The translations under genes and the position numbers were made by a program. The notes below the pieces were generated by a model. That model searched no databases and was not told the DNA's origin. It saw only the letters and a list, made by a program, of their open reading frames with translations. Below, in pieces: positions 1 to 64,000 of a stretch of DNA of 64,000 nucleotides. The number at the start of each line of letters is the position of its first letter. Positions within the stretch are counted from its first letter, which is position 1. The stretch comes from a virus (lineage: Duplodnaviria > Caudoviricetes): the IMG/VR virus record IMGVR_UViG_3300048598_000287, positions 1-64,000 of that record; one strand, written 5' to 3'.

Positions 1-977
1 TTGACAGCAAGGACCAGAAATTCGCATACATGAGCGCGGAAAACGTGAAGAGCCGCGATGCCATCAAAACGGCGGGGAATAATATCCGCTTCGGAAAGGC
101 CGTTTTCACGAATGAGGACGGAAAGCTTGTCCGCACGAATGTCATTTCTGACAGCGCAATCAAGCAGTGCGTGTTCAATTCCGATTGCCCGTACACATCA
201 TCGGAAATCTGGTACAAGCCGAAGTCGGTCATCCTCGCATACATCACATCACAGGTGATGCTGCTGAAGGGATATATGTGCGCGGATGTTGCCCCTTTCC
301 GTCACAAATCAATGCTCACCTTTTCCTGTGCGAAAATGTGTGAAAACACTGTCCCCGTGATGCAAGTCAATTCCACGAAAATGCCCATTCCCGATTCCAC
401 TAGCCTGTTCACGACCGAAACCTGCGGAGATACAGAATGGCGCGGAACCGTCCTCGTGAATGTCGGAAACGGTGAAAATTTTATTAATTTTTCGCAATCC
501 GTCCCCACATCGGTTAGCGAAACCGAATATGAGAACATCATCCGCGATGCGTTCGGGAACAAGGAGCTCGCAATCAAGGATTACACCCGTAAGGCAGCGG
601 TGGATTGCCCGTCCGAACGTGGCATTATACTTTCGGGAAAGGAAATCGCCGGAATGGTGAACCTTCTCCTTGACCGCATCCGCAATATGTCCCGCGAAGG
701 ACGTGGCGCATCCCTTGGGCAAGTCATTATTGACGGGATTGAAATCCGTGGCAAAGTGGAAGGCAGTGAACCCGATGCGAATGGCTGGTGCAAGGTGGCC
801 CCGGATTCGGAGTTCGGCTGCGTTGAGCCGCGCGAAGTATACCGCGAAAGCACGAAAGATGAAGTCAATGCGGTCAACATCGCAGTTGAAGCGCATAAGG
901 CTGCGGACAAGAAGAAGGCGGACAAGGGAAAGAAAAACAAACCGAATCCGGATGAGAACAAGAAGGAAACCGTCTGA
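1..977 (+). CDS. cas7: Cas7fv-like (type I-F2/I-Fv) Cascade backbone subunit, 5'-truncated by window edge
   Basis: Frame is open upstream of ATG30 (DSKDQKFAY). Motifs ISDSAIKQCVF, LLKGY, DSTSLFTTETCGDTEW and DYTRK..SERGIILS..LLDRIRNM align with my recollection of Shewanella Cas7fv (ISQNCIRHHLF, LIRGY, DSTSFFSKTTFGDTEY, NYVRR..GECGILLN..LERLANL). Next to cas6, array and cas3. Confidence 0.8.
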   Translation, partial: DSKDQKFAYMSAENVKSRDAIKTAGNNIRFGKAVFTNEDGKLVRTNVISDSAIKQCVFNSDCPYTSSEIWYKPKSVILAYITSQVMLLKGYMCADVAPFRHKSMLTFSCAKMCENTVPVMQVNSTKMPIPDSTSLFTTETCGDTEWRGTVLVNVGNGENFINFSQSVPTSVSETEYENIIRDAFGNKELAIKDYTRKAAVDCPSERGIILSGKEIAGMVNLLLDRIRNMSREGRGASLGQVIIDGIEIRGKVEGSEPDANGWCKVAPDSEFGCVEPREVYRESTKDEVNAVNIAVEAHKAADKKKADKGKKNKPNPDENKKETV

Positions 978-1031
978 TTTGGCTAACCACAGGGTGCGGC
1001 ATAACCCGCACCCCTTTACGGAGAATCCGCT

Positions 1032-1997
1032 ATGAGCATCGTTAAATTCAGATTTGAAAACTGCCGCGTCAACATGGACGGCACCAACATGAAATCCGTT
1101 CAGTTCAAGACGGCCCCCGGCATCACCGCGTACAGCCTCCGGAACGCATTGGCCGTTATGCTTGGAGAACTTCCCGTGACATTCCTTCAGCCGAAGTCCG
1201 GAAATATGAACGCCATGCGGAATACTCCCGCCGGAGGAGTTACACAATGGTGGGTGAAGAATGAACTCATCCGGCTCCATACCATGCTTTACGACATGGC
1301 GAAATCTGCCCGCATTGTATATGACGCTGACTATTCCCGGTTGAACAGATATAAGGAAGTGATTTCGGCACAGCGCTGCGGAGAACAAAAAGAACAATGC
1401 TATGGAAAAGTCGGACCGAGCGATATCCAATTCAACGGTAAAACATATGAGAATACAGATCATAACTACCCGTTCACCTATTCCGCAATGAGGGATTTGT
1501 TCTATCCGGTATGGGAAGAATTTGAATATGTGGCAGTCTCCGTATGCAAAAAAGACCTCAGATCCATGACCGGATGGGAAGTATTGGAAACGATGGCACA
1601 GGAATATCAGAATGGAAATGCAGCAGTGTGCACGTTGCAGTACCATATGGAAGAGTCTAATAAATCGCTCATCAGAAAATTTTCTGAAATTTTGAAATCC
1701 GGCAAAATTTCAGAAACTGGGTCAATAATCAGAAACAAGGTTGACGTACTATTCCAGCAGTATTCGTTCGCTCCTAGAACTCCTGCGGAATGCACAGTGA
1801 GGATGAGCGGAGATATTTATATTGATGTAAATGAAGAACATTATCAACGTTTTGTAAACGGATGTGGATATTCTACTCTTGACCTTGGAGTCATCACTCT
1901 TCTTGAAGGCGAAAGCGGAGATAACAGCAAGTTTGATTCCATTGAAGAAACACACGGCATTCCGCCCGTGGAAACACCGGAAATCATTGTCGGATAA
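1032..1997 (+). CDS. cas5: Cas5fv-like Cascade subunit
   Basis: 321 aa, between cas7fv and cas6. N-terminal beta strand plus LRNALAVMLGE, and C-terminal RMSGDIYIDV..GCGYSTLDLG resembling the Cas5fv RRM ends. Size matches Cas5fv. Confidence 0.6.
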   Translation: MSIVKFRFENCRVNMDGTNMKSVQFKTAPGITAYSLRNALAVMLGELPVTFLQPKSGNMNAMRNTPAGGVTQWWVKNELIRLHTMLYDMAKSARIVYDADYSRLNRYKEVISAQRCGEQKEQCYGKVGPSDIQFNGKTYENTDHNYPFTYSAMRDLFYPVWEEFEYVAVSVCKKDLRSMTGWEVLETMAQEYQNGNAAVCTLQYHMEESNKSLIRKFSEILKSGKISETGSIIRNKVDVLFQQYSFAPRTPAECTVRMSGDIYIDVNEEHYQRFVNGCGYSTLDLGVITLLEGESGDNSKFDSIEETHGIPPVETPEIIVG

Positions 1998-2009
1998 CAG
2001 GAGAAAATT

Positions 2010-2594
2010 ATGAAAGAATATATTGTAAAGTTCAAGAATAACTCCGGGAAGTCTCTCGGATACGGCTATCACATCGGTATGTACCGACTGTTCGGAGCTG
2101 AAAATGAAACATATGAAATAAACATCCCTCGGTTCCAGATTTTTGGAAACGGCATCGTACGCTTTTACACGGACGAAACGATTAAAAATGAAAGCGTCCT
2201 TGCATTCCAGCCGACATCTACTGATGTGAATACCGTTGCTTCCGGGTTTAACATTGTGTTCGCTCCTACCCGCAAGGATAAGAGGCTCTCGGGAACCGCA
2301 AAGCCCGTGCAGCCTACTGAAGTAGGCAAAAATTACATAAAGGGAAAACTCGCCGCCATGCTTGCACAAATGGGCATTACTGATGCGGACATAGAGTTAG
2401 AATACGGGCACGCGTTCTCCGAACAGTTCAAAAAAGGATTGGCGGTGCATAATATAATGACCGCCGCCGCTACTGTACGGTTTGCTTCTCCGCATGACAT
2501 TAGCAAAATCCTTACGAATGGCTACGGAAAGTTCAAGTTCAACGGGCTCGGTTATGTGGCTGAAATCTTTCACGACAGCGTGCAAAACCAGTAA
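2010..2594 (+). CDS. cas6: Cas6 crRNA-processing endoribonuclease (Cas6e-like G-loop)
   Basis: C-terminal glycine loop LTNGYGKFKFNGLGY; directly upstream of the array. Confidence 0.75.
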   Translation: MKEYIVKFKNNSGKSLGYGYHIGMYRLFGAENETYEINIPRFQIFGNGIVRFYTDETIKNESVLAFQPTSTDVNTVASGFNIVFAPTRKDKRLSGTAKPVQPTEVGKNYIKGKLAAMLAQMGITDADIELEYGHAFSEQFKKGLAVHNIMTAAATVRFASPHDISKILTNGYGKFKFNGLGYVAEIFHDSVQNQ

Positions 2595-2665
2595 GATATT
2601 TGTAAGCTATTTTATCTAACCCAACATATTGTATGTGTAGTGTATGGAATACCCAATATATTGCT
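2595..2665 (+). promoter_or_regulatory. CRISPR leader (AT-rich)
   Basis: AT-rich non-coding stretch before the first perfect repeat; degenerate repeats are at the opposite end. Confidence 0.55.
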
Positions 2666-3167
2666 GTTTCCCCCATACGCGGGGGAAGTTTACCAGAACG
2701 CAGATGCGGCTCTTTCGCAGTCGATAGTTTCCCCCATACGCGGGGGAAGTTTACCTAAGCCGTTCTCCGTATTAATCGTATAACTTGGTTTCCCCCATAC
2801 GCGGGGGAAGTTTACAAGATATAGTAAGAAAAACCACTGAAGCTATCCGTTTCCCCCATACGCGGGGGAAGTTTACCAGTGGAATTGGGGTCGTTCAGTA
2901 TGTTCTCATGTTTCCCCCATACGCGGGGGAAGTTTACCGGTAGAAGACGTATACAGTTTCCCCCATATGCGTTTCCCCCATACGCGGGGGAAGTTTACCA
3001 TTACAATATAATGGCACCGAAAACGGGCCAAGTTTCCCCCATACGCGGGGGAAGTTTACCTGAGATGGAAAGTGACGAGAATTCCATTTACAGTTTCCCC
3101 CATATGCGGGGGAAGTTTACTAGGGGCGTTTAGGTATTGGTTTCCCCCACCTATGGGGGAAGTTGAA
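2666..3167 (+). CRISPR. CRISPR array, repeat GTTTCCCCCATACGCGGGGGAAGTTTAC (28 bp), seven 33-bp spacers plus a degenerate trailer unit
   Basis: Repeats at 2666, 2727, 2788, 2849, 2910, 2971, 3032 and 3093 (one variant), period 61. Degenerate copy at 3140-3167 after a 19-bp spacer. CCCCC/GGGGG hairpin. Confidence 0.97.
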
Positions 3168-3208
3168 TGTAAAGTTGAATGTAAAGTTGAATGTAAAGGT
3201 GAATGTAA
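3160..3208 (+). repeat. 12-bp tandem repeat AAGTTGAATGTA x4
   Basis: Directly visible at the array trailer. Confidence 0.9.
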
Positions 3209-3270
3209 AAATGTTCCCCACGTATTGGGCACATTTGCTATATTGAAAGCGATCGTGTTTTGCAACCTGT

Positions 3271-3322
3271 TCCATCACCCTGTTCCATGACCGGTTCGAG
3301 AGATGGATAGGCCACCGTATAT
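3271..3322 (+). promoter_or_regulatory. Bipartite motif TCCATCACCC-N30-GCCACCGTATAT upstream of cas3 (also at 6558, 7013, 8689, 12923, 15699, 19809)
   Basis: Conserved boxes with 28-30 nt variable spacing, usually followed by the CAACAAGGAG RBS. Confidence 0.7.
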
Positions 3323-3349
3323 AGATGGGTATCAACAAGGAGTCTGAAT

Positions 3350-5683
3350 ATGGTATATGCAAAGGCGCTTAATAATGAATGCACCTCCATTACACTGAAG
3401 GAGCACAGTGAATCCGTGGCGAAGAAGGCGCGTGAGCTTGCTCTGACCCTTACGGGAGACTATCGCATAGGGAATCTCCTGTATGTTGCGGGCCTTCTGC
3501 ATGACGTAGGGAAGGCGACCAGCCATATGCAGGATTACTTCACGGGCAAAAGCTCCGGCGAACCGTCTCCGTATCATTCCGAAATCGGCTGGATGTGGAT
3601 TAGCACACAGGCGGCTCAAATCAAGCAGTATCTTAAGAATAATGAAGCGGTTCCCGAAGCATTCTGCAAGACCCCTTCCGTATGCGTTGACATACTGGCC
3701 AAGTCCGTGTTCTATCACCATGCGCGACATGTTCAATATGACGATAAGCATAAGGAAATTGACCCGGTATCAGACCTTACGGAGCACTGTTCCGAATACG
3801 TGCAGGAAATGAATTCCTCATATGCAAACGAGGAGTTCCACATGGAGTTTGACAATGACGTTCAGTTTGACGGGAAGGTACCCGAACTTAAGTCATCAGT
3901 GACAACTGGATCGCAGTCATCGGTGGCGGACGGGTTATTGTATCTTGTGCGCACCATCCTTGTCCATGCCGATCACATGGTGAGCGGTAACCTATCCGAT
4001 GGCAAGAGTTTTTCCGCATATCCCGTTCCCAATATGCCCGAGGGATGGGACGCTAAACGGTATGGCACGAGCAAGGAAATCGCTCTCGGCATCACCGGGT
4101 CATCCGGGATAAAGAATCATGTCATCAATGCCCCTGCTGGGTTCGGCAAAACCTCCATCGCGTATCTCACTGCACTTATGAGCAGCAACCGGACGGTCAT
4201 AGCGTGTCCGACCAAGTTCATAGCTGATGGCCTATATGATTCCCTTAATGAGCTAGAGAACCTTTTCGGGACACGTGTCGGGATAGAGCTTGTGTATGGC
4301 GGGAAACGGCAGAAGGCATCCTGTGAGGATTCCATGTGCAAGATAAGCGTGGGTACGATAGACACGTTCGTGGGGACGTTCGTGAAGGGCAAGAACATGG
4401 GGAATGCCATAGAGGGTTCCGACATATGCGCGTATGACATCCTTTCCTCGAACGTGGTGTTTGACGAATATCACGAGCTTCTGGATAACAATGCGCTCTT
4501 CGCGCTGTTCGTGAACATTCTATCCGCGCGCACCGTGTTCGTGAAGGATGCGAAGACGGTTCTGATGAGTGCGACACCCGTTAACTTACGTTCCGTGGCA
4601 CCTGTCCGCGATGGTGAGAACACGCAGTATTATCCGTCAAGAAACGAGGCCTATCCTGCTCAGCACGATAAGGAGTACACTCTATGCATGGTTGATTCCG
4701 TGCCCGAGAATCTTCCGGATAATACGTTCGCAATATTCAACACCGTGAAGGAAGCTCAGAAGCATATGGCAAATGGGAACACAATATGTCATCATGCGAA
4801 ATTCACGAAGGAAGACCGTGCCCGGAACGAAATGAATCTGTTCAGACATCACGGGAAGCATGGATCGGTTCCGGTATCGGTCTCCGCGTCTCCCATAATG
4901 CAGGCTTCAGTAGACGTGTCGGCGGGCACATTGTATGAGAGCACCGCATGGTTCACCAACACCGTGCAGCGGATCGGAAGATGCAACCGGTGGGGACGGG
5001 ATGAGAAAGCGGCGATCAATCTGTATTTCTCAACGGATGCCACGGAGAACATGACACGGTTCAAAGAGAAGTCCGCACTGGCCGATTCATGGCGGAAGTT
5101 CGTTTCGGAAAACGTGCATCCCAATATGACGGTCAACCTTGACTGGATATATAAGGAGCTGTACTTTAAGTTCTGTTCGGAGAACAATGAACAGATTGAT
5201 GCCTACACTACCGAATGCTATAAGGAGGGTAGGCAATCGCTCGCATCGCTTTTCCCAAAGGCGAGCGGTCAGTATAAGGATGAAACGAGCAAGGAGATCA
5301 GCGTTGATGGCTTGCGCGGTGATGCGAAATGTAATTGCGCACTCTATTGCAAAGAAGATGGTAAATGGATAGGTACGAATCATCAAAAAGATCCGAATGA
5401 CATCCCGTTCTCAATCGAGTACGAAAAGGTTACGCGTCTGTTAGATAAGGTGGAAGACATGGACAAGTGGTTGGGCCAGCTGCTCAAAACATATCCCGGA
5501 TCGTTTTCAGGAATAGAGGAATATGTAGGGTATAAGTCGGTTATCGGAAATATTACAAAGAAGAAGTTCGCATCCCTCATTAAGAATTTCGCATCATTCA
5601 GCAAGGACAGTGACTATCCGGTTCCGGTTCCCGAAGGCATGGGAATTTATGACCATCGTATAGGGGCTATGCTAACATTCTAA
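3350..5683 (+). CDS. cas3: Cas3 HD nuclease-SF2 helicase (no Cas2 fusion)
   Basis: YAK..TLKEHS, LHDVGK, HSEIG, YHH and HADH (HD domain); APAGFGKT (Walker A), DEYH, MSAT, HAKF and QRIGRCNRWG. Confidence 0.95.
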   Translation: MVYAKALNNECTSITLKEHSESVAKKARELALTLTGDYRIGNLLYVAGLLHDVGKATSHMQDYFTGKSSGEPSPYHSEIGWMWISTQAAQIKQYLKNNEAVPEAFCKTPSVCVDILAKSVFYHHARHVQYDDKHKEIDPVSDLTEHCSEYVQEMNSSYANEEFHMEFDNDVQFDGKVPELKSSVTTGSQSSVADGLLYLVRTILVHADHMVSGNLSDGKSFSAYPVPNMPEGWDAKRYGTSKEIALGITGSSGIKNHVINAPAGFGKTSIAYLTALMSSNRTVIACPTKFIADGLYDSLNELENLFGTRVGIELVYGGKRQKASCEDSMCKISVGTIDTFVGTFVKGKNMGNAIEGSDICAYDILSSNVVFDEYHELLDNNALFALFVNILSARTVFVKDAKTVLMSATPVNLRSVAPVRDGENTQYYPSRNEAYPAQHDKEYTLCMVDSVPENLPDNTFAIFNTVKEAQKHMANGNTICHHAKFTKEDRARNEMNLFRHHGKHGSVPVSVSASPIMQASVDVSAGTLYESTAWFTNTVQRIGRCNRWGRDEKAAINLYFSTDATENMTRFKEKSALADSWRKFVSENVHPNMTVNLDWIYKELYFKFCSENNEQIDAYTTECYKEGRQSLASLFPKASGQYKDETSKEISVDGLRGDAKCNCALYCKEDGKWIGTNHQKDPNDIPFSIEYEKVTRLLDKVEDMDKWLGQLLKTYPGSFSGIEEYVGYKSVIGNITKKKFASLIKNFASFSKDSDYPVPVPEGMGIYDHRIGAMLTF

Positions 5684-5753
5684 TCAATTAATCCATGGAT
5701 TGCGGACCCATTGCCATCCCTAACTCCTTTGGCAATCCGTCCCTCATGGATTC

Positions 5754-5812
5754 GGCGACCCGTCCCGGAAGTGTTTTGCTGACTTCTATCCGGGACGGGT
5801 CGCCCATTTTTT
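5754..5812 (+). terminator. Long hairpin plus U-tract after cas3
   Basis: 16-bp inverted repeat GGCGACCCGTCCCGGA (5754-5769) / 5789-5804, followed by TTTTTT. Confidence 0.65.
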
Positions 5813-5821
5813 GCCATCCCA

Positions 5822-5850
5822 TTGACAACGGCTATGTAATTAGCTATATT
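5822..5850 (+). promoter_or_regulatory. sigma70-like promoter TTGACA-N17-TATATT with conserved TAATTATC before -10 (many copies, e.g. 6120, 11534, 13424, 14491, 15757, 23697, 28155, 29419, 30526; minus strand 48001-48029)
   Basis: 17-nt spacing, recurring upstream of RBS/ORF starts. Confidence 0.8.
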
Positions 5851-5866
5851 ATAGATAACAAAGGAG

Positions 5867-6091
5867 ATGTATATGAGTGATACCAAGTTTGAACTCTTTC
5901 TGTGCGGTATTATGATTCTTGTAGGAATCGGAATAGGATTTATTATAGACACTGCATTTACCCCGTCCACCTACACCATAAAAGAATATCAATGGTGTCT
6001 AAAGAACGCGAATGAAGGATATTGTAAACTCCATTATAAGGATGCCGCATCCTATATGGAAAAGAATGGATTCGTATTCAAAGTGAAATGA
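5867..6091 (+). CDS. Small membrane protein (tandem paralog 1)
   Basis: One N-terminal hydrophobic helix; duplicated together with its promoter. Confidence 0.7.
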   Translation: MYMSDTKFELFLCGIMILVGIGIGFIIDTAFTPSTYTIKEYQWCLKNANEGYCKLHYKDAASYMEKNGFVFKVK

Positions 6092-6164
6092 AGTTCGCTA
6101 AAATAATCCGGGTATCCCATTGACAACGGCCATGTAATTAGCTATATTATAGATAACAAAGGAG

Positions 6165-6383
6165 ATGTATATGAGTGATACCAAGTTTGAAATCTTGCTG
6201 TGCGGTATTATGATTTTTGTGGGCATTCTTATAGGACTATTAATAGGATCTTCATCTATTCCACCCACCACAGGGGAATACGAATCGTGTCTTAAGCACG
6301 CGGAGGTAAACTATTGTAAACTCCATTATAAGGAAGCTGCTTCCTATATGGAAAAGAATGACTTCGTATTCAAAGTGAAATGA
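6165..6383 (+). CDS. Small membrane protein (tandem paralog 2)
   Basis: Paralog of 5867-6091. Confidence 0.7.
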   Translation: MYMSDTKFEILLCGIMIFVGILIGLLIGSSSIPPTTGEYESCLKHAEVNYCKLHYKEAASYMEKNDFVFKVK

Positions 6384-6427
6384 CGTTTGCTAACTCTATT
6401 TATTCTATATAATACACAATAGGCTGA

Positions 6428-6455
6428 GGTTTCCCCATACGCGGGGGAAGTTTAC
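6428..6455 (+). repeat. Solitary copy of the CRISPR repeat
   Basis: GGTTTCCCCATACGCGGGGGAAGTTTAC, one C shorter than the array repeat. Confidence 0.9.
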
Positions 6456-6635
6456 AACTACCGAGGAAATATAGGTAGTTCCCTAATGAGTTTCAACTCC
6501 GATGGGGAGAGGCTCCGCAAAGGGGACTATCTTTTTGACATACATTGTGCAACCTGTTCCATCACCCTGTACTGGACAGGTTCGAGAGACGGATAGGCCA
6601 CCGTATATGGATGGGTATCAACAAGGAGATTTGAT

Positions 6636-6944
6636 ATGAAGAAAATCATTAATGGCAAGAAGTATGACACCGAAACCGCGGTACTCATCGCCGAGATGGA
6701 CAACGGGCGTTCCGAATCCGATTTCAACTGGGTGCACGAGAAAATGTTCCTCAAGAAGACGGGTGAATTCTTCCTCTTCGGTGAAGGCGGGGCGATGACG
6801 GCATATCGGCGCGGTTGCGATGGCAATTCCTATTGCGGCGGGGAAAAACTCGTTCCCATCACCACGGATGAGGCAAAGAAGTTCGGCGAGGAGAATATGT
6901 CCGCCGAAGCGTATGAAAAGACGTTCGGCGTAGTCCACGAATGA
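6636..6944 (+). CDS. Conserved phage/MGE hypothetical protein (KKIINGKKYDTETA family)
   Basis: RBS, bipartite motif upstream, recognisable family start. Confidence 0.75.
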   Translation: MKKIINGKKYDTETAVLIAEMDNGRSESDFNWVHEKMFLKKTGEFFLFGEGGAMTAYRRGCDGNSYCGGEKLVPITTDEAKKFGEENMSAEAYEKTFGVVHE

Positions 6945-6961
6945 GTTTCAACTCCGATGGG

Positions 6962-6991
6962 GAGAGGCTCCGCAAGGGGCCTCTCTTTTTT
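6962..6991 (+). terminator. Intrinsic terminator GAGAGGCTCC-GCAA-GGGGCCTCTC-T6 (related copies near 6507 and 9463)
   Basis: GNRA-loop hairpin plus U-tract. Confidence 0.75.
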
Positions 6992-7091
6992 GGCATCCAT
7001 TGATCAACCCGTTCCATCACCCTGTTCCATGACCGGTTCGAGAGACGGATAGGCCACCGTATATGGATGGGTATCAACAAGGAGATTTGAT

Positions 7092-7568
7092 ATGAAAAAT
7101 GTAAACCATTTTACCGTGACGGATGTGCAAATTGATCTCAATGGTAATGGTATTTGTAAGGCTACCGCCCACGTCGTTCTGAACAATCAGCTTGTTCTCA
7201 CTGGACTCCGCATTCTGGACGGTGTTAATGGGCTTTTTGTTGGCTATCCGAAAGGTCATGACAACAATGGCGCGGACGACCGCACATTATATTATCCTGC
7301 GGATACGCAGCTGCGCGATCATATTGAGGAATGTGTCATTGCAAAGTATAAGGAAGCAATTGTTTCCCGCCATGTCCGCACAAACTGGGACGTCTTCTGC
7401 GAAAGGTACGGAACGGATAAAAATGAAGATTTATTAAAGATGGCTATGTTTCAGGGAATTGGCTGTCGTTGCTGTCCTGCTAAATTATTTTGCAAAAAAA
7501 TAAAAGCACCCACATGCCACGATTCATTTGTCCGCTGGGCTACATCGGAAGCAAAGGATGCGAAATGA
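7092..7568 (+). CDS. spoVG: SpoVG-family nucleic-acid-binding protein with Cys-rich C-terminal extension
   Basis: VTDVQI..KATAHVVLNNQLVLTGLRILDGVNGLFVGYP..YYP...LRDHIEECVIAKY. Confidence 0.8.
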   Translation: MKNVNHFTVTDVQIDLNGNGICKATAHVVLNNQLVLTGLRILDGVNGLFVGYPKGHDNNGADDRTLYYPADTQLRDHIEECVIAKYKEAIVSRHVRTNWDVFCERYGTDKNEDLLKMAMFQGIGCRCCPAKLFCKKIKAPTCHDSFVRWATSEAKDAK

Positions 7569-7851
7569 ATTTAACTTTTAATTTTTAATTTTCATCAACT
7601 CCGATAGGGAGAGGCTCCATCCCCATGTCGCAGCAAAAAACAGCAAAGTATGAAATGAAGCGCAACCGATTGGCCATTTTTGAAGATGGCATGCCGATAT
7701 ATTGCAATGATGACGGACATGTTTGCAGTGATGCCGATGCATTAGCTGACTGCATGTATGATTAATTCGCATTGACGATGGGAAATGATTGCTTTCTTGT
7801 CAAAAATATTTTAATTTTCTATATTATCCGCATTAACAGGGAGATACGATA

Positions 7852-8088
7852 ATGAAGATGGCTATCATAGCAGCATCGCTACCGATTATCCTATTGGCTT
7901 GCAGTCTTTCGGATGACCGTCCTCAGGGAGCCAACTATACAATAGAGGTTTGCAGCTCTCTGTGCCCGGCTCCGACAAACGATTCTACTAAATACGATGG
8001 GCTGGGTGAATTCACGCCGGATCACACTCTCATCAAGTGTAAGAAAACGACGATTGCATACGAATGCGCGAACTATCCCTATCCGTAG
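7852..8088 (+). CDS. Putative lipoprotein
   Basis: Signal peptide with lipobox LLAC. Confidence 0.6.
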   Translation: MKMAIIAASLPIILLACSLSDDRPQGANYTIEVCSSLCPAPTNDSTKYDGLGEFTPDHTLIKCKKTTIAYECANYPYP

Positions 8089-8196
8089 ATAAGGCATTTT
8101 TTGCCCATACTAACTCACAAAGAATAAGTAATTATCCATCTTGACAATCGGTATTTAATTATCTAGTTTTGGACCATCAGCAACGGAGATGACGAA

Positions 8197-8610
8197 ATGC
8201 AAAATTCTAATGCGAACCTGAGTTATGAGAAGTTTTCCAATGGACGGGAAGAATGGTGGGATGATGCCAATGTTAAACTGATTCATGCAAAAGATCCGGA
8301 TGGGTATGAATGGTGGCACGAGTATGATGCCAATGGGAAACTGATTCATGAGAAGTCTTCCACCGGATATGAATGGTGGGATGAGGCTAATGGGAAACTG
8401 GTTCATGTGAAATGTACAGATGGCTCCGAAGTGTGGTTCGACTATGATGATACAGGGCACATCATTCATGAAAAGCATTCCGACGGTTCGGAAAAATGGT
8501 ATGACGCAAATGGAAAATTACTTCATGCAAAAAATGTTGACGGATCAGAAACTTGGTTTGATACCAATGGGAATGAGATTCCTATGGAAAATGCATCAAT
8601 GAACAGATAG
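8197..8610 (+). CDS. YD-like repeat protein
   Basis: W(Y)EYDANGKLIHxKxSDG repeats. Confidence 0.8.
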   Translation: MQNSNANLSYEKFSNGREEWWDDANVKLIHAKDPDGYEWWHEYDANGKLIHEKSSTGYEWWDEANGKLVHVKCTDGSEVWFDYDDTGHIIHEKHSDGSEKWYDANGKLLHAKNVDGSETWFDTNGNEIPMENASMNR

Positions 8611-8638
8611 ATAAGTTTACACATGATTCACCAGTTCC

Positions 8639-8664
8639 GCCCCCTGTCAGACGGGGGCATTTTT
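8639..8664 (+). terminator. Terminator GCCCCCTGTCAxACGGGGGC-ATTTTT (copies near 11419, 12873, 15649)
   Basis: Recurring hairpin plus T-run, each followed by a TCCATCACCC box. Confidence 0.7.
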
Positions 8665-8945
8665 GTGAAACTGATTCCGGGAACCTGCTCCATCACCCTA
8701 TACTGTACGGGTTCGAGAGAGGGATAGGCCACCGTATATCAGACAGTGTCCGAAGCGATGGTGCAGAGGATAGCAAGGAGTTTCAATATGACGTGTGAGA
8801 AAGGATTGCGGATCAGTTCCATAGAGCGGTCCAGACGGGTGGTTCAGTTACGAAAGGATGTCAAGGACATTGTCATCATGGTGGTGCTGCTGGGCGTCAT
8901 CGCGTTCCTGACATGGTATGTTGTCCTTATCGGGGCGGGGGTGTT

Positions 8946-9236
8946 ATGACAGAGGCATCGTCCATGCATTGTTTCCGTCTGTTTGACGGAAAGAGGAACG
9001 CTGACGGCAAGGGTTTCTCAAAGATCATCATGGTTGACTGCACATACAGTCAGGCGGACAAGATAGAGACCCGTCTCCGCAAGGACATTGCGGACGGTCT
9101 GTTCGGGAAGTGCTGCCCCATCGCTGGGATATATGACGCATACGCAAATATTTCCGTATGGCTCGACAAAATGAACATCCTGCATTATTCTCCGGATGAC
9201 ACCGTGGACATTGACATCACCGGATGCCACCGATAA
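8946..9236 (+). CDS. Hypothetical protein
   Basis: ORF coupled by ATGA to the small upstream membrane ORF (8788-8949). Confidence 0.55.
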   Translation: MTEASSMHCFRLFDGKRNADGKGFSKIIMVDCTYSQADKIETRLRKDIADGLFGKCCPIAGIYDAYANISVWLDKMNILHYSPDDTVDIDITGCHR

Positions 9237-9634
9237 GGGCAGGTCTGAAAAATATTTCAATTTCCTCAAGGACGGCATATGAAAAAGATATCATATGATT
9301 TCTATTACAATTCGAACGCCATTTCAAAGGCTATGCTTGAGCAGGAATTCGGGCGTTCATGGAAGCGGAAATTCATACGGGACGAATACGGATCCTATCA
9401 TTGGGGATATTACCGTGCGGTCCCGAGGGAATGAATTCCATCTTAATTTCAACTCCGATGGGGAGGGGCTCCGAAAGGGGCCTCTCTTTTTACGGTACGG
9501 GTAAGCAAACCGTTCCATCACCCGATAATGAAAAGGACGACCGACGGATGTGATGAAAAAATATTTTATTTTTCCCGTCTTGGCAAAGTGGATTTAATTA
9601 GTTATATTATGGATATTAACAACGGAGATATAAT

Positions 9635-10729
9635 ATGAAAACTTTTGAGAACTGCTTCGAATATGATGATGATGACAATGGGTGCCTCAGTCATGTCAAA
9701 TATTCCGATGGATCCGAAGAATGGTATGAATATGATGCCAATAAGGCATGCATTCATGCCAGATGGTCTGACGGTAGAGAAGTGTGGTATGACGCAGATG
9801 GAAACCTGCTTCATGAGAAAAATTCAGCTGGAACCGAATTGTGGTACGATGCCGAGGGAAACCGGATTCATAAAAAGTGCCTAGACGGATGCGAATATTG
9901 GTATGAATATGATTCCGATGGGAAACTGATTTATTCCAAGTGGCCCAGCGGAGCTGAATGGTGGTACGATTCCAATGGAAAACTCATGCATTCTAAGTAT
10001 TCCGCCGGGGATGAATATTGGTACGACGCCAATGGGTATATGATACATGAGAAGGATTCCTATGGATTCGATCATTGGTATGACTATGACATGGATGGAA
10101 ACCGGATTCATGAAAAAGTCTCATCCGGGTACGAAGGGTGGTTAAATGGTCAAGGCAACCGTATACATGAAAAATTCACCGATGGAACCGAATTGTGGTA
10201 CGATGCCGAGGGAAACCGGATTCATTCGAAAAGTCGGGACGGATTAGAAAAGTGGTATGAGTATGACGCCGATGGGAACGTGATCCATGAGAAGGATTCC
10301 TATGGATCTGAAGAATGGATTGATACCTATGGGAAATGCATTCATAAGAAATGTGCCGAGGGAACCGAAGAGTGGTACGATGCCAATGGGAACATATCGC
10401 ATATTAAGTATTCCGATGGATCCGAATACTGGTTTGATACCAATGGGAATAAGATTCATACGAAAGATCCAAATGGATTCGAGGCATGGTTCAATACAGA
10501 TGGAAAAGTGATTCATGAGAAGGCTTCCACTGGTTCCCAATGGTGGTATGAATATGATGCCAACGGGAACATTATTCATAAGAAAAGGTCAGATGAATAT
10601 GAATGGTGGTACGATGTCAATGGGTATACGATACATGAGAAAGATTCCTATGGATTCGAGCATTGGTACGAGCATGATGCCGAAGGAAACCGGACTCATG
10701 AGAGGGATTCCATGGGAGTCAAATATTGA
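9635..10729 (+). CDS. YD-like repeat protein
   Basis: Many 20-22 aa repeats. Confidence 0.85.
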   Translation: MKTFENCFEYDDDDNGCLSHVKYSDGSEEWYEYDANKACIHARWSDGREVWYDADGNLLHEKNSAGTELWYDAEGNRIHKKCLDGCEYWYEYDSDGKLIYSKWPSGAEWWYDSNGKLMHSKYSAGDEYWYDANGYMIHEKDSYGFDHWYDYDMDGNRIHEKVSSGYEGWLNGQGNRIHEKFTDGTELWYDAEGNRIHSKSRDGLEKWYEYDADGNVIHEKDSYGSEEWIDTYGKCIHKKCAEGTEEWYDANGNISHIKYSDGSEYWFDTNGNKIHTKDPNGFEAWFNTDGKVIHEKASTGSQWWYEYDANGNIIHKKRSDEYEWWYDVNGYTIHEKDSYGFEHWYEHDAEGNRTHERDSMGVKY

Positions 10730-10781
10730 TATGCACAAGACACTGGAAATTGTGTGAATTTTACAACAAGTAGTTAACAAA

Positions 10782-11405
10782 ATGAAACCCATCGTTAAAA
10801 GCAAGAAGGCAGTCCGCCATAAAGTGCGCATCGTCAAGGGCAAGGCGCACAAGGGCGGAAAGAAATATGATTCCTGGATGCATTATGAATACGATGCCAA
10901 TGGGAAATGCATTCATGATAAGAATTCCGAGGGATTCGAGAGGTGGTACGATTACGATGCTTGCGGGAATATGATTCATGAGAAGGATTCCACCGGATTA
11001 GAAACGTGGCGGGAATATGATTCCAATGGAAACAATATTCATGCGAAGAATTCCTATGGATTCGAATATCGGTATGACTATGATCTCAACGGCAACATGT
11101 TTCATTTTACTTTTTCAGATGACGCTCCCAATGAAATGGAATGGTGGGTGGAATACGATGCCAATGGGAATGACATTCATTATAAGAATACTGCTAACAA
11201 AGGATATGAGCACTGGTATGAATATGATTCCGAAGGGCATATGATTCACACAAAATCTTCCAACGGAGATGAATATTGGCTTAAATACGATGTCCATGGA
11301 CATCCTATTAATGTGAAGGACTCACATGGAGTTGAAACGCGTCATAATTACACATACAAAAAGATTAAAGGAAAATACCTCGTCGAATGGGATCTTTACA
11401 CCTAA
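10782..11405 (+). CDS. YD-like repeat protein, capped subfamily (MKPI..HKVRIVKG / YKKIKGKYLVEW)
   Basis: Repeats flanked by conserved basic N-cap and C-cap. Confidence 0.85.
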   Translation: MKPIVKSKKAVRHKVRIVKGKAHKGGKKYDSWMHYEYDANGKCIHDKNSEGFERWYDYDACGNMIHEKDSTGLETWREYDSNGNNIHAKNSYGFEYRYDYDLNGNMFHFTFSDDAPNEMEWWVEYDANGNDIHYKNTANKGYEHWYEYDSEGHMIHTKSSNGDEYWLKYDVHGHPINVKDSHGVETRHNYTYKKIKGKYLVEWDLYT

Positions 11406-11581
11406 TCCACGTCATCCCGCCCCCTGTCAAACGGGGGCATTTTTATGACACAGGGTTAGGCATCTTGTTCCATCACCCGTTCCCAGGAAAGGACGACCGA
11501 CGGACTGATATGAAAAATATCCTGATTATCCTCTTGACGATACAGATTTAATTATCTATATTTGGGACATCAACAAGGAGA

Positions 11582-11938
11582 TTGAACATGAAAGATGAAT
11601 TTGCATATATGCTGGAGCATTATCTTCCAGGATATATCACAAAGAACTATCCGGAAGTGACCGAGGTTTCTGTGAAAGTGGTGGAACGTCCGGCGACAAC
11701 GTATTACATGGTGGCATTGGAAGTCAGTTTCACCGGGGGCATCAGGAAGATTAAGTGGAAGGAACTTCCCGAACGCGTGGCGAACGACTGGAGCGACCAT
11801 GAGCCGGAGAACCTGTCCTCGGGTAAGGTGAAGTACAAGGAGAGCAACGGGCACATGGAAATGACCTTTGAGATAACAGAGGAAACCTCATGCGCTGCCG
11901 ATGATTATGAAACTGAATTTGCCGACACGGAGGCCTGA
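11582..11938 (+). CDS. Hypothetical acidic protein
   Basis: Promoter and RBS upstream. Confidence 0.65.
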   Translation: MNMKDEFAYMLEHYLPGYITKNYPEVTEVSVKVVERPATTYYMVALEVSFTGGIRKIKWKELPERVANDWSDHEPENLSSGKVKYKESNGHMEMTFEITEETSCAADDYETEFADTEA

Positions 11939-12170
11939 TAATGAATTCAACGAATCTCACATCCGATATGCAATCCGTAAAACCCGATGAGAATCAGGGT
12001 GCCGTGAATGAAGCATCCGATTTCGATGTGGAATTTTCCAAATGGCTTGACGGCAAACCAGATTGCACACCCGTGTTCTGAAACATGGACGAATAACATA
12101 ATTATCCCATTGTCAATGGATATTTAATTATCTATATTTAACACATCAACAGACCAACGGAGACAAGAAA

Positions 12171-12857
12171 ATGAAACCCATCGCTAAAAGAAAGAAGACA
12201 GTCAGTCATAAAGTGCGTATAATCAATGGCAAGGCGTCCATTGAAGGAATGCGGTATAATACATGGTATCATTATGAATACGATTCCAAAGGAAACGTGA
12301 TTCATTCAAAGGATTCCGCCGGATTAGAATATTGGTATGACTACGATGCCAATGGGAAACGGCTTCATGAGAAGGATTCATATGATAATGAGATGTGGTA
12401 TGAATATGATGCCCACGGGAACCTGATTCATGAGAAAGATTCCGAGGGATCCGAGGAGGCGAATGACTACGATGGCAACGGTAAGGTGATTCATACGAAA
12501 CATTCCAACGGAGATGAGGAATGGTATGAATATGATGCCAATGGGAACAGGATTCATTATAAGGATTCAAATGGTGAGGAACGCCGGTTTGAATATGATT
12601 CCAATGGGAACCTGATTCATGCGAATGCTTCCAACGGATCTGAATGGTGGTATGAATATGATGCCAAGGGTAACATGATTCATGAGAAGCATTCCAGTGG
12701 ATATGAAGAGTGGCACGAGTATGATGCTCATGGGAATGATAAGCATGAGAAGAATTCCAATGGATATGAAATGTGGTCCAAATACATATACAAAAAGGTT
12801 AACGGAAAATATCTTACCGAATGGATTATTTTAAGCGAATATCCCATTATAGTATAG
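12171..12857 (+). CDS. YD-like repeat protein, capped subfamily
   Basis: Same caps and repeats. Confidence 0.85.
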   Translation: MKPIAKRKKTVSHKVRIINGKASIEGMRYNTWYHYEYDSKGNVIHSKDSAGLEYWYDYDANGKRLHEKDSYDNEMWYEYDAHGNLIHEKDSEGSEEANDYDGNGKVIHTKHSNGDEEWYEYDANGNRIHYKDSNGEERRFEYDSNGNLIHANASNGSEWWYEYDAKGNMIHEKHSSGYEEWHEYDAHGNDKHEKNSNGYEMWSKYIYKKVNGKYLTEWIILSEYPIIV

Positions 12858-13000
12858 TTTCCACCCGTTTCCGCCCCCTGTCACACGGGGGCATTTTTGT
12901 GACACAGATTCCGGCATTCTGTTCCATCACCCATTTTTCTATGAAACCGGCGATGAGCATGACCACCGTATATGACATGGCATCAACAAGGAGTTTGAAT

Positions 13001-13390
13001 ATGATGACGACTGAAGAACTTGACGCAGATCCTTCCTATAGCAAGCCGATCGGACGGATCATTACATCGGAGATCGCAGATGGATATGGAGAGGACGCTT
13101 CAGTGACATTTTTGTATGGCGATTTCGAGGATTTGAAAAAAGGTGGGCAATTCTCTTTCATAGAGAAGTGCGAGACCCAGTTCATCAACTATTGCTTTAT
13201 CCATGTCGGATTGCATGACGGATCTCCGGAATTCGCCACAAGGATGCACGAGGAGTTTTGCAACCATATCAGCGGAGAAGATCCGCTTGACAAACATGAC
13301 CTGCGGTATCGCTCCCTACCCTTCTGGGACAGGCTGGAAGAGGAATGGGCATCGCTGTCCGATGAAGACCGATATCTATTCCTTGACTGA
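13001..13390 (+). CDS. Hypothetical protein
   Basis: Start placed after the AAGGAG RBS that follows a bipartite motif. Confidence 0.65.
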   Translation: MMTTEELDADPSYSKPIGRIITSEIADGYGEDASVTFLYGDFEDLKKGGQFSFIEKCETQFINYCFIHVGLHDGSPEFATRMHEEFCNHISGEDPLDKHDLRYRSLPFWDRLEEEWASLSDEDRYLFLD

Positions 13391-13482
13391 CGGTTGAATA
13401 TTAAAAAAAAATCAATTATCCCCTTGACACGGAACATTTAATTATCTATATTTAACACATCAACAGAACAACGGAGAAACAA

Positions 13483-13812
13483 ATGAATACAGAAAAGAAG
13501 ATGAATGGGTTAAGCGCTTTCATGGACAAGAGTCTCGCATACCTTGCCTACGAATTCGGGTGCGGGATCAGGTGCGTGAAGCGTTCGGACATCATTCCCA
13601 TCTGTGAGGAGCAGGTGTTCAGCCCGTCACGCAAGGGTTTCGCGAAGAAGAAGTGGGCGCACAGTTCGGCGAAGGTGTCGTATGGACTAAACTGTTATGG
13701 ATCGCCGTTCGCGAACGTCATCATCAACGGGGTGTCGCATCCGGTGGCGGTCACTTCTCCCCGCAAGACTGCGAAATCCATTCTCGGCATCATCGAAGTT
13801 CACGAAGTATGA
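13483..13812 (+). CDS. Hypothetical protein
   Basis: Promoter, RBS and downstream hairpin. Confidence 0.65.
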   Translation: MNTEKKMNGLSAFMDKSLAYLAYEFGCGIRCVKRSDIIPICEEQVFSPSRKGFAKKKWAHSSAKVSYGLNCYGSPFANVIINGVSHPVAVTSPRKTAKSILGIIEVHEV

Positions 13813-13910
13813 TTTTCCTCCGTTGATAAGGGCGGACGGGCTTAGCCCGCCCGCCTTTTCATCATAAAATAATTATCCTCCTTGACTGGGATGATTTAAT
13901 AATCTATATT

Positions 13911-14483
13911 ATGGATAACAATGAGGTTAGCATGCGTTTATTCATCTGGATCAGGAATGCGGTAAGGAAGGTGTTTGCACCCGTCGTCATATATGTCAGC
14001 GGGCATGGGTATGAGGTTGACGACATATTGAACATCGTCCATGTGAAAGACCGGGATGGGACTGAGTGCTGGTATGACTATGACATTGATGGGAAATTGA
14101 TTCATGAGAAAGATTCCGACGGATACGAACGGTGGTTAAATGGTCAAGGCAACCGTATACATGAAAAATTAGCCGATGGAGACGAATTCTGGTACGATTC
14201 CAATGATAATAAGGTTCACACCAGATTTTCCGATGGCGAGGAATGGTGGTATGATGCCGATGGAAACATTAGGCATAAGAAACTTACCGATAAATCCGAA
14301 GAATGGTATGACGCAGATGGGAATAAGATCCATGAGAAGTTTCCCGATAACTATGAATCATGGCACGATGCAGATGGAAAGCTGGTTCATATGAAATTGG
14401 CCAGCGGGCACGAATTTCATTACGATGCAGAGGGCAACTCGGTTCCGTTAGATAACTATTCGCATTCATGCAATAATTATTAG
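13911..14483 (+). CDS. YD-like repeat protein (amphipathic IRNAV N-terminus)
   Basis: Repeats; probable start at 13932. Confidence 0.8.
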   Translation: MDNNEVSMRLFIWIRNAVRKVFAPVVIYVSGHGYEVDDILNIVHVKDRDGTECWYDYDIDGKLIHEKDSDGYERWLNGQGNRIHEKLADGDEFWYDSNDNKVHTRFSDGEEWWYDADGNIRHKKLTDKSEEWYDADGNKIHEKFPDNYESWHDADGKLVHMKLASGHEFHYDAEGNSVPLDNYSHSCNNY

Positions 14484-14547
14484 AGTTCCCTTGACAACTA
14501 GGGTTTAATTATGTATATTATGGAGAAATCATATCAATGGAGTTAAC

Positions 14548-14778
14548 ATGAACGCGATTATCGGGATAAGGAATGCAGTAAGGAAAGCTGTATCGGGCAT
14601 CATTGTCGCAATCAGGGGATATGGGGATGAATATGATGCAGATGGTCACATTATTCATTCCAAGGGGGCCGACGGATTCGAACAGTGGTATGAATATGAT
14701 ACCAATGGGACCCTTATACATATGAATGATTCCGAGGGATTCGAATGGAAGTGTTCACGCAAGGAGATAACCAAATGA
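14548..14778 (+). CDS. Short YD-like repeat protein (IRNAV N-terminus)
   Basis: Two repeats. Confidence 0.7.
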   Translation: MNAIIGIRNAVRKAVSGIIVAIRGYGDEYDADGHIIHSKGADGFEQWYEYDTNGTLIHMNDSEGFEWKCSRKEITK

Positions 14779-15635
14779 AGCACATCGCGAAAAGAAAGAA
14801 GACCGTCAGCCATAAAGTGCGCATCGTCAAAGGAACTGCATGCAAGGATGGCAAAGAATATAAATCATGGACGCATTATGAATATGATTCCAAGGGAAAA
14901 ATTAGGCATCTGGCAAAATTCGACGGATACGAAAAATGGTATGATACTAATGGGAACGTGATCCATGAGAAGTGTCCTACTGGAGTAGAACATTGGTATG
15001 ACTATGATGCCGATGGGAACGTAATTCATTCGAAGTCTTCAGACGGAGTAGAAAAGTGCGAAAAATGGTTCGATATCAATGGGAAACTGATTCATTCGAA
15101 GTGGCCCAGCGGAGCTGAATGGTGGTACGATTCCAATGGAACCCGCATTCATTCTAAGTATTCCAACGGATATGAATATTGGTATGATGCCAATGGGAAT
15201 AAGATGCATGAGAAGGATTCCGATGGATCCGAATCTTGGTACGATGCCAATGGATCCGAATCTTGGTACGATGCCAATGGGAACGTAATTCATAAGAAGT
15301 GTCCTACTGGAGTAGAACATTGGTATGACTATGATGCCGATGGACATCTTATTCATGAACAAACTTTTGACTACGAATATTGGTATGAATACGATGCCGA
15401 CGGGAACGTGATCCATGAGAAGCATAACAACGGATATGAAATATGGAATGAATACGATGCGGATAGTAACCTGACTCATGCGAAGGATTCCGACGGATTT
15501 GAACAGTGGCATGAATACGATTCAAAAGGAAACCTCATCCATGAGAAAAATACCACCGGATATGAACGGTGGTGCAATACCACATACAAAAAGATTAAAG
15601 GAAAATCCCTAATCGAATGGGATCTTTCCACCTAA
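14775..15635 (+). CDS. YD-like repeat protein, capped subfamily
   Basis: RBS AAGGAG before ATG14775. Confidence 0.85.
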   Translation: MKHIAKRKKTVSHKVRIVKGTACKDGKEYKSWTHYEYDSKGKIRHLAKFDGYEKWYDTNGNVIHEKCPTGVEHWYDYDADGNVIHSKSSDGVEKCEKWFDINGKLIHSKWPSGAEWWYDSNGTRIHSKYSNGYEYWYDANGNKMHEKDSDGSESWYDANGSESWYDANGNVIHKKCPTGVEHWYDYDADGHLIHEQTFDYEYWYEYDADGNVIHEKHNNGYEIWNEYDADSNLTHAKDSDGFEQWHEYDSKGNLIHEKNTTGYERWCNTTYKKIKGKSLIEWDLST

Positions 15636-15811
15636 TCCACATCATCTCGCCCCCTGTCAAACGGGGGCATCTTTCTGAAACTGATTCCGGCATCTTGTTC
15701 CATCACCCTTTTCCTTATTAAACCGTCGGTGAGCATAGCCACCGTATATAGAGGCGTTGACAACTAGGCTGTAATTATCTATATTATGTGTATCTACAAG
15801 GAGATACCAGA

Positions 15812-16660
15812 ATGAAACCCATCGCTAAAAGCAAGAAGAAAGTCTGCCATAAAGTGCGCATCGTCAATGGCAAGGCATCCAAGGGAGGAAAGCCGTATGT
15901 TTCCTGGGCTCATAATGAATACGATGCCAATGGGAACCTGACTCATCGGGAAGATTCCGATGGATTCGAACGGCGGGATGAATACGATTCCAATGGGAAC
16001 CTGATTCATAGAACTGAGGGCAACGGATATGAATGGCGGTGGGAATACGATTCCAATGGGAATCGGCTTCATGAGAAGGATGCATATGATAATGAGAGGT
16101 GGTATGAATATGATGCCAGCGGGAACCTGATTCATGAGAAAGATTCCGACGGATACGAACATTGGTATGAATATGATGCCGACGGTAACAGGATTCATGA
16201 GAAATATCCCACCGTTGAAGTATGGACAGAGTATGATGCCCACGGTAACAGGATTCATGAGAAATATCCCACCGTTGAAGTATGGACAGAGTATGATGCC
16301 CACGGTAACAGGATTCATGAGAAATATCCCACCGTTGAAGTATGGACAGAGTATGATGCCCACGGTAACAGGATTCATTCGAAATGGGATGATGGATCAT
16401 ACAAGTTCTATGAATACGATGACAAGGGGAACCAAATTCATACTAAGGATTTCAATGGATACGAATGCTGGTATGAATACGATGACAAGGGGAACCAGAT
16501 TCATAGGAAGGTTTCCACTGGATACGAATGTTGGTATGAATACGATGCAAAGGGGAATAAGATCCATTATAAGGATTCCGATGGATTAGAACGGCGGTAC
16601 AAATACACATACAAAAAGATTAAAGGAAAATACCTCATCGAATGGGAACTGTCCAACTAA
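15812..16660 (+). CDS. YD-like repeat protein, capped subfamily, with exact 60-bp internal triplication
   Basis: Identical HEKYPTVEVWTEYDAHGNRI units at ~16183-16378. Confidence 0.85.
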   Translation: MKPIAKSKKKVCHKVRIVNGKASKGGKPYVSWAHNEYDANGNLTHREDSDGFERRDEYDSNGNLIHRTEGNGYEWRWEYDSNGNRLHEKDAYDNERWYEYDASGNLIHEKDSDGYEHWYEYDADGNRIHEKYPTVEVWTEYDAHGNRIHEKYPTVEVWTEYDAHGNRIHEKYPTVEVWTEYDAHGNRIHSKWDDGSYKFYEYDDKGNQIHTKDFNGYECWYEYDDKGNQIHRKVSTGYECWYEYDAKGNKIHYKDSDGLERRYKYTYKKIKGKYLIEWELSN

Positions 16661-16874
16661 TCCACTCCCCATAATGCCCCATATCCTGATGGAGGAATCA
16701 GAATAGGAAAGGATATTCTCTTAGATATCAAACATAGGTTCGAATGTGTTAGGCTGTTTAATGAACTCTTGGAAAAGACTCTAGAGAATCTGTGACATCG
16801 AATGCAAATATGAAATATCCATTGCCAATTGGTAATTAATAATATATATTATGGATATTATACGGAGGTCCAAC

Positions 16875-18032
16875 ATGCCTGAAATTTCTATTAAAGAAGC
16901 AAGAGAGATATATCGTCTAAATCATGAGATGAAATCCCTGATGCTCACTAAATTTCCCAAGGAAATGCTTGAAGCAGATGATTCATCCACCTCTGATAAA
17001 TCGAGTCACATAAATGGAATGATGATTCACTCAAAGGATGAAAATGGATCCGAATGTTGGCAGGATTTCGATAACAATAAAAACCTAGTTCATGAGAAGG
17101 ATTCCGACGGATCCGAACATTGGTACAACTATGATGCCAATGGAATGATGATTCACGCAAAGGATGAAAATGGATTCGACGTGTGGTATGAATATAATGC
17201 GAATGGTAACATTATTCATAAAAAGGATTCCGAGGGGGATGAATATTGGTATGATGCCATAGGAACCCTTATGCATAAGAAGATTTCCGATGGAGACGAA
17301 AGATGGTATGATTCTAATGGGAAAACCTTTCATATTAAGTGGCCCAGCGGAGCTGAATGGTGGTTCGATGCCAATGGAAATAAGATCCATGAGAAGCATT
17401 CCGATGGTCACGAATATTGGTACGATACCAATGGGACTCTGATTCATGAGAAGTCGTCTGATGGGAAATTACTTTATCGGAGGTATTTTGACGGCTCATA
17501 CGTCAGGTGGGAATATGCTACCAATGGGGAATGCAGTCATTATAAGGATTCCTATGGTGTTGAACGCTGGCACGACTACGATGGCAAAGGAAACTTGATC
17601 CATCTAAAAGGGGGCGACGGATATGAAGAATGGTATGACTATGATTCTAAAGGAACCCTGCTTCATATGAAGGATTCCTATGGGCATGATTGTTGGTATG
17701 ATTCTAATGGTAAACATATTCATGAGAAGTCTTCCGACGGATACGAATCGTGGTACGACGATAAGGGCACACTTAGTAGTACGAAAGATGCCTTTGGCCG
17801 AGAATGTAAGTACGATGCCAATGGAAAACTGAGTTATAAGAAGAATTCACATGGAACCGAATGGTGGTTCGATGCCAATGGCCGCCTGATTCATGCAAAA
17901 GATCCGGATGGGTATGAAATGTGGTACGAGTACGATGCCAATGGGAATAAGATTCATTATAAGGATTCCGATGGCGATGAACGCTGGTATGAATACGACG
18001 ATAAGGGGCAAACGTCAGTAAACAAAATTTAA
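16875..18032 (+). CDS. MAELT-type N-terminal module fused to YD-like repeats
   Basis: MPEISIKEAREIY..EMKSLMLTKF followed by repeats. Confidence 0.85.
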   Translation: MPEISIKEAREIYRLNHEMKSLMLTKFPKEMLEADDSSTSDKSSHINGMMIHSKDENGSECWQDFDNNKNLVHEKDSDGSEHWYNYDANGMMIHAKDENGFDVWYEYNANGNIIHKKDSEGDEYWYDAIGTLMHKKISDGDERWYDSNGKTFHIKWPSGAEWWFDANGNKIHEKHSDGHEYWYDTNGTLIHEKSSDGKLLYRRYFDGSYVRWEYATNGECSHYKDSYGVERWHDYDGKGNLIHLKGGDGYEEWYDYDSKGTLLHMKDSYGHDCWYDSNGKHIHEKSSDGYESWYDDKGTLSSTKDAFGRECKYDANGKLSYKKNSHGTEWWFDANGRLIHAKDPDGYEMWYEYDANGNKIHYKDSDGDERWYEYDDKGQTSVNKI

Positions 18033-18092
18033 CATTAAGCAAGGCATATACCATTCACAAGAACGATATAATAATCTATATTATGGATAACA

Positions 18093-19019
18093 ATGCAAGG
18101 AGTTAACAATATGTATCAGGCAGACATGTTAAATAAATGTAACTGGACGTTCGACTATGATATCAATGGTAACGTTATTCATGCAAAGACCGTGACTGGA
18201 TATGAGGAATGGTATGAATACGATAGAAATGGGAAACTAAAGTATATGAAGAATTCCCGCGGCGCCGAACGATGGTACGATATCAATGGGAATAATTTTT
18301 ACACCCAGTTTTCCGATAGATCCGAAACGTGGTATGATGCCGATGGAAAGGTGATCCATGACAAGCTTTCCACTGGAATAGAATATTGGTATGAATATAA
18401 TTCATTGGGGAACATGATTCATAAGAAGTGTTCCGACGGATCCGAAGAATGGTATGATGCCGATGGGAAAAAGATTCATGCAAAGCATTCCGACGGTTTC
18501 GAATATTGGTATGATGCCGATGGGGAACTGATCCATTATAAGGATTCCGACGGAGATGAATATTGGTATGATGCCATAGGAACCCTTATGCATAAGAAGA
18601 TTTCCGATGGAGAGGAATGGTGGTACGAATACGATGCCAATGGTAAACTGATTCATTATAAGAAATCCGACGGCGATGAATGGTGGTATGAATATGATGC
18701 CTATGGAAATAGTATTTCCGGTGGATCAAAAGAATGGTACAATTCCATTAGTAGCGGTAATCATAATAAGTCTTCCGACGGATCCGAAACCTGGTATGAG
18801 TATGATGCCAATGGAAACATGGTTCATGCGAAAGATTCCGACGGATATGAACAATGGTGGGATTACGATTCCCATGGAAACATAACGCTGATTCGTAAAA
18901 ACTCTTCCGATGGATCCGAATGGCTGTATGATGCCAATAGGCAGCTGGTTAATATCAAGGTAATGCCTTGTATAGCACCACAGTATGTTTCTATTAACCT
19001 TAAGGTAAGCCGTAATTAA
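18093..19019 (+). CDS. YD-like repeat protein
   Basis: Repeats; contains the 30/31-nt match to the spacer at 51584-51614. Confidence 0.85.
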   Translation: MQGVNNMYQADMLNKCNWTFDYDINGNVIHAKTVTGYEEWYEYDRNGKLKYMKNSRGAERWYDINGNNFYTQFSDRSETWYDADGKVIHDKLSTGIEYWYEYNSLGNMIHKKCSDGSEEWYDADGKKIHAKHSDGFEYWYDADGELIHYKDSDGDEYWYDAIGTLMHKKISDGEEWWYEYDANGKLIHYKKSDGDEWWYEYDAYGNSISGGSKEWYNSISSGNHNKSSDGSETWYEYDANGNMVHAKDSDGYEQWWDYDSHGNITLIRKNSSDGSEWLYDANRQLVNIKVMPCIAPQYVSINLKVSRN

Positions 19020-19147
19020 CGATATGTGAACTCATCAGCATATAGAAATATCTATCATGCCACCGGTCAAACGGTGGTATTTCTTTTTTACCGTGCCACC
19101 TTGATTAACTTGGATTAAATATCTATATTATAGATACAAGCAAGGAG

Positions 19148-19705
19148 ATGGCAAGAATGAACCATATCATAGATACAATCAGGAAGATTATCAAAAACAT
19201 CGTAACTGCTGTAGACTGCAGGGTGAAAGGATACCTAGCTGAATATGATGATAACGGTAAGACCATTCATTTTAAAGATCGTGACGGGAACGACTGGCGA
19301 TATGAGTATGATGAAAATGGTAAAGTGATTCATACCACTGAATCCAACGGAGCTGAATATTGGTATGATACCAATGTGAATCTGATTCATACGAAGGATT
19401 CCTACGGATTCGAATGTTGGTATGATACCAATGGGAACAGGATTCATACGAAAGATTCCTACGGATTCGAATGTTGGTATGATGCCGATGGGAACAGGAT
19501 TCATAAGAAATGTCCCAAAGGATACGAAGCATGGTTCAATACAGATGGTAAACTGATTCATTATAAGAATTCCGACGGCTCCGAACATTGGTATGAATAT
19601 GCGGACAATGGGCTACTCATTCATGCAAATGATTCCGACGGAACCGAATGGTGGTATGAGTATGATGCCAATGGAAACATGGTTCATGTGAAAGATTCCG
19701 ACTGA
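19148..19705 (+). CDS. YD-like repeat protein (MNHII N-terminus), premature TGA
   Basis: Repeat pattern continues after the stop. Confidence 0.8.
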   Translation: MARMNHIIDTIRKIIKNIVTAVDCRVKGYLAEYDDNGKTIHFKDRDGNDWRYEYDENGKVIHTTESNGAEYWYDTNVNLIHTKDSYGFECWYDTNGNRIHTKDSYGFECWYDADGNRIHKKCPKGYEAWFNTDGKLIHYKNSDGSEHWYEYADNGLLIHANDSDGTEWWYEYDANGNMVHVKDSD

Positions 19706-19885
19706 TATGAACGGTGGTATAATTGCTATACAATGTGAACCCTGTTCTAATACAGCATGCCATCAGGGAAACGGTGGCATTTCATTCTCACATATTTCGC
19801 CAACTGGTTCCATCACCCTTATCATCAGAATCATACTGATGTAATGGCCACCGTATATATGAATGTAACAACAAGGAGACATGAT

Positions 19886-20191
19886 ATGAAAAAAGCAGCA
19901 ATCAAGAAAATGAGCAAGCGCGACCGCATTGATCTTCTGAACGAGTTCAGCATGGAGGACATTGCGGAAACCCTGATATACCGGGAAGGAAAGGGTGAGG
20001 TGCTATCTGTGAATGTCTGGGTGAAATCCGACATCCGTACGCAGGATCCGTCTCTATCCGATAGGCAGGTAGACTACATCGCCATGCACGGGGATTTCAA
20101 ACCCATGCGCACATGTACCGAAACCGATTGGCAACTCCTCGCTGAAGCGATTGACGAAGTTCGTAATGGCAAAGGTTTCCCGAAGGATTGA
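19886..20191 (+). CDS. Hypothetical protein
   Basis: RBS after bipartite motif. Confidence 0.65.
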   Translation: MKKAAIKKMSKRDRIDLLNEFSMEDIAETLIYREGKGEVLSVNVWVKSDIRTQDPSLSDRQVDYIAMHGDFKPMRTCTETDWQLLAEAIDEVRNGKGFPKD

Positions 20192-20296
20192 GCAATCCAT
20201 CCGGATGCGTTGCTATATGTAAGCAAGATTTAATCCCTGCTGCCCTTCACATATAGTGTATAATAATCTATATTATGGATAACTTAGGAGTTTCAA

Positions 20297-21664
20297 ATGA
20301 ATGAAAAATATATCCGGCATATGACATTAGGTAATGGAACAGAATATTGGTACGATGCTAATGGGAATAAGTGTCAGACCAAGTTTTCCGATGGATCCGA
20401 ATTGTGGTATGATTCCAATGGAAAACTGATTCATAAGAAATTTACCGATAAATCCGAAGAATGGTATGATACCAATGGGAAATGCGTTCATTATAAGGAT
20501 TCCGATGGAGACGAAGATTGGTACGATACCAATGGGAAACTTATTCATAAGAAGCATTCTGATGGAATGGAAGAATGGTACAATACCAATGGAAAATGCA
20601 TTCATTATAAGGATTCCGATGGAGACGAAGATTGGTTCGATACCAATGTCCGCCTGATTCATTCAAAGTTGTCCGACGGATCCGAATATTGGTTTGAATA
20701 TGATTCCAATGGAAACCTGAGTCATAAAAAGACTTTCGATGGATCAGAAGAATGGTATGCTACCGATGGGCACCGCATTCATGCAAAGGCTTCCGACGGA
20801 TACGAAACATGGTATGAGTATGATGCCAATGGAAACATGGTTCATGTGAAAGATTCCGACGGATCCGAACAGTGGTACAATATCAATGGTAAAAAGGTTT
20901 ATGAGAAGGATGATGTAGAATCCGAATTCTGGTACGATTCCGATGAGCATCTTATTCACGCAAAGTATTCAACTGGGTTAGAACAGTGGTACGATGCCAA
21001 TGGAAAATGCATTCATTATAAGGATTCCGATGGAGACGAAGATTGGTTCGATACCAATGGGAATAAGATCCATGAGAAGGCTTCCGACGGATACGAACGA
21101 TGGTATGAATATGATGCCAATGGTAAGGTGATTCACACCAAATTTTCCGATGGAGAGGAATGGTGGTACTATGTAGATGGAAAACTTATTCATACGAAGT
21201 ATTCCGACGGATCCGAATACTGGTGTGATGCCGATGGGCACAAGATTCATTATAAGAATTCCGATGGATACGAATATTGGTACGATGCCAATAGGAAACT
21301 TATTCATAAGAAGCATTCTGATGGAATGGAAGAATGGTACGATGCCAATGGGAAACTGATTTATAAGAAATTTGCGGATAAATCCAAAGAATGGTATGAT
21401 GCCAATGGAAAACTGATTCATGAGAAGGCTTCCGACGGATGCAACAAATGGTACGATGCCAATGGGAAACTGATTCATAAGAAATTTGCGGATAAATCCA
21501 AAGAATGGTATGATGCCAATGGGAAATGCGTTCATGTGAAGGATTCCAACGGAGCTGATCACTGGTGGGATTACGATTCCCATGGAAAACGCATTCATTC
21601 TAAGTCTTCAGACGGATCAGAACATTGGTACGATACCAATGGGAATATTATTCATGCTAAATAG
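20297..21664 (+). CDS. YD-like repeat protein (in-frame repeats continue past TAG to ~21898)
   Basis: Repeats. Confidence 0.85.
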   Translation: MNEKYIRHMTLGNGTEYWYDANGNKCQTKFSDGSELWYDSNGKLIHKKFTDKSEEWYDTNGKCVHYKDSDGDEDWYDTNGKLIHKKHSDGMEEWYNTNGKCIHYKDSDGDEDWFDTNVRLIHSKLSDGSEYWFEYDSNGNLSHKKTFDGSEEWYATDGHRIHAKASDGYETWYEYDANGNMVHVKDSDGSEQWYNINGKKVYEKDDVESEFWYDSDEHLIHAKYSTGLEQWYDANGKCIHYKDSDGDEDWFDTNGNKIHEKASDGYERWYEYDANGKVIHTKFSDGEEWWYYVDGKLIHTKYSDGSEYWCDADGHKIHYKNSDGYEYWYDANRKLIHKKHSDGMEEWYDANGKLIYKKFADKSKEWYDANGKLIHEKASDGCNKWYDANGKLIHKKFADKSKEWYDANGKCVHVKDSNGADHWWDYDSHGKRIHSKSSDGSEHWYDTNGNIIHAK

Positions 21665-21899
21665 TTCAATGGAGTTGAATGCTGGTATGATACCAATGGA
21701 AAACTGATTCATAAGAAACTTACCGACGGATCCGAAGAATGGTATAATACCAATTGCCAACTTATTCAGGAAAAGACTTCTGCCGGAGTAGAATACTGGT
21801 ATGAATATGATGCCAATGGGAATAACAATCTTATTCATGCGAAATATCCCGACGGATCCGAAACTATTGGACATATGATGAAAATGGCAAGGAAGTGAA

Positions 21900-22787
21900 A
21901 TGAAACATCTTAGCAAAAAACGTACGCAGTCAACTGCCATCAGTAAAGTGCACCTGATCAAAGGCATCGCATACAAGAATGGCAAAAAATATTCCGCATG
22001 GCGGCATACTGAATATGATGCCAATGGGAACATACTTCACGAGAAGGATGTCGATGGATCCGAAATGTGGCACGAATACGATGCCAATGGGAATATGATA
22101 CATGAGAAAGATTCCGACGGATTCGAACGGTGGTATGATGATAAAGGAAAGCTGATCCGTTCGACTGACATAGAGCAGTCAGAAACCTCGTATGAATACG
22201 ATGCCAATGGGAACCGAATTCGTGAAACGTCATCTGGCTTCCACCGGTGGTATGAATATGATGCCGATGGCCACCTCATTCACGAGAAGGATTCCTTCGG
22301 ACGGGAAACTTTCTGTGAATATGATGCCAATGGGAACCTGACCAACGCAAAGGATTCCGACGGATCCGAATACTGGTATGACTATGATGAAAAGGGCAAT
22401 ATGATTCATATGAAATCTTCACTCGGATTAGAATATTGGTATGAATATGATGCCGATGGGAATAACAATCTTATTCATGCGAAATATCCCGACGGATCCG
22501 AGTGGCTTAAAGAATATGATGCCAATGGAAACATGACGCATTCAAAATGTTCCGATGGCGACGAATGTTGGTGGGAATATGATGCCAATGGGAACATGAT
22601 TCATGCAAAAATAGGAAACGCATACGAATATTACTGCGAATACGATTCCCATGGTAATATGATTATTGACAAGTCACCCGGGCGCACAATATGCTATGAA
22701 TACATATACAAAAAGATTAAAGGCAAATATCTGATCGAATGGATGCTCGCCAATCCTATGATCAATACCAATGAGGTGGTGAAATGA
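21900..22787 (+). CDS. YD-like repeat protein, capped subfamily
   Basis: Caps and repeats. Confidence 0.85.
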   Translation: MKHLSKKRTQSTAISKVHLIKGIAYKNGKKYSAWRHTEYDANGNILHEKDVDGSEMWHEYDANGNMIHEKDSDGFERWYDDKGKLIRSTDIEQSETSYEYDANGNRIRETSSGFHRWYEYDADGHLIHEKDSFGRETFCEYDANGNLTNAKDSDGSEYWYDYDEKGNMIHMKSSLGLEYWYEYDADGNNNLIHAKYPDGSEWLKEYDANGNMTHSKCSDGDECWWEYDANGNMIHAKIGNAYEYYCEYDSHGNMIIDKSPGRTICYEYIYKKIKGKYLIEWMLANPMINTNEVVK

Positions 22788-23014
22788 AAACCACAATCAA
22801 CGCAACAAAGATGGCATCCAGCAGTGAAGTGCGCATCGCCAAAGGAAAAGCATGCAAGGACGGAGAGAAGTATAATTAATTGGAGCATTATGAATATGAT
22901 GCCAATGGGAACCAGATCCATAATCATAATTCCGATGGCAAGGAATGGCGGATTAAATACACATACACAAATGTGAATGGGAAATCACTTATCGAATGGA
23001 AACTTTCCAACTAA
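22784..23014 (+). pseudogene. Minimal capped YD-like gene, disrupted
   Basis: EVRIAKGKACKDGEKY then stop/frameshift, one repeat, then YTNVNGKSLIEW. Confidence 0.7.
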
Positions 23015-23081
23015 TCCACAGTATCTAAACCGTTAATAATGATGAGTTAATTATCTATATTAACTGCAAGGAGATCATATC

Positions 23082-23678
23082 ATGCCGGAAATATCTAGGT
23101 ATAGCGGTAAAAGATGCAAATATCTTATGACTCATTACTATGACGAGTTGTTCAATGCAATGAAAATAGATCCGGATGAATTCGTGCCCGCCCGCATCTC
23201 GACACGCGAATATCTGGAGATCAAGAAATGCGTCGAGAAAAATCTCGGGACAACACTGGCTATCGACGGTATTGACCTCAGACACGGAAGCGAAATCCGC
23301 TTCGACATCCGTGACACTTATCTTTTCGACCTAGCAGGAACGGAATATGACACAGCGAATAAGCAGTATATTAATCATTATGCCGTATCCGGATATGACC
23401 GGATTTGCGAAAAGAAAATAATGACGGCGGGGCATTTCTACATATATATCGAAAAACGTTCTAACAATGAATATATCATGTATCGCATCCATTCCTGCGA
23501 AGAGAGCAAAGCCCGAAAATTCCATAAACGCCGGTGGGATATCCCAGAATGGGACATGTTTCATATCTGTATGAAACCCATGCTCAAACATATATACTTC
23601 ATCATTAGCAAGGTGAAAATGGATTTTAACGATTTCCTCAAGTTCGCCTATGACAGAAAGGATAAGAAACCGTATTGA
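23082..23678 (+). CDS. Hypothetical protein
   Basis: 198-aa ORF with RBS. Confidence 0.7.
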   Translation: MPEISRYSGKRCKYLMTHYYDELFNAMKIDPDEFVPARISTREYLEIKKCVEKNLGTTLAIDGIDLRHGSEIRFDIRDTYLFDLAGTEYDTANKQYINHYAVSGYDRICEKKIMTAGHFYIYIEKRSNNEYIMYRIHSCEESKARKFHKRRWDIPEWDMFHICMKPMLKHIYFIISKVKMDFNDFLKFAYDRKDKKPY

Positions 23679-23749
23679 GAAAAATGTCACATTGGCTTGA
23701 CATTGATGAGTTAATTATCTATATTAACTGCATTAACATGGAGGATCTC

Positions 23750-23902
23750 ATGAAAATACTGCTTACCGTTGCCGCCTTGCTCTTGACCGGATGCACGGTC
23801 ATCATGTCTCCTGATGAAGAGCCGACGGAAGAATGCCATTACACATGCTACTACAACTACTGCACATCCGATGACTATGTGTATGAATGCACGTATCAAT
23901 GA
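23750..23902 (+). CDS. Small putative lipoprotein
   Basis: MKILLTVAALLLTGC lipobox, Cys/Tyr-rich. Confidence 0.6.
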   Translation: MKILLTVAALLLTGCTVIMSPDEEPTEECHYTCYYNYCTSDDYVYECTYQ

Positions 23903-23980
23903 ATGCATGAAAAATGTTGGCGAATTCCATTGCCAAACATCTCGTAATTATCTATATTATCCGCATCAAGGAGACTATAA

Positions 23981-24313
23981 ATGTCAATGACAAAGAAAGA
24001 ACTTGCTGATGTCGAAAATCTCAAGACCAGATTGGCACTCAGACTGTATCCCGAAGTCGAGCCTGATGTCGACATTCCCACTGAATGGGGAGAAGTGAAA
24101 AACGGATGGACGTATAATGAATATGCCGTGAGGGTTTCCAAAGCATGCACATCTCCAACTGGCCACGGTGACGTATGGGGAACAACCTGCTCACAGGGTT
24201 CTATCCGGCTGTATTCCACAGAAAAGAAAGCGTACGAGGCGCTTCTGCATGCCATGAGCGAACGGTTCGCATCGGACCTGCGTAAAGTAGAGAAGACTAT
24301 GGAACGCCTATGA
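23981..24313 (+). CDS. Hypothetical phage protein
   Basis: Promoter and RBS upstream. Confidence 0.7.
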   Translation: MSMTKKELADVENLKTRLALRLYPEVEPDVDIPTEWGEVKNGWTYNEYAVRVSKACTSPTGHGDVWGTTCSQGSIRLYSTEKKAYEALLHAMSERFASDLRKVEKTMERL

Positions 24314-24330
24314 TAAGGCATTGAACATAA

Positions 24331-24404
24331 GGAAGATTAGCCCAATTGGTTAGAGCATCTGTCTTATAAGCAGCTGGTTCCCGGTTCAAGTCCGGGATCT
24401 TCCA
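24331..24404 (+). tRNA. tRNA-Ile (anticodon UAU), CCA not encoded
   Basis: Acceptor GGAAGAT/ATCTTCC, D-arm, anticodon loop CTTATAA, T-arm CCCGG-TTCAAGT-CCGGG, discriminator A. Confidence 0.88.
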
Positions 24405-24463
24405 TTAATTTAAGAATAGATTGAGAATGCATATTTAACTATCCATATCGAGGAGTTAATGAT

Positions 24464-25195
24464 ATGAAACCGAGTGTGAAAAGGATCAAGAAGCCGGCCA
24501 TTGATACGGTGCGCATCGTCAAGGGAACGGCATTCAATGACCATAAGAGATATTCATTTTGGGAACATTATGAGTATGACGCCGATGGGAACATGATTCA
24601 TTCCAAAAATTCCTATGGATGCGAAGCGTGGAACGAATACGATGCCGGTGGCAACATTATTCACGCGAAGTCTTCAGTGGGTTATGACTATTGGTATGAA
24701 TACGATGCAAACGGAAACAAGATACATGATAAGTATTCCGAAGGCCTAGAAAACTGGTTTACCTACGATGGCAAAGGCAAACTGACGCATTCAAAATGCT
24801 CCGACGGATCCGAATATTGGACTGACTATGATGAAAAGGGCAATAAGATCCATGAGAAGGATTCCACCGGATATGAACATTGGAACGAATACGATGCCAA
24901 TGGAAATCTGATACATGAGGATTCTTCCAACGGATATGAATATTGGTACGAATACGATGCCCATGGTAACCGGATTCATGAGAAATGGCCCTTTGATGAA
25001 AGTTGGATTGATTACGATACCGACGGGAACATGATTCATAAGAAATTCTCCGATGGATCCGAATATTGGTATGAATACGATTCCCATGGAAATATGATTC
25101 ATTATAAGAATTCCGAGGGCGAGAAAGAGTGGACGAAATACATATATGTAAAGGTGAATGGAAAGGACCTGGTCGAATGGGAACTTTCCGCATAA
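24464..25195 (+). CDS. YD-like repeat protein, capped subfamily
   Basis: Caps and repeats. Confidence 0.85.
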   Translation: MKPSVKRIKKPAIDTVRIVKGTAFNDHKRYSFWEHYEYDADGNMIHSKNSYGCEAWNEYDAGGNIIHAKSSVGYDYWYEYDANGNKIHDKYSEGLENWFTYDGKGKLTHSKCSDGSEYWTDYDEKGNKIHEKDSTGYEHWNEYDANGNLIHEDSSNGYEYWYEYDAHGNRIHEKWPFDESWIDYDTDGNMIHKKFSDGSEYWYEYDSHGNMIHYKNSEGEKEWTKYIYVKVNGKDLVEWELSA

Positions 25196-25231
25196 GTCAG
25201 GGGAACTCCTTTCTCTCATATAGGAACTGAT

Positions 25232-25903
25232 ATGAACAACAATGTGAACCAGATCAATAAGCCATCAGAAAACACCGTGTGCATCATAGGCGGAATTGCC
25301 CACAATGGAACCAAAACATATCCCAGATGGGAACATTATGAATACGATGCCGATGGTAACCGTATTCATACAAAGGAGTCCGACGGATACGAAATGTGGT
25401 ACGAGTACGATGCCAATGGAAAATGCATTCATGATAAAAATTCCAATGGATGCGATTGGTGGTTCGAATATGATTCCAAAGGAAACCAGATTCATATAAA
25501 GGATTCCAATGGAGGTGAACAGTGGTATGAATACGATGCCCATGGAAAACTGGTATACTCCAATTTTTCAGCTGGATACGAATTCTGGTATGACTACGAT
25601 GAACAAGGAAACCAAAGTCATGAAAAGTCATCCGACGGATCAGAAAGATGGTATACCTACGATGCCAATGGAAATCTAATACATGAGAATTATTCCAACG
25701 GATATGAATATTGGTACGAATACGATGAAAAGGGCAATAAGATTCATATGAAATCTTCACTCGGATTAGAATATTGGTATGAATATGATTCCCATGGGAA
25801 TATGATTCATTATAAGAATTACGCGGGCGAGAAAGAGTGGCAGAAATACATATATGTAAAGATTAATGGAGAAGACATGGTAGAATGGCAGCTCACCCCG
25901 TAA
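25232..25903 (+). CDS. YD-like repeat protein, capped subfamily
   Basis: Caps and repeats. Confidence 0.85.
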   Translation: MNNNVNQINKPSENTVCIIGGIAHNGTKTYPRWEHYEYDADGNRIHTKESDGYEMWYEYDANGKCIHDKNSNGCDWWFEYDSKGNQIHIKDSNGGEQWYEYDAHGKLVYSNFSAGYEFWYDYDEQGNQSHEKSSDGSERWYTYDANGNLIHENYSNGYEYWYEYDEKGNKIHMKSSLGLEYWYEYDSHGNMIHYKNYAGEKEWQKYIYVKINGEDMVEWQLTP

Positions 25904-25969
25904 CCCACCACGGTGTTCACTGCGTTAAATAGCAATGTTCTGTACTTCTACAAATAGTATTGGTACATA

Positions 25970-26194
25970 ATGAAACAAAAAGAAAAAGGTTCATGCGCGA
26001 GCATTTATGAAGGATATCATTGCAAAGATTGCGGATGGCCCGTAATTGATGCATGCTGTAACGATAGCTTTACCGAGTATAAGGATGCCTCACAGTGGGA
26101 CTGGTGGATGTACTGCTCCAACAAGGGATGCAAGAATCATGTAGGAAGCGGAGTTTTTCAACTCTGGCCAGACTGGCTAGAAAAGGATAGCTAA
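25970..26194 (+). CDS. Small Cys-rich (Zn-binding?) protein
   Basis: CKDC..CC..CSNKGC. Confidence 0.55.
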   Translation: MKQKEKGSCASIYEGYHCKDCGWPVIDACCNDSFTEYKDASQWDWWMYCSNKGCKNHVGSGVFQLWPDWLEKDS

Positions 26195-26268
26195 AAACCG
26201 ATTCACCTCACATACGCGAAGGATGTCGTTTAACAAGGATACGCAGGAACATCGGCAGGAGAAATAAT

Positions 26269-26670
26269 ATGGGAATGTATACTGAAATAATCTTCGGAGC
26301 CGAACTGAAAAAGTCGATTCCAGAAGATGTCGTGCAGGTGATTCAGAAAATGGTGGACGGTGACGAGCTTGGCGCATCGGCCCCTGATCATCCGTTTTTC
26401 AAATCACAGCGCAACTGGCTTTTGAGATCGGGCGGTAGCTATTATTTCCCGGGAACAGTAGAGCCAAAGTTCTGGAAAGATGAAATAAGTGACCAATGGT
26501 ATCTACACTTCCGAACTAACATAAAGGATTATGATTCCGAAATAGAAAAGTTCCTCGACTGGATTAAGCCATACATAAACAGCGGCGTTGGCACTCGCGA
26601 TTTCTATGCCATCGTTACATATGAAGAAGATGAAGAACCGACAATATACTATCTATCTTCTAATGAATAA
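26269..26670 (+). CDS. Conserved phage hypothetical protein (MGMYTE family)
   Basis: RBS; characteristic start and IKDYDSEIEKFLDWI motif. Confidence 0.75.
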   Translation: MGMYTEIIFGAELKKSIPEDVVQVIQKMVDGDELGASAPDHPFFKSQRNWLLRSGGSYYFPGTVEPKFWKDEISDQWYLHFRTNIKDYDSEIEKFLDWIKPYINSGVGTRDFYAIVTYEEDEEPTIYYLSSNE

Positions 26671-26739
26671 TTATCCATATCCTATTGCAATCCGATGATT
26701 AATTATCTATATTACGGATATCAACAAGGAGTTAATCAA

Positions 26740-27285
26740 ATGAAGAATGTCATAAACAAGATCCGGACTGCAATCGCTCTAATGATCCACGGGGAGATTA
26801 CCCACTACGATGCCAATGGAAAGCTGACCTATACGAAGGATTCCAATGGAACCGAATGGTGGTTCGAGTACTATTCCAATGGGACACTTAAGCATTCTAA
26901 ATCGTCTATCGGTAGAGAATGGGTGTATGATGCCAATGGAAAACTGATCCATACGAAAGATGTCAACGGATATAAACAGTTTTTCGAATATGATGCGAAT
27001 GGACACCTGATTCATGAAACTGATTCATATGGATTCGACATACGGTACGATTATGATGCCCATGGATGCATGATTCATGAAAAGGATGAACGTGGTGAAA
27101 TCTGGTATGAATACGATAGAAATGACCACGTTATTCATAAGATATGTTCGAACGGATTCGAAGAATGGTATGGGACCAATGGGAAACCTATTCATGAGAA
27201 GGATCCTAGCGGATTCGAAGAATGGTATGATCCCAATGGGAACATAATTCATTTGAAATGTTCCAACGGATTGGAATATTGGTGA
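26740..27285 (+). CDS. YD-like repeat protein (MKNVINKIRTAI N-terminus)
   Basis: Repeats. Confidence 0.8.
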   Translation: MKNVINKIRTAIALMIHGEITHYDANGKLTYTKDSNGTEWWFEYYSNGTLKHSKSSIGREWVYDANGKLIHTKDVNGYKQFFEYDANGHLIHETDSYGFDIRYDYDAHGCMIHEKDERGEIWYEYDRNDHVIHKICSNGFEEWYGTNGKPIHEKDPSGFEEWYDPNGNIIHLKCSNGLEYW

Positions 27286-27328
27286 TAAAGAGGGTAACCT
27301 TCAGTGAACCGTATAAGGAGTTAATCAG

Positions 27329-27772
27329 ATGAAGAATATCATCAAAGCCGTCTGGCACATAAGCAAAAAAATCATGCATTGTCTCCATGTGCAATTTGCC
27401 AGAGAAATTAATGAATATGATTCCAATGGAAATTTGATTCATGTGAAAACTGCCCCTGGATATGAATGTTGGTTCGAATATGATGCCAATGGGAACCGGG
27501 TATATTATAAGGATTCATATGGAACCGAAGAGTGGTATGAATATAATGCAAACCGAAAGCTAATACGTTCCACTAATAATCACGAAAAGTCATATTAATA
27601 TGATGCCAATGGGAACACAATTCATTATAGGGATGGATATAATGGATACGAATTGTGGAACGACTATGATTCCGATGGACACATGATTCATTATAAGGAT
27701 TGTGATGGAAATGAACATTGGTGGGATGCCGATGGGAACATTATCGAGCAATCCAATGAGGTAGTCAAATGA
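27329..27772 (+). pseudogene. YD-like repeat gene interrupted by in-frame TAA at 27596-27598
   Basis: Repeats continue in frame after the stop. Confidence 0.65.
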
Positions 27773-28026
27773 AGAATGTCGTCAAAAAGATCCGGAATGC
27801 TATTGCATTAATTATCCACGGACGGGTTGCCGAATATAATGACAAAGGCGTCATTATCCATGCAAAATTTTCCGCCGGAGACGAATGGTGGTATGATCCC
27901 GATGCCAATGAACATTGGTCTGATTCAGATGGAAATGAACATTGGTACGATGCCGATGGAAATGAACATTGGTACGATGCCGATGGAAATGAACATTGGT
28001 ACGATGCCGATGGGAACCTTCAATAA
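27769..28026 (+). CDS. Short YD-like repeat protein with 27-bp tandem repeats
   Basis: NEHWYDADG x3. Confidence 0.75.
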   Translation: MKNVVKKIRNAIALIIHGRVAEYNDKGVIIHAKFSAGDEWWYDPDANEHWSDSDGNEHWYDADGNEHWYDADGNEHWYDADGNLQ

Positions 28027-28197
28027 CCACGCATGAAACTTCCATATATGCCCCCGCCATGGGGGTATTTATTTTTCCTTATCATTCGCCAACTCACTCC
28101 ATCACCCATCTATATCATATATCTTACCGATATATAAAATATCACCTATCCCCCTTGACAATGGATATTTAATTAGCTATATTATCCATATCAACAA

Positions 28198-28833
28198 ATG
28201 AGGTATGATATGAAAACCAAGAAAACCAATCAGGAAATGTTCATCGAAACAATCATCAAGCTCGACAAGAATGCCTGCAAGCACAATTCCGCATACATGG
28301 CGCATGCTGTGCTGCATGCCATCCAGCTCATCCCCCGAGAGCAGATTGCATTGGCTGCCGAATCCAATCCCGGCGAATCCATTCTTCCCGAAGGAGAATT
28401 CTTCGCCGTGTGGACATCCTCGCATCAGATGCTGTTCCTCCCGACCGATAAGCAGTCGTTCAACACTGCTGCCGAAAAGTGCGGCATCCATTTGACAACC
28501 GATATGAAAGGAACCCTCATCTATCCGCTCGGATCCGCCGCAAAGATGGGAACCGATTTCGCCAATTGTGAAGTACCCGTCTTCACATCCGTCGTCCCGC
28601 AGAAATACGCAAAGCAACATAACGTGACCGATCAGACATCCACCGTGCAATCCGTCCCGCTGTTCAGCATGTATACCGAGGAAATGTGGAAGATCATGGC
28701 AAACACATTCTTAAAATCGGCAATCTCTTCGTTCAGCAGCTCTGACTTCTTCTACAACTCGTCCACCGGTGCGGTCATCACCATCCGTACCGCATTCATG
28801 ATGCTCGCCATGCCTATCACGCTTAACTATTAA
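28198..28833 (+). CDS. Hypothetical protein
   Basis: Promoter and RBS upstream. Confidence 0.7.
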   Translation: MRYDMKTKKTNQEMFIETIIKLDKNACKHNSAYMAHAVLHAIQLIPREQIALAAESNPGESILPEGEFFAVWTSSHQMLFLPTDKQSFNTAAEKCGIHLTTDMKGTLIYPLGSAAKMGTDFANCEVPVFTSVVPQKYAKQHNVTDQTSTVQSVPLFSMYTEEMWKIMANTFLKSAISSFSSSDFFYNSSTGAVITIRTAFMMLAMPITLNY

Positions 28834-28996
28834 CCATAAGGATGCGCATTACATTGCGCATCCTTTATTATATATATATTTTTCTCTACCTGATCCATCA
28901 CCCATATTAAAGTCAAGAGTTTTTTTTAATTTCCCCTTCCTTTTCCTAATTTATTTTACTATATTTACCGCATAACCATTAACAACGAGGCATGAC

Positions 28997-29410
28997 ATGG
29001 AGATATTCGGCAGCACGATACAGAATCCGCACAGCACATATACTGAGAATGCCCTGCGATTCGTCGAGCATGAATGCAAACTGAATGAGGTGAACGTCCT
29101 CGTCCATAAGAAATATCTCGGCATATACACTTTCTATGATGCCGATACAGGATTCACCATCATGTCGGCAGATTTCGGATGCGGAAACGATCTCGTCAAG
29201 ATCAATTCCCGCATCATCATCGACACAACAACCGGTTCCGTCTATGAAGATCAGAGCGCATCGGCAAAGATCAAATGGCTCTTCTATTCCCCCGGAACAA
29301 ACGATGAGCATAACGAATCCGCCTTCAAGCAGTTCGAACTGGATATGCAAACCATCATCAGGGCCATCTACATCATCCACGCACTCCAACCCGTATGCAA
29401 AATTAAATAA
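28997..29410 (+). CDS. Hypothetical protein
   Basis: RBS GAGG. Confidence 0.65.
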   Translation: MEIFGSTIQNPHSTYTENALRFVEHECKLNEVNVLVHKKYLGIYTFYDADTGFTIMSADFGCGNDLVKINSRIIIDTTTGSVYEDQSASAKIKWLFYSPGTNDEHNESAFKQFELDMQTIIRAIYIIHALQPVCKIK

Positions 29411-29477
29411 TCTCACCCTTGACATAAACGATTTAATTATCTATATTCTTCACGACACATTAACAAAGGAAATCATC

Positions 29478-30395
29478 ATGGAAACACTCGCATCAGCAAA
29501 GGACATCATCAGCACGGAACGCCTCGCAACCTGGTCCCGCATCGGGACTACTCTCGACACCGCTTCCGTATCCGATGCGCTAAAGATCGCAAACCTCGAC
29601 TTCACGGTATCCAAGGAATCCATCGCAAGCTCGTCCGGCATCATTGACGAAACCCATGCCATGGCGGTGGCGAACGGAAAATCCCTCGGCATCGTAAGCA
29701 AAAAGTACGAACTGGTCCAGAACGGTGACGCATTCAATTTCGTGGACTGCATCTCCGACCAGATCAGGTTCAAGAAGGCCGGAATCACCCATGACGGAAT
29801 GGTGTACCTCATCGGCAAGCTCCCCGAATACAGCATCCTCGGGGACACGTTCGAACCGTACGTCATCTTCCGAAACAGTTTCAACGGCAAGTATCAGCTT
29901 TCCGCCGCGATCACCCCGCTCCGCCTCGTCTGCGAGAACCAGTTCAACTTCGCATTCAAGGAAGCGGACAACACAATCCTCATCCGGCATTCCTCAAAGA
30001 TCACCGACAGGATGGCCGAAGCCTCGCACGTCCTCAAAGGTGTCGCGGCATATATGTCCACCCTCGGGAAAACCGCCGAACACTTCGCCGGAATCACCCT
30101 CACATCCGGGAACATCAACCGCATCGTCGAGAGCCTGTTCCCCATCACCAACTCCGACCGAGAAGGAAGCGTAGCCGCAGTCCGTCAGAAAAAGGAAGAC
30201 TTCTGCCAGATGCTCGACGCTGATGACAATGCCAACCACAAATACACCGCATGGGGAATCATCAACGCATACACCGACTACCTCACCCATAGACGGTCCA
30301 CCAAGGAACGCTTCGACGATTCCCACTTCATGAAAATCACTTTCAACCCCATGAACAACATCGTCGATACAATCTCCAAAGTCCTCGCCGCATAA
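29478..30395 (+). CDS. DUF932-family phage/plasmid protein
   Basis: GIVSKKYELVQN.DAF, NSFNG, TPLRLVCEN, IRHS, TAWGIINAYTDY; start after promoter and RBS. Confidence 0.85.
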   Translation: METLASAKDIISTERLATWSRIGTTLDTASVSDALKIANLDFTVSKESIASSSGIIDETHAMAVANGKSLGIVSKKYELVQNGDAFNFVDCISDQIRFKKAGITHDGMVYLIGKLPEYSILGDTFEPYVIFRNSFNGKYQLSAAITPLRLVCENQFNFAFKEADNTILIRHSSKITDRMAEASHVLKGVAAYMSTLGKTAEHFAGITLTSGNINRIVESLFPITNSDREGSVAAVRQKKEDFCQMLDADDNANHKYTAWGIINAYTDYLTHRRSTKERFDDSHFMKITFNPMNNIVDTISKVLAA

Positions 30396-30556
30396 CTTAT
30401 CTTATCTTATCTTATCTTATCGGAATCCCCCGCCCATTAGGACGGGGATTTCTTTTTTCATCATCTATCCAAACCCGCTCCATCACCCACTTTCAATCGT
30501 CTAAAATTTTTTCCCACACATACCCTTGACATCGCTTATTTAATTATCTATATTAT

Positions 30557-31096
30557 ATGTATCATCAAGGAGATATTATGGAAACCATCAAGATCGAATA
30601 TACCAACACAAGCCCGAAAGTGTTCCCGGGATTCCATGAAACCGAGCTCGGAAAATTCTCCGGAGCAGGTAAGGACATCATCGGAAAGAAGTATGCGGAC
30701 GAGCTGTTCAGCCGTCTTCCGAAAGATGGCGCAATCATCTCGCACAGGTTCAACTGCGTAGAAGAATCCATCGACTACAATTTCTTCACCGACCATATCG
30801 TATCCGATGTAGAACTTGACATGGACGCCCTCCGCAAATACTGCTACACCACCCATAGGAAAGCGTTCCACAAATATCTCGCCGACTGCTGGGTGACGAA
30901 TGCGCAGAAAGGCATTTACACATGGGTCAAAACCGCCGATCTGAAAACATTCATGAAAAACGAACAGTTCGACACCGAATGCACTGCCAGCTATTACCCC
31001 GCCATCATGACCGAATTCTACATCATCACCTCCCTCAATGATGAACTAAATGAAAAATCCATCATCCGCGCGGCAGGCATAGGCAACGCCGATTAA
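30557..31096 (+). CDS. Hypothetical protein
   Basis: Promoter and RBS upstream. Confidence 0.7.
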   Translation: MYHQGDIMETIKIEYTNTSPKVFPGFHETELGKFSGAGKDIIGKKYADELFSRLPKDGAIISHRFNCVEESIDYNFFTDHIVSDVELDMDALRKYCYTTHRKAFHKYLADCWVTNAQKGIYTWVKTADLKTFMKNEQFDTECTASYYPAIMTEFYIITSLNDELNEKSIIRAAGIGNAD

Positions 31097-31150
31097 CCCG
31101 GAAAATATTTTTGACTTTTCATTGATAATCATAATTTAATTATCTATATT

Positions 31151-31477
31151 ATGCCCATCATCAAAGGAGATGCTCATGAAACGCATGAGAAACTGTATGA
31201 GACCGGTCATTCCCGACGTATCGCGGGGGTGCATATGATAACCAAGCTTGTCCCGGAAAAAAGATACCGGATAAAGATGCTCAAAAACACGATGTTCGGC
31301 GATTCCGTACTCCTCCGCAAAGGTGCGACACTAGTCATATCATCCTATCTCGCACCTCCTTCCGGAAACTCTCCGTTCCCTGTCAGAAAATGGGCCGCAA
31401 AGATAGGCAACGACTTCCTCATCTTCAAGAGGGAAGAAAACGGATCCATGTTCATCGTCACCGGAGAAGCAAAATGA
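31151..31477 (+). CDS. Hypothetical protein (homologous to the N-terminus of 33438-34421)
   Basis: MITKLVPEKRYRIKMLKNTMF versus MITTLTPDKQYRIRMLRDTMF. Confidence 0.65.
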   Translation: MPIIKGDAHETHEKLYETGHSRRIAGVHMITKLVPEKRYRIKMLKNTMFGDSVLLRKGATLVISSYLAPPSGNSPFPVRKWAAKIGNDFLIFKREENGSMFIVTGEAK

Positions 31478-31991
31478 TAATCCAGATTAAGAAGACCGGA
31501 CATCCCGGACAGTTCGACATCACTAACTCATGCCGTGGAGACAACGACCAGCTCGACGAATTCCTAAGGAAATCCTCAAAGGTCATTCCCTCCGGCAATA
31601 AATACGTCTTCCATCCGGTCGGAAAAGAATCCGAAGCCGTCCTCGCAAAATTCGACTCCCGCGACAAAGGCTTCGGCATCGCATGGGACATCAATTAATT
31701 TTGACATCCCCCTTGTTTTTCCACATTTAATTATCTATATTATATCCATCATCAACAAGGAGACACACAATGATTAACTTACTTAACGCGATAGCGGAGA
31801 TAATCAACCTCGGCGTGCATTTCATAGTGTACATCATCATCACCGCGATCATCATCCTCGCAATCATCTTCCTCGCCCTCGTCGCATGCCGTAACCACAG
31901 GGACCGTAACGCATCCCTCGACCTGGCAAACACAGTACAGACATGCCTCGCATATCAGGGCCACACCATCCTTTCATAAGGAAACATCACA

Positions 31992-32360
31992 ATGTGCAAC
32001 ACAGCTAAAAAACACATCTACTTCATCACCACCGACACAGGCTCCCACCTCGTCATAGGTCATACCATCAATCTCTCCGCAAAGGAATACACCGCGGTCA
32101 ACATCTTCTCCCCGTATTCCGCGGTCAAAACCGAAAACATCACCATCCTCACTTCCAAGATCAACACCGTCGAATCCCTCTCCCCGGAAGAAGCCACAGA
32201 ATTCATCTGCATCAAATTCCCGTCCTTCCAGGAAGAATCGTGGGAATTCTGCAAGGAAATCAGATCCTACCGCAAAACCCACCACCCCGCATCCAAATCG
32301 GACATCCTCTCCATCATCAAATACATATTCCCCGATCAATCAACAAAGGAATCCGTATGA
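31992..32360 (+). CDS. Hypothetical protein
   Basis: RBS; operon context. Confidence 0.6.
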   Translation: MCNTAKKHIYFITTDTGSHLVIGHTINLSAKEYTAVNIFSPYSAVKTENITILTSKINTVESLSPEEATEFICIKFPSFQEESWEFCKEIRSYRKTHHPASKSDILSIIKYIFPDQSTKESV

Positions 32361-33070
32361 AAAAACCCGTCTCCGCACTCGTCATCGCACCGGACTGGAA
32401 ATCCGCCGTCCAATGGACCAAGTCATTCTCCAAAAATAACTACGAATCCAGAATGAATAAATCCGGAATCTGGTTCTCCAGACCCCCGTGCTTCCTCTCC
32501 ACGACGGGAACACCCGTCTCCAGCCTCGATCCGAAATCCATCTCGGACGCCCAGGCAGTCATCACTCAATACCACCTCCATGACGTATCCGACAAACTCA
32601 TGGTCCTTAAACAATTCTCGCATTCCCTCGCATGGAATGTCAAACTCTTCCTCTAGGAGATATATAATATGAAAAACCTCTTCTTCAGCCTCCTCAGCGT
32701 CACCGCAGGACTCATCGCCATCGCCATCCTCGCTGGCGGATGCTTCGTCATCATCCCCCAGATCATCTCCCCGGACCACTCCAGGGTTGATCAGGACTAC
32801 TGCCACCCCGCAAAGAACATCACCCAGGACGGAACAACAACCCCAGATGATAAACCATTCATCCCCACACCCCGTAACTGATAGATATATAAATCGGCTA
32901 GCTGCTTAAACTAGCCGATTATTTTTTCCATTTTTTATCCATCCTATCCCATCACCCTATCTCCGCATCCTCTCCCATATATTTTTTTTCATTTTTTTCC
33001 CCAATATATCCGAATTAATTATCTATATTATATTCTAACATATCATATCCATGTCAAAAGGAGGCATCAT

Positions 33071-33367
33071 ATGAAACTCACTCCTGAACTTATAGCCAAG
33101 GAATTGGAAGACGCATCGGACTCGCTCGAACATCATGCTCAAACAACATATATGGAATACCTCGCGAACATGGCTTCTTATATCCGCGTTGATACCAGAT
33201 ATGCTTCATGCACCATCAAACTGGACGGACTGACCATCCACTCCGACACCCGTTCCGTATCTTCCGAAACAATGAAGGCAACCTTCTCCACCCATGCGGA
33301 AAATGCCCTCGTACACTACTTCGTCCACTTCCTCGCCAACACATACAATAAACTCTCCATCTCCTGA
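33071..33367 (+). CDS. Hypothetical protein
   Basis: Strong RBS. Confidence 0.65.
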   Translation: MKLTPELIAKELEDASDSLEHHAQTTYMEYLANMASYIRVDTRYASCTIKLDGLTIHSDTRSVSSETMKATFSTHAENALVHYFVHFLANTYNKLSIS

Positions 33368-33437
33368 TTCAACTATCTTGCTTTATCACAATTAATTATC
33401 TATATTATATCCATATCATCCATAGCAAGGAAACAAT

Positions 33438-34421
33438 ATGATAACCACTCTCACGCCCGATAAGCAATACCGCATCCGTATGCTCAGAGACACAATGTTC
33501 CATTCATCAGGAATCATCCATAGGGGAACATACCTCGTCATTTCCTCTTATATAGAACACCCGCATGGAATCTGTAAATGGATGGCTAAATACGGCGAAT
33601 ATAACCTCCTCTTCAACCCGGAAGACATCAACTCAATGTTCACCGTCACCGAAGAAATCAACGCGGTCAATGACTTCAATAAAATGATCGCTGAAGACAG
33701 AAAGGACGCCGAATCCTTCCTCCATAACTTCTCATTAAAGGAACTCAGGGATACCGCATCCGGTCTCCTCGCATCCGCCAAAGCCTTACGTAAACTATTC
33801 AAGAAAACCGATAAATTCGACCTCTATTCCCTCGCTAACTCCCTCGCCAACTCATTCCGGAAAGAATTCGGCATCTATCTCCCGGAACTCGCTAAATTCT
33901 CCGATGCTTCACCATATGAAACATCAAGGACCAGATGCATATCCATCTCCGCTAACCTCATCGCCATCTTCGACATATCCGCCCAGATCATCGCCAAATC
34001 CCCCTTCGACCAACACTCCATGGAAACCATCTCCTATATCCTCTCCCTTGCCGATGCCGATCCTTCCGAAGACCTCATCATCAAAACAGATACCGATAAC
34101 ATCCTCACTTTCCTCTCCATCCATGAAAAAACCACCATCGCTAAAGATACCGACATGAATGTCATCCTCGGCTTCTCTATGAAAACCCCCTCCGGAACCC
34201 TCATCGCTTCCGGTAACGCCATCTCCCTCGACAATCTCGATCCCGTCTCAACTAAAGTCATCAAAGATACCGCAGTCTTCAAATACTCCGGCTCAAATAT
34301 CTCCGTCCTCCTTAAACAATCCGGTGACCTGGCCATCATAGACATGTCAGCAAAAAAATACCTCTCTAAATCAACAATCCCCATTGCTCTAGCTAAACAT
34401 ATATACGAAAAATACATCTGA
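33438..34421 (+). CDS. Hypothetical protein
   Basis: 327-aa ORF with promoter and RBS. Confidence 0.75.
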   Translation: MITTLTPDKQYRIRMLRDTMFHSSGIIHRGTYLVISSYIEHPHGICKWMAKYGEYNLLFNPEDINSMFTVTEEINAVNDFNKMIAEDRKDAESFLHNFSLKELRDTASGLLASAKALRKLFKKTDKFDLYSLANSLANSFRKEFGIYLPELAKFSDASPYETSRTRCISISANLIAIFDISAQIIAKSPFDQHSMETISYILSLADADPSEDLIIKTDTDNILTFLSIHEKTTIAKDTDMNVILGFSMKTPSGTLIASGNAISLDNLDPVSTKVIKDTAVFKYSGSNISVLLKQSGDLAIIDMSAKKYLSKSTIPIALAKHIYEKYI

Positions 34422-34696
34422 TGTATACCGGCGTATGATATAATGAATATTTTTTTTAATTTTTTATCAACCGAGGTAAATTAACCATAGGAAATCTATA
34501 AACAACTTATAAACTACACTAGCGTAACGGTCATGATAACCGGTTGATACACGCATATTAAGCTACACAGATCCGCCACATATTTCGCAGAATCTATCAA
34601 AATAGCTAATTAATTATCAATAATATCCAGAAGTAATTGCAACACGTCCGAAATCCATGGCGCATCCGTATAGAAGCATACGGGAATCATTTCATA

Positions 34697-35170
34697 TCAG
34701 GTGCAGATGCCAAGGACATAGTCATAGTATTGGTCCACATTCAGGTCTGCCAGGGAAGTATGACATGCGGTACGGAGGGTGTAGAGTCTGTTTGGGCATG
34801 GTAGTTCGTCGAACTGTCTGAAGACGGGTCCGTTATCGTGCCAGTACGCCGTCGTCTTATCTGGGGGGTTTTTTGATATCGGTGTCAGGGCCAGGTTCAC
34901 GTCTGATGTAGTGGACAGTGACAGGTATTGTTCTATCCATTCTTCGCATAAGGCAGTGAACTGTTTTGAGAGGGTTTTCATAGCGGATTTATAGGTTTCC
35001 GGTATGGGCATGGCAAGTTCGAACAATGGATAGTGTGGGTATGGGAGTCCGAACATCGTTCTGGAGAGGCATTTGCATCTATACTTGGTCAACATGGTGA
35101 CATTCAGTCCGAGCTTGTTTACGGCAGGTTTCTTTGACATATTTGGTCCAGGGTTAAGATATATGTTCAT
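34697..35170 (-). CDS. Hypothetical protein
   Basis: Terminal gene of the convergent minus-strand block. Confidence 0.6.
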   Translation of the reverse strand: MNIYLNPGPNMSKKPAVNKLGLNVTMLTKYRCKCLSRTMFGLPYPHYPLFELAMPIPETYKSAMKTLSKQFTALCEEWIEQYLSLSTTSDVNLALTPISKNPPDKTTAYWHDNGPVFRQFDELPCPNRLYTLRTACHTSLADLNVDQYYDYVLGICT

Positions 35171-35580
35171 CTATCTTTTCTTTAATCATGCAAGCGATTT
35201 CTTTTGCCGATTTGTTTCTTACGATGAGCTCATAATAGGACATCGGATCCACATTGATATCAATCATATCAGGGTCATAATAGATTACATATCCGTGAAT
35301 ATGGAATTCTTGGTGCAGGTCGTCAGCTATTAAATCAGGATATGTTTTATATAATTCATATTTAAGATTCTCATATTTATCGGCGATAAGCAGATGTGCA
35401 ATGTGGCGCATCCATTTAAGAAAAGGGTTCTTTGTCATAGATGTTACGCCTCACGCATAGGATTTTCAGAGATGGGTTTCATATGGTTCCTTACATTATT
35501 CTTACATCTTTGAAATTGAACATGGGATTTAATGGCAGATCCCGGATCTTTTTGGCATATTCGGTACGTCTGGGTGAGTT

Positions 35581-35979
35581 TCATACGGAATCCTTGAAAT
35601 TATACATCGGGTTCAGGTTCATATCTCGGATCAGCATTGCATATTCCCTTCGTTTGGCATTGTCATAAGATCCTGGTCCATGGGAATTTATATATTTATT
35701 ATATAGTCCATTAAGACAAAGAGAATGAGTATTATGTATTAGTGGGCAAAATGAACAGAATAAGGTTTTCACATCTGGATCCAAGCCGTCTTTGACTTTG
35801 GTAACATAATCACAGGCATAGCACCCGGCTTCTGGAATTTCGTGTATGCAATGAATATTAAAATAATCGTCTTTATTCTTAGCCGGGTGTTTGGCGAGCC
35901 AATCCCACAGTTCATAGTGAAGGTCGTGTCTGAATGTGATGTCTTTTATCTTATCGAGCTGTTTATTTGAAAGTTTCAT
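35581..35979 (-). CDS. Cys-rich paralog family (LWDWLAKHP, CxACDY, CxFCP)
   Basis: Three intact paralogs in the window. Confidence 0.75.
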   Translation of the reverse strand: MKLSNKQLDKIKDITFRHDLHYELWDWLAKHPAKNKDDYFNIHCIHEIPEAGCYACDYVTKVKDGLDPDVKTLFCSFCPLIHNTHSLCLNGLYNKYINSHGPGSYDNAKRREYAMLIRDMNLNPMYNFKDSV

Positions 35980-36356
35980 ACGGAATCCTTGAAATTATAC
36001 ATCGGGTTCAGTTCCATGTCGCGGATCAACATTGCATATTTGTGTTTATCGTCTCTGGTGGCAGATGCGTATAGAGGATATATCCCATTAAGGCAAAACT
36101 TATCAAGGCTAGCATTAAAGGGGCAAAACAGGCAGGGATGTTTTCTAAAGGATGGATTCAATATTCCTTGAACTTTAATAGCGTAATCACAGGCATAGCT
36201 TGTCTGGTATGGAATTTTTCTAGGAATATGAAACTTAAAATACGCCAATACATCTTTATCGGGGTGTTTGGCAAGCCAGTCCCACAATTCATAGTGAAGG
36301 TCATGACGGAAAGTGATGTCTTTTATCTTATCGAGCTGTTTATTTGTGAGTTTCAT
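35976..36356 (-). CDS. Cys-rich paralog family
   Basis: MKLTNKQLDKIKD start. Confidence 0.75.
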   Translation of the reverse strand: MKLTNKQLDKIKDITFRHDLHYELWDWLAKHPDKDVLAYFKFHIPRKIPYQTSYACDYAIKVQGILNPSFRKHPCLFCPFNASLDKFCLNGIYPLYASATRDDKHKYAMLIRDMELNPMYNFKDSV

Positions 36357-36750
36357 AGTTAATCCTATGTTCGGCGATTTTGCGTACAATCTCAAGTTGT
36401 TTTAACACTTCCTGAGCAATATCTGATAGGGAATGCCCATCTTTACCAATTAGTTCCAGATCCGTAATTCCGCCGTGTTTGCCCGATACATTAGACCATC
36501 TAATATCACTTAAAATAACAGAAGTTTCCGCTGGATCCGATTTGATAGTAAAAGAAATTGTTTCATATGGCGATACATTAGTAAGTATCAGGCAATCATC
36601 GAATGGTTCGGCTTGGGCGATACCATTCCAATAATCTCCAATATATGCTTCCCTTGATCGGGCATTGATATCATTTGCAAGGTTAGCATAGAACGCGGCA
36701 TCTGCAGTGGTTTCCATAGTGATCCTCATATTGACGGGTTTCTTTTCCAA
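36340..36750 (-). CDS. Hypothetical protein
   Basis: ORF; a shorter paralog lies at 36800-37009. Confidence 0.6.
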   Translation of the reverse strand: MEKKPVNMRITMETTADAAFYANLANDINARSREAYIGDYWNGIAQAEPFDDCLILTNVSPYETISFTIKSDPAETSVILSDIRWSNVSGKHGGITDLELIGKDGHSLSDIAQEVLKQLEIVRKIAEHRINYETHK

Positions 36751-37256
36751 ATATAGTATATTTATTTCATTTTGGTATAGTTTAAACTTGAGGAAGGCAT
36801 TATTTTCCTGCTATGGCAGGCCATTTCACATCGGTTATCATGATGTGGATAATGGGAGATCCCTGGGAAATGGTCATGTTGGCGGTATAGTATGACGTTA
36901 CATTAGTGAGGATGGTACGTTCTTCAGATACATCGGTAATGGTGAACCATTCCTTAGCAAGTTTAGCATAGAACTCGGACTCGGTAGATGTTTTCATATA
37001 GATCCTCATGTTCGCTGACTGGCGGTATTCATTCTGTTCATATCATATGCTTCCGTTTATGGGCGATTAAATAGCCGAATAAATAATTTATTTTAGTTGA
37101 GCGATTGCCATTGACGGCATCTTTTGACAGGGCGGTTATTTCGTCGTGCAGGTTTATTTCTGCGTCATCATTGAAGTTGATGCTTAAAAACGGGATGGAC
37201 GACAGCGGCTTCTCGGAGAATTCAACTATGTTTCTTTGCATACCATATAGTTTTCA

Positions 37257-37646
37257 TCAACAATCTTCGAAATTATACATCGGGTTCAGTTTCATATCCC
37301 TGATTTGTTTAGCATATTCTGCACGTTTATCAACAGTTCCATTAAACCAGTCGTCATACTTGCCATTTAGGCAGAGATCGCTAGTTCTACTATCAAGCTT
37401 AAACGGGCAGAAGTCACAGCGGGGATGTCTACATTTAGTATTCAAAATAGCTCTTACTTTAATGGCATAATCACAAGCATGGCATACAGCATCTCCTGCA
37501 TACTTCAACTCGTCAGGAAACTGCGCAAAATAATGCGATTTACAGTGCCACGGATGTTTGGCTAGCCAATCCCATAGCTTATAATGCAAATCATACCGGA
37601 AAGGAATATCTTTGATTTTATCAAGTTGTTCACTTGTTAATTTCAT
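37257..37646 (-). CDS. Cys-rich paralog family
   Basis: Same motifs. Confidence 0.75.
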   Translation of the reverse strand: MKLTSEQLDKIKDIPFRYDLHYKLWDWLAKHPWHCKSHYFAQFPDELKYAGDAVCHACDYAIKVRAILNTKCRHPRCDFCPFKLDSRTSDLCLNGKYDDWFNGTVDKRAEYAKQIRDMKLNPMYNFEDC

Positions 37647-37948
37647 GATAACTATCCTTATAAGAAGTAAGCGGCGGAGTTTCCCGTTACGCTATTTATT
37701 GAAATATAGCTGATTATTAGATTATCAACCGCCGCCAATAACATAATCGGAAAAATTTTCATATTCATGTATCGATAATCTACCCCAGTCATCGGGTTCA
37801 CGGCCCATCTTCTGCCTTATTTGTTCCATAGCTTCTTCTAGATCAGGTGCTATGGCAAATGCCAAGCCACATGTATAATCAGGGCAAAACTCATCCCATA
37901 CAAATAGCCGTAATTTACGTTTCATCGTTATATTCCTTCATTATGGTT

Positions 37949-38431
37949 TTAATTCTGATTGGATTGTGATCTTTTAATCGCATCCCGAATTGTAGTAATG
38001 GATGCCGTACCAATCTTTAGTACATCTTTACCATCTATTTCCAGCAAAGAATCAGGTACTTGGTCATCTATGAGTAGAAATTCACCGGAGTTGTACTGAT
38101 TCTGGATATATGCTCTAAATGCTTCTGCTTTAGTATAGAAGTCTGACAATTCGGGATTATCAATATGTCGTCCTTCATGACCATTTTTATTCAAAATGGG
38201 TATCAACTCTTCTCTACTTTGAACGATATTAACTTTTTTACCGAAAAAAGACTCTATTTTAGGTCTGATCGACGTATTAAATAGATCCATATCTTCTTGA
38301 TTATAAATTGCGAATGTAAACAAATCTATACAATCCAATTGGTCTATTATTGGTTTAAGATCCGCAAAAATCTCAGGATTAAACCAAGAATCTATCAAAA
38401 CACCTTCTAGATCAAAAAACATGTGGTTCAT
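37949..38431 (-). CDS. HAD-superfamily hydrolase-like protein
   Basis: FFDLEGVLID motif I and LLIDD motif IV. Confidence 0.6.
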   Translation of the reverse strand: MNHMFFDLEGVLIDSWFNPEIFADLKPIIDQLDCIDLFTFAIYNQEDMDLFNTSIRPKIESFFGKKVNIVQSREELIPILNKNGHEGRHIDNPELSDFYTKAEAFRAYIQNQYNSGEFLLIDDQVPDSLLEIDGKDVLKIGTASITTIRDAIKRSQSNQN

Positions 38432-38494
38432 ATTTACCTCTTGATGTTAATATAGTAAATGGTCATGCGTTTAACAAGGGGATAACTACATTAA

Positions 38495-38896
38495 TTAAGT
38501 CTCTTTGAGATATTTAGAATTAATCCGGTTGCCATTAGAATCGTATTCGGCACAATATACGTATCCAGTGGAATGTTTTCTACGAATAATATTTCCTTTA
38601 GAATCATACCAGTCTTCTGATCCATTTGATGCCTTATAATGAACAAGTCGGCCCTGCTCATCATATTCATACCATTCTTTTAATCCGTCTGAATACTTCT
38701 TACGAATCATACGTCCATTAGAATCGTACCACTCTTCATATCCATCCGAATCCTTAGTATGGATCAGTTTTCCATCAAAATACCATCGTTCGTATCCAGA
38801 ATTATCCTTATCCCGAATAAGTTTCCCCTGGTATTCGGAAATCTTCCCACGGATCATTGAGATAGCATTTAGGATCTTGCTTATGATATGATTCAT
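38495..38896 (-). CDS. YD-like repeat protein (MNHII N-terminus)
   Basis: Repeats. Confidence 0.8.
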   Translation of the reverse strand: MNHIISKILNAISMIRGKISEYQGKLIRDKDNSGYERWYFDGKLIHTKDSDGYEEWYDSNGRMIRKKYSDGLKEWYEYDEQGRLVHYKASNGSEDWYDSKGNIIRRKHSTGYVYCAEYDSNGNRINSKYLKET

Positions 38897-38900
38897 TTAA

Positions 38901-39863
38901 TTAACTTCTTGTATTTTTACCTTTACTATTGACATCATAAAAATATTCGGTCCCGTCTGACCATTTTTCATGAATACTATTCCCATTGGCATCATTCCAA
39001 ATTTCAGAGCCATCGTAAAATTTGGTGTAAATACGGTTTCCTTGGTCATCATAGTCATACCAATATTCATCTCCAACGGAATCCTTATAATGAATCAGGT
39101 TTCTCTTATCATTGTATTCATACCACTTTTCTAATCCAGAATAATCCTTACAATGAATAAGATTTCTATTGGAATCATACCTCCATTCATCGCCATTAGA
39201 ATCCTTAGCATGAATAAGTTTACCTTTATTATCGAACCAGCTTTCAGCTCCTGTACTATCTTTCTTATGAATTACGTTGCCCTTAGCATCATACCATCGT
39301 TCTACTCCGTTGGGCCACTTCTCATGAATTATATTCTCATCGGAATCATACCAAAATTCATTACCATAGGAATTATTCACGTGAGTACCATTGATCGTTC
39401 CATTGGAATCATATTCATACCACTTATCTGCCCCGGTAGAATATTTTCTGTGAATAATATGCCTATCGGAATCAAACCAATATTCATCACCGTCGGAACA
39501 TATAGTGTGAATAGTATGTCCCTCAGCATCATATTCATGCCAACTCTCTAAGCCATCTTGATCCTTCTCATGAATCACGTTATTTTTATCATCATACCAT
39601 TTTTCAATTCCACCTGGAAATTTTGTATGAATGATGGTTCCCTTTGTATCGAACCATTCTTCGAATACATCGGAGAACTTAGTGTGAATCTTCTTCCCAT
39701 CTGAGTCATACTCATGCCAACGGTCAACACCATCTGAATGCTTCATATAAATGGTATTACCATCTTTATCATACTCATACCATTCTTCGGAACCATCTGA
39801 CCACTTCGTATGAATATTGTTACCTTCGCCATCGGATTCGCATTGAGTTTTTGAAATTTGCAT
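38901..39863 (-). CDS. YD-like repeat protein
   Basis: Repeats. Confidence 0.85.
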   Translation of the reverse strand: MQISKTQCESDGEGNNIHTKWSDGSEEWYEYDKDGNTIYMKHSDGVDRWHEYDSDGKKIHTKFSDVFEEWFDTKGTIIHTKFPGGIEKWYDDKNNVIHEKDQDGLESWHEYDAEGHTIHTICSDGDEYWFDSDRHIIHRKYSTGADKWYEYDSNGTINGTHVNNSYGNEFWYDSDENIIHEKWPNGVERWYDAKGNVIHKKDSTGAESWFDNKGKLIHAKDSNGDEWRYDSNRNLIHCKDYSGLEKWYEYNDKRNLIHYKDSVGDEYWYDYDDQGNRIYTKFYDGSEIWNDANGNSIHEKWSDGTEYFYDVNSKGKNTRS

Positions 39864-40267
39864 ATTATTCTCCTATATTAATCAAATATAGTCAATTCGA
39901 TTGCGTTTCGCAATTATAAATGAAAATAATTGTTTTTTATCATTTTAACTAATCATATATGACTTAATACCCATATTTTATTACTTAAGTACTCATATAT
40001 GAATAATATAACCTTTCTAATTGATCTTAATCTTTTTCATTATTCCATATACAATTGGCATAAAATATTTTCACGGGCGCATCATCTATACTGATTCATC
40101 ATTTCTATCTGTCTAACATTGTTTTAACCTGCATTTGTGTTTTTTGCGCAGCAAAAAATTGGCGTAAAACTTGTGTGAAAAATCCGCAGGCTTTAGCACG
40201 TTTTATGACAAAACAAATGTCAGGTTGAAAACTGTGTTGGTTGTTTTTTATGCAAGCAAAAATGTTT

Positions 40268-41164
40268 TTAATTCTTTTCAATATCAGATAATCGCTTTAG
40301 TGTCGTTTTATAATACTCTTTGTCTTGTTCAATCCCAATATACTTACGATGCAGCTTTAATGCTGCAACAAGTGTCGTCCCGCTACCACAAAACGGGTCT
40401 ACGACGATTTGATTTTCTGTTGTTGTTAATTCAATTAATAATTCCATAAGTTTTAATGGTTTTTGTGTCGGATGCAGTCCAGTATCAGAAGAGGAGGAAG
40501 AAATTGATATAATATTATTTGGATCAAGTCCATACTTAGCAAAAACCTTTTCATTATAGGCACCTACTTCATATTCAAGCATGTTGTCTGCTAAAGTACC
40601 TCCTATTTTATAAGGCTTCTGAAACCAAAGAATAGGCTCAAAAACAGGACGTAAATTTCCAAGTTTCCATCCTTCCCATTTTTCTGCAGACCCCTTATCT
40701 TCTCTTCGTTCATAAACAACACTTATTCTTTGTGCGCGATGAGCAGCTTTCACTTTATCCCAGGCGATCATATCTTTAAATGTAAATCCAGCATCTTCAA
40801 AAGCACATATACAACGAGGGGCAAGTCTTCGACCTGCAAAAACAAAAGCACTTGCACCAGGCTTTAAAACTCTATACCAATCAAACACCCATTCGGAAAC
40901 CCATTCATAATACTGCTTAGCAATCAGTTTATCTTCTTCTGACCATCCATTTAATGGCTTACCTCTTTTTTTAAATATATTACCTGCCTTTTCTTGTGCA
41001 GGACTTGAACCTAGTAATGCACTGTTTGTATTTGTATGCAAAACATCCCACGAATCGAAACTGATACCGTATGGTATATCACTTAAAATTAAATGAACTG
41101 AATTATCTTCAAGTTCTTTCATTTTCTGAATTGAATCAGCACAATAGACAGAATCAAATTTCAT
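40268..41164 (-). CDS. Orphan N4-C/N6-A DNA methyltransferase (beta class)
   Basis: SDIPY catalytic motif, HPTQKP, DPFCGSGTT. Confidence 0.9.
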   Translation of the reverse strand: MKFDSVYCADSIQKMKELEDNSVHLILSDIPYGISFDSWDVLHTNTNSALLGSSPAQEKAGNIFKKRGKPLNGWSEEDKLIAKQYYEWVSEWVFDWYRVLKPGASAFVFAGRRLAPRCICAFEDAGFTFKDMIAWDKVKAAHRAQRISVVYERREDKGSAEKWEGWKLGNLRPVFEPILWFQKPYKIGGTLADNMLEYEVGAYNEKVFAKYGLDPNNIISISSSSSDTGLHPTQKPLKLMELLIELTTTENQIVVDPFCGSGTTLVAALKLHRKYIGIEQDKEYYKTTLKRLSDIEKN

Positions 41165-41210
41165 TTTAGCCTCTCAATGAATTTGTGAATTTAGTTATTG
41201 CTGGCATCTT

Positions 41211-41569
41211 GTACTTCGAATAGCTTATCGAACGTTTTCTTTTCATAAGTGCCTTACTTTTCAGCCTTCATAAGAATATTAGTAAATACCATCAATCCGG
41301 CAAAGAATAATCCTAATAGCATTATTACAACTAGCCAGCCAGATAATTCATTGGCCACTTGTATATTATTTAATAGCAGGTATAATCCCGTGCTAAGGGA
41401 TATAGACATCATCAAACTAGACATTACTAATTTCATATTGATTTCCTTAAGTTTTTACAATTAAATATACATAGAATTTATATTTTTCCACATGGTAAAT
41501 AGCAATATTGCTATTTACTTATCCAATGGGTTATAGTACCATGTATGATGTACTTCAGATATCCACTCA
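41211..41569. repeat. ~359-bp direct repeat, second copy at 44276-44634
   Basis: Near-identical; contains the 60-aa membrane ORFs 41254-41436 and 44319-44501. Confidence 0.85.
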
Positions 41570-41713
41570 TGCCAACGTTCAACACTGTATCATAATGTTA
41601 CAGTAAAATGTAATTTATCAGAAGCAAGAGTTATTGACATCAATTTTATATTTCAATGGGATTTTAATGGTAACTTCGTCGGGATTATCGGTAGGCATCG
41701 CTACATATATTTC

Positions 41714-42631
41714 TTAATAATTTACCATTATGACTTCATGCGTTTCTGTGGATTTCTTTTTAGCTACTTTCTTGTAGTCGTATTCAAGTTCAATCATCTT
41801 GAACTTACCTGATTCCGACAGAAGATCCAGTAGCTTGCATCTTTCATCTCCATGGATGTCCGTTCCGGAAATCATCCATTTGGCATCGGAAAAATCGGAT
41901 ATGAACTTAAAAAGGCGTTCATCATCATTCTGTTTCCAGAATGCGTTATATCCCGCCTCCGTATTGGAATACGGTGGGTCTGCATAGAAGAATACATCGG
42001 ACATGTTTTGGACGCGCATGGAATTTGCTGAAACCGTTTCGAAATCACCCCAGATTATATCCACATTACGTATGGTTTTAAGAAGATTCCGCCACTCGGT
42101 GAGTTTCTTTTCCGTGGATTCATTGTACATACGTTTTCCGCAGGTCTGATTGAATAGCCCATGACGGTTGAACCTCATCATATTGTTTGTGCAGGACAGC
42201 ATGAGCCCGTACAGGCGGTAAGCCTTGTAATTAAGAAACGTGATCTTGTCGTTTATGTACTCCCCGCTTCCGGTAAAGTCGGATGTAAGAAGCGAATTGT
42301 ACTCATCCCGGAGAATCTGATATCTGTCATAGTCTGATGACGAGAACATTTTAAGGCACTCTATTAACCTTGCAAAATCAGTGTCGCTTCCTGTGGAGAG
42401 CACTTTCTGTATCCGTTGAATGTCAAATATATATTCATTAGATACCACATTTTTGAACATCCCTGCCAGATTGAATGACACCGTTCCTGATCCGCTGAAC
42501 AGATCAACAAGGGTCATATTATCAGTAGATTCCGGAAGATGTGCAACTAACTGCGGAAGAAGTTTGAACTTGTTCCCGGTGTAATTGAAAGGTGAATTAA
42601 CGTACATATGAATCCTTTGTGACAATGACAT
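41714..42631 (-). CDS. Dam-like DNA adenine methyltransferase
   Basis: FNYTGNK, DLFSGSG, DPPY. Confidence 0.88.
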   Translation of the reverse strand: MSLSQRIHMYVNSPFNYTGNKFKLLPQLVAHLPESTDNMTLVDLFSGSGTVSFNLAGMFKNVVSNEYIFDIQRIQKVLSTGSDTDFARLIECLKMFSSSDYDRYQILRDEYNSLLTSDFTGSGEYINDKITFLNYKAYRLYGLMLSCTNNMMRFNRHGLFNQTCGKRMYNESTEKKLTEWRNLLKTIRNVDIIWGDFETVSANSMRVQNMSDVFFYADPPYSNTEAGYNAFWKQNDDERLFKFISDFSDAKWMISGTDIHGDERCKLLDLLSESGKFKMIELEYDYKKVAKKKSTETHEVIMVNY

Positions 42632-42707
42632 ACTAAATATAGTAAATTATATTATTTTAGGTATAATATAAAAACAATGAAATCTGTGATCCTAACCCTA
42701 GAAATAA

Positions 42708-43154
42708 TTAAGGGAGCCTGGCTCCTTGAGATTCCAGGTATTCCACAACACCGAGATTCCCGTTCAGACTTGCACGGCGTATAGCATAGTTATTGTCATC
42801 AGTAACATCCAGTCCTTTGTCAACCAGCCACTTCCAGGTAGATAACTTAGATAAATCATGACGGTTTCCAAGGATTATATTTTCCGCCCGGTATTTAGAA
42901 TCCATCTTTACAACACGTTCGCCTTCAGGTAGAATTACTTCCCGGACATATACACTATCGAAATCATGCAAGTACAGTAAATGCATAACATCAGTGAAAT
43001 ACAGTCTAGATTGTGCTAATTCTTTATTGGTATCAGTATTACGTCCCGTCTTTAATTTTAACCCTTGATATGTTTCGGTGTCATTGGTAAACATTAAATA
43101 TACTGGATGTGTTTTCATATAGTACCTATACAAAAGATATTTTATATTGATCAA
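42708..43154 (-). CDS. Ankyrin-repeat-containing protein
   Basis: GLDVTDDNNYAIRRASLNGNLGVVEYLESQGA. Confidence 0.7.
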   Translation of the reverse strand: MINIKYLLYRYYMKTHPVYLMFTNDTETYQGLKLKTGRNTDTNKELAQSRLYFTDVMHLLYLHDFDSVYVREVILPEGERVVKMDSKYRAENIILGNRHDLSKLSTWKWLVDKGLDVTDDNNYAIRRASLNGNLGVVEYLESQGARLP

Positions 43155-43269
43155 ATATAGTCAATTCGATTGTGTTTCGCGATTATAAATGAAAAATACT
43201 GGCATTTTCTCATTTTAAATAATCATCTATTGCTAAGTATAACAATAATGCTACATGTTTACCGGTGTA

Positions 43270-43995
43270 TTACTTGTTGGAAAGCTGCCATTCTACTAGG
43301 GATTTACCGTTGATATTTTTGTAGATATACTTGAATATACGGATATATCCGTCTTCGCTCTTTTCATAGATGCAATTCCCATTTGCATCATATTCATTCC
43401 ACCATTCTGATCCACGTGAATTTTTCTCATGAATAGTATTTCCTAGAGAATCACGGTCATACCATTTTTCGTATCCGTCGGCATCCTTATAGCGAATCGG
43501 CTTGCCGCTATCATCAAACCAATGTTCGGATCCGTTGGAATTCTTCGTATAGATCAGTTTTCCATTGGCATCACGTTCATACCAGCATTCGAATCCGTTC
43601 GACCACTTATCATGGATCCGATTTCCATGGCAATCATATTCGTGCCACCATTCGGATCCATCCGAACTCGTCTCATGAATTCTGTTTCCATTAGAATCAT
43701 ATGAATACCAACAATCGAAGGCTGGTACGAATTTAGTATGAATTAAGTTTCCTTTATCGTATTCGTACCACCTTGAGAATCCCACGGAATCCTTATCATG
43801 AATCAGGTTTCCCGTAGAATCATAGGAATACCACCGTTCATGTCCACTGGAGCAGGTAGCATGAATCTTATTACCATTGGAATCATATTCATTGTGAGTC
43901 CAGATATCGTAGCTATCACCGTTTAGGATAGCATTTCCTTTTACTATCGATACTTTAACTTCGGCTATCGTATCGCTGTTCTCGATACCGTTCAT
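43270..43995 (-). CDS. YD-like repeat protein, capped subfamily
   Basis: Caps and repeats. Confidence 0.85.
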   Translation of the reverse strand: MNGIENSDTIAEVKVSIVKGNAILNGDSYDIWTHNEYDSNGNKIHATCSSGHERWYSYDSTGNLIHDKDSVGFSRWYEYDKGNLIHTKFVPAFDCWYSYDSNGNRIHETSSDGSEWWHEYDCHGNRIHDKWSNGFECWYERDANGKLIYTKNSNGSEHWFDDSGKPIRYKDADGYEKWYDRDSLGNTIHEKNSRGSEWWNEYDANGNCIYEKSEDGYIRIFKYIYKNINGKSLVEWQLSNK

Positions 43996-44579
43996 TTAAT
44001 TACCTATTTGGTTAAATCTTCCATTCGAATTCGTCGGAATGCTTCACATTACTAAGCGTTCCATTGACATCGTATTCGTGCCACCTATTTCTGGTTAATC
44101 ACTTTGCAGTACACTTCATAACATCGATTCGCTGCTTTCTCGCGTTCAGATGGACTTTCCCCGGCATCACCATATAGATTATCTATCTTAGTCATCATGT
44201 ATTCCACAGCATAACGCAAATCTACACATTTCTGCCTTAGCCAATTGCCATAGGAATCAGAATCCTTTATTTTAGGTACTTCGAATAGCTTATTGAACGT
44301 TTTCTTTTCATAAGTGCCTTACTTTTCAGCCTTCATAAGAATATTAGTAAATACCATCAATCCAGCAAAGAATAATCCGAATAGCATTATTACAACTAGC
44401 CAGCCAGATAATTCAGTGCAAGTTTGTATATTATTTAATAGCAGGTATAAGCCAGTGCTAAGGGATATAGACATCATCAAACTAGACATTACTAATCTCA
44501 TTTCGATCTCCTTAAGTGTTTACAATTAAATATACATAGAATTTATATTTTTCCACATGGTTAATAGCAATATTGCTAT

Positions 44580-45110
44580 TTACTTATCCAATGGGTTATA
44601 GTACCATGTACGATGTACTTCAGATATCCACTCACTACCAGTCTCTCCATCTTCTTCAACGATCCAATTCACATCCGATGGAATACTCACTACCCTTAAA
44701 TGGATTCTGTTTTCTTCTAGAAATTTTTCATCCTTGGATTCTACTGCCTTTATAAGCTCAGGGTCTGTCCTAAGTACTGGGTTCATATCTAGGAATAAGT
44801 AGTTAGCATACGTTCTTTCCTTAGGTTGCACATATTTATCCCACAAGTCATGCACGCCCAACAGTGTGGCAGTATCCTCGTCAATTGAACTAGATCCATC
44901 GTGACCAATAATCACTTTAATTGTACCTACATCTTTAGATAAGGATAGATTATTTTTAAGTACCTTATGCGCATCAGAGCAATCAGAGAAACGATAATCT
45001 GGAAAGAATGTTTGATTAAGCCTAGTTGCTTCATCAAGGCATTGATTAAATAGTTGGCAGTCTTTGCATGTGGCATTAACCTCACTTATCATATAGCTCT
45101 CCTTAAACAT
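44580..45110 (-). CDS. Conserved phage hypothetical protein
   Basis: RTDPELIKAVE...VVSIP..W..EEDG..EWISEVHRTW C-terminal motif. Confidence 0.7.
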   Translation of the reverse strand: MFKESYMISEVNATCKDCQLFNQCLDEATRLNQTFFPDYRFSDCSDAHKVLKNNLSLSKDVGTIKVIIGHDGSSSIDEDTATLLGVHDLWDKYVQPKERTYANYLFLDMNPVLRTDPELIKAVESKDEKFLEENRIHLRVVSIPSDVNWIVEEDGETGSEWISEVHRTWYYNPLDK

Positions 45111-45508
45111 ATTTAATAATGCATTCTTTCTTCATACCGTCGCCCCAAAATTCATCATCGTCATAAATGTATTCTATATATGCAAAGCACGGATATTTTG
45201 GCAATCCGAATACTTTAGCAATAGACGATTCAGCGGCAGTTAGCCAATTAGTTGAGAAATTTTTAGATAAAAATGCTCGATAATCATTCAAATTTTCTAA
45301 CTTTTTCATCTTTGCCATGCTATTTTACCTCTATGCATTTGAATGTGAATTCTTCGAAATGCTTCATAGATTCCACTTGCTTACTATACTCAAGGCACGT
45401 TTTTTGACTCGAAAATCCAGGTACTACTGCAAATGTAGGAGAAGCAGAGCACGCTCCGTAGCAATTTAGAATGATGAATAATGACCACATAAAATCTCCT
45501 CATATTTA

Positions 45509-46831
45509 GTGAACTACCCTCACCCTAAAGGGAGTGGGCTTCTTTTCGTTTCAACGGATCAGCTATGGAAGTTCCCTGCAAGCAGGGGACGGACAGGAGA
45601 TTCTCGACGGAGGGGCGTTCCGCCCGCTCGGCTCTGTGTGACGAGCCGATCAATAGAATGTTCTTTGCGGCATGAATATCCCTGTCCTCAGTCATGCCGC
45701 AGTCACAGGCGAAGATGCGCTTGCTGGGCGGCATATTGAGGAGGGAGCCGCATGCCGTGCACAGCCGGGTCGTGGGTTCCCATTTTGAGAGTTTAAATGA
45801 TGCAAAGCCTTCTTTCTGGATGAGTTTCTGTTTGATTCTTCCGAGGCATGAATGCTGGACGGCGCGGCCATAGCCGCGGCGTCTGCATCTTTGCCAGGAA
45901 GCGATCTGTTCATCCTGGAAATAGACAAAATCATAATTGGCATAGATCCAGTGAATGATCTTGTTGGCCTTGTCATCCCGCACATTGGATATGTGCTGAT
46001 ATTCACGCCGCACGAGCCGGAGAAGATGATTCCGTCGCTTGGATTCCTTATCGTGCTTCAGTGCCAGATGGCGCTGGAGCCGTGTAAGTTTCTCGGTTTC
46101 TTGCTCGGATACATCGAACTTCGTCCCGTCGGACACGGTCACCGTGTCCTTTATGCCCATGTCAATCCCGCAGGATCTGCCCGTCTTGGGCAAATCAGCG
46201 ATTTTAGCAGTCAGGCAAAGCTTTATATGGAAGCCGTCAGGCTTCCTCAATAGGCAGCTGTCATGCAGCTGATATGATTCAAATTTATTGAGATGTTCCA
46301 GACCGTGAACTTTCAGATTAGGAAATCCCGGGATCGTCATCATTGATCCGCTCTTTATCGTCATTCCCTGATGCCGGATCGGAAGGCTGCTCACCTCGCG
46401 GCGGAATCTCAGCTTCCCTACTTTTCCGCCTTTAAGTTTCTTCTTGTTAAGATTCTTAACGTCTTCCTTAAGTTTCTTTATCAGGTTCTGATGGATTCCG
46501 GTGTTGAGCGTGATCTCACGCTCAACCCGATTGTGTTCACGATCAAAACACAATACCTTGCGGTGCTCATTGTATTTATAACCGAAGATATCACCTGTCG
46601 ATATGGCGTCGTTTATCGACCACTTGGCCTCGACGAAGGCATGAGAAAGACGACGCAAGACGGACTTATCCGTCTTGCGCGCATTTACCTTCAAATCTAT
46701 CTGCCTTATCGCTTCCATCATTTATATAATTTATATCCTTGACTTTAATATACATTTTTATTATACTGTTATCTATGGCGGAATTCATCTCCCCGGACTA
46801 AATTCCGGGAGTTTTCTTCCGCAAATCTCCG
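45509..46831 (-). mobile_element. Non-autonomous IS200/IS605-family (IS1341-like) element
   Basis: tnpB only. Subterminal hairpins at both ends. Right end ...GTAGTTCAC; TTTAT immediately 5' of the left end. Confidence 0.75.
45525..46721 (-). CDS. tnpB: TnpB RNA-guided endonuclease
   Basis: GIDMGIKD (RuvC-I), YFQDE (RuvC-II), CTACG/CDCG zinc finger, DRDIHAAKNI (RuvC-III). Confidence 0.92.
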   Translation of the reverse strand: MMEAIRQIDLKVNARKTDKSVLRRLSHAFVEAKWSINDAISTGDIFGYKYNEHRKVLCFDREHNRVEREITLNTGIHQNLIKKLKEDVKNLNKKKLKGGKVGKLRFRREVSSLPIRHQGMTIKSGSMMTIPGFPNLKVHGLEHLNKFESYQLHDSCLLRKPDGFHIKLCLTAKIADLPKTGRSCGIDMGIKDTVTVSDGTKFDVSEQETEKLTRLQRHLALKHDKESKRRNHLLRLVRREYQHISNVRDDKANKIIHWIYANYDFVYFQDEQIASWQRCRRRGYGRAVQHSCLGRIKQKLIQKEGFASFKLSKWEPTTRLCTACGSLLNMPPSKRIFACDCGMTEDRDIHAAKNILLIGSSHRAERAERPSVENLLSVPCLQGTSIADPLKRKEAHSL

Positions 46832-47057
46832 ATAAACAAATCTTAACCTGCGTCTCAGCCTTGATTTCCGCGTCGCGGCGCTGGAGGTCGGAGTAACATC
46901 ACACAATCTGAACTGGATATTCACCAAGATGGAAAGGCGTTAATAGAATACAACAGGTGTAACATCAGACAAACCGAATCTAATCTTCATCCATTCTTTT
47001 GTACGCATCGCACCGCATGCAGGTGTAACATCAGACAAACCGAATCTAATCTTCATC
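46832..47057 (-). repeat. CRISPR-like mini-array A: 36-nt repeats at 47022, 46956, 46890 plus a degenerate end; three 30-nt spacers
   Basis: Period exactly 66; unique spacers. Confidence 0.85.
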
Positions 47058-47428
47058 TGATTCTTCATAAATCGTTGAATATCTTCATATTGCAATGAAT
47101 ACTTATCATAAAAAATCTCCCATACACGAGAACAACTTACCAAGAAATGCTTATTTTTTCCGGTTAACTGAATGTCAAACATCCATTCATCATCTGAATT
47201 GCGAAGATCTATACGATGGGTGGGTAGTTTGCTTTCATCACCATATTCATCCAGGAACACCGTATTTGTGCATTGTCCAAGTAGTTCCAGGAACGTCTTA
47301 TCAAATTCTTCCTGAGTAACCTCAGGTTTCTCTAATTCTGCTTTAGAGAACTTGGTGAGCATCAGGGATTTCATCTCATCCGATTCATTATAGATCTTTC
47401 TTGCTTCTTCAATTGTTAATTCTGCCAT
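46940..47428 (-). CDS. MAELT-family array-associated protein
   Basis: Paralog family; reads through two repeats (KIRFGLSDVTP twice). Confidence 0.85.
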   Translation of the reverse strand: MAELTIEEARKIYNESDEMKSLMLTKFSKAELEKPEVTQEEFDKTFLELLGQCTNTVFLDEYGDESKLPTHRIDLRNSDDEWMFDIQLTGKNKHFLVSCSRVWEIFYDKYSLQYEDIQRFMKNQMKIRFGLSDVTPACGAMRTKEWMKIRFGLSDVTPVVFY

Positions 47429-47451
47429 GGTAGGCCTCCATATAATATTTA

Positions 47452-47601
47452 ATAATCCAATCCGAATCTAATCGTCACCCTAGAAAACGCTCATGATAAA
47501 TCAATACCTGGTGTAACATCATTCAATCCGAACCGGATATTCACTACATGCTCCGTAGTCGGAACGATGTAATATCATCCAATCCGAACACGGTGTTCAC
47601 C
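47452..47601 (-). repeat. Mini-array B: repeats at 47566 and 47510, partial ending 47479; spacers of 20 and 30 nt
   Basis: Visible repeats. Confidence 0.8.
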
Positions 47602-47972
47602 TGATTCTTCATAAGTCGTTGAATCGCATTATCTTGCAATGAATACTTATCCTTGAAAATCTTCCATACCCTAAAATAACTTACCCAAAAATGCTTATTT
47701 TTTCCTGTGAAGAGGATGTCAAACATCCATTCATCATTTGGTTTTCTAAGTTCTCTGCGGTTAGTGGGAAGTTTGCTTTCATAACTATTTTCATCCAAGA
47801 ACACCGTCTTGGTGCATTGTCCAAGTAGTTCCAGGAACGTCTTGTCGAATTCTTCCTGTGTAACCGCATGCTTCTCAAGGTCTTCCTTAGTGAACTTAGT
47901 GAGCATCAGGGATTTCATCTCATCCGATGATGCGTAGATCTTTCTAGCTTCTTCGATTGTCAATCCGGGCAT
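47544..47972 (-). CDS. MAELT-family array-associated protein
   Basis: Paralog. Confidence 0.85.
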   Translation of the reverse strand: MPGLTIEEARKIYASSDEMKSLMLTKFTKEDLEKHAVTQEEFDKTFLELLGQCTKTVFLDENSYESKLPTNRRELRKPNDEWMFDILFTGKNKHFWVSYFRVWKIFKDKYSLQDNAIQRLMKNQVNTVFGLDDITSFRLRSM

Positions 47973-48112
47973 ATTTTATCTCCTTAATATGATGCAATTA
48001 AATATAGATATTTAATTGGTCATTGTCAACTACAAATGATACCAGAATTCGGATCAATTGGAATAATATGTATATCGGGTTTAATGGCCATTAAATTATT
48101 TATAGTCTCTTT

Positions 48113-48215
48113 GCTGTAACATCATCCAGCCCGAATCTAATCTTCACCATGTATCCGACAAATGTCATAATCCGTCTTGATTGTAACATCATCCAATCCG
48201 AACTGGATATTAACC
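48113..48215 (-). repeat. Mini-array C: repeats at 48180 and 48113; 31-nt spacer
   Basis: Visible repeats. Confidence 0.8.
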
Positions 48216-48586
48216 TGATTTTTCATAAGTCGTTGAATATCAATATCGTACATCGAATAGGTATCCACGAAAATCTTCCATACACGGTAATGACTTACCC
48301 AGAACCGCTTATTTTTCCCGGTGAACTTAATATCAATCATCCATTCGTTATTAGAATTTCTTAGTTCTATCGTGTTTGTGGGAAGATTGCTTTTTTCACC
48401 ATATTCATTCAGGAACGCAATCTTGGTGCATTGACCCAGTAATTTCAGGAACGTCTCGTCGAATTCTTCCTGAGTAACCGCATGCTTCTCAAGGTCTTCC
48501 TTAGTGAACTTGGTGAGCATCAGAGATTTCATCTCATCCGATGATGCATAGATCTTTCTTGCTTCTTCAATAGTCAATTCGGGCAT
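48137..48586 (-). CDS. MAELT-family array-associated protein
   Basis: Paralog; start MPELT. Confidence 0.85.
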   Translation of the reverse strand: MPELTIEEARKIYASSDEMKSLMLTKFTKEDLEKHAVTQEEFDETFLKLLGQCTKIAFLNEYGEKSNLPTNTIELRNSNNEWMIDIKFTGKNKRFWVSHYRVWKIFVDTYSMYDIDIQRLMKNQVNIQFGLDDVTIKTDYDICRIHGED

Positions 48587-48626
48587 ATTACATCTCCGTT
48601 GATATCTTAAATATATTAGCCAAGGA

Positions 48627-49043
48627 TTAAACGGGTATTTTTCCATAACGGTATTTAATGAATTTCAAATCATTTTCATCAATATAGCCATCCTGGATGA
48701 GGTTGTTACCGATTGCCTGCTCATCATACCACTTTTCATATGTATCGGGCATATCCCTATTTTTTATATATTCGTCTAAAGTCTCATTATAGCCTTCATA
48801 TTTTTTCCATTCATCGTTGAAAACGAATCCTTTTGCATTTAATTCATGTTCTGAAAGAACGAATTCTTCACACAGGTCAGGTTTTATTATGCAAACCCAT
48901 TGCCACCTAGGTTCAGCATCGCAAGTATAGTTCAGCTGAGAAAGCAAATGCATAGAAGGGAAAATATATTTCGTTCCGGAAAACCGATATACGGGAGCAT
49001 CAAAATATGTGTCTAAAAGTTTACTTTTACATTGTGCTTTCAT
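48627..49043 (-). CDS. Hypothetical protein
   Basis: ORF. Confidence 0.6.
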   Translation of the reverse strand: MKAQCKSKLLDTYFDAPVYRFSGTKYIFPSMHLLSQLNYTCDAEPRWQWVCIIKPDLCEEFVLSEHELNAKGFVFNDEWKKYEGYNETLDEYIKNRDMPDTYEKWYDEQAIGNNLIQDGYIDENDLKFIKYRYGKIPV

Positions 49044-49059
49044 AAATAGATACCTTCTG

Positions 49060-49144
49060 TTTCAATGTTTCCATAGCAGCATGCTAGGGTTTTAGTTAGC
49101 TTCATCTAGATAGTTCTCGCGTATTCAATCGTCAACTCGGTCAT
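49060..49144 (-). pseudogene. Decayed MAELT-family 5' fragment
   Basis: MTELTIEYARTI-stop after the family RBS GGAGGCCTACC and a terminal-repeat remnant. Confidence 0.6.
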
Positions 49145-49883
49145 GGTAGGCCTCCGTATAATATTTAATTATCCAATCAAATCCTGTTATTCATCCTGGT
49201 ATTTCTTAGATGCATCACATGTTATTGTCGGATAGTTAGGAAACTCATAGAACTTCAGTGGTTTTATGTTTGGTGTGTCAAATGGGCCTCGCAATGCCCA
49301 GTGAATTCCGTCATTGTCGTTCGCCTGTTTCTTCAATTCTTCCAGCGAAAACAAATATTCAATGAGGGCCACCTTTTCCGCATTGCTTAGGGAATCTGAT
49401 GTCATGATTAGGGTCTTCAGTTTTTCTGAACTATTCATATTATCATTCATTTAATTATCCTTTCCTGGAATATATTTCCAAGTTCAATCTGGTGATTGGT
49501 AATTCAATCTCTATAGGTAAACTATATTTTCTGCGATACCGTTACGATAGGAATTCACGGTACTGTCCGTTTCTGGGTGTTCTAATGTGGGAAATGACGT
49601 ATGTCAATATCAACCGATATAGATTTCGCAGATTCGTTAGTTACAATCAATGCATATTGTTCTCTACCGTTAATTATTGTAGATGTGTATTTTGTCACAC
49701 GCATCGACTTAGCAATGGACATGGTGTCAATATCTATTTCAGCATCGCCGGCTATTTTACGGGAATCAATGATATATGCAGAAAATTTTGAGCCCGATAA
49801 TACATTCACCGATGTCCATCCCGTGATAGAAATAGGCAAATTTACGGCGATCAATTTATTAGGACCTAGGATAGCCATTTAGC

Positions 49884-50306
49884 TCAGCCTCCGCCTTGTA
49901 CACAGTTCGCATACGGTTCGTTAAGTGGATGAATGGATAGCGTACCCCAGGCGTTTGGTTCACGACAAGTACGGGATTTAATCTGTGCCATAGCTTCTTC
50001 GGTAGTATGCGCTATGGCAAATGCCACGCCACGTGTATAAGCTGAGCAAAAATCTGTCCAGACAAATAACCGTAAGTTTTCGTTCATAATAATCTTAGGT
50101 ACTTCATCTGGAATAGTTGGCGCTGAGATAGTCGATCTAGACGATAATCCTTTGAAACCATACCATTTGTCGCGTTTCTGAACGGTTTCCGAATATATAT
50201 CAAGACATCCCTTTAGATATTCTGCCAGAACAAAATCAGGCGTATCCGATTCGTTTTCCTTACTGTACTTATTGATCAGCAATTCAAGCTCATTTTCAAA
50301 TTCCAT
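49884..50306 (-). CDS. Two-module hypothetical protein (C-terminal module shared with 37725-37925)
   Basis: LRLFVW..FC..YT.G.AFAIA in both. Confidence 0.65.
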   Translation of the reverse strand: MEFENELELLINKYSKENESDTPDFVLAEYLKGCLDIYSETVQKRDKWYGFKGLSSRSTISAPTIPDEVPKIIMNENLRLFVWTDFCSAYTRGVAFAIAHTTEEAMAQIKSRTCREPNAWGTLSIHPLNEPYANCVQGGG

Positions 50307-50333
50307 TATCGTCCTCTATGTAAAATATCAATT

Positions 50334-50532
50334 GATGTGACATCATCCAATCATAACCGGATATTCACTACATGCTCCGTAGTCGGAACGATGTAATATC
50401 ATCCAATCCGAACACGGTGTTCACCCACTGATTGATACATATCCTGATGGAGGAATGTGTTCACCCACTGATTGATACATATCCTGATGGAGGAATGATG
50501 TAATATCATCCAATCCGAACACGGTATTCACC
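50334..50532 (-). repeat. Mini-array E: repeats at 50497, 50390, 50334; a duplicated 31-nt spacer and a 20-nt spacer
   Basis: Visible repeats. Confidence 0.85.
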
Positions 50533-50904
50533 TGATTCTTCATAAGTCGTTGAATCGCATCATCTTGTAATGAATATGTATTCGCAAAAATCTTCCATAT
50601 CCTAAAATAACTTACCCAGAAATGTTTATTTTTTTCCTGTGAAGAGGATGTCAAACATCCATTCATCATTTGGGTTTCTAAGTTCTATACGATTGGTGGG
50701 AAGCTTGCTTTTATAACCATGTTCATTCAGAAACACCGTATTTGTGCATTGTCCAAGTAGTTCCAGGAACGTCTTATCAAATTCTTCCTGAGTAACCTCA
50801 TGTTTCTCAAGTTCACTTTTAGAGAACTTGGTGAGCATCAGGGATTTCATCTCATCCGATGATGTGTAAATCTTTCTTGCTTCTTCAATAGAAATTTCTG
50901 CCAT
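50421..50904 (-). pseudogene. MAELT-family gene with +1 frameshift in an A7 run (50629-50635)
   Basis: The paralog at 47544 has A6; the two ORF halves reconstitute a full protein. Confidence 0.8.
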
Positions 50905-50926
50905 AGTAGACATCCTTATAGTTAAT

Positions 50927-51096
50927 CACCAATACGAACATTGCAATCAGCCTAGAAAGCGAGCATGATAACTACCTGATGTAACATCAGTCAATCCGAA
51001 CAGAGGGTTCACCTCCCGTTCCATTATGCACGTCCGTGAAACGGGTCCTACAGGCCCCACATTGTAACATCATCCAATCCGAATCTAATCTTCACC
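50927..51096 (-). repeat. Mini-array F: repeats at 51061 and 50978, partial ending 50951; spacers of 47 and 26 nt
   Basis: Visible repeats. Confidence 0.75.
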
Positions 51097-51467
51097 TGAT
51101 TAGTCATAAGTCGTTGAATATCAATATAGTTCAATGAATAGGTATCCGCTAAAATATTCCATACCCGGAAATTATTTAACCAGAAATGCTTATGTTTTCC
51201 TGTGAAGCAAATGTCAAACATCCAATCGTTATTTGAATTTTTGAGTACTATGCGGTTTGTGGGAAGCTTGCTTTCAACCCAATCTTCATCCAAGAACACC
51301 GTCTTGGTGCATTGTCCAAGTAGTTCCAGGAACGTCTTATCAAATTCTTCCTGAGTAACCTCATGCTTCTCTAATTCTGCTTTAGAGAACTTGGTGAGCA
51401 TCAGGGATTTCATCTCATCCGATTCATTATAGATCTTTCTTGCTTCTTCAATTGTTAATTCTGCCAT
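51048..51467 (-). CDS. MAELT-family array-associated protein
   Basis: Paralog. Confidence 0.85.
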   Translation of the reverse strand: MAELTIEEARKIYNESDEMKSLMLTKFSKAELEKHEVTQEEFDKTFLELLGQCTKTVFLDEDWVESKLPTNRIVLKNSNNDWMFDICFTGKHKHFWLNNFRVWNILADTYSLNYIDIQRLMTNQVKIRFGLDDVTMWGL

Positions 51468-51497
51468 AGTAGGCCTCCTTATATAAGTTAATTAGAT

Positions 51498-51718
51498 AAT
51501 CCGAACTGGATATTCATCTGATTCCAAAGGATCTGAACGGCGGCACGGATGTAATATCATCCAATCCGAACTGGTTATTCATCTATGATATCAATGGGAA
51601 CGTTATTCATGCAAGGTGTAACATCATTCAATCCGAATCTAATCTTCACCCAAGTTTCTGAGCAACCCGTATGATTTTCCTTGGTGTAACATCATTCAAT
51701 CCGAATCTAATCTTCACC
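51498..51718 (-). repeat. Mini-array G: repeats at 51683, 51615, 51548, partial ending 51518; spacers of 32, 31 and 29 nt
   Basis: Visible repeats. Confidence 0.88.
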
Positions 51719-52089
51719 TGATTCTTCATAAGTTTAGTAATATCATTATCTTGCAATGAATACTTATCCTTGAAAATCTTCCATACCCTTTCAGAACTTA
51801 CCCAGAAATGTGGGTAGTTTCCTATGAAGAGGATGTCAAACATCCATTCATCATTTGGGTTTCTAAGTTCTATACGATTGGTGGGAAGATTGCTTTTATA
51901 ACCATGTTCATTCAGGAACACCGTCTTGGTACATTGCCCAAGAAATTCCAGGAAGATCTTATCGAATTCTTCTTGAGTAACCTCATGCGGTTCAAGTTCA
52001 TCTTTCGTGAACTTAGTGAGCATCAGGAATTTCATCTCATCCGATGATGCGTAGATCTTTCTTGCTTCTTCAATTGTCAGGTCTGGCAT
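51646..52089 (-). CDS. MAELT-family array-associated protein
   Basis: Paralog; start MPDLT. Confidence 0.85.
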   Translation of the reverse strand: MPDLTIEEARKIYASSDEMKFLMLTKFTKDELEPHEVTQEEFDKIFLEFLGQCTKTVFLNEHGYKSNLPTNRIELRNPNDEWMFDILFIGNYPHFWVSSERVWKIFKDKYSLQDNDITKLMKNQVKIRFGLNDVTPRKIIRVAQKLG

Positions 52090-52156
52090 TGTATATCTCC
52101 TTAATGTGATGTAATTAAATATACATTTTTTACACCTCATTGGCAAGTGAGTTTAA

Positions 52157-52417
52157 TCATTTCATATCAAGATGACTAGATATGTATGAATGTACACTTT
52201 TCCAAAGCTGGTCCACATCCGAATCGCATCGTACGATTACGTCAGCAACTTTCTGCTTATTGATGTGCACGGACACCTGACCAGTTGAATCCGATATCGT
52301 AATCGAATCTTCACCTGATCCGTAAAAAATAACATGGACGGCGTCGCCTACTGTCACATGCATGATACGTACGGCATTGATGAAGATTTGATCATCAGTT
52401 ATCACACTTATTTTCAT
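52157..52417 (-). CDS. Hypothetical protein
   Basis: RBS GGAGG. Confidence 0.6.
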   Translation of the reverse strand: MKISVITDDQIFINAVRIMHVTVGDAVHVIFYGSGEDSITISDSTGQVSVHINKQKVADVIVRCDSDVDQLWKSVHSYISSHLDMK

Positions 52418-52487
52418 ATGTTCCCTCCTGTATTGAGCTCTAGCTCAGAATACCTATAATGAATCATATTTCCATTGACATCATACA

Positions 52488-53081
52488 TTAATACCACCAT
52501 TCATGTCCATCTGACCTTTTATTATGAATAATGCTCCCATCGGCATCGTACCAATCTTCATGCCCATAGGAATCCTTATAATGAATGCATTTTCCATCGG
52601 AATCGTAATCCCACCAGTGTTCATATCCGTCAGTAAGTTTCTTATGAATGCATTTTCCATCGGAATCATAGTAATACCATATTTCTGATCCGTCGGTATC
52701 CTTATAGCGAATCGGCTTCCCGCTCTCATCAAACCAATGTTCGGATCCGTTGGAATTTTTCGTATAGATCAGTTTTCCATTGGCATCGTACCACCATTCG
52801 AATCCATCTGAGGCCGTATAATGAATAAGATGCCGATTTCCATAGGAATCATATTCATACCATTTTTCAGATCCGTTGGGATACTTCGTATGAATCATGT
52901 TCCCATCGGCATCGTACCACAATTCATTACCCATTAAATCCTTCAGATGACTCGATTTATCAGAGTCCGATGAATCATCGGCTTCAAGGATTTTCTTGGA
53001 GAATTTGGTGAGCATCAGGGATTTCAGCGCATCAGAGTTGTGATAGATATTTCTTGCTTCTTTAATAGTCAATTCCGCCAT
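52488..53081 (-). CDS. MAELT N-terminal module fused to YD-like repeats
   Basis: MAELTIKEARNIY..KSLMLTKF followed by repeats. Confidence 0.85.
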   Translation of the reverse strand: MAELTIKEARNIYHNSDALKSLMLTKFSKKILEADDSSDSDKSSHLKDLMGNELWYDADGNMIHTKYPNGSEKWYEYDSYGNRHLIHYTASDGFEWWYDANGKLIYTKNSNGSEHWFDESGKPIRYKDTDGSEIWYYYDSDGKCIHKKLTDGYEHWWDYDSDGKCIHYKDSYGHEDWYDADGSIIHNKRSDGHEWWY

Positions 53082-53181
53082 GGTAGGCCTCCTTAAATAA
53101 TGATAAATCATAATTGATATTTAACTATCTTCCATTATGATATGTTGTAGATTCAATTAAAATATATGAAATTCTCCTTTG

Positions 53182-53925
53182 TCACTCAACTTTTTCTGCA
53201 TGACCAGAATACTCAACGAACTGATTGAATAGCTTTCTGGCAAGGCATCCTAATTCACCGCATTCATCACCATCAAGAAGCCCGAGATCTATAGCGTCCA
53301 TCTGATCCTTGAAATCATCGTAGTCTGCATATCCGCGCTTCAAGATGTCGGTAAGGATAGATAGCACGGCAGCCTTGCACGCATGCTGGTCCAGATATCC
53401 CCGCTCTTTATATTTGAATGTCCTGATTAGGCTGGAAAGAGGGTATTCGGAATGAATATATTCACTTCTTCTGGTCAAGAGATATTTCATATAATTATCA
53501 GTGAACTTAACATCTGATATATAATGTAATATTCCAGGTTCCCTATGCCTGACTTCCACACCTACCTGAACATGTGAAAAATCAAAGGTATTGATTAGTT
53601 GGTCAAGCGTAGGCTGGCGGTAAGAACAGAACTGCACCGGATAAGGGAACGTTTTCATGCGGACCGTGATTGCATTCTTCGTAGTGCTCAATACATCTAC
53701 TTCGGATATGTTATTCATCCGAAGGCGAAAATCTTCTCCGAATTCGTCCGAATCTGAGCCAGGATATACGTCGATATCATGCGGAGTATCTACGTTGCAT
53801 GAATTACCGGCGATGCGTACAGGATGATCAATCCCAATAGCATTGAACAACGCAGAAGGAATACGATACATCATTCTGCTCCTGATTTCATTAATAACTA
53901 GGTCATTCATAAATCTATAATACAT
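53182..53925 (-). CDS. Phage nucleotidyltransferase-like protein
   Basis: IAGNS..PHDIDVY, FDFSHVQ, RTFKYKERGY. Confidence 0.65.
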   Translation of the reverse strand: MYYRFMNDLVINEIRSRMMYRIPSALFNAIGIDHPVRIAGNSCNVDTPHDIDVYPGSDSDEFGEDFRLRMNNISEVDVLSTTKNAITVRMKTFPYPVQFCSYRQPTLDQLINTFDFSHVQVGVEVRHREPGILHYISDVKFTDNYMKYLLTRRSEYIHSEYPLSSLIRTFKYKERGYLDQHACKAAVLSILTDILKRGYADYDDFKDQMDAIDLGLLDGDECGELGCLARKLFNQFVEYSGHAEKVE

Positions 53926-54066
53926 AATGCTGTCCTTTGCTTAAAATATGAATATAATCAGTTTTCCACGCTAAATATAGCATATTATCAACACATTGTA
54001 AATCAATTTCAGAAATATTGATAAAATCATATTGAATTTTCATATATATTTTCTATATTTAACGGT

Positions 54067-54783
54067 ATGAAAACTATTAGATTCAATACATTTGAAACAA
54101 ATTCCAGCTCAACACATGCGCTTGCCATATGCAAGAAACCCCGCACGGGCGAAGAATTCACCGATCCGGACGAGTACGGAATTCTATGGATACGGCTTGA
54201 CAAATATTTCACCTCAACCCATCAGATATGTTATAATGAGGGGTATATCGACACCGGGGAAACATGTAGCTATGATGTATCCACCCAAATAAAATATCTT
54301 GTGACTCAGGCAGTATCATCGGCGATTAATAAATGCTGTAACAATAAAGGAAATGATTATGATAAGGCATACATCCAGATGCAACGGAATCTTTCCATTC
54401 TGAGACGTAAAATAATAGCTCCTGTATATTCCGAGCTGAATATGGATCTCGTTAAAAGTATAACCCCATATTATCTATTGGACGGCAAGCGGGTGATAAT
54501 ATCCGCATCCAGCATGCCTAAGCTATATGGCATGGGAATAGGGATTGATCCCGATGACATGTATAGCGATGATTTCGCGAGTGCCATTCGCACACAGGTA
54601 GAGGACTATTCTAATTTACATTGGAAACGCAAAACCACCCTTGAAGAAGCGATTGGCATATCGGGCGAAATAGATCGTCAATATGGAAAAAACTATGATA
54701 AGAGAACTATAGCTGAACTGACATTCAAGCTATGGCGCCTATCACTGACACACTATAGCGTGCAATATTTCTATCATACATGA
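54067..54783 (+). CDS. Phage hypothetical protein (FETNSSSTH family)
   Basis: N-terminal IRxxxFETNSSSTH motif. Confidence 0.75.
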   Translation: MKTIRFNTFETNSSSTHALAICKKPRTGEEFTDPDEYGILWIRLDKYFTSTHQICYNEGYIDTGETCSYDVSTQIKYLVTQAVSSAINKCCNNKGNDYDKAYIQMQRNLSILRRKIIAPVYSELNMDLVKSITPYYLLDGKRVIISASSMPKLYGMGIGIDPDDMYSDDFASAIRTQVEDYSNLHWKRKTTLEEAIGISGEIDRQYGKNYDKRTIAELTFKLWRLSLTHYSVQYFYHT

Positions 54784-55008
54784 AATGCATTATCCATTTA
54801 ATTATTATGCGAACCAGTATTTTGTATGATATATACCATAAGAAACACCAGCGACTTTCGTATGGTGAGGTGAATCATGTTGTGTAAAAATGTATATTAC
54901 CAATGGTAGAGTTAAGTATCAAAAGGAACACCGCACGCCGATGTCCTTCGCGTAAGTTGGTGGTTAATTTGCCGGATTATCTAATTAATTTATATAAGGA
55001 GGCCTGAC

Positions 55009-55443
55009 ATGGCTGAATTGACAATTGAAGAAGCCCGAAAGATCTACGCAACAACGGATGATATGAAATCCCTGATGCTTACTAAGTTCTCTAAAAGTGA
55101 ACTTGAGAAACATGAGGTTACACAGGAAGAATTCGATAAGACCTTCCTGAGATTACTTGGGCAATGCACCAAGACTGTGTTCCTGGATGAAGCGGGTGAT
55201 GAAAGCCCGCTTCCCACTAACCGTATCGAACTCAGAAATTCAGATAACGAATGGATGTTTGACATCCAGTTCACTGGTAAAAATAAGCATTTCTGGGTAC
55301 ATTATTCTCGGGTATGGTGGATTTTCAAGGATAATGATTCATTGCAATATGAAGATATTGTACGACTTATGAAGAATCAGATGAACTCACGGTTCGGATT
55401 GGCTGATGTTAAACCCCTAATTAAGGAAATCATATTTTTTTAA
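55009..55443 (+). CDS. MAELT-family array-associated protein
   Basis: Paralog. Confidence 0.85.
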   Translation: MAELTIEEARKIYATTDDMKSLMLTKFSKSELEKHEVTQEEFDKTFLRLLGQCTKTVFLDEAGDESPLPTNRIELRNSDNEWMFDIQFTGKNKHFWVHYSRVWWIFKDNDSLQYEDIVRLMKNQMNSRFGLADVKPLIKEIIFF

Positions 55444-55510
55444 CACCCGGTTCGGATTGGGTGATGTTCAATCCATAACGGGATGAATAACATGGTTGGA
55501 TTGGATTATT
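55380..55510 (+). repeat. Mini-array H (degenerate): repeats at 55380, ~55438, partial at 55482
   Basis: Visible repeats. Confidence 0.7.
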
Positions 55511-55532
55511 AACTAATATAAGGAGGCCTGAC

Positions 55533-55961
55533 ATGGCTGAATTGACAATTGAAGAAGCTAGGAAGATCTACGCATCATCGGATGAGATGAAATCGCTGAT
55601 GCTCACCAAGTTCTCTAAAGCCGAATTAGAGAAACACAACCTTACACAGGAAGAATTTGATAAGATCTTCCTGGAATTGCTTGGCCAATGTATTAAGACC
55701 GTGTTCCTGGATAAACACGGTCATGAAAATAAGATTCCTAATAACCGGGTAAGATTAATAGATGCCACTGATAATTGGCTGTTTGATATTCAATTCACAG
55801 GAAAAGATAAGCATTTCTGGGTAAGTAATTCCCGGATATGGAATTGTTTAGCGGATACATATTCATTGAACTATAGTGATATCCAACGACTTATGAAAAA
55901 TCAGATGAACACCCGGTTCGGAATGGGTGATGTTACACCCTTCATTTTTTCACATACGTAG
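55533..55961 (+). CDS. MAELT-family array-associated protein
   Basis: Paralog. Confidence 0.85.
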   Translation: MAELTIEEARKIYASSDEMKSLMLTKFSKAELEKHNLTQEEFDKIFLELLGQCIKTVFLDKHGHENKIPNNRVRLIDATDNWLFDIQFTGKDKHFWVSNSRIWNCLADTYSLNYSDIQRLMKNQMNTRFGMGDVTPFIFSHT

Positions 55962-56031
55962 CGGAACACGTTGAACACTGGGTTAGGATTAAACCATAAC
56001 GGGATGAATAACATGGTTGGATTGGATTATT
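55904..56031 (+). repeat. Mini-array I: repeat at 55904, 30-nt spacer, partial repeats
   Basis: Visible repeats. Confidence 0.7.
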
Positions 56032-56053
56032 AAATAATATAAGGAGGCCTACT

Positions 56054-56482
56054 ATGGCTGAATTGACAATTGAAGAAGCCAGGAAGATCTATGCAACAAC
56101 GGATGATATGAAATCCCTGATGCTCACCAAATTCACTAAGGAAGCCCTTGAGAAGCATGAAGTTACTCAGGAAGAATTCGATAAGATCTTCCTGGAATTG
56201 CTTGGCCAATGCTCCAAGACGGCGTTTCTGAATGAAGTGGGTGATGAAAGCCAGCTTCCCAATAACCGTATAGAACTCAGAAATTCAGATAACGAATGGA
56301 TGTTTGACATCCAGTTCACTGGTAAAAATAAGCATTTCTGGGTACATTATTCTCGTGTATGGAAGATTTTCATGAATACTTATTCGTTGGAAGATGTTGA
56401 TATTAAACTACTTATGAAGAATAAGATACATATTAGGTTCGGATTGGATGATGTTACCCCTTGTAGTTATTGGAAATGTTGA
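56054..56482 (+). CDS. MAELT-family array-associated protein
   Basis: Paralog. Confidence 0.85.
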   Translation: MAELTIEEARKIYATTDDMKSLMLTKFTKEALEKHEVTQEEFDKIFLELLGQCSKTAFLNEVGDESQLPNNRIELRNSDNEWMFDIQFTGKNKHFWVHYSRVWKIFMNTYSLEDVDIKLLMKNKIHIRFGLDDVTPCSYWKC

Positions 56483-56592
56483 TCTGCGAAGATACATATT
56501 AGGTTCGGATTGGATGATGTTACCCCAGAGACGGCTATGCTGACGCGGCAGTAGAAGATACATATTAGGTTCGGATTGGATGATGTTACACC
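56425..56592 (+). repeat. Mini-array J: GATACATATTAGGTTCGGATTGGATGATGTTACMCC at 56425, 56491, 56557; two 30-nt spacers
   Basis: Period exactly 66. Confidence 0.9.
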
Positions 56593-56655
56593 CTGCTACA
56601 ATTCGTATTTCTACAGGGTGGGATTGAATTATTAAATTATATAAGGAGGCCTACC

Positions 56656-58209
56656 ATGGCTGAATTGACGATTGAAGAAGCAAGAAAGATCTACGCATCA
56701 TCGGATGATATGAAATCCCTGATGCTCACCAAATTCACTAAGGAAGACCTTGAAGAGGATTATACATCGTCCTCTTATGATAACCAGAATCACGGGCATG
56801 ATTCCCAGGGTAATGATTTTTGGTGCGATATCAATGGGAACGTAATTCATAAGAAAGCTCCAAATGGATTCGAAGCATGGTTCAATACAGATGGAAAAGT
56901 GATTCATAAGAAGCATTCTGACGGGTTTGAGGAATGGGTTGACTATGATTCTTATGGAAGAACTAATCATGTGAACGATTCCGATGGGTCAGAACGCTGG
57001 TACGAATACAATGCTAATGGGACAATATCACACGCTAAGTTTTCTGATGGGGAGGAATGGTGGTGCAATATCAATGGAAATAAGAGTCATTCCAAGTGGT
57101 CCGACGGATCCGAATCGTGGTACGATGCCAATGGAAATGACATTCATGGAAAAAATTCCGATGGATCGGAATGCTGGCATGATTTTGATAGCAATAAAAA
57201 ACTGATTCATAAGAAGTATTCCAATGGATTGGAAGAGTGGTATGATGCCACGGGGAATATGATCCGGTTGAAAGATTCCCTCGGATATGAAATGCGGTAT
57301 GAATATGATGCCAATGGCCACCTCATGCGCGAGAAGGATTCCTTAGGATGGGAAAAGTGGTGTGAATATGATGCCAACGGGCATCTGATTCACTCAAAGG
57401 ATTCAAATGGATTCGAACGGATGCATGAATATGCTACCGATGGGCACCGCATTCATGAGAAGGATTCGGACGGGCGCGAAAAATGGTATGATGCCAATGG
57501 AAAAATCATTCATTCTAAGTCTTCCGACGGAGTAGAAAAGTGCGAATCATGGTTCGATACCAATGGAAAACTGATTCACTTGAAATGTTCCGACGGTTTC
57601 GAATATTGGTATGATGCCGATGGGGAACTGATCCATTATAAGGATTCCGACGGAGATGAATATTGGTATGATGCCATAGGAACCCTTATGCATAAGAAGA
57701 TTTCCGATGGATCAGAAGAATGGTATGAATATAATGCTAATGGAAGGCTAATTTATGCAAATAATTCCGATGGATTTGAATCTTGGTATGAATATGGAGC
57801 CAATGGGCGAATGATTCATAATAAGACTTACGATGGATCAGAAGAATGGTATGCTACCGATGGGCACCGCATTCATGAGAAGGATTCGGACGGTTTCGAA
57901 TATTGGTATGATGCCAATGGGAATATCATTCATGAAAAGGATTCCGATGGATCAGAAGGTTGGCGGGATTTTGATAACAATAAAAAATTGATTCATAAGA
58001 AGTATTCCGACGGATTAGAACACTGGTATGATGCCAATGGGAACGTAATTCATAAGAAAAATCCAAATGAATTAGAATATTGGTGGAAATATGATGCCGA
58101 TGGGAAATTGAGTAATGAAATATGTTCTGATGGGTCAACCCGATGGTATTCTTATGATGCCCATGGGAATATGATTCATATGAAGATTTCCAATAGAACA
58201 TCTATTTGA
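56656..58209 (+). CDS. MAELT N-terminal module fused to a long YD-like repeat region
   Basis: MAELTIEEARKIY followed by ~22 repeats. Confidence 0.88.
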   Translation: MAELTIEEARKIYASSDDMKSLMLTKFTKEDLEEDYTSSSYDNQNHGHDSQGNDFWCDINGNVIHKKAPNGFEAWFNTDGKVIHKKHSDGFEEWVDYDSYGRTNHVNDSDGSERWYEYNANGTISHAKFSDGEEWWCNINGNKSHSKWSDGSESWYDANGNDIHGKNSDGSECWHDFDSNKKLIHKKYSNGLEEWYDATGNMIRLKDSLGYEMRYEYDANGHLMREKDSLGWEKWCEYDANGHLIHSKDSNGFERMHEYATDGHRIHEKDSDGREKWYDANGKIIHSKSSDGVEKCESWFDTNGKLIHLKCSDGFEYWYDADGELIHYKDSDGDEYWYDAIGTLMHKKISDGSEEWYEYNANGRLIYANNSDGFESWYEYGANGRMIHNKTYDGSEEWYATDGHRIHEKDSDGFEYWYDANGNIIHEKDSDGSEGWRDFDNNKKLIHKKYSDGLEHWYDANGNVIHKKNPNELEYWWKYDADGKLSNEICSDGSTRWYSYDAHGNMIHMKISNRTSI

Positions 58210-58230
58210 ATGCTCGCCATATAAGATAAC

Positions 58231-58271
58231 TGCCTATGGATGGGTTCATTAAGTAAACCCATCCATAGGCA
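58231..58271 (+). terminator. 16-bp inverted-repeat hairpin
   Basis: TGCCTATGGATGGGTT / AACCCATCCATAGGCA. Confidence 0.55.
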
Positions 58272-58302
58272 TTAATTTAAATGAATATGATAGAAGGTAA
58301 CA

Positions 58303-59343
58303 ATGAATGACATATCACATGCATTTCCTAATCCTCAATATCTTGGATGCAAATACAGACATTTAGACTGGATAGGACATTATATTCCGGGCGGGGTATC
58401 TAAAGTCGCGGATGGATTTGCCGGATCGCAGTCAGTATCATATTTCATGAAAGGGAAAGGCTATGAAGTATATGCCAATGATTTCATGAATTATAGCAAT
58501 CAGATAGGAAAGGCTCTTATAGAAAACTCATCGGATAGATTATCGGATGACGATGTTCAGATGTTGTTTTCGGGAAATTCAAATCCTGAATATTACAATT
58601 TGATAGAAACTGAATTTTCCGATCTGTTCTTTAGCAGAGAAGATGCAAGATTGATTGACGCATTCAGAAGCAATGTAGATAGGCTTAATTCCGAGTACAA
58701 GAAGGCCCTTGCATTTTCCATAATCAACCGTACGCTTACCCGCAAAATAACAATGGGGCACTTCGCTCATACAAAAGCGCTTTCATATGCTAATGATGCA
58801 GATAGAATAAAAAGAAATGCCAGCCTTGCCCGCCCCATAAAAGATATGTTCAACGAATTTTTAACTGAATATAACGCGGCGGTATTTGACAACGGACGGG
58901 AAAACCATAGCTTCTGCGGAGATGTAATGAATTTCATAGAAGCGCTTCCTCCAGTAGATATGATATACTTAGATCCACCTTATGTAAATTCCCATCCGGA
59001 TTACCAAGGATACTATCATCTGCTAGAAACATTAGTGAATTATTGGAAAGACAAGAAATTCATTAATTCCATACATAGGTATGAACCAAAGATACATAGT
59101 GGATTCGACACGAAGAAAGATATAATGGCCTCTTTCGGAAGATTGTTTCTTCTATCAAAGAAAATACCTTATTGGCTGATAAGTTATAATGACCGATCGT
59201 ATCCGGATAAAAAAACAATACTTGATATGATTGAACCATATAAGAGAGTAGAGGTGATAGAGAAGCCATACATGAATAGCGTAGGCGGGAAAGGAAGTGT
59301 AAAAGGATGTAACGAGCTGCTGTTCATATGCCGCCCGTATTGA
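58303..59343 (+). CDS. DNA adenine methyltransferase (D12/FokI-like)
   Basis: YLGCK, DGFAGSQSVS, YLDPPY. Confidence 0.88.
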   Translation: MNDISHAFPNPQYLGCKYRHLDWIGHYIPGGVSKVADGFAGSQSVSYFMKGKGYEVYANDFMNYSNQIGKALIENSSDRLSDDDVQMLFSGNSNPEYYNLIETEFSDLFFSREDARLIDAFRSNVDRLNSEYKKALAFSIINRTLTRKITMGHFAHTKALSYANDADRIKRNASLARPIKDMFNEFLTEYNAAVFDNGRENHSFCGDVMNFIEALPPVDMIYLDPPYVNSHPDYQGYYHLLETLVNYWKDKKFINSIHRYEPKIHSGFDTKKDIMASFGRLFLLSKKIPYWLISYNDRSYPDKKTILDMIEPYKRVEVIEKPYMNSVGGKGSVKGCNELLFICRPY

Positions 59344-59356
59344 TCACGATATGAGC

Positions 59357-59809
59357 TCAAAGATGTCCTGATGGCCATATATACGGAAGATCCGTTCGGG
59401 TGGTCCAGAATTTTTTCCTAGCATAATATTCCGGACATTTTCGCAGCAAGTTTGATTGATGCGCCAGATGAAACTCTCTGCATCCTATCCATTCCGGGTC
59501 ATTTTCTGAAACATCGTGATGCATGATATATGAAGAAAAAACATCTGATCTGGAATAATTAATGAATCGAATTCGCATGGAATCCTTGTATTTCCGGTTG
59601 ATCCATTGATCACATATTGCCATTCCATACCGTATCAATGCAAGTTCATGCCCTTTCCACATAGCTACGGCAGGATGATGTATCCATCCTCTATTTTCAA
59701 CCAGTGCAATGAGTATTTGCATGGCTTCTATACGCTGTTTGCCTAATCGTCTGTAATCTAGGCATTTTGCACTCTCATTGAAATCTGGAAATGGAAGAAA
59801 TGTTTGCAT
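59357..59809 (-). CDS. Pyrimidine-dimer DNA glycosylase-like protein (MSMEG_6728/endonuclease V family)
   Basis: MQTFLP, LDYRRLGKQRIEAMQI, HHPAVAMWKG, HQSNLLRK. Confidence 0.85.
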   Translation of the reverse strand: MQTFLPFPDFNESAKCLDYRRLGKQRIEAMQILIALVENRGWIHHPAVAMWKGHELALIRYGMAICDQWINRKYKDSMRIRFINYSRSDVFSSYIMHHDVSENDPEWIGCREFHLAHQSNLLRKCPEYYARKKFWTTRTDLPYIWPSGHL

Positions 59810-59881
59810 ATGAAGAATATAGAAAGATTAATGGATCTTGGCTAGATTCTCCGTATTTTAGTTAATTAAAAATGATAATCA

Positions 59882-60307
59882 TTACTGCATTGTTTTCTTC
59901 TGGTGGGCATCTCGTATTTTCATGAGAAGCTTTCCAAGGTTATTAGCGCCAAATTCATCAACTCCCCAGAAATGATCTCCCCATGTATTTCCTTCAACCA
60001 GTTCTTCATTACCTGTATCGATAAGCCGTTTCATTAACGTCGGATTTTGAGCGAATTTTGCATTAAGAACCATTTCCATCATTCCGAGTCGCAGATCATC
60101 CCAGTTAGGGCGGATTGTAACGGATCTTCCAAGTTTCCTTGCATCTTTTCCTGCAAGATATGAAAATTTATCCCTAACCTTAGGGTCGATGGTTTTCATC
60201 GACATATACGCGCCTTCGCTGCAGGAATACATCCTGTTATCAACCATTAACGCGCATGGATAGAAATTAGATAGAAAATAATATTTTCCACGGAAATCGT
60301 TGATCAT
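59882..60307 (-). CDS. NADAR-family protein
   Basis: FLSNFYP, SEGAY, AKFAQN, LVEGNTWGDHFWG, NNLGKLLMKIR. Confidence 0.9.
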   Translation of the reverse strand: MINDFRGKYYFLSNFYPCALMVDNRMYSCSEGAYMSMKTIDPKVRDKFSYLAGKDARKLGRSVTIRPNWDDLRLGMMEMVLNAKFAQNPTLMKRLIDTGNEELVEGNTWGDHFWGVDEFGANNLGKLLMKIRDAHQKKTMQ

Positions 60308-60354
60308 GTATTCTCCTATTATATGTTGTATGGATGAGATGCCATGCAATTTCG

Positions 60355-61527
60355 TTAGATATCATCGTCGTCGAGGTCATGAGAAAAAATACCTGATGGT
60401 TTCCATATATGTTTTAAACTTTTAAAGAAACATTCGGGAAGGAATTTTCCATGATAATAGATCGACAGCAACGTTCCAACAAATTCTTTACCGGAATAGG
60501 CATGCTTTATCAGCATTGACGATATGAGTTTAATCTGCATGAAATATTCATATACTTCTTTTCTAGGGGAATCTCGTCTAACGGACGCAGCTTCCCATAC
60601 ATTGTCCAGCAATGCGTTTATTTCATCAGCCATGCGGGCCGCTTTCTCTGAAAGATCCGGATATTCTTCCGGAGCGGTATCCTTGTCAATGATGACATGG
60701 CGGAGTTCAGCATCAAGCGCCAGGTGGTCGAATACATTTTCAATGTTCAACGAATGAAATTTCTTCTGCAGTTCTAAAAACTCATTTCCCTTTATTTTAA
60801 GTTTGAATCCATTTTCGAATGTTACCACCACGCCTTCATGCTCGACGGGAAGGGCTTTTGCAAAATTATATACTTCTTCCATGGATTTAAATTCATATAC
60901 AGCCGGCATAGGGATCTTTATTTTAAGTGATTCCGATTTAAGACCGGAAAGAGGTAGTTCTATGCCCGTATTTGTTTCTGTTACGCCAATAAGATAAAGG
61001 CCCTCTGAATAATATTTTGTCAGCGGATGGATGTCCTGCTTATATACTATTTCAAATAGGTATGTGCGGGAATTGTCCATAGCTGATATATCAGCGTTTC
61101 TTCTTATCCATTCGGTAGCCCATTCGGCCTGATAACTATCAAAAGATCCTCCGGTTTTGACATACCATTTGCCATTCCAGAAGAATGCTATTCCAAGGCA
61201 TCCGTCGATTTTTTCTGTCACATAGAACGGCATCTGCATGTTTATTAAAAAATTGCTGCTGCCATAATTAGTCATAAGAATCGGTTCAGCATCGGAAATC
61301 GCCTTTCGTATGGACGACGCCCGCAAGGTTCCATCAAAAAGTTCTTCATAATTGAAAAATTTCACAAAAGGAAATGCCACCACATTATGATAAAGATCAT
61401 AGACTATTCCACGGGAAACCAATGACTCATAATCCCATGCGGTCTTGAAAATAGTCATTTCATCATATTTATATCCCATAAGCCCCTGAAGTTCTGGCTT
61501 ACATGAAGTGTGCAATCTAACTGTCAT
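60355..61527 (-). CDS. T4 Rnl1-like RNA ligase
   Basis: PFVKFFN, EKIDG (motif I), TYLFEI, EGVVV, KLKIK. Confidence 0.88.
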   Translation of the reverse strand: MTVRLHTSCKPELQGLMGYKYDEMTIFKTAWDYESLVSRGIVYDLYHNVVAFPFVKFFNYEELFDGTLRASSIRKAISDAEPILMTNYGSSNFLINMQMPFYVTEKIDGCLGIAFFWNGKWYVKTGGSFDSYQAEWATEWIRRNADISAMDNSRTYLFEIVYKQDIHPLTKYYSEGLYLIGVTETNTGIELPLSGLKSESLKIKIPMPAVYEFKSMEEVYNFAKALPVEHEGVVVTFENGFKLKIKGNEFLELQKKFHSLNIENVFDHLALDAELRHVIIDKDTAPEEYPDLSEKAARMADEINALLDNVWEAASVRRDSPRKEVYEYFMQIKLISSMLIKHAYSGKEFVGTLLSIYYHGKFLPECFFKSLKHIWKPSGIFSHDLDDDDI

Positions 61528-61608
61528 ATGGATCCTTTTTTTTCACCAAATATATACAAAAAAAATCTGGACGGCAACCGTCCAGAATGAGAAAGTTTAC
61601 CAGGTAAG

Positions 61609-63843
61609 TTAAATTCCTCCTGGATTCTTGGAGATTTCATATTCTTTTATTTCCTTCACCCATTCAGGATATGATATCCAGGTGTTTATATTCTCCTTGA
61701 ACGCGTCAGGAGTATCCTGTTCGCCGTAAGAATCGCAACATATAGCGCCGATTTTGTCTAACGGAATCTGGTCGAACATCATTTGCAAAGATTCCGCATC
61801 ATTTTTCAGTTTTGCCTGACCCTCAAAGCAAAAATCGCTATACACCAGCACATAATCGAAATCATCGGCAAAAATCAGGTGATTCTTATTTATTTCATCT
61901 TCATTATATTTTATCTCCCGCTGATCGTTTTCATCATTAGGAGGATATACATATGGAGATAGCCGATCGGCCAGACATCGTATGTCAGTTCCACTTCCTC
62001 CGACATGGGTTGACACTTCGCTTCCGGAATCCTTCAGTGATGGGTTTCCTCCGGAAGAGATTGCATCGGCGATGGATGCATCAAACGGGCGGGGAATGTC
62101 GCAAGAATCATCCCAGAAGACATAGTATACATTCTGCCCGCCTAGCTGGGTTGCTATGCTTCCTAAAAGATTCATGGCACCTTTGAGAAGAATGGAAGGA
62201 TGCCACATGGATCCTGATGCATCTATTGCTATGAGTATGTTGGAAGAATATTCCGCCTGGTCTTGCATTTTGTTGGTTTGAAACGTGGTCTTCTGAAAAC
62301 GGATATGTCCGGGTTTACGTTCGCTCTGATCCGAGCTTGCATTCTGTATCATGGATACTATTCGGTTTGCTATTTCCAATTCTGCATGAGAGGACACTTT
62401 CATCTTGCTGCTTTCGGATTCACCGATTTTATCCAATGATGCGAATGCGTTTGCGGAAGGCCCGCCTTTCTTGCTCATGATATTGATGTTTCCCGCTATA
62501 TCGCGCGCGGACTGTGCAAAATTACCTATGGGCGCACTACCGGGATTTCCCGCATTGGAAAAATTGGTGGGATCATTGGCGAACTTGGCGAGATTTCCAG
62601 GCAGTCCCTGAATTTTCTGCGTAGTAGCTTCCTTCACCTCGTTTGCGATATCGGTGAGCTCATTTACATTGTTCAGGGCATTTGAATCTATTTTGTTAGT
62701 TCCTGGTTTTGAACTTTTTACGGAAGATTCTCCATTTTCGGATTCCTTCCCGTCTTTACCTTGCTGGTTGACGCTTCCTGATGTCTTCGCCCCCAAAGCA
62801 TCACCAGGTGCATGTTCCCCGTTACCTGATGTGTTTCCAGATTCACCTGATTTACCGTTATCTTCGGATGGAGATCCATTTTCTCCACCGTTTTCCGAAG
62901 GTTTCGACACTCCGGTATTTGTAGAAGATTCACCATCTCCGGTATTCTGACTTTCATCACCGGAGTCATCTTCTCCTTTATCGCCGTCATCGGCAAATGT
63001 ATATCCTGCTTCCCTGGCAGACTGCTTCTCTTCAGGCGTAAGTCCGGACGTATCGCCGGCGCCATTTTCATCCTTCTTGGATCCGGGAGGTTCTTTTTCT
63101 GAATATGATCCTGATTTCTGACTAGGAGAATTAGGCTCAGACGGGGTCTGCCCGTTTTTACCTTCTCCTGACTCGGATCCGCCTTGCGGTTGAGTTTGCC
63201 CGGACGATCCACCTGAAACAGACGGTGGAGTCGCCCCGGCATTGATGAGATATGCTATATATTGTCTAATGGTTTCCAGATTCCAGTCTTCTGTTCCGAA
63301 ATTCCCAGGAGCAGACGTGCCAGCCCCGCTTGGATCATGATATGCAGTGGTATTCATTACTGCATATGCTTTCTTTACGCCATCCATCAAAGATTCATTG
63401 GCGAATGCATTTTCAAGAGCAGAAAGGGCAGCGTTAAGCGCGCCGTTACTAGTACGGATCTTATTAAACACGCCAAGATGGGAAAGCATTATCTGAACAG
63501 CTTTGGTATGAGGAATACCTATTCCGTTCCTCACGCCATAATATCCGCATCGTATTGCAAGTCCTATTGTAGCGCATATAGCATAAAATGCTACATAATC
63601 CTTATCTTCATATAGTTGGTGGATATATGCCGGATTGTATACTATGCATCCGGCGTCTGATTTTCCATATTCGGCGAACAATGATATGGTCTCGGTATCC
63701 ATATCGCTTTTTGCCGGTATCCATGCATATTGCGCCAATGCGCTAGTGAACATAAGCACCGGCGAATTAGGCGCCTCTGCTGCATCTTTTAGTTCTTTTA
63801 GCTCACTTTTTATCTGGCCTTCTGAAAATGCGGTTCTGCTCAT
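61609..63843 (-). CDS. vWA-domain protein with long Gly/Ser/acidic linker (DUF2201-like architecture)
   Basis: IAIDASGSM MIDAS motif, GGSGTD, YSD; low-complexity central region. Confidence 0.7.
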   Translation of the reverse strand: MSRTAFSEGQIKSELKELKDAAEAPNSPVLMFTSALAQYAWIPAKSDMDTETISLFAEYGKSDAGCIVYNPAYIHQLYEDKDYVAFYAICATIGLAIRCGYYGVRNGIGIPHTKAVQIMLSHLGVFNKIRTSNGALNAALSALENAFANESLMDGVKKAYAVMNTTAYHDPSGAGTSAPGNFGTEDWNLETIRQYIAYLINAGATPPSVSGGSSGQTQPQGGSESGEGKNGQTPSEPNSPSQKSGSYSEKEPPGSKKDENGAGDTSGLTPEEKQSAREAGYTFADDGDKGEDDSGDESQNTGDGESSTNTGVSKPSENGGENGSPSEDNGKSGESGNTSGNGEHAPGDALGAKTSGSVNQQGKDGKESENGESSVKSSKPGTNKIDSNALNNVNELTDIANEVKEATTQKIQGLPGNLAKFANDPTNFSNAGNPGSAPIGNFAQSARDIAGNINIMSKKGGPSANAFASLDKIGESESSKMKVSSHAELEIANRIVSMIQNASSDQSERKPGHIRFQKTTFQTNKMQDQAEYSSNILIAIDASGSMWHPSILLKGAMNLLGSIATQLGGQNVYYVFWDDSCDIPRPFDASIADAISSGGNPSLKDSGSEVSTHVGGSGTDIRCLADRLSPYVYPPNDENDQREIKYNEDEINKNHLIFADDFDYVLVYSDFCFEGQAKLKNDAESLQMMFDQIPLDKIGAICCDSYGEQDTPDAFKENINTWISYPEWVKEIKEYEISKNPGGI

Positions 63844-64000
63844 TTATTTCTCGGAAAAATCAAATATAGTTTATATAAGATTGGCGAAAGAATATATGAA
63901 TTACGCATTCTATCATGAGAAACTTTCCATTAGCAATGCATTCAGCACGTTTTGCATACCGCCGCTACATTAGTGATGTACCGTTTAATTATTTCCACCA

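What the first reader, a model, noticed from the sequence alone, without database searches (positions are those of the whole stretch)
1..5683. Phage-type minimal type I CRISPR-Cas of mixed ancestry
Seen/recognised: Cas7fv- and Cas5fv-like genes (I-F2, a subtype that lacks Cas8 and Cas11) are combined with a Cas6 bearing a Cas6e-like GxGKxKxxGLG loop. The repeat is I-E-like with a 61-bp period. Cas3 begins directly with the HD domain. Established: canonical I-F/I-F2 loci have a Cas2-Cas3 fusion, Cas6f and 60-bp units. cas3 lies after the array with its own phage-specific upstream motif, and no cas1/cas2 is in the window. Inference: an interference-competent variant that borrows host I-E adaptation machinery.
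Basis: partly seen in the sequence, partly recalled or inferred. Interest (0 to 1): 0.8.

Follow-up and report, generated by a model that had tools for sequence, protein, structure and literature searches.

The report
Huge-phage Cas8-less CRISPR-Cas3 system
A large wastewater phage carries an intact, very compact DNA-cutting CRISPR system (three effector genes, a seven-spacer array and a separate Cas3) that mixes features of the two related bacterial subtypes I-F2 and I-E, lacks its own spacer-capture genes in the sequenced part, and is aimed at least partly at sibling phages.

Summary
Window 1-5683 carries cas7 (cut by the contig start), cas5, cas6, a CRISPR array of 28-nt repeats and 33-nt spacers (period 61), and an unfused HD-first cas3 behind its own promoter-like motif.

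Cas7 matches only Cas7fv. ORF2 has a Cas5 fold (best match Cas5fv) and is predicted to bind Cas7. ORF3 is a Cas6 nearest the Cas6e family. Cas3 is nearest Cas3fv but lacks the Cas2 domain. Relatives show no cas8 or cas11 upstream.

No cas1 or cas2 lies in the 277-kb contig, which is about 66% complete. A distant phage-borne relative (L023) carries a Cas1e-like gene and a tiny Cas2e-like ORF between array and cas3. So the I-E-like array format is the family's own. Borrowing from a host is only one of several options.

Near-identical strains from wastewater carry different leader-end spacers, so the arrays are still changing. Two spacers match sibling phages' CRISPR-Cas loci. In one sibling strain cas3 is replaced by a methylase/HNH cassette.

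Earlier notes of this scan report similar Cas8-less phage systems on other DNA. I found no published name. Verdict: a real, probably functional new variant of a known kind.

The parts
3..977 (+). cas7 (Cas7fv-like backbone subunit), 5' end cut off by the contig start; about 40 codons are missing
   Evidence: NCBIfam Cas7fv E 3e-7 and PADLOC Cas7fv E 5e-4, the only family hits. A family profile hits only Cas7fv chains 5o6u_C and 9g44_F in the PDB, E 3e-5. Full-length relatives have 364 aa. dN/dS 0.13 against L012.
1032..1997 (+). cas5 (large Cas5, Cas5fv-like, with a helical insertion)
   Evidence: No sequence family. The structure model's best VIA match is Cas5fv 5o6u_F (Z 6.9, rmsd 4.3, 125 aligned); 11 of the top 12 matches are type I Cas5 chains. 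Foldseek's top two are 9g44_B and 5o6u_F at E 0.02-0.04. The Atlas top match is a Cas5 cluster. Predicted to bind Cas7.
2010..2594 (+). cas6 (repeat-cutting endoribonuclease, nearest the Cas6e/Cse3 family)
   Evidence: G-rich loop at 171-181 and invariant His21. Atlas: 30 of 30 feature hits are PF08798 clusters (0.90-0.91); structure TM 0.65/0.72 to a mostly viral PF08798 cluster. VIA: T. thermophilus Cse3 3qrp Z 7.0, rmsd 3.3, 104 aligned. The gene lies directly before the array.
2595..2665 (+). A+T-rich leader with a conserved repeat-proximal motif (ATACNCAATATA..)
   Evidence: The motif is conserved next to the first repeat in L028, in both L023 arrays and at the orphan repeat. An RNA-library contig runs from cas6 through the leader into repeat 1.
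2666..3167 (+). CRISPR array: 8 repeats of 28 nt, 7 spacers of 33 nt, a 19-nt remnant and a degenerate terminal repeat
   Evidence: The repeat folds into a hairpin (-13.3 kcal/mol, z -3.2). The stem is kept in L023 through changes on both sides.
3160..3209 (+). 12-nt tandem AAGTTGAATGTA, about 4 copies; candidate regulator-binding sites
   Evidence: The same tandem lies upstream of cas7 in L012. Copy number varies: 2 in L027, and one fewer in run X4.
3263..3347 (+). Phage promoter-like motif with ribosome-binding site ahead of cas3
   Evidence: Repeated at 6549, 7005, 8682 and about 19.8 kb. There are five copies in 277 kb, all on the + strand and each before a gene.
3350..5683 (+). cas3: HD nuclease plus SF2 helicase, without a Cas2 domain
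   Evidence: TIGR01596 at residues 16-212 and TIGR01587 at 258-574. The best PADLOC model is Cas3fv, E 5e-42. HD, Walker A, DEYH, SAT and QRIGR motifs are present. 98% identical to an intact copy in L026, dN/dS 0.23.
6384..6455 (+). Vestigial second CRISPR locus: leader-like stretch plus one repeat that lacks one C
   Evidence: L023 has a four-repeat second array in the matching place after cas3.

Best explanation
This is a functional, phage-encoded, Cas8-less type I CRISPR-Cas3 interference module.

Shown: three co-directional genes for a Cas7fv-like, a Cas5-like and a Cas6 protein, a regular hairpin-repeat array, and an intact HD-helicase Cas3 under its own promoter-like motif. All are under purifying selection, and the spacer content differs between near-identical strains.

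Inferred mechanism, by analogy with type I-F2 (PMC4937334, PMC12956352):
1. The array is transcribed, probably by read-through from cas6.
2. Cas6 cuts each repeat at the 3' base of its hairpin and stays on it. This leaves about 61-nt crRNAs with an 8-nt 5' handle.
3. Cas5 caps the handle and reads the PAM. About six Cas7 copies cover the 33-nt guide.
4. After the R-loop forms, the Cas7/Cas5 surface recruits Cas3, which nicks and degrades the target.

Targets include sibling phages, since two spacers match rivals' cas7 gene and CRISPR array. The biological role is therefore competition between phages, and perhaps also attack on host elements.

The 28/33 array format and conserved leader motif fit an I-E-type Cas1-Cas2 integrase, which a distant member of the family still encodes. 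In this phage that integrase is absent from the sequenced 277 kb. New spacers must then be written by an integrase encoded elsewhere in the genome or supplied in trans.
For: Gene identities:
- Cas7.
- Cas5.
- Cas6.
- Cas3 domains and motifs.

Cas7-Cas5 binding: the model supports it with score 0.78 against a best control of 0.00. That mark was reached by 58 of 80 solved complexes and 2 of 110 mismatched pairs. Runs agree in at least 37% of contacts, and partner pLDDT is at least 68. My own alignments were used, so the counts hold only roughly. The Cas5fv-Cas7fv complex is solved, so the pass may reflect likeness.

No large or small subunit: in L012-L014 a 285-nt intergenic region and four unrelated small genes lie upstream of cas7. 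In L023 the upstream genes are on the other strand.

Selection: cas7 dN/dS 0.13 against L012; cas3 dN/dS 0.23 against L026. There are no stops in any copy.

Array turnover: the same leader is followed by different first spacers in L013, L016, L019, L021, L022 and the window. L028 shares no spacer with the window.

Rival targeting: the terminal spacer of L026/L027 matches window cas7 at 752-784, 29 of 33. Window spacer 5 matches 33 of 33 a spacer/terminal-repeat junction seen in runs X1 and X4.

I-E-type adaptation in the family.

Transcription hint: RNA-library contigs cover the cas genes, the leader and repeat 1.

Spread: the locus is present in wastewater metagenomes of 10 studies.
Against: - All effector assignments rest on remote similarity. 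Cas7fv scores 30-36 bits against a 200-bit cut-off. The AlphaFold models have mean pLDDT about 61, with VIA Z about 7 and Foldseek E above 0.01.
- No crRNA ends, PAM or cleavage were observed.
- Targets for six of seven spacers were not found.
- A sibling strain lacks cas3 at this place, so Cas3-dependent cutting is not obligatory for the lineage.
- RNA-library contigs can come from contaminating DNA.
- No cas1 or cas2 is in the contig, and no sequenced species carries this repeat, so the spacer-writing step is unexplained.
Confidence: 0.7

Rival explanations
1. The phage has its own Cas1e-Cas2 adaptation module, encoded in the roughly one third of the genome that is not in this contig. The system is then complete and nothing is borrowed.
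For: The contig is a linear fragment, estimated 66% complete, with no terminal overlap. The family can encode a Cas1e-like gene. Arrays are still changing.
Against: In L023 the adaptation genes sit between array and cas3. That slot is empty here and in L026 and L027. 3.3 kb upstream of cas7 in L012 holds no cas1. Most phage CRISPR systems noted in this scan lack cas1 and cas2 (unchecked notes).
Confidence: 0.25
2. One reading: spacers are written by a host type I-E Cas1-Cas2 acting in trans on the phage leader and repeat.
For: The array has the I-E format of 28-nt repeats and 33-nt inserts, with a biased first base: C in 6 of 8 units here, and C or T in nearly all relatives. No cas1 or cas2 is in 277 kb. 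Spacers turn over.
Against: No representative genome of 185,579 species carries this repeat. The only candidate host bin for a relative has I-C and type II Cas1, not I-E. The family's own Cas1e explains the format without any host.
Confidence: 0.2
3. The module works mainly without DNA degradation, as a crRNA-guided binder that silences genes of rivals or host. Cas3 would be an optional, exchangeable add-on.
For: Sibling strain L027 keeps the array end and promoter but has a methylase/HNH cassette in place of cas3. L028 has yet another gene after its array.
Against: In this window and in L026 cas3 is intact, has all catalytic motifs and is under purifying selection. L023 also keeps cas3. Whether L027 and L028 have cas3 elsewhere is unknown.
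Confidence: 0.1
4. It is a decaying remnant of a captured bacterial system with no present function.
For: There are no adaptation genes, a degenerate terminal repeat, a 19-nt remnant spacer, and a one-repeat second locus.
Against: All four genes are intact in every copy seen and are under purifying selection. Spacer content is strain-specific. The locus is conserved in wastewater samples of 10 studies.
Confidence: 0.04

Closest known systems
Type I-F2 (I-Fv) CRISPR-Cas of Shewanella putrefaciens CN-32 (PDB 5O6U, 5O7H, 9G44; PMC4937334, PMC12956352)
   Same: The gene order cas7-cas5-cas6-array is shared. There is no Cas8 and no Cas11. Cas7 matches only Cas7fv. Cas5 is large, with Cas5fv as its best structural match. 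The Cas3 helicase part is nearest the Cas3fv model. The repeat is 28 nt.
   Different: Similarity is very remote: Cas7fv scores 30-36 bits against a 200-bit cut-off. Cas3 is not fused to Cas2 and lies after the array under its own promoter. Cas6 is nearer Cas6e than Cas6f. Spacers are 33 nt (unit 61, not 60). The adaptation gene in the family is Cas1e-like, not Cas1f. The system is carried by huge phages.
Type I-E CRISPR-Cas (E. coli K-12, Thermus thermophilus)
   Same: Shared features are the 61-nt repeat-spacer unit, a hairpin repeat starting GT.TCCCC, a stand-alone HD-first Cas3, a Cas6e-like processing enzyme, and a Cas1e-like integrase in relative L023 (29% identical to E. coli Cas1).
   Different: There is no Cas8e or Cas11. 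Cas7 and Cas5 show no detectable match to Cas7e or Cas5e at sequence level. Cas3 scores better with the Cas3fv model than with Cas3e.
Vibrio phage ICP1 type I-F1 system (PMC10161043)
   Same: It is a phage-encoded type I system used offensively, and its array changes between isolates.
   Different: By that paper, ICP1 has Csy1 (Cas8f) and a Cas2/3 fusion. From my own knowledge it also has Cas1 and Cas6f. Here Cas8, Cas1 and Cas2 are all missing.
Cas8-less Cas3 + Cas7fv + Cas5fv + Cas6 modules on other huge phages, as noted earlier in this scan (e1-5362909, e1-5349019, e1-5633947; unchecked AI notes)
   Same: They have the same four-gene content, no adaptation genes, a phage context, and spacers against rival phages.
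   Different: Those loci have cas3 first. Here cas3 follows the array. Relatedness of the proteins to those loci was not tested here.

Membership tests
CRISPR array | Regularly spaced direct repeats with unique spacers of constant length | tested here: met
   Eight repeats at exact 61-nt spacing with unique 33-nt spacers. The pattern occurs 10 times forward and 0 times in the control.
Type I (Cas3-dependent) CRISPR-Cas | Cas3 with an HD nuclease and an SF2 helicase | tested here: met
   TIGR01596 (57.5 bits, cut-off 43.45) and TIGR01587 (102.9 bits, cut-off 102.45) both pass. The catalytic motifs are present.
Type I-F2 (I-Fv) | Effector made of Cas7, Cas5 and Cas6 only; no Cas8 or Cas11 gene | tested here: met
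   There is no further ORF inside the operon. Upstream of cas7 in L012-L014 lie an intergenic region and unrelated small genes. In L023 the upstream genes are on the opposite strand.
Type I-F2 (I-Fv) | Cas7fv-family backbone protein | tested here: inconclusive
   It is the only family matched, but far below the equivalog cut-off: 30-36 bits against 200. PDB profile E 3e-5 to 5o6u_C and 9g44_F.
Type I-F2 (I-Fv) | Cas5fv-family protein | tested here: inconclusive
   There is no sequence match. The model (pLDDT 61) has 5o6u_F as its best match: Z 6.9, rmsd 4.3, 125 aligned. Other Cas5 chains fill 11 of the top 12 places.
Type I-F2 (I-Fv) | Cas2-Cas3 fusion | tested here: not met
   The HD domain starts at residue 16-18 of a 777-aa protein. 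In L023 residue 11 aligns to position 116 of the Cas3fv model.
Type I-F2 (I-Fv) | Cas6f (Csy4) processing enzyme | tested here: inconclusive
   No Csy4 match was found. The nearest family by language-model features and by structure is Cas6e, PF08798.
Type I-F2 (I-Fv) | Repeat-spacer unit of 60 nt (28 + 32) | tested here: not met
   The repeat is 28 nt but spacers are 33 nt, giving a unit of 61 here and in L013, L023 and L028.
Type I-E | Cas8e (Cse1) and Cas11 (Cse2) subunits | tested here: not met
   No such genes are in the window or in the relatives' flanks.
Type I-E | Cas6e (PF08798) processing enzyme | tested here: inconclusive
   Pfam gives no hit. hhalign to E. coli CasE aligns only the G-rich loop, E 0.2. 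Atlas: 30 of 30 hits are PF08798, TM 0.65/0.72. Cse3 Z 7.0, rmsd 3.3, 104 aligned.
Type I-E | Cas1e-Cas2e adaptation module | tested here: not met
   It is absent from the 277-kb contig. It is present only in distant relative L023: Cas1e 153 bits, under the 215.6-bit cut-off, and a 64-aa Cas2e-like ORF at E 0.016.
Type I-E | 61-nt repeat-spacer unit with a hairpin repeat | tested here: met
   The I-E figures (61-nt crRNA, 8-nt handle) are as given in PMC4937334.

The most novel reading that the evidence does not exclude
This may be an unnamed type I lineage between I-E and I-F2 that is confined to huge phages. It would pair a Cas8-less Cas7/Cas5/Cas6e-like effector with an I-E-type integrase that most members have shed. 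Its nuclease slot would be exchangeable (Cas3 in some strains, a methylase/HNH cassette in others). It would be used for warfare between sibling phages that even targets the rival's own CRISPR-Cas locus, with spacers written in trans.
Probability: 0.35. Interest if true: 0.8.

Novelty: new variant of a known kind. Interest (0 to 1): 0.62.

Why it matters
Type I-F2 is the smallest known Cas3-based system and is being developed for genome editing. A natural relative with an unfused Cas3, a Cas6e-like processing enzyme and a 61-nt crRNA widens the set of parts for such compact editors.

The system also bears on how I-E and I-F are related. The link to a phage-borne Cas1e gives a testable explanation for how phage arrays without cas1 and cas2 keep gaining spacers. 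Spacers aimed at sibling phages' cas7 gene and array point to CRISPR-against-CRISPR competition among abundant wastewater phages.

Tried and rejected
- Pfam, NCBIfam, PADLOC and PHROGs gave no family for ORF2 or ORF3, nor for the four small genes upstream of cas7 in L012.
- phmmer and profile searches of the PDB gave nothing for ORF2 or ORF3.
- hhalign of the ORF3 family against E. coli CasE, and of the ORF2 family against CasD, was not significant.
- Six-frame scans for PF08798 and PF09618 found nothing. The PF08798 control also missed E. coli, so this says little.
- Foldseek gave no hit at E below 0.01 for either model.
- The exhaustive protein search found only 3 close relatives of ORF2 and one weak hit. 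The word-based search found 2 relatives of ORF3.
- No relatives were found in IMG/VR by protein or repeat pattern. None were found in INPHARED.
- The repeat pattern gave zero hits in representative genomes of 185,579 species.
- Spacers 1 and 4 gave no exact hit in IMG/VR. There are no self-targets in the contig.
- The contig ends do not overlap, and the far end does not hold the L012-type upstream genes. The missing 5' end of cas7 could not be recovered.
- I considered that spacer 5 is an assembly chimera or an internal rearrangement. Its exact 33-nt length and its 33 of 33 match to a junction seen in two other runs favour a real spacer, but this is not proven.
- Parts of the stretch without contig cover in runs X2, X4 and X19 were not interpreted.
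- PAM: only two protospacer flanks are known (GG and GA before a C). That is too few to call.

Full report
**Context.** The window is the first 64 kb of a 277,197-bp linear IMG/VR virus contig, estimated 66% complete, 40.9% G+C, with no terminal overlap. The finding therefore starts at a contig end, and sequence upstream of base 1 is not available. Near-identical DNA occurs in wastewater metagenomes of 10 studies from 2020 to 2025.

**Anatomy.**
- ORF1 3-977 is open at its 5' end.
- ORF2 is at 1032-1997 (321 aa) and ORF3 at 2010-2594 (194 aa).
- A 71-nt A+T-rich leader follows.
- Eight 28-nt repeats (GTTTCCCCCATACGCGGGGGAAGTTTAC) stand at exact 61-nt spacing from 2666.
- There are seven 33-nt spacers, then a 19-nt remnant and a degenerate ninth repeat at 3140.
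- A 12-nt tandem (AAGTTGAATGTA, about 4 copies) lies at 3160-3209.
- A promoter-like motif at 3263-3347 recurs four more times, always within the first 20 kb and always before a gene.
- cas3 is at 3350-5683 (777 aa).
- The base after the repeat is C in six of eight units.
- The repeat folds into a stable hairpin (-13.3 kcal/mol, z -3.2).

**Gene identities.**
- ORF1 matches only Cas7fv (NCBIfam E 3e-7, PADLOC E 5e-4). A profile of ORF1 with three relatives hits only the Cas7fv chains 5o6u_C and 9g44_F in the PDB (E 3e-5). The scores are far below the equivalog cut-off, so it is a remote relative and not a member.
- ORF2 has no sequence family and only three close relatives plus one weak hit among 1.8 billion representatives. 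Its AlphaFold model is mediocre (pLDDT 61). Even so, 11 of the 12 best VIA-align matches are type I Cas5 chains, led by Cas5fv 5o6u_F (Z 6.9, rmsd 4.3, 125 aligned). Foldseek's two best are 9g44_B and 5o6u_F, and the Atlas best is a Cas5 cluster.
- The complex test supports binding of the Cas7 and Cas5 proteins of L012. The score is 0.78 against a best control of 0.00. That mark was reached by 58 of 80 solved complexes and 2 of 110 mismatched pairs. Contact agreement is at least 37% and partner pLDDT at least 68. My own alignments were used, so the counts are rough, and a like complex is solved, so the pass may reflect likeness.
- ORF3 has the RAMP glycine-rich loop GYGKFKFNGLG and an invariant His21. 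Its C-terminal ferredoxin-like domain matches T. thermophilus Cse3 (Z 7.0, rmsd 3.3, 104 aligned). In the ESM Atlas all 30 feature hits are PF08798 (Cas6e) clusters, and the best structural match is a mostly viral PF08798 cluster (TM 0.65/0.72). Profile methods do not confirm Cas6e.
- Cas3 passes the Cas3 HD and Cas3 core models and has all HD and SF2 motifs. It is closest to the PADLOC Cas3fv model (E 5e-42) but starts directly with HD. In L023 residue 11 aligns to model position 116, so the Cas2 part of Cas3fv is absent.

**Relatives.** Contigs L012-L022 (65-70% identical proteins) give the full 364-aa Cas7. Upstream they show a 285-nt intergenic region holding the same 12-nt tandem, and four small genes without any family. 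No cas8, cas11 or cas1 is present.

The distant relative L023/L030 (34-38% identical) lies on a 90-kb phage-like contig with a T4-type portal and topoisomerase genes, binned in a Paludibacteraceae MAG from horse faeces. Its layout is cas7-cas5-cas6, a nine-repeat array of period 61, a Cas1e-like gene, a 64-aa ORF with a weak Cas2e match, cas3, and a second array.
- TIGR03638 scores E 8e-45 on that Cas1, against E 5e-12 for Cas1f.
- The Cas1 is 29% identical to E. coli Cas1, and residues align with what I recall as the E. coli active-site residues.
- Its repeat keeps the hairpin through changes on both sides of the stem.
- That MAG's other Cas1 genes are type I-C and type II. All arrays of this repeat lie on the phage-like contig.

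So the I-E-type array format belongs to the phage family itself.

**Adaptation.** No Cas1 or Cas2 is detectable in the 277 kb. Yet strains with the same leader carry different first spacers, and L028 (91% identical Cas6) shares no spacer with the window. The arrays are therefore being rewritten in nature. Who writes them is open.
- The missing third of the genome could hold the genes.
- A co-infecting relative could supply them.
- A host could supply them. No representative genome of 185,579 species holds this repeat, which argues against a simple host-mimic model.

**Targets.** No spacer hits the phage's own contig. None hits INPHARED or, for two spacers tried, IMG/VR. Two spacers do point at sibling phages.
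- The terminal spacer of L026/L027 matches window cas7 at 752-784 in 29 of 33 positions.
- Window spacer 5 equals, 33 of 33, a junction between a spacer and the terminal repeat variant seen in contigs of runs X1 and X4.

**Modularity.** L026 has cas3 98% identical and intact (dN/dS 0.23). L027 has the same array end, tandem, promoter and downstream flank, but in place of cas3 it carries an EcoRI-like methyltransferase, a 156-aa gene and a GmrSD_N/HNH endonuclease. L028 has yet another gene after its array. The place behind the array is thus a variable slot, and cas3 is one of its cargoes.

**Second locus.** At 6384-6455 a leader-like stretch with the conserved motif precedes one repeat that lacks a C. 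It corresponds in position to the second array of L023 and is best read as a vestigial or empty second CRISPR.

**Expression.** Contigs of a metatranscriptomic library cover the cas7/cas5 and cas5/cas6 junctions, cas6 through the leader into repeat 1 (followed by a different spacer), and cas3. This fits transcription and read-through from cas6, but DNA carry-over cannot be excluded.

**Comparison and novelty.** The effector works like I-F2 (PMC4937334, PMC12956352). However, the system fails the I-F2 tests for the Cas2-Cas3 fusion and the 60-nt unit, and no Cas6f match was found. It fails the I-E tests for Cas8e and Cas11.

The 2025 classification mentions only a variant between I-F1 and I-F2 (PMC12669027). 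My searches found no paper on a Cas8-less system with Cas1e. Al-Shayeb et al. 2022 could not be read here.

Earlier notes of this scan report like four-gene systems on other huge phages. Those notes are unchecked, and I did not test whether those proteins are related to these. I rate the finding a new variant of a known kind.

Noticed in passing
L027:151-3131 (minus strand), sibling of window 3350-5683: In a sibling strain from the same metagenome, cas3 is replaced by an EcoRI-like adenine methyltransferase, a 156-aa gene and a GmrSD_N/HNH endonuclease. The flanks are identical: the array end and promoter on one side, and window 5686-5841 on the other.
   Followed up: partly
window 2938-2970: Spacer 5 contains 19 nt identical to the window's own spacer 7/repeat 8 junction. 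It matches 33 of 33 a spacer/terminal-repeat junction present in two wastewater runs, so it appears to be a spacer taken from a rival's CRISPR array.
   Followed up: partly
window 5816-6393: Two tandem paralogous small genes (74 and 72 aa, hydrophobic N-terminal part) each sit behind a near-consensus sigma-70-type promoter (TTGACA, 17 nt, TATATT). One wastewater contig joins 5899 to 6198, so it has a single copy.
   Followed up: no
window 3263-3347, 6549-6635, 7005-7090, 8682-8739, about 19846: A long promoter-like motif (..GTTCGAGAGA..GGCCACCGTATAT.. then a ribosome-binding site) occurs five times in 277 kb. All copies are on the + strand within the first 20 kb. It may mark a temporal class of phage genes that includes cas3.
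   Followed up: partly
window 46800-56700: Many copies of an unrelated repeat of about 36 nt (GTAACATCATCCAATCCGAA...) stand at roughly 66-nt spacing on both strands. These are the mini-arrays noted by other first-stage findings. They share no sequence with the repeat of this locus.
   Followed up: partly
window 8197-8610: The coding sequence contains 57-63-nt tandem repeats, a repeat-protein gene of YD/WYD-like type according to other notes.
   Followed up: no
L023:18012-18971 and L023:20136-20163: The relative's locus is followed by a TnpB/Cas12f-like gene (PF07282) and by one more solitary copy of its CRISPR repeat, next to a T4-type portal gene.
   Followed up: no
window 6455-6530 and 6940-6995: The orphan repeat is followed by a hairpin (AACTACC..GGTAGTT) and by a conserved terminator-like element that recurs at 6930-6979 and 7595. 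A similar hairpin lies upstream of cas7 in L012.
   Followed up: no

Follow-up and report, generated by a model that had tools for sequence, protein, structure and literature searches.

A family of small phage genes carries short repeat-spacer arrays fused to its 3' ends: the last 36 nt of each gene serve both as codons for the final folded residues and as the first repeat in an array. These arrays are probably the products of CRISPR-type spacer integration. The genes belong to the 277-kb record of a giant phage from wastewater; this record is estimated to be 66% complete, and its first 64,000 nt (hereafter the window) contain nine paralogues of about 140 codons with 67-80% identity among each other; one more lies elsewhere in the record. 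As a first-pass annotation of the sequence had described, each paralogue in the window ends in a 36-nt repeat, which encodes its last 12 residues, and 22 copies of the repeat were counted there when up to five mismatches were allowed in a 20-nt core. The annotation also had the repeat recurring one to three times downstream of every gene, which holds for eight of the nine. The exception is gene I (55533-55961, plus strand, 142 aa), with its own repeat alone (55904-55939) in the assembly; in a wastewater contig from run X5, this gene has an extra unit, with 27 other letters between two repeat copies. The tenth cassette, outside the window (gene at 82.7-83 kb), comprises four repeats at genome positions 82690-82914.

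On the minus strand, the ORF of gene A (46940-47428, 162 aa) crosses repeat 1, spacer 1 and repeat 2 of array A (46890-47057; repeats 47022-47057, 46956-46991 and a degenerate 46890-46925), whose spacers are 30 nt each (46992-47021, 46926-46955). Gene B (47544-47972, 142 aa) has array B (47444-47601), with repeats at 47566-47601, 47510-47545 and 47444-47479, the last being degenerate and continuing into the ribosome-binding site (RBS) of gene A, and with spacers of 20 nt (47546-47565) and 30 nt (47480-47509). Gene C (48137-48586) is taken from the family start at 48586, a longer ORF extending to 48646, and its array C (48113-48215) has two repeats (48180-48215, 48113-48148) and a 31-nt spacer (48149-48179). 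Gene D (50421-50913), initially listed among nine full genes, is split into two ORFs in the assembly by a frameshift near 50629, but its frame is restored in three runs that have one base fewer at 50629. Array D (50334-50532; repeats 50497-50532, 50390-50425, 50334-50369) has a 71-nt spacer (50426-50496) containing a perfect 40-nt tandem duplication and a 20-nt spacer (50370-50389) identical to the 20-nt spacer of array B. Gene F (51048-51467, 139 aa) carries array F (50978-51096; repeats 51061-51096, 50978-51013; 47-nt spacer 51014-51060), and gene G (51646-52089, family start at 52089) carries array G (51548-51718; repeats 51683-51718, 51615-51650, 51548-51583; spacers 51651-51682 of 32 nt and 51584-51614 of 31 nt). 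On the plus strand, gene H (55009-55443, 144 aa) is associated with array H (55380-55473), made of repeats 55380-55415 and 55438-55473 and a 22-nt spacer (55416-55437). Gene J (56054-56482, 142 aa) is followed by array J (56425-56655), in which the 20-nt cores are identical in all three repeats (56425-56460, 56491-56526, 56557-56592), the spacers are S1 (56461-56490), S2 (56527-56556) and S3 (from 56593), and a decayed last repeat continues into the RBS of the gene starting at 56656.

The basic unit is a 36-nt repeat and a 30-nt spacer, giving a 66-nt period. Spacers in this genome measure 30 nt (six), 31 nt (three), 32 nt, 20 nt (three), 22 nt, 47 nt and 71 nt. When the phage and its relatives are taken together, 23 of 29 distinct internal spacers fall within 28-32 nt, with a mode of 30 (30 nt, 15; 31 nt, four; 32 nt, two; 29 and 28 nt, one each). 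Codon usage indicates that repeat 1 is under nucleotide-level constraint: it encodes Phe by TTC and Thr by ACA without exception, and Leu by TTG in four of five lineages, whereas the rest of these genes often uses synonymous codons. The repeat ends are complementary (GGTG/CACC or GATG/CACC). In the repeat of one distant homologue (L007), these ends are predicted to pair and to enclose an inner hairpin (-9.2 kcal/mol; 76% of the structural ensemble), a fold that, like other single folds, is not significant against shuffled sequences; RNAalifold returned no consensus RNA structure for the repeats.

Because distant homologues with other repeat sequences show this arrangement as well, the layout is not a product of chance. 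At four such loci, arrays built on different repeats have periods of exactly 66 nt, and their inner repeats are identical (L007, L008 and L027) or near-identical. The terminal repeat is degenerate in the arrays of the phage and at three of these four loci. In distant proteins, the motif repeats in frame with a period of 22 aa in all 13 cases, and several distant homologues hold two to four units within one ORF. Across the 142 sequence clusters of the family, protein and array are inseparable, and the sequence of the repeat varies in step with the gene.

Spacers were traced to several sources. The spacer of array G at 51584-51614 matches window positions 18156-18186 (plus strand) at 30 of 31 positions, inside a YD/RHS-repeat gene (18093-19019) to which it is antisense when read in the array direction. 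The 30-nt spacer of array B corresponds to genome positions 228365-228394, in a DnaB-like helicase gene (29/30), and the first spacer of a relative, L001, to 191148-191177 (29/30). These three DNA protospacers span the full spacer length with one mismatch each and are bounded by the repeat borders. At the peptide level, matches to other genes of the phage were seen for four tails from metagenomic alleles (9/9, 9/10, 8/10 and 8/10 residues), the background maximum being 7/10 over 59 tails. Foreign protospacers were identified in wastewater contigs of run X6 for the array A spacer at 46992-47021 and for S1 of array J (match 56460-56490); these contigs are unrelated and GC-rich, and match solely the spacer, with 255 nt of unrelated sequence flanking it on either side. 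Spacers are pieces of this phage or its relatives, in both orientations, and of unrelated GC-rich DNA from the same habitat. Of the seven spacers derived from the phage, five run antisense to its genes. The suggestion that these structures are CRISPR-like mini-arrays is borne out by such repeat-spacer behaviour, including the degenerate terminal repeat.

Comparison of alleles documents how the arrays change. Pieces of 30 nt of DNA are inserted behind a repeat, with duplication of the repeat, to give the 66-nt period, and the outermost repeat decays. Where the protein body is identical, alleles form a nested series of arrays, S3, S2-S3 and S1-S2-S3; two proteins (P0156 and P0158) equal the gene J product over 128/128 residues and have tails coded by S3 and S2. 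Another allele (L013) has a different gene-proximal unit ahead of the shared spacer S3, and the gene-proximal spacer is the sole difference between L001-L004 and this genome. Since alleles are nested and L013 differs in its proximal unit, units are likely added at the gene-proximal repeat, although gene-proximal deletion would yield the same nested series. There is an exception to this polarity: L005 and L014, whose flanks are 100% identical, carry different units; they share the gene-proximal spacer and differ in distal ones, which requires recombination between arrays. Because spacer 1 is translated as the protein tail, each gene-proximal insertion rewrites that tail.

These data bear directly on two simpler views of the locus. 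Units might be leftovers of 3'-end duplication and unequal crossing-over, with no dedicated mechanism, as the first-pass annotation would have accepted had homologues lacked arrays and spacers lacked protospacers. Tandem paralogues do recombine, as illustrated by a 93-nt block common to arrays B and D, and some spacers have aberrant lengths (20, 22, 47 and 71 nt), one with its tandem duplication. Yet duplication cannot yield unrelated 30-nt inserts between identical repeats, offers no way to exact, full-length, repeat-bounded copies of distant genes, and cannot explain why distantly related lineages keep a 66-nt period on other repeats. With 66-nt-period arrays in distant homologues, and with three DNA, four peptide-level and two foreign spacer matches, decayed 3'-end duplications are refuted and neutral decay in general is barely credible. 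The variable part might alternatively act at the protein level, the repeat being a recognition motif and the spacer a swappable or releasable C-terminal peptide, much as in multi-core RiPP precursors or in polymorphic toxins with their orphan C-terminal modules. Translation of the first spacer as a tail, hypervariable tails on identical bodies, the units that follow one another within single ORFs of distant homologues, and a Pro often found at the motif end all fit such a scheme. However, among the 23 spacers in the 28-32 nt range, eight have lengths not divisible by three, many units fall outside the reading frame or are terminated by stop codons, the synonymous sites of the motif are frozen, and no recurrent modifying enzyme, protease or immunity gene was found beside the cassettes. 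Above all, spacers copy unrelated genes in either orientation as well as foreign DNA, and because of this origin the protein-level explanation is largely refuted and very improbable.

If the arrays arise by CRISPR-type integration, the machinery would probably come from elsewhere. The initial observation that no Cas9, Cas13, Cas1 or reverse transcriptase adjoins the arrays extends, for Cas1 and reverse transcriptase (RVT_1), to the whole 277-kb record; no cas gene was found beside a cassette in any locus fetched. Searches of ten large ORFs (Pfam for all ten, PADLOC for the seven left unnamed by Pfam) detected no Cas effector, and neither Cas13b nor csx27/28 was found in the ca. 66%-complete record or adjoining any cassette. 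Because no Cas1 was found in the record, the integrase would be a Cas1-Cas2 acting in trans and most likely supplied by the host, in agreement with the spacer acquisition in trans proposed in the first-pass annotation. The record does contain a type I-F-variant locus (1-5.7 kb), but the 28-nt repeat of its array (2.66-3.16 kb) is unrelated to those described here, as already noted from the sequence. Scans of representative bacterial genomes, which were weak, revealed no array with the phage's repeat. A diversity-generating retroelement was also considered and rejected, given the lack of an RVT_1 match in the record and variable parts unrelated to each other.

Among known systems, type VI-B combines a 36-nt repeat, a 30-nt spacer, a 66-nt mature crRNA and complementary 4-nt repeat ends with the absence of Cas1/2 (Smargon et al., 10.1101/092577), and acquires spacers in trans without strand bias (Hoikkala et al. 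2021, PMC8092290). The arrays would belong to this (Cas13b) kind, known from Bacteroidota, because they share the 36 + 30 nt unit, the complementary 4-nt ends, a locus without cas1/cas2 (here by Cas1 search of the record) and a putative transcription from the leader side, which here is the gene. Spacers without strict strand choice, a degenerate terminal repeat and probably leader-side growth are further common traits. The L027 repeat shares, by eye, the 10-mer TTTGAAGGGT with the 36-nt VI-B repeats of F. columnare and F. branchiophilum, as printed in PMC5395568 Table 4. There are also differences: VI-B repeats end in GUUG/CAAC and not in the GGTG/CACC or GATG/CACC of the phage, whose own repeat variants are less VI-B-like than those of distant family members; the U-rich centre corresponding to the open loop of VI-B repeats occurs solely in the latter; no cas13b or csx27/28 accompanies the arrays; the arrays are tiny (one to four repeats), present in ten copies and carried by a phage; and the "leader" is a protein-coding gene, with a translated first repeat. 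Whether the arrays belong to the VI-B kind and rely on a host Cas13b is a close call, with odds that we place just short of even. Taken as a whole, gene-fused CRISPR-type arrays of the VI-B kind served by host machinery represent the best explanation, towards which we lean slightly.

In such a scheme, the gene-plus-array transcript would be cut into spacer-repeat RNAs loaded onto a host Cas13b-like effector, and the phage may benefit either by swamping this effector with RNAs from its arrays or by directing it against rival phages. Extra repeat-bearing RNAs are known to deplete invader-derived crRNAs and to weaken Cas13b defence (Migur et al. 2026, PMC13187072). By analogy with these RNA anti-CRISPRs and extraneous crRNAs, a ten-cassette locus would likewise yield many effector-occupying repeat RNAs, and a decoy role is plausible. 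It is made awkward in its pure form by the predominance of antisense spacers, with which Cas13b would target the phage's own mRNAs. Racrs, the repeat mimics of phages, are non-coding and collect no spacers. Short, compact arrays and solitary repeat units also occur in phages, huge ones included; such arrays lack Cas1, Cas2 and Cas4 and in many cases an effector too, some of their spacers match other phages, and the use of host Cas proteins has been proposed (Al-Shayeb et al. 2020, PMC7162821; review PMC11656645). Those arrays are intergenic and have host-like repeats, whereas here each is fused to a gene of one protein family, with the repeat inside the reading frame. No description of an array fused to a conserved protein gene was found in the literature searched, and the VI-B reading gives no reason for the place of the first repeat within such a gene.

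For the role of the conserved protein we can offer a guess, namely that it may bind repeat DNA or RNA. The family has no match in Pfam, PHROG, NCBIfam or PADLOC. Modelling of the gene H product, a check suggested with the first description, produced a confident structure (pLDDT 94.9) and no clear structural relative, the model showing weak likeness to MCM N-terminal and winged-helix domains (Z 4.0-4.8, at the level of common arrangements) and language-model features a weak one to plant B3 domains (0.90). The annotation had envisaged a "minimal" RNA-guided or antisense system, in which the ca. 140-aa protein would bind or process the repeat. In an autonomous version of this idea, the conserved ca. 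100-aa domain would itself bind the repeat and recruit integration to the 3' end of its gene, or process RNA from there, without host Cas proteins, for example as an antisense regulator or a phage-versus-phage weapon. The inseparability of protein and array, the confident model with its hints of nucleic-acid binding, the lack of cas genes near the cassettes and the antisense spacers speak for this idea. On the other hand, the domain has no conserved catalytic motif, its fold matches are generic, and a domain of 100 aa is unlikely to serve as an integrase that measures out 30 nt; the geometry of the repeat and, to some extent, its sequence point instead to the VI-B kind with host effector and integrase, so that full autonomy is unlikely. 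It is only somewhat less doubtful that the domain is a new phage-borne CRISPR-associated protein, marking the 3' end of its gene for integration and/or binding spacer-repeat RNAs. If so, jumbo phages would possess a portable guide-RNA system in multiple copies, able to take up spacers in the course of an infection and to turn them on rival phages or host transcripts; this system would either work without a canonical Cas protein of the phage's own or capture that of the host.

A precedent for one stretch serving both protein and RNA exists in TnpB/IscB genes, where the omega-RNA element overlaps the 3' end of the protein ORF. The cassettes differ from these in having neither nuclease domain nor transposon ends, and in carrying an array of acquired spacers in place of a single guide. 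A TnpB gene does occur at 45525-46721; its orientation leads away from the arrays, and it seems to be an unrelated insertion.

The gene-fused arrays of this phage are a new variant of phage-borne CRISPR arrays, with an uncharacterised associated protein family. Nine paralogues of about 140 codons, 67-80% identical, lie at 46.9-56.6 kb, with six on the minus and three on the plus strand; a tenth is found outside the window, at about 82.7-83.1 kb of the genome. At the 3' end of each gene, a 36-nt repeat codes for the last 12 conserved residues of the product, namely the FGLDDVTP motif and the four residues preceding it. The layout proposed in the first-pass annotation, nine paralogues each closed by a terminal 36-nt repeat, was confirmed with minor corrections; further copies of the repeat, one to three per gene, occur downstream of eight of the nine window genes. 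Altogether, the ten cassettes (gene plus mini-array) of the phage contain 26 repeats.

Each unit consists of a 36-nt repeat, with GGTG or GATG at its 5' end and CACC at its 3' end, and a 30-nt spacer, the borders being fixed because three protospacer matches stop there. Of the 29 distinct internal spacers in the phage and its near relatives, 15 have a length of 30 nt, four of 31 nt, two of 32 nt, one of 29 nt and one of 28 nt. The remaining ones measure 20, 22, 47 and 71 nt, one of them holding a perfect 40-nt tandem duplication, and look like products of later damage. The terminal repeat is degenerate in every array and usually runs into the ribosome-binding site of the next gene. The first repeat is translated. 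The length of 8 of the 23 spacers of 28-32 nt is not divisible by three, both alternative frames of the repeat contain stop codons and many units are out of frame; therefore, the downstream units are not a protein repeat.

The origin of several spacers could be traced. The spacer at 51584-51614 matches window positions 18156-18186 at 30/31 nucleotides, within a YD/RHS-repeat gene, and that at 47480-47509 matches genome positions 228365-228394 at 29/30, within a DnaB-like helicase gene. In the relatives L001-L004, the gene-proximal spacer of the array orthologous to that at 82.9 kb matches genome positions 191148-191177 at 29/30, within a 1,816-codon gene. All three DNA matches span the entire spacer and end at the repeat borders. 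Because the first spacer is translated, C-terminal tails can also be used in the search for protospacers, and those of 59 metagenomic alleles were compared with the genome translated in all six frames. Matches to other phage genes were obtained for four tails (9/9, 9/10, 8/10 and 8/10), against a background maximum of 7/10. Of the seven phage-derived spacers, five run antisense to their source genes and two are sense; this share resembles the 27/36 antisense spacers of natural type VI-B (Cas13b) CRISPR arrays (Smargon et al., 10.1101/092577), but the bias observed here is not significant. Inspection of the flanks of the seven protospacers revealed no shared motif. In the wastewater run X6, one contig matches 46992-47021 only and another 56460-56490 only, which are exactly two spacers, and in both contigs the match is surrounded by 255 nt of unrelated GC-rich sequence on each side. 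Both matches represent protospacers in another genome from this habitat.

Comparison of alleles revealed how these arrays change. The first 128 residues encoded by gene 56054-56482 (plus strand) recur unchanged in two metagenomic protein clusters, P0156 and P0158, whose tails are coded by S3 (from 56593) and S2 (56527-56556), the third and second spacers of this gene's array J. Alleles with S3 alone, with S2 and S3, and with S1 (56461-56490), S2 and S3 therefore coexist, and in a further locus, L013, the unit preceding S3 differs from that of array J. Likewise, when L001-L004 are compared with the phage at the 82.9-kb array, the gene-proximal spacer alone differs and both distal spacers are kept, and the solitary repeat of gene 55533 is followed by an extra unit on a contig from the wastewater run X5. 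Arrays are likely to grow at the gene-proximal end, though not only there, and loss of proximal units would lead to the same allele series. Loci L005 and L014, which have identical flanks, differ distally by one versus two units; recombination between arrays therefore also occurs. With a degenerate terminal repeat in every array, the overall pattern matches the leader-proximal acquisition of CRISPR arrays, the gene occupying here the place of the leader. The feature is real and strongly non-random, the evidence for spacer acquisition is clear, and the data show the insertion of 30-nt segments of phage or foreign DNA with duplication of the repeat, together with rapid turnover.

The association between gene and array is conserved across a broad family. 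A profile built from the paralogues retrieved 142 representative clusters (50% identity), including 59 with E < 1e-10, and a word-indexed search yielded 237 clusters of close relatives, none of which is named. Distant members retain the same type of C-terminal motif, whose in-frame recurrence has a period of 22 residues in 13/13 intervals. At the DNA level, four of them (L007, L008, L025 and L027) carry two to four repeats spaced at intervals of exactly 66 nt, and their inner repeats match perfectly or nearly so; the terminal repeat is degenerate in L007, L025 and L027. The second spacer of L027 (4408-4444) consists of a 7-nt motif repeated in tandem and is about 37 nt long, compared with 30 nt for the first. 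Homologues without arrays and spacers without protospacers were among the outcomes that the first-pass annotation held against its own reading; arrays of 66-nt period are present in the four distant loci, and protospacers are represented by three full-length phage DNA matches, four matches at the peptide level and two in foreign contigs. Repeats of different lineages differ in sequence and align without gaps, with nine invariant and seven nearly invariant columns. In the first repeat, Phe is always coded by TTC, Thr always by ACA and Leu by TTG in 4/5 lineages, and synonymous alternatives are frequent elsewhere in the same genes. These frozen synonymous sites show that selection acts on the repeat DNA or RNA in its own right.

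As the first-pass annotation stated, the cassette repeats are unrelated to the type I repeat near 2.7 kb. The latter belongs to a type I-F-variant CRISPR-Cas locus (window 1-5683) comprising a Cas7fv-like gene (3-977), two unnamed genes, an array (2661-3164) with nine 28-nt repeats at a period of 61 nt, and Cas3 (3350-5683); a 12-nt tandem repeat follows this array at 3160-3207. The reported absence of Cas1, reverse transcriptase, Cas9 and Cas13 beside the cassettes was also borne out: neither Cas1 nor reverse transcriptase was found in the entire record, whose completeness is estimated at about 66% by CheckV, and no recognisable effector was found among ten of its large open reading frames, all compared with Pfam and the seven left unnamed there also with PADLOC. 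The best lead is type VI-B, characterised by a 36-nt repeat with complementary 4-nt ends, 30-nt spacers, a 66-nt mature unit and no Cas1/Cas2 (10.1101/092577). VI-B repeats end in GUUG/CAAC, whereas those of the phage end in GGTG/CACC. By eye, a 10-mer of the L027 repeat recurs in the 36-nt VI-B repeats from F. columnare and F. branchiophilum (PMC5395568), and the 5' and 3' ends are similar as well; the phage's own repeats are less similar to these Flavobacterium repeats. We regard "VI-B-like" as the best lead rather than membership because the likeness was judged by eye and no such bacterial array was found in the genomes sampled.

Searches for related repeats gave little. A two-repeat pattern run on 401 Bacteroidota genomes and a sequence model run on 151 genomes of one order returned noise only and no arrays, both scans being too weak to show absence. 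A repeat 21-mer had two chance matches only among representative genomes, in unrelated genes, and neither the family nor the repeat gave a match in IMG/VR, near-identical records possibly lying outside the set scanned. No CRISPR-DR or other family was detected in Rfam, either at the gathering score or with E up to 10. The L007 repeat can be folded so that its two ends pair and enclose an inner hairpin, but no fold was significant against shuffled sequences. RNAalifold found no consensus pairs in 14 repeats, for which some minus-strand coordinates were off by 9 nt, and a leader-repeat hairpin was unsupported, its z-scores not being significant.

The protein itself was modelled by AlphaFold from 85 sequences with a mean pLDDT of 94.9. 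Three short N-terminal helices, a 33-residue module common to the YD-repeat proteins encoded at 52488-53111 and 56656-58209, precede an alpha/beta domain (residues 34-141). In the model, the repeat-coded residues form the end of the last helix and a loop, and the spacer-coded tail forms an edge strand of lower confidence. Foldseek found no match in the PDB, and the ESM Atlas returned viral hypothetical proteins only. The best VIA-align hits were MCM N-terminal and winged-helix DNA-binding domains, with Z of 4.0-4.8, in the range of common arrangements, and a weak lead from a feature search pointed to plant B3 DNA-binding domains (0.90). The family matched nothing in Pfam, PHROGs, NCBIfam or PADLOC, longer or fused homologues gave nothing informative in Pfam, and tblastn of three members against 50,697 GenBank phage records was negative. 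That the protein binds nucleic acid is a guess.

A mechanism may be proposed in which spacers are integrated by an enzyme provided in trans, most likely host Cas1-Cas2 active in infected cells; their action during infection would explain phage DNA as a main spacer source. VI-B arrays gain spacers in trans via II-C Cas1 with no strand choice (Hoikkala et al., PMC8092290). Gene and array would be co-transcribed; promoter and terminator counts were at chance expectation, and there was no terminator signal between gene and array. A host Cas13b-like effector might then cut the transcript to yield spacer-repeat RNAs. Surplus RNAs that carry repeats deplete the crRNAs derived from invaders and lower Cas13b defence (Migur et al., PMC13187072), so that a decoy role is conceivable for the ten cassettes and their 26 repeats. 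In another scenario, the spacers may direct the effector against rival phages; the one-mismatch self-matches would be consistent with an origin of these spacers in close competitors, or with escape mutations.

Compact Cas-less arrays are already known in huge phages (Al-Shayeb et al., PMC7162821), but no paper describing gene-fused arrays was found in the literature searched. Arrays in which translation of the first repeat forms the C-terminus of a conserved protein, present ten times in one genome and with hundreds of metagenomic relatives, are undescribed there. Should they grow via a host integrase, spacer acquisition would act on phage DNA in nature and phages would exploit it. Loading of the array RNAs onto host Cas13b would amount to an anti-defence route, or a form of inter-phage competition, of a new kind, and the protein, if it is the active partner, would represent a new family of CRISPR-associated proteins. 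Through the nested alleles present in public wastewater data, acquisition can be observed directly.

The window covers the initial 64 kb of an IMG/VR source record that is linear, with 277,197 bp, 41% G+C and a CheckV completeness estimate of 66%. The record encodes an anaerobic ribonucleotide reductase and a T4-like family B DNA polymerase, the latter just 26-31% identical to those of T4-like phages and thus too distant to point to a host. At least half of the sampled words of the 54.9-56.7 kb region were present in 17 wastewater, sludge or bioreactor runs from at least 12 studies.

Several features surround the cassettes. A TnpB gene (OrfB_IS605 and Cas12f1-like TNB domains; 45525-46721, minus strand) lies directly beside array A, and TnpB, or an IS607-type resolvase and TnpB pair, is inserted in or beside cassettes of the relatives L002, L003 and L005. 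TnpB was rejected as a driver of the arrays, its 3' end facing away from them and cassettes elsewhere having none. Contigs from three wastewater runs are one base shorter at window position 50629, which turns the two open reading frames of gene 50421-50913 into one full family gene; the window copy represents either an allele with a frameshift or an error of assembly. A 5' remnant of the family (upstream leader, ribosome-binding site and first codons) occurs at 49107-49197 with no full gene behind it, adjoining unrelated small genes at 48627-49450. A large YD/RHS/MORN-like repeat gene family is represented at 52488-53111 (minus), 56656-58209 (plus), 9635-10729, 18093-19019 and elsewhere; wastewater contigs at 52.5-52.9 kb display many skips, back-steps and replaced segments in it, and the family is either hypervariable or collapsed by assemblers. 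Just downstream of the cassettes, 59357-61527 encodes a DenV-like pyrimidine-dimer DNA glycosylase and a T4 Rnl1-type RNA ligase. Three DNA methyltransferase genes, one of the N6_N4 type and two of the Dam-like D12 class, are located at 40268-42631 and 58303-59343, and a Type ISP methyltransferase-specificity protein lacking the nuclease/helicase part is encoded at genome positions 214152-216935.

Follow-up and report, generated by a model that had tools for sequence, protein, structure and literature searches.

Paralogous genes ending in repeat arrays

Analysis of a 64,000-nucleotide window (positions 1 to 64,000 of IMG/VR record IMGVR_UViG_3300048598_000287) revealed a family of paralogous genes whose 3' ends form the first repeats of short arrays. 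The whole record, from a giant phage of sewage or wastewater, comprises 277 kb and is about 66% complete according to CheckV. It contains ten copies of the gene, which encodes a protein of about 140 amino acids. The final 12 codons of the paralogs (..VKIRFGLDDVTP) constitute a 36-nt repeat. These are the codons for residues 125 to 136; the preceding leader encodes ..IQRLMKNQ, and nearly every copy has an intact open reading frame. About 25 occurrences of the repeat core were counted in the 277 kb, exclusively behind members of this family. The repeat has inverted ends (GGTG...CACC) and varies among paralogs in its first 12 nt; no conserved hairpin was found among the repeat variants. The arrays comprise 1 to 3 units.

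Arrays A, B, C, E, F, and G are located on the minus strand. Paralog B (47544 to 47972, 142 amino acids) provides with its last 12 codons the first repeat of array B (R1, VNTVFGLDDITS; 47566 to 47601). This repeat is followed by the slot-1 spacer ACATGCTCCGTAGTCGGAAC (20 nt; 47546 to 47565), a second repeat of a different variant (R2, VNIR..; 47510 to 47545), a 30-nt distal spacer (47480 to 47509), and a terminal partial repeat (47444 to 47479) that is fused with the ribosome-binding site of paralog A. Array A (46890 to 47057) consists of three repeats, of which R1 and R2 are the same, and two 30-nt spacers. Paralog C (48137 to 48586) carries an array with R1 at 48180 to 48215, a spacer at 48149 to 48179, and R2 at 48113 to 48148.

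In this record, paralog E (50421 to 50913) carries a frameshift, located at an A run near 50629; it is intact, with 160 amino acids, in sister contigs. The extra gene-side unit previously described for array E was found as the in-gene repeat R1 (50497 to 50532) followed by a 31-nt proximal spacer that is present twice (50426 to 50496) owing to an exact 40-nt tandem duplication (50417 to 50456 and 50457 to 50496). Further from the gene lie R2 (50390 to 50425), which is identical to R1 of array B, the slot-2 spacer ACATGCTCCGTAGTCGGAAC (20 nt; 50370 to 50389), and a degenerate third repeat with a stop codon (50334 to 50369). Array F (50978 to 51096) comprises the in-gene R1 (51061 to 51096), a 47-nt spacer (51014 to 51060), and R2 (50978 to 51013), with a 26-nt distal spacer at 50952 to 50977. 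Array G (51548 to 51718) has three repeats (R1, 51683 to 51718; R2, 51615 to 51650; R3, 51548 to 51583) separated by a spacer found in this record only (51651 to 51682) and a spacer that is a 30/31 copy of positions 18156 to 18186 (51584 to 51614).

The plus strand carries array H (55380 to 55473), in which the in-gene repeat, a 22-nt spacer, and a degenerate repeat follow each other, and array I (55904 to 55939), which is reduced to the in-gene repeat in this record and has one extra unit in four sister contigs. Array J (56425 to 56592, plus strand) consists of three repeats and two 30-nt spacers, and its proximal unit is missing from sister contigs. Array K is positioned outside the window, at 82.7 to 82.9 kb.

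Repeat identity and unit geometry

As in CRISPR arrays, repeats of constant length (36 nt) alternate with unique spacers of similar length. Spacers between identical repeats measure 29 to 32 nt; older spacers of 20, 22, and 47 nt deviate from the modal length. The modal duplication is 36 bp, and a period of 66 bp (36 + 30) was found in 17 of 22 units. One skip in the alignment measured 68 bp, and its placement is ambiguous over 36 bp.

The near identity of the second repeat to the in-gene repeat, noted in the preliminary description for arrays A, E, G, and J, holds at 36 of 36 positions in A, G, and J, as well as in K, and at 35 of 36 in E. The decay of distal repeats that it also reported was borne out in part. 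Distal repeats do differ at 5 to 12 positions, and the third repeat of array E carries a stop codon, but much of this apparent decay is a record of older in-gene repeat variants, left behind after the gene body was swapped.

Spacers common to arrays B, E, and F

The coordinates confirm that the 20-nt spacer occupies slot 1 in array B and slot 2 in array E. A chance origin of this identity is negligible, and the surrounding segments (47509 to 47601 and 50333 to 50425) share 95% identity across 93 nt. As previously proposed, the distal spacers of arrays B (30 nt) and F (26 nt) are homologous; they align with one 4-nt gap. The B spacer is a 29/30 copy of genome positions 228365 to 228394; at its single mismatch, the decayed F spacer retains the base of the source. 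Both spacers go back to a 30-nt piece of a phage gene at 228 kb.

The preliminary description had taken the shared spacers to imply polarized acquisition. The polarity is supported by the strain data given below. The sharing itself reflects block duplication or gene conversion rather than repeated capture; the paralogs are mosaic and exchange segments, whereby the gene 3' end and the array can be copied as a block. Gene bodies were also found swapped onto foreign arrays. Copies that arose in this way would subsequently gain different proximal spacers.

Gain of units among strains

The proposed comparison of orthologous loci across strains was performed with about 40 wastewater metagenome contigs (DNA), most of which represent mixed populations. 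It revealed the predicted gene-proximal polymorphism. Arrays with a common trailer differ at the gene-proximal slot by the presence or absence of a unit, as nested series, or by alternative spacers. For the 141-aa paralog, the nested states were s04 alone, s08-s04, and s07, s09, or s25 in front of s08-s04. Array J was found without a spacer, with s21, with s30-s21, and with a new spacer in front of s21, and array G was found with s10, s32-s10, and x1-x2-s10. Alternative proximal spacers over common distal ones were present in arrays E, F, and K; the proximal slot of array E held at least three alternatives among strains, and in array F, two contigs (L038 and L039) each had their own, different extra 30-nt unit on the gene side.

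All 18 insertions deduced for arrays already holding one or two spacers were gene proximal, and each was accompanied by an exact copy of the repeat, with gain distinguished from loss by parsimony on an unrooted set of strains. If every repeat were an equally likely target, the probability of 18 of 18 insertions in slot 1, calculated as the product of 1/(n + 1), would be about 1e-7. The variants are not deletions alone, no distal gain was observed among the contigs compared, and the sole distal change was one deletion (contig L011). These results support growth at the gene end by duplication of the in-gene repeat, and in this respect the arrays behave like CRISPR arrays, in which new units enter at the leader end and the first repeat is duplicated. 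New units copy the current in-gene repeat exactly, even over older repeats of another variant (contig L005, arrays G and A). In L005, the array A spacers are joined to a swapped-in gene that has a different repeat variant, and the single new unit there reproduces the variant of the incoming gene. Array turnover is fast; a 1.7-kb segment (48600 to 50300) is 100% identical in seven contigs whose flanking arrays differ. Separately, a block between oppositely oriented paralogs was inverted in some strains.

Mosaic paralogs, gene bodies on foreign arrays, the one distal deletion, and the inverted block are what would be expected if unequal recombination, gene conversion, or deletion among tandem paralogs, or assembly artefacts, had generated the arrays without any de novo acquisition, and such processes account for the spacers common to B, E, and F. 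As a sole explanation, they are nevertheless highly improbable, and the data on the proximal units already contradict them. Each new proximal spacer is a unique sequence between exact copies of the repeat, several reproduce parts of distant phage genes at exact spacer length and with unrelated flanks, alternative spacers share one slot and were never found together, and identical variants recur in independent samples and studies.

Sources of the spacers

Comparison of 40 distinct spacers with the phage genome revealed that 7 match genes outside the arrays. In 6 of the 7, the match covers the full spacer length and the flanks are unrelated. Spacers thus derive from DNA elsewhere, and they are captured from either strand, with two in sense and four in antisense orientation relative to the covering ORF. 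The three perfect matches were all found in slot 1. They belong to sister strains, whereas none of the approximately 17 spacers in this record matches its own genome perfectly; these numbers are small. No clear protospacer-adjacent motif emerged from six protospacers, whose 5' flanks are T rich in four of six cases (ttc, tcc, tct, and tta) and whose 3' flank is G in four. The 33 unmatched spacers have a mean GC content of 49%, versus 41% for the phage (P = 4e-5), which suggests a second DNA source. Three proximal spacers of this record had no match in IMG/VR, and a search with two sister-strain arrays in Escherichia coli genomes and PLSDB plasmids gave nothing beyond chance.

The coding sequence as a putative leader

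The suggestion that the coding sequence serves as a leader is supported by the finding that inserts enter at the in-gene copy alone. Because second and third repeats identical to the in-gene copy do not receive inserts, the conserved coding sequence upstream of the first repeat probably acts as the leader. Mean third-codon entropy is 0.28 in the eight codons before the repeat versus 0.73 in the gene body. A distant homolog (L062) has a similar leader, a 36-nt repeat ending in ACACC, and a 66-nt period. Among 150 sequences representing clusters of the protein family, 20 have the C-terminal motif repeated at exactly 22 amino acids (66 nt). A broader alignment of the distant homologs proved too heterogeneous to be used in searching for loci.

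Taken together, these loci are very probably active CRISPR-like arrays in which a protein-coding gene contains both the leader and the first repeat. In the proposed mechanism, an integrase would place fragments of DNA, each about 30 bp long, at the point where the conserved gene end (..CTTATGAAGAATCA) meets the first repeat. Staggered cuts at both repeat borders, followed by fill-in, would duplicate the 36-bp in-gene repeat, and each insertion would push older units away from the gene and rewrite the disordered C-terminal tail of the protein. Distal units, which would not be renewed, would decay, be lost occasionally via repeat recombination, and retain the variant from the time of their making.

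Likenesses to known arrays and candidate enzymes

The phage arrays share with CRISPR arrays formed by Cas1-Cas2 leader-end integration the 36-nt direct repeats, the spacers of about 30 nt, and the addition of units at one end beside a conserved flank with duplication of the first repeat each time. Also alike are trailer-end spacers common to strains, variable leader-end spacers, degenerate distal repeats, and occasional unit loss by repeat recombination. Canonical CRISPR leaders are noncoding, whereas here the leader and first repeat form the 3' end of a coding gene, and each insertion therefore changes the protein tail. The phage further differs in having at least 10 short arrays behind paralogs, each with its own repeat variant, in the copying of the carrier's own genome by many spacers, and in that the available 277 kb yielded no cas gene. 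To our knowledge, spacer integration that is both polarized and ruler-like had previously been associated with Cas1-Cas2 and noncoding leaders. In this lytic-type giant phage, the same dynamics are found at a site within a coding gene, in a cas-less region of the genome, and they recur throughout a diverged family of phage proteins.

Two sources of the integrating enzyme were considered. Possibly, although we hold this only tentatively, the phage captures DNA without Cas1-Cas2: the last 12 codons of these widespread, Uroviricota-restricted small proteins would be the site at which an unrecognized integrase, perhaps the protein itself or a partner, adds 30 bp with a 36-bp target duplication. 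Such a system would either have been invented in parallel with CRISPR adaptation or be related to it in an ancestor-like way. It would provide a new adaptation machinery and a possible DNA-recording tool. In the 277 kb of the roughly 66% complete record, no match was obtained for Cas1 (PF01867) or Cas2 (PF09827) at an E value of ≤1, nor for RVT_1, rve, tyrosine integrase, or Y1 transposase domains. The record contains two TnpB-like ORFs, neither of which could be connected with the arrays. The TnpB adjacent to array A was rejected as a partner, as it is an IS605-type insertion that is also found elsewhere in sister contigs and has no specific link to the arrays. A diversity-generating retroelement or shufflon was also rejected, given the direct orientation of the repeats and the lack of any reverse transcriptase match.

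The failure to find adaptation genes in the record would equally be expected if these were virus-borne mini-CRISPR arrays served in trans, with a host Cas1-Cas2 reading gene end and repeat as a leader-repeat junction and adding spacers, which host effectors may use as guides against competing phages. We regard this as possible but rather unlikely. Several CRISPR types have a similar geometry (36/30) and similar inverted ends (GGTG...CACC), and the distribution of perfect self-matches would fit the targeting of relatives. A precedent is provided by the mini-CRISPR arrays of the Sulfolobales viruses SPV1 and SPV2, which likewise are cas-less, hold one or two spacers with a leader in front, and show spacer turnover between close strains, with spacers that match related viruses (Medvedeva et al. 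2019, PMC6858448). Those arrays are intergenic, their repeats and leaders match host CRISPR arrays, and their spacers avoid self-matches (PMC6858448). The phage repeat, in contrast, is coding, and a host counterpart was not found: an exact scan of 185,579 species genomes (GTDB) for the 20-nt repeat core, which would miss diverged repeats, gave six single hits, approximately the number expected by chance, and no array. A metagenome scan for the core returned phage relatives only, and no Rfam CRISPR-DR family matched. It also argues against a host enzyme that the first 12 nt of the repeat vary between paralogs and that very distant family members with a different repeat keep the 36 + 30 geometry, which would be unexpected if they copied the systems of different hosts. 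If a host enzyme is responsible, the locus shows that a phage can maintain numerous growing arrays in the guise of gene ends. Either way, the arrays constitute a fast-evolving strain marker and a record of DNA met by the phage.

Solitary repeat units and RNA anti-CRISPRs are likewise phage-borne CRISPR-type repeats without cas genes; they mimic known host repeats and act as decoys (Camara-Wilpert et al. 2023, PMC10651486). The arrays studied here, in contrast, grow, and no mimicked host repeat is known for them. Relatives were sought in two virus collections: in INPHARED, neither the 5.4-kb region nor three arrays (short queries) had a match, and IMG/VR gave none by protein pattern or repeat core.

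The C-terminal tail and the predicted structure of the paralogs

It is also conceivable, but improbable, that the system is phage encoded and that the selected product is a protein with a new C-terminal tail after each insertion instead of a guide RNA, the older units being unused fossils. The insertion point is fixed directly after the ..VTP codons across the diverged family, the arrays are short (1 to 3 units), and spacers from the phage's own genes are tolerated, all of which would fit. However, the tails look random and many end after 3 to 8 residues, and inserts of 29, 31, and 32 nt shift the frame into stops in the next repeat. No selective benefit could be seen, and the data do not call for this reading. 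The same 29-, 31-, and 32-nt spacers break the frame for a RiPP precursor or repeated peptide, a candidate that was therefore rejected.

No Pfam or PHROGs family was found for the paralogs or for ten distant homologs. In an AlphaFold model of the protein (pLDDT 85), the repeat spans the terminal part of the last helix and a lower-confidence, unstructured tail, a location that would also suit a changing tail. Fold searches with the model were not informative (Foldseek against PDB, best E value 0.17; VIA, best Z score 4.5). A feature search of the ESM Atlas returned nothing, and a shape search of the same atlas revealed three unnamed, virus-only clusters with TM scores of 0.51 to 0.56 normalized by the query.

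Genes ending in the repeat

Analysis of the viral record (a single linear contig of 277,197 bp with 41% GC, about 66% complete according to CheckV, the first 64 kb of which form the window) revealed nine paralogous genes of approximately 140 aa at 46.8 to 56.7 kb and a tenth at 83 kb. All paralogs start with MAELTIEEARKIY.. and matched no family in Pfam or PHROG. A 36-nt repeat (..VKIRFGLDDVTP and variants) forms the final 12 codons of every gene. Downstream follow 0 to 3 further repeat copies, separated by spacers, and the array ends with a partial copy running into the following gene's ribosome-binding site. Genes and arrays are designated A to K, and R1, R2, and R3 denote the in-gene repeat and the successively more distal ones. 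According to the confident predicted structure model (pLDDT 85), the repeat codes for the final part of the last helix together with an unstructured tail; the fold had no match among solved structures, and its only matches in the ESM Atlas were three unnamed, virus-only clusters.

The first ~30 residues of the family (MAELTIEEARKIY..LMLTKF) were also found as the N-terminus of YD/RHS-repeat proteins encoded at 52488-53111 (-), 56656-58209 (+), 16836-18032 (+), and genome position ~85.1 kb. This N-terminus is a module common to both protein groups on unrelated bodies. In this record only, a one-base frameshift within an A/T run (50626-50640) interrupts paralog E; at this site, sister contigs and two further sequencing runs have one base fewer and encode an intact protein (160 aa). 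Either an assembly error or a slip specific to this strain may account for the frameshift.

Strain comparison of the arrays

From spacers shared among arrays, the preliminary description had deduced that acquisition is polarised and occurs next to the gene, that the in-gene repeat is duplicated in the process, and that the coding sequence serves as the leader; it had proposed a comparison of strains. In assemblies from wastewater and sewage, a protein search yielded 253 close homologs; approximately 40 contigs were retrieved, and the ordered spacer list was tabulated for each array. As proposed, arrays with a common gene-distal end varied at the gene-proximal end. Listed gene-proximal spacer first, array G was [s10] in 11 contigs, [s32,s10] in this record, and [x1,x2,s10] in L056. 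Array J was spacerless (protein P0018), [s21], [s30,s21] in this record, or [new,s21] in L057, and a J-like array was [s24] in L043 and [new,s24] in L059 to L061. Array F occurred in a base state, with an extra unit in L038, and with another, different one in L039; array I had either no spacer or [s14]. Two alternative first spacers were located above two common spacers in array K (82.7-82.9 kb), and three above the common 20-mer in array E, the third from a separate sequencing run. The array of a 141-aa paralog was [s04], [s08,s04], or one of three alternatives above [s08,s04], and L005 had one unit added above the two spacers of array A.

All 18 inferred insertions into arrays already carrying one or two spacers were in slot 1, next to the gene; were every repeat an equal target, the joint probability would be ~1e-7. 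The C-terminal tails of 120 listed proteins, encoded by the first spacer, demonstrated the same nested patterns. No distal gain was seen in the ~40 contigs, and the sole non-proximal change was in L011, which had lost two distal units. The 1,701-bp segment between arrays at 48600-50300 was 100% identical in seven contigs with differing arrays, which indicates that units turn over faster than point substitutions accumulate.

The repeat of every new unit exactly matched the current in-gene repeat, most clearly in L005: there, a gene with another repeat variant is positioned on the old spacers of array A, and the sole new unit copies the new variant. The modal duplication was 36 bp when identity was extended between adjacent copies, and the period was 66 bp in 17 of 22 units (range, 65 to 68). 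In one aligned contig 68 bp was skipped, and 36 bases fit either side of the joint. The near identity of R2 to R1 was confirmed (36/36 positions in A, G, J, and K; 35/36 in E), as was the decay of distal repeats (5 to 12 differing positions). R2 and R3 copies identical to R1 nevertheless had no inserts; therefore, specificity must lie upstream, in the gene end ..CTTATGAAGAATCA. Third-codon entropy was low at this gene end (0.28) and in repeat codons 4 to 10 (0.29); the gene body had a value of 0.73 and the first four repeat codons one of 1.24.

The strain comparison thus supports polarised, gene-proximal acquisition by in-gene repeat duplication with the coding sequence as the leader. The closest known systems are CRISPR arrays with leader-end integration and the cas-less mini-arrays of SPV1/SPV2 (PMC6858448). 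The phage arrays differ from both in that leader and repeat are coding, in the many paralogous arrays, and in that no host counterpart was found in the genomes and metagenomes scanned.

Spacers shared between arrays

Every array element of the preliminary description was found at its coordinates. The 20-nt spacer in slot 1 of array B (47546-47565) is in slot 2 of array E (50370-50389), which does carry an extra unit adjoining the gene; there, a 31-nt spacer is present twice through an exact 40-nt tandem duplication. The distal spacers of B (47480-47509) and F (50952-50977) are indeed homologs, and both derive from the same 30 nt (228365-228394) within an ORF of 499 aa. The B spacer differs from this source by one base; the F spacer kept the source base at that position and lost 4 nt.

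The paralogs are mosaic: F and A are 95 to 98% identical over the first 180 nt and 68 to 85% beyond, and B and E are 91 to 93% identical immediately before the array. Foreign arrays were located behind swapped gene bodies (for example, in P0012, P0041, and L005). B, E, and F therefore have units in common because gene 3' end and array were inherited as a block. E later acquired proximal units, and in other strains the same slot received different ones.

A block of four genes (86, 207/197, 247, and 238 aa; 52157-54783) lies between oppositely oriented paralogs. Compared with this record, it is inverted in some strains (L003, L004, L007, L010, and L029 were compared) and retains its order in L005, L006, and L011, which looks like recombination between inverted paralogs. 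The 47-nt "spacer" of array F (51014-51060), atypical in length, contains an inverted repeat (CCCGTT..AACGGG) and is possibly a terminator-like hairpin rather than a captured spacer.

Sources of the spacers

Seven of 40 distinct spacers matched this genome outside the arrays, six of them over the full length with unrelated flanks. The sources were the YD-repeat gene family and sites at ~18, 159, 191, 228, 238, and 257 kb. Relative to the covering ORF, two matches were in the sense and four in the antisense orientation, which indicates that the source is DNA and not transcripts of one strand. All three perfect matches involved slot-1 spacers from sister strains. This record's own spacers included no perfect match to its genome, although the set is too small for claiming avoidance. 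Mean GC was 49% in unmatched spacers versus 41% in phage 30-mers (p = 4e-5), and 40% in matched spacers. A second, GC-richer DNA source, perhaps the host, is likely.

Distant homologs and neighbouring elements

With a profile, 192 family members (E <= 1e-3) were found among 1.84 billion cluster representatives; most of these members end with a related C-terminal motif (..VEEHFKLKGVTP). Among the best 150 of the 192, the motif recurred at exactly 22 aa in 20 members, a count representing the visible, in-frame subset. L062, the DNA of a very distant member, has a similar leader and a different 36-nt repeat that also ends in ACACC; its spacers measure 30 nt and its period 66 nt. This retained geometry indicates that the gene-array link and its geometry are old and conserved. 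Such conservation argues against accidental mimicry of one host's CRISPR locus. In 185,579 species genomes the repeat core occurred as six single hits, about the chance number, but in no array; JGI metagenomes yielded no long array of it, and no Rfam CRISPR repeat family matched. Searches of the 277 kb (~66% complete) for Cas1, Cas2, RVT_1, rve, Phage_integrase, and Y1_Tnp gave no match.

The two TnpB-like ORFs of the record are IS-type insertions. A TnpB-like gene (IS605 OrfB/Cas12f-like TNB; 45525-46721, -) immediately follows array A and has a GC-rich hairpin upstream; its 398-aa product recurs unchanged at other positions in L019, L030, and L059, which indicates that the element is mobile. 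Near two DNA methyltransferase genes (40268-41164 and 41714-42631), a segment of ~216 nt occurs in two nearly identical copies 3 kb apart (41249-41464 and 44314-44529); their ORFs, of 71 aa and 60 aa, are oppositely oriented. Among distant family members, P0148 (760 aa), P0196 (588 aa), and P0223 (563 aa) are long proteins in which the C-terminal half of the profile (positions ~78-154) matches five times in tandem; they could represent arrays of domains or several gene copies read through.

Follow-up and report, generated by a model that had tools for sequence, protein, structure and literature searches.

The window analysed here was the whole stretch of 64,000 nucleotides at positions 1 to 64,000 of the IMG/VR virus record IMGVR_UViG_3300048598_000287, which was a single virus contig of 277,197 bp with an estimated completeness of 66%. 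The segment 51519-51614 consisted of two spacers and the intervening repeat of a four-repeat mini-array (array F), which started within the 12 codons that close the conserved part of a small phage gene (gene F). The gene and the array together occupied 51498-52089 on the minus strand, and their parts are listed in Table 1. The 12 codons constituted the first repeat of the array, and the variable tail of the protein was encoded by the first spacer. The truncated last repeat ran straight into the ribosome-binding region of gene E (51048-51467), the paralog that follows. A sigma-70-like promoter was located upstream of gene F at 52146-52118, and no terminator-like sites were found on the minus strand in 46700-52300.

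TABLE 1. Features of array F, its sister arrays, the mapped spacers and the canonical CRISPR-Cas locus. Positions are those of the window unless marked as genome positions; L followed by a number denotes a contig of another strain or relative.
Feature	Position	Strand	Description
Gene F, MAELT family	51646-52089	-	147 aa; ORF list, paralog alignment and sense-strand read-out
Repeat 1 of array F	51683-51718	-	36 nt, within the coding sequence of gene F; repeat search and profile scan
Spacer F1	51651-51682	-	32 nt; in this strain only, recent gain
Repeat 2 of array F	51615-51650	-	Identical to repeat 1
Spacer F2	51584-51614	-	31 nt; copy of a YD/RHS-repeat gene, antisense to the source gene in array orientation
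Source or target of spacer F2	18156-18186	+	Within YD/RHS-repeat gene 18093-19019
Repeat 3 of array F	51548-51583	-	Diverged, 10 differences from repeats 1 and 2
Spacer F3	51519-51547	-	29 nt; YD-like coding sequence in antisense
Truncated last repeat of array F	51498-51518	-	First 21 nt of the repeat; profile scan and sense-strand read-out
Sister genes with arrays A, B and C	46890-48215	-	Repeats at 46890-47057, 47455-47601 and 48113-48215
Sister arrays D and E	50334-51096	-	D at 50334-50532, E at 50978-51096
Sister genes G, H and I with arrays	55009-56592	+	Repeats at 55380-55468, 55904-55990 and 56425-56592
Spacer B2 of array B	47480-47509	-	29/30 match to genome 228365-228394 in DnaB-like helicase gene 227567-229054, beyond the window; antisense
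First spacer of array J in L001-L004			29/30 match to 1816-aa minus-strand gene 189848-195298 (genome); sense
First spacer of an array in L036, L037, L042 and L054			31/31 match to 641-aa plus-strand gene 238325-240250 (genome); sense
Three YD-like spacers			79-90% matches to YD genes; antisense
Shared 5' module sites	16851-16973, 52785-53081, 56656-56781; genome 85083-85181		Common to small-protein and YD-repeat genes
Weak Cas7fv-like gene	3-977		Canonical locus
Two genes without family assignment	1032-1997, 2010-2594		Canonical locus
Canonical array	2666-3120		Eight 28-nt hairpin repeats, seven 33-nt spacers
Cas3	3350-5683		PADLOC Cas3fv, 5e-42

Gene F belonged to a set of ten paralogs of approximately 135 aa with arrays, nine of which were in the window and one at 82.7-83.3 kb. 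In every paralog, the first repeat encoded the last 12 conserved residues, and the reading frame continued through the repeat into spacer 1 as a variable tail; one to three further repeats then followed. The repeats were 36 nt in length and varied between and within the arrays of this genome, and the spacers were mostly 30 nt. The lengths of the 42 unique spacers were 30 nt for 22 of them, 31 nt for seven, 29 nt for three and 32 nt for two, and 36 spacers fell within 28-33 nt. The off-length spacers had 20, 22, 47 and, in a duplicated case, 71 nt. This 71-nt insert in array D (50426-50496, minus strand) consisted of two copies of a 31-nt spacer on either side of a 9-nt repeat fragment; the initial 19 nt of the insert matched 16680-16698, upstream of a YD gene, and its place was taken by a 30-nt YD-derived spacer in L037. 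Paralog D itself (50421-50913, minus strand) was split by a single extra base, which was either a homopolymer-run assembly error or a real frameshift, and the gene was intact with 160 aa in four other strains. The predicted RNA folds of the repeats were no better than those of shuffled sequences and were inconsistent between repeat variants. Synonymous-site conservation gave no clear peak in scan intervals that reached part-way into the repeat and left its last codons outside.

Two further observations concerned the surroundings of the arrays. Several YD-repeat proteins had the N-terminal 33-43 residues in common with the small proteins, and the start region upstream was likewise shared; therefore, the small-protein and YD-repeat families exchange a common 5' module. 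A TnpB gene of the IS605 family (45525-46721, minus strand) was located directly downstream of array A, and an IS607-like element with resolvase and TnpB was situated between two repeat copies of an array in L007 (8001-10372). The arrays seem to be favoured landing sites for TnpB-type elements. A link of TnpB to the arrays was considered as a candidate and was not supported, as the positions of the elements differed between strains.

The small protein had 253 close homologs in sewage and other metagenomes, and its family comprised 142 cluster representatives, some with alignment identities near 20%. The C-terminal motif encoded by the repeat was conserved at the protein level across distant homologs, and tails of variable length followed it. 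In the distant relatives L046, L047 and L051, the gene end was again a 36-nt repeat followed by 30-nt spacers, at the same codon positions but with an unrelated nucleotide sequence; the proteins of L046 and L047 were 31-40% identical in tblastn. Hence, the array architecture was conserved in relatives although the nucleotide sequence of the repeat differed. The arrays were not universal in the family, since one paralog of L051 had no array. The fusion of a truncated last repeat to the start region of the next gene was found in this lineage and in one distant relative. L051 was the one related contig returned by a gene-end pattern search of IMG/VR; the search of IMG/VR with the small protein gave nothing, the repeat core was without a match there, and no DNA similarity to this phage was found in 50,697 phage records.

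The predicted structure of the small protein was confident (pLDDT 94.8, alignment of 103 sequences). In this model, the residues encoded by the repeat formed the end of the last helix and led into the final strand, which included tail residues. The best VIA-align scores were weak (Z of at most 4.6) and pointed to MCM N-terminal and winged-helix domains, and no nuclease-like match was obtained in the structure comparisons. No significant match was found in Pfam, PHROGs or PADLOC. Moreover, Foldseek gave no PDB match for the fold, and the Atlas search returned only viral hypothetical proteins.

The origin of spacer F2 was clear. It matched 18156-18186 at 30 of 31 positions with both sequences on the plus strand, a match for which none was expected in shuffles, and the similarity ended exactly at both repeat borders. 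The plus-strand translation of 51584-51613 was a YD unit. The YD repeat units of the window numbered well over 100, and the second-best of them for this spacer reached only 23/24; hence, spacer F2 was a specific copy rather than a case of family resemblance. The spacer was unchanged in 10 other strains. The plus-strand gene 18093-19019 matched the Pfam profile RHS_repeat (PF05593) at E 1e-16 in a profile search, and gene 56656-58209 matched the same profile at E 1.5e-25. The original prediction had traced this spacer to the YD gene, and the tracing was borne out. No other record with the exact YD protein was found. Small genes of the YD/RHS type were massively expanded in this phage at 8173-28110, 38474-43944, 52491-53081 and 56656-58206, amounting to approximately 19 kb with repeat periods of 57 and 63 nt.

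Spacer F3 was a more distant case. The plus-strand translation of 51520-51546 gave the same nine residues (DSKGSERRH) in which a YD motif had been read before, and its top nucleotide match in the genome was 23/29 with a YD gene at 12626, above a shuffled background of at most 73%, so that the reading as a YD motif held as well. F3 was an old spacer. It was terminal in the more distant relatives L007, L017, L053 and L054 with zero to one change, where it stood beside an unrelated spacer. By inspection, F2 and F3 would abut within approximately 2 nt in a consensus YD unit, and their capture in one tiling event was considered; it was rejected because F3 had no near-exact source and its neighbour in the relatives was unrelated.

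According to the genome-wide comparison, 7 of 39 unique spacers of normal length from this phage and its relatives matched this genome above shuffled controls, and four of the matches were near-exact (Table 1). The earlier view that the spacers are captured phage gene fragments was thus supported. A decayed copy of spacer B2 was present in array E, and no source was found in the genome for spacer F1. Several other spacers had been proposed as coding sequence on the strand opposite the array; none of them had a detectable source in the genome, and the proposal gained no support. YD-like coding sequence made up 7% of the genome, and 4 of the 39 spacers were YD-derived; this was no clear enrichment, since repeated families are easier to detect. 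No flanking motif (PAM) was shared among the four exact protospacers, a sample of only four, and no microhomology was seen at the spacer borders.

The spacers were richer in GC than random 30-mers of the phage (47.6% vs. 40.8%, p 7e-5), and 8 of 39 had a GC content of at least 55%. Such GC-rich spacers (55-69%, against 41% for the phage) were observed in L056, L036, L017, L059, L007 and L005 and at 56527-56556 in the window. Their composition suggests that they were captured from a second DNA source, which may be the host or other foreign DNA. Comparison of the GC-rich spacers with plasmids and phages gave chance-level matches only, and the two newest spacers had no match in IMG/VR. Other spacers matched closely related viruses: a spacer of L036 agreed with this genome at 31/31 and one of L001 at 29/30. 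The former was perfect, whereas the self-matching spacers of this genome itself each had one mismatch. It is plausible from these matches that the spacers target competing related phages. Helicase variants with the spacer's version of the mismatched codon were sought as a sign of escape and none was found, as all six cluster members covering the site carried the version of this genome.

The orientation of the spacers was evaluated relative to the target genes. Five of the seven mapped spacers were antisense (four YD-derived, one from the helicase gene) and two were sense, and this distribution showed no significant bias. The original prediction had proposed a strand bias pointing to RNA targeting, with random orientation of the protospacers as the result that would speak against it. 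The bias was not borne out by these counts. The orientation approached randomness at five of seven, a number too small to exclude a weak bias. Uniform complementarity to transcripts, the hallmark of RNA-targeting CRISPR systems of types III and VI, was not observed. Furthermore, the four near-exact pairs of spacer and source (genome 18156, 191148, 228365 and 238682) were all direct repeats on the chromosome, whichever strand the array was on. This shared chromosomal polarity may hint at strand-preserving copying (n = 4). Copying in the same orientation would alone make the minus-strand arrays antisense to the YD genes, which are mostly on the plus strand (4/4, still weak). It is plausible from the arrangement of the locus that array F is co-transcribed with gene F, and hence that F2 and F3 would pair in antisense with plus-strand YD mRNAs. 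By inspection, a spacer in L005 (9923-9952) resembled the 5' part of a tRNA (the D-arm region) in the tRNA sense; its best genome match was 20/30, which was within the background.

The turnover of spacers was explored with contigs from many sewage samples that had near-identical copies of the array region. Spacer F1 and one repeat were present only in this genome; all 10 of the other strain contigs with array F (L034-L042, L063) had the order repeat-F2-repeat-F3. The flank of array F (1182 nt) had zero to three differences from L063, L037, L036 and L042, with zero for L063, and 67 differences from L034, L035 and L041, in which F1 was also absent. Spacer F1 was therefore a recent gain rather than the remnant of repeated loss, because the closest relatives and the outgroups all lacked it. 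Array I likewise had an extra gene-proximal spacer in this genome. Arrays H, D, J and A had other first spacers in other strains, each located between two identical repeats. In one array type that was absent from this genome, five different first spacers preceded the same distal spacers, and four of the five preceded the same two. Hence, spacers were gained in a polarised manner next to the gene with duplication of the first repeat while the distal spacers were kept, which is the dynamics of a CRISPR array. The arrays of L007 and L017 shared the proximal spacer and differed in the distal ones, indicating that recombination also occurs.

Genes for adaptation were searched for in the 277-kb record, which is approximately 66% complete. 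No match to Cas1, Cas2, Cas4, reverse transcriptase, Y1 transposase or tyrosine integrase was found in it, and the cas1 and cas2 profiles (PF01867, PF09827) and the reverse transcriptase profile RVT_1 likewise had no match. The 20-nt conserved core of the gene-linked repeat gave single non-array chance matches, one genome each, across 185,579 bacterial and archaeal species representatives. Separately, a canonical CRISPR-Cas locus resembling a type I-F variant was observed at 1-5683 of the window. The contig started inside this locus, and no cas1 was present on the record. The 28-nt repeat of the canonical array was unrelated to the gene-linked 36-nt repeats, and none of its spacers matched the phage itself.

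An autonomous DNA-capture array system whose product recognises sister phages was considered as the explanation of these results, and its merits and difficulties appear to us evenly balanced. In this mechanism, an integrase-type reaction at the DNA level would insert fragments of approximately 30 bp at the junction of the gene body and the first repeat and would duplicate the repeat. The array would be transcribed together with its gene, and its product would be a sequence-specific recogniser. Its most likely targets would be sister phages that infect the same cell, and the small protein would be the partner that binds the repeat. The antisense orientation of F2 and F3 to YD mRNA would then be a chance outcome of the captured strand rather than a sign of RNA targeting. 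Autonomous capture is favoured because gene and repeat evolve together, an observation that speaks against a repeat that simply imitates one of the host. Recognition of sister phages is backed by the strain spacer that is perfect against this genome, given that the self-matching spacers of this genome carry mismatches. A more specific form of the mechanism is put forward tentatively as a possibility that falls a little short of probable: a phage adaptive array independent of Cas1, in which the last 12 codons of a winged-helix-like protein would also serve as the repeat, 30-bp DNA would be captured beside the gene by its protein or by a partner, and the array would direct recognition to sister phages or to genes of the phage itself. 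Such an array would be a second, independently evolved repeat-spacer memory. Several results count against autonomous capture. No integrase candidate was present among the families searched in the incomplete record, no effector was recognised, and the fold matches of the small protein were weak and without nuclease likeness. The four exact protospacers had no flanking motif, and the repeat RNA had no consistent fold. Moreover, interference would be risky with spacers that differ from genes of the carrier itself at a single position. The translation of the first spacer as a protein tail means that a protein-level role is also possible.

Host-dependent viral mini-CRISPR arrays were weighed as an alternative, in which the repeats would mimic a host CRISPR repeat, host Cas1-Cas2 would insert the spacers, and a host effector would exclude related phages. 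The combination of a 36-nt repeat and a 30-nt spacer is a common CRISPR geometry, the spacers match sister-phage DNA, and the record was found to be without adaptation genes, all of which agree with this alternative. Virus-borne mini-arrays that lack cas genes and target related viruses are also known (Medvedeva et al., 2019, PMC6858448; review PMC11656645). The arrays of this phage share with them the number of spacers (one to three), the absence of adjacent cas genes, the matches to related viruses and the differences from strain to strain. However, the known mini-arrays have a leader, and their repeats are identical to host CRISPR repeats (PMC11656645); this mimicry defines them as a type (PMC6858448, PMC11656645), whereas the repeats here differed between and within arrays and had many variants per genome. 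The repeat here was a gene end, that is, coding sequence, and it diverged with its gene across distant phages with the 36/30 layout kept; the repeat core did not occur in array form in any of the 185,579 species representatives. Dependence on a host system is therefore judged unlikely.

Three other readings were given little weight. If the arrays produced antisense RNAs or guides for an RNA-targeting effector against YD and other phage mRNAs, the antisense orientation of all four YD-derived spacers and the helicase spacer would be accounted for, and array F is probably co-transcribed with its gene, as judged from the layout of the locus. However, two of the four near-exact protospacers were sense and the tRNA-like spacer was in the tRNA sense; the step to RNA targeting is unsupported because such sense-oriented spacers exist. 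The proportion of five in seven was no different from chance, YD genes were not clearly enriched, and no RNA-targeting effector was identified in the record, so that this reading appears improbable. A device acting at the protein level, in which spacer 1 encodes a variable C-terminal tail, the downstream units are silent tail cassettes, and turnover diversifies the tail, would fit the frame that is open through repeat 1 into spacer 1 in every paralog, the concentration of strain differences at spacer 1 and the variable tails after the conserved motif in all distant homologs. The model also predicted that the repeat-encoded residues are structured and that the last strand includes tail residues. 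The tails were nevertheless arbitrary in this genome, with approximately 3 to 38 residues, because the spacers came from unrelated genes in either orientation; the frame was kept only by 30-nt spacers, and with 31-32 nt translation ended early, where the next repeat starts or close to it. We consider such a device very unlikely. Non-functional scars, that is, filler DNA acquired through repair or through template switching at the end of a tandem gene family where the DNA is fragile or prone to recombination, would agree with the 5' and 3' modules shared by the tandem paralogs, with the insertion of TnpB elements beside or inside arrays and with the co-orientation of all four near-exact spacers with their sources on the chromosome, as simple copying might give. 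Against scars stand the tight insert length (mode 30 nt), the exact borders, the precise duplication of the repeat, the lack of border microhomology and the recurrence of the same geometry in distant phages, and there is little likelihood that the arrays arose in this way.

The autonomous capture arrays proposed here were further compared with known systems. They resembled CRISPR arrays in their 36-nt direct repeats, in their unique spacers of approximately 30 nt with exact borders that were copied from other DNA, in the one-ended gain between two identical repeats, in the shared far-end spacers and in the degenerate terminal repeat. Unlike in CRISPR arrays, the 'leader' and first repeat of the phage arrays were coding rather than non-coding DNA, at the conserved 3' end of the genes of a protein family, the repeat diverged with the gene and varied within the array, and no Cas1/Cas2 was found in the record. 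Many spacers of the phage arrays also derived from the genome that carried them, four protospacers showed no common flanking motif, and the cas-linked repeat of the same genome was unrelated. The guide of TnpB follows its omega RNA, which extends over the 3' end of the tnpB gene. The phage arrays were similar to these TnpB/IscB guide RNAs in that an element overlapping the 3' end of a partner gene was followed by a variable, target-derived segment, and TnpB was common in these phages; they differed in that the phage protein had approximately 135 aa without a RuvC-like fold and in that the arrays had multiple units with spacers of approximately 30 nt that turned over. In diversity-generating retroelements, a reverse transcriptase and a template repeat accompany a target gene whose 3' end carries the variable repeat. 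In the phage arrays, a repeat at the 3' end of a gene likewise recurred just downstream and the C-terminus varied, but no reverse transcriptase was found, and the repeats flanked unrelated captured inserts and were not mutagenised copies of one another.

To our knowledge, CRISPR-Cas is the only system that records captured DNA in repeat-spacer arrays, and these are written by Cas1-Cas2. The regularity and turnover of CRISPR arrays were tied here to a small phage protein family whose coding end was the repeat, across distantly related phages. Should the phage encode the machinery that writes and reads the arrays, they would represent a new mode of sequence memory and, for engineering, a candidate of very small size. 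If the arrays depend on the host, phages would be able to disguise a CRISPR repeat as coding sequence. In either case, the arrays are a direct record of conflict among co-circulating sewage phage strains. The phage also encoded a SpoVG homolog at 7092-7568 of the window (Pfam, E 1.6e-13).
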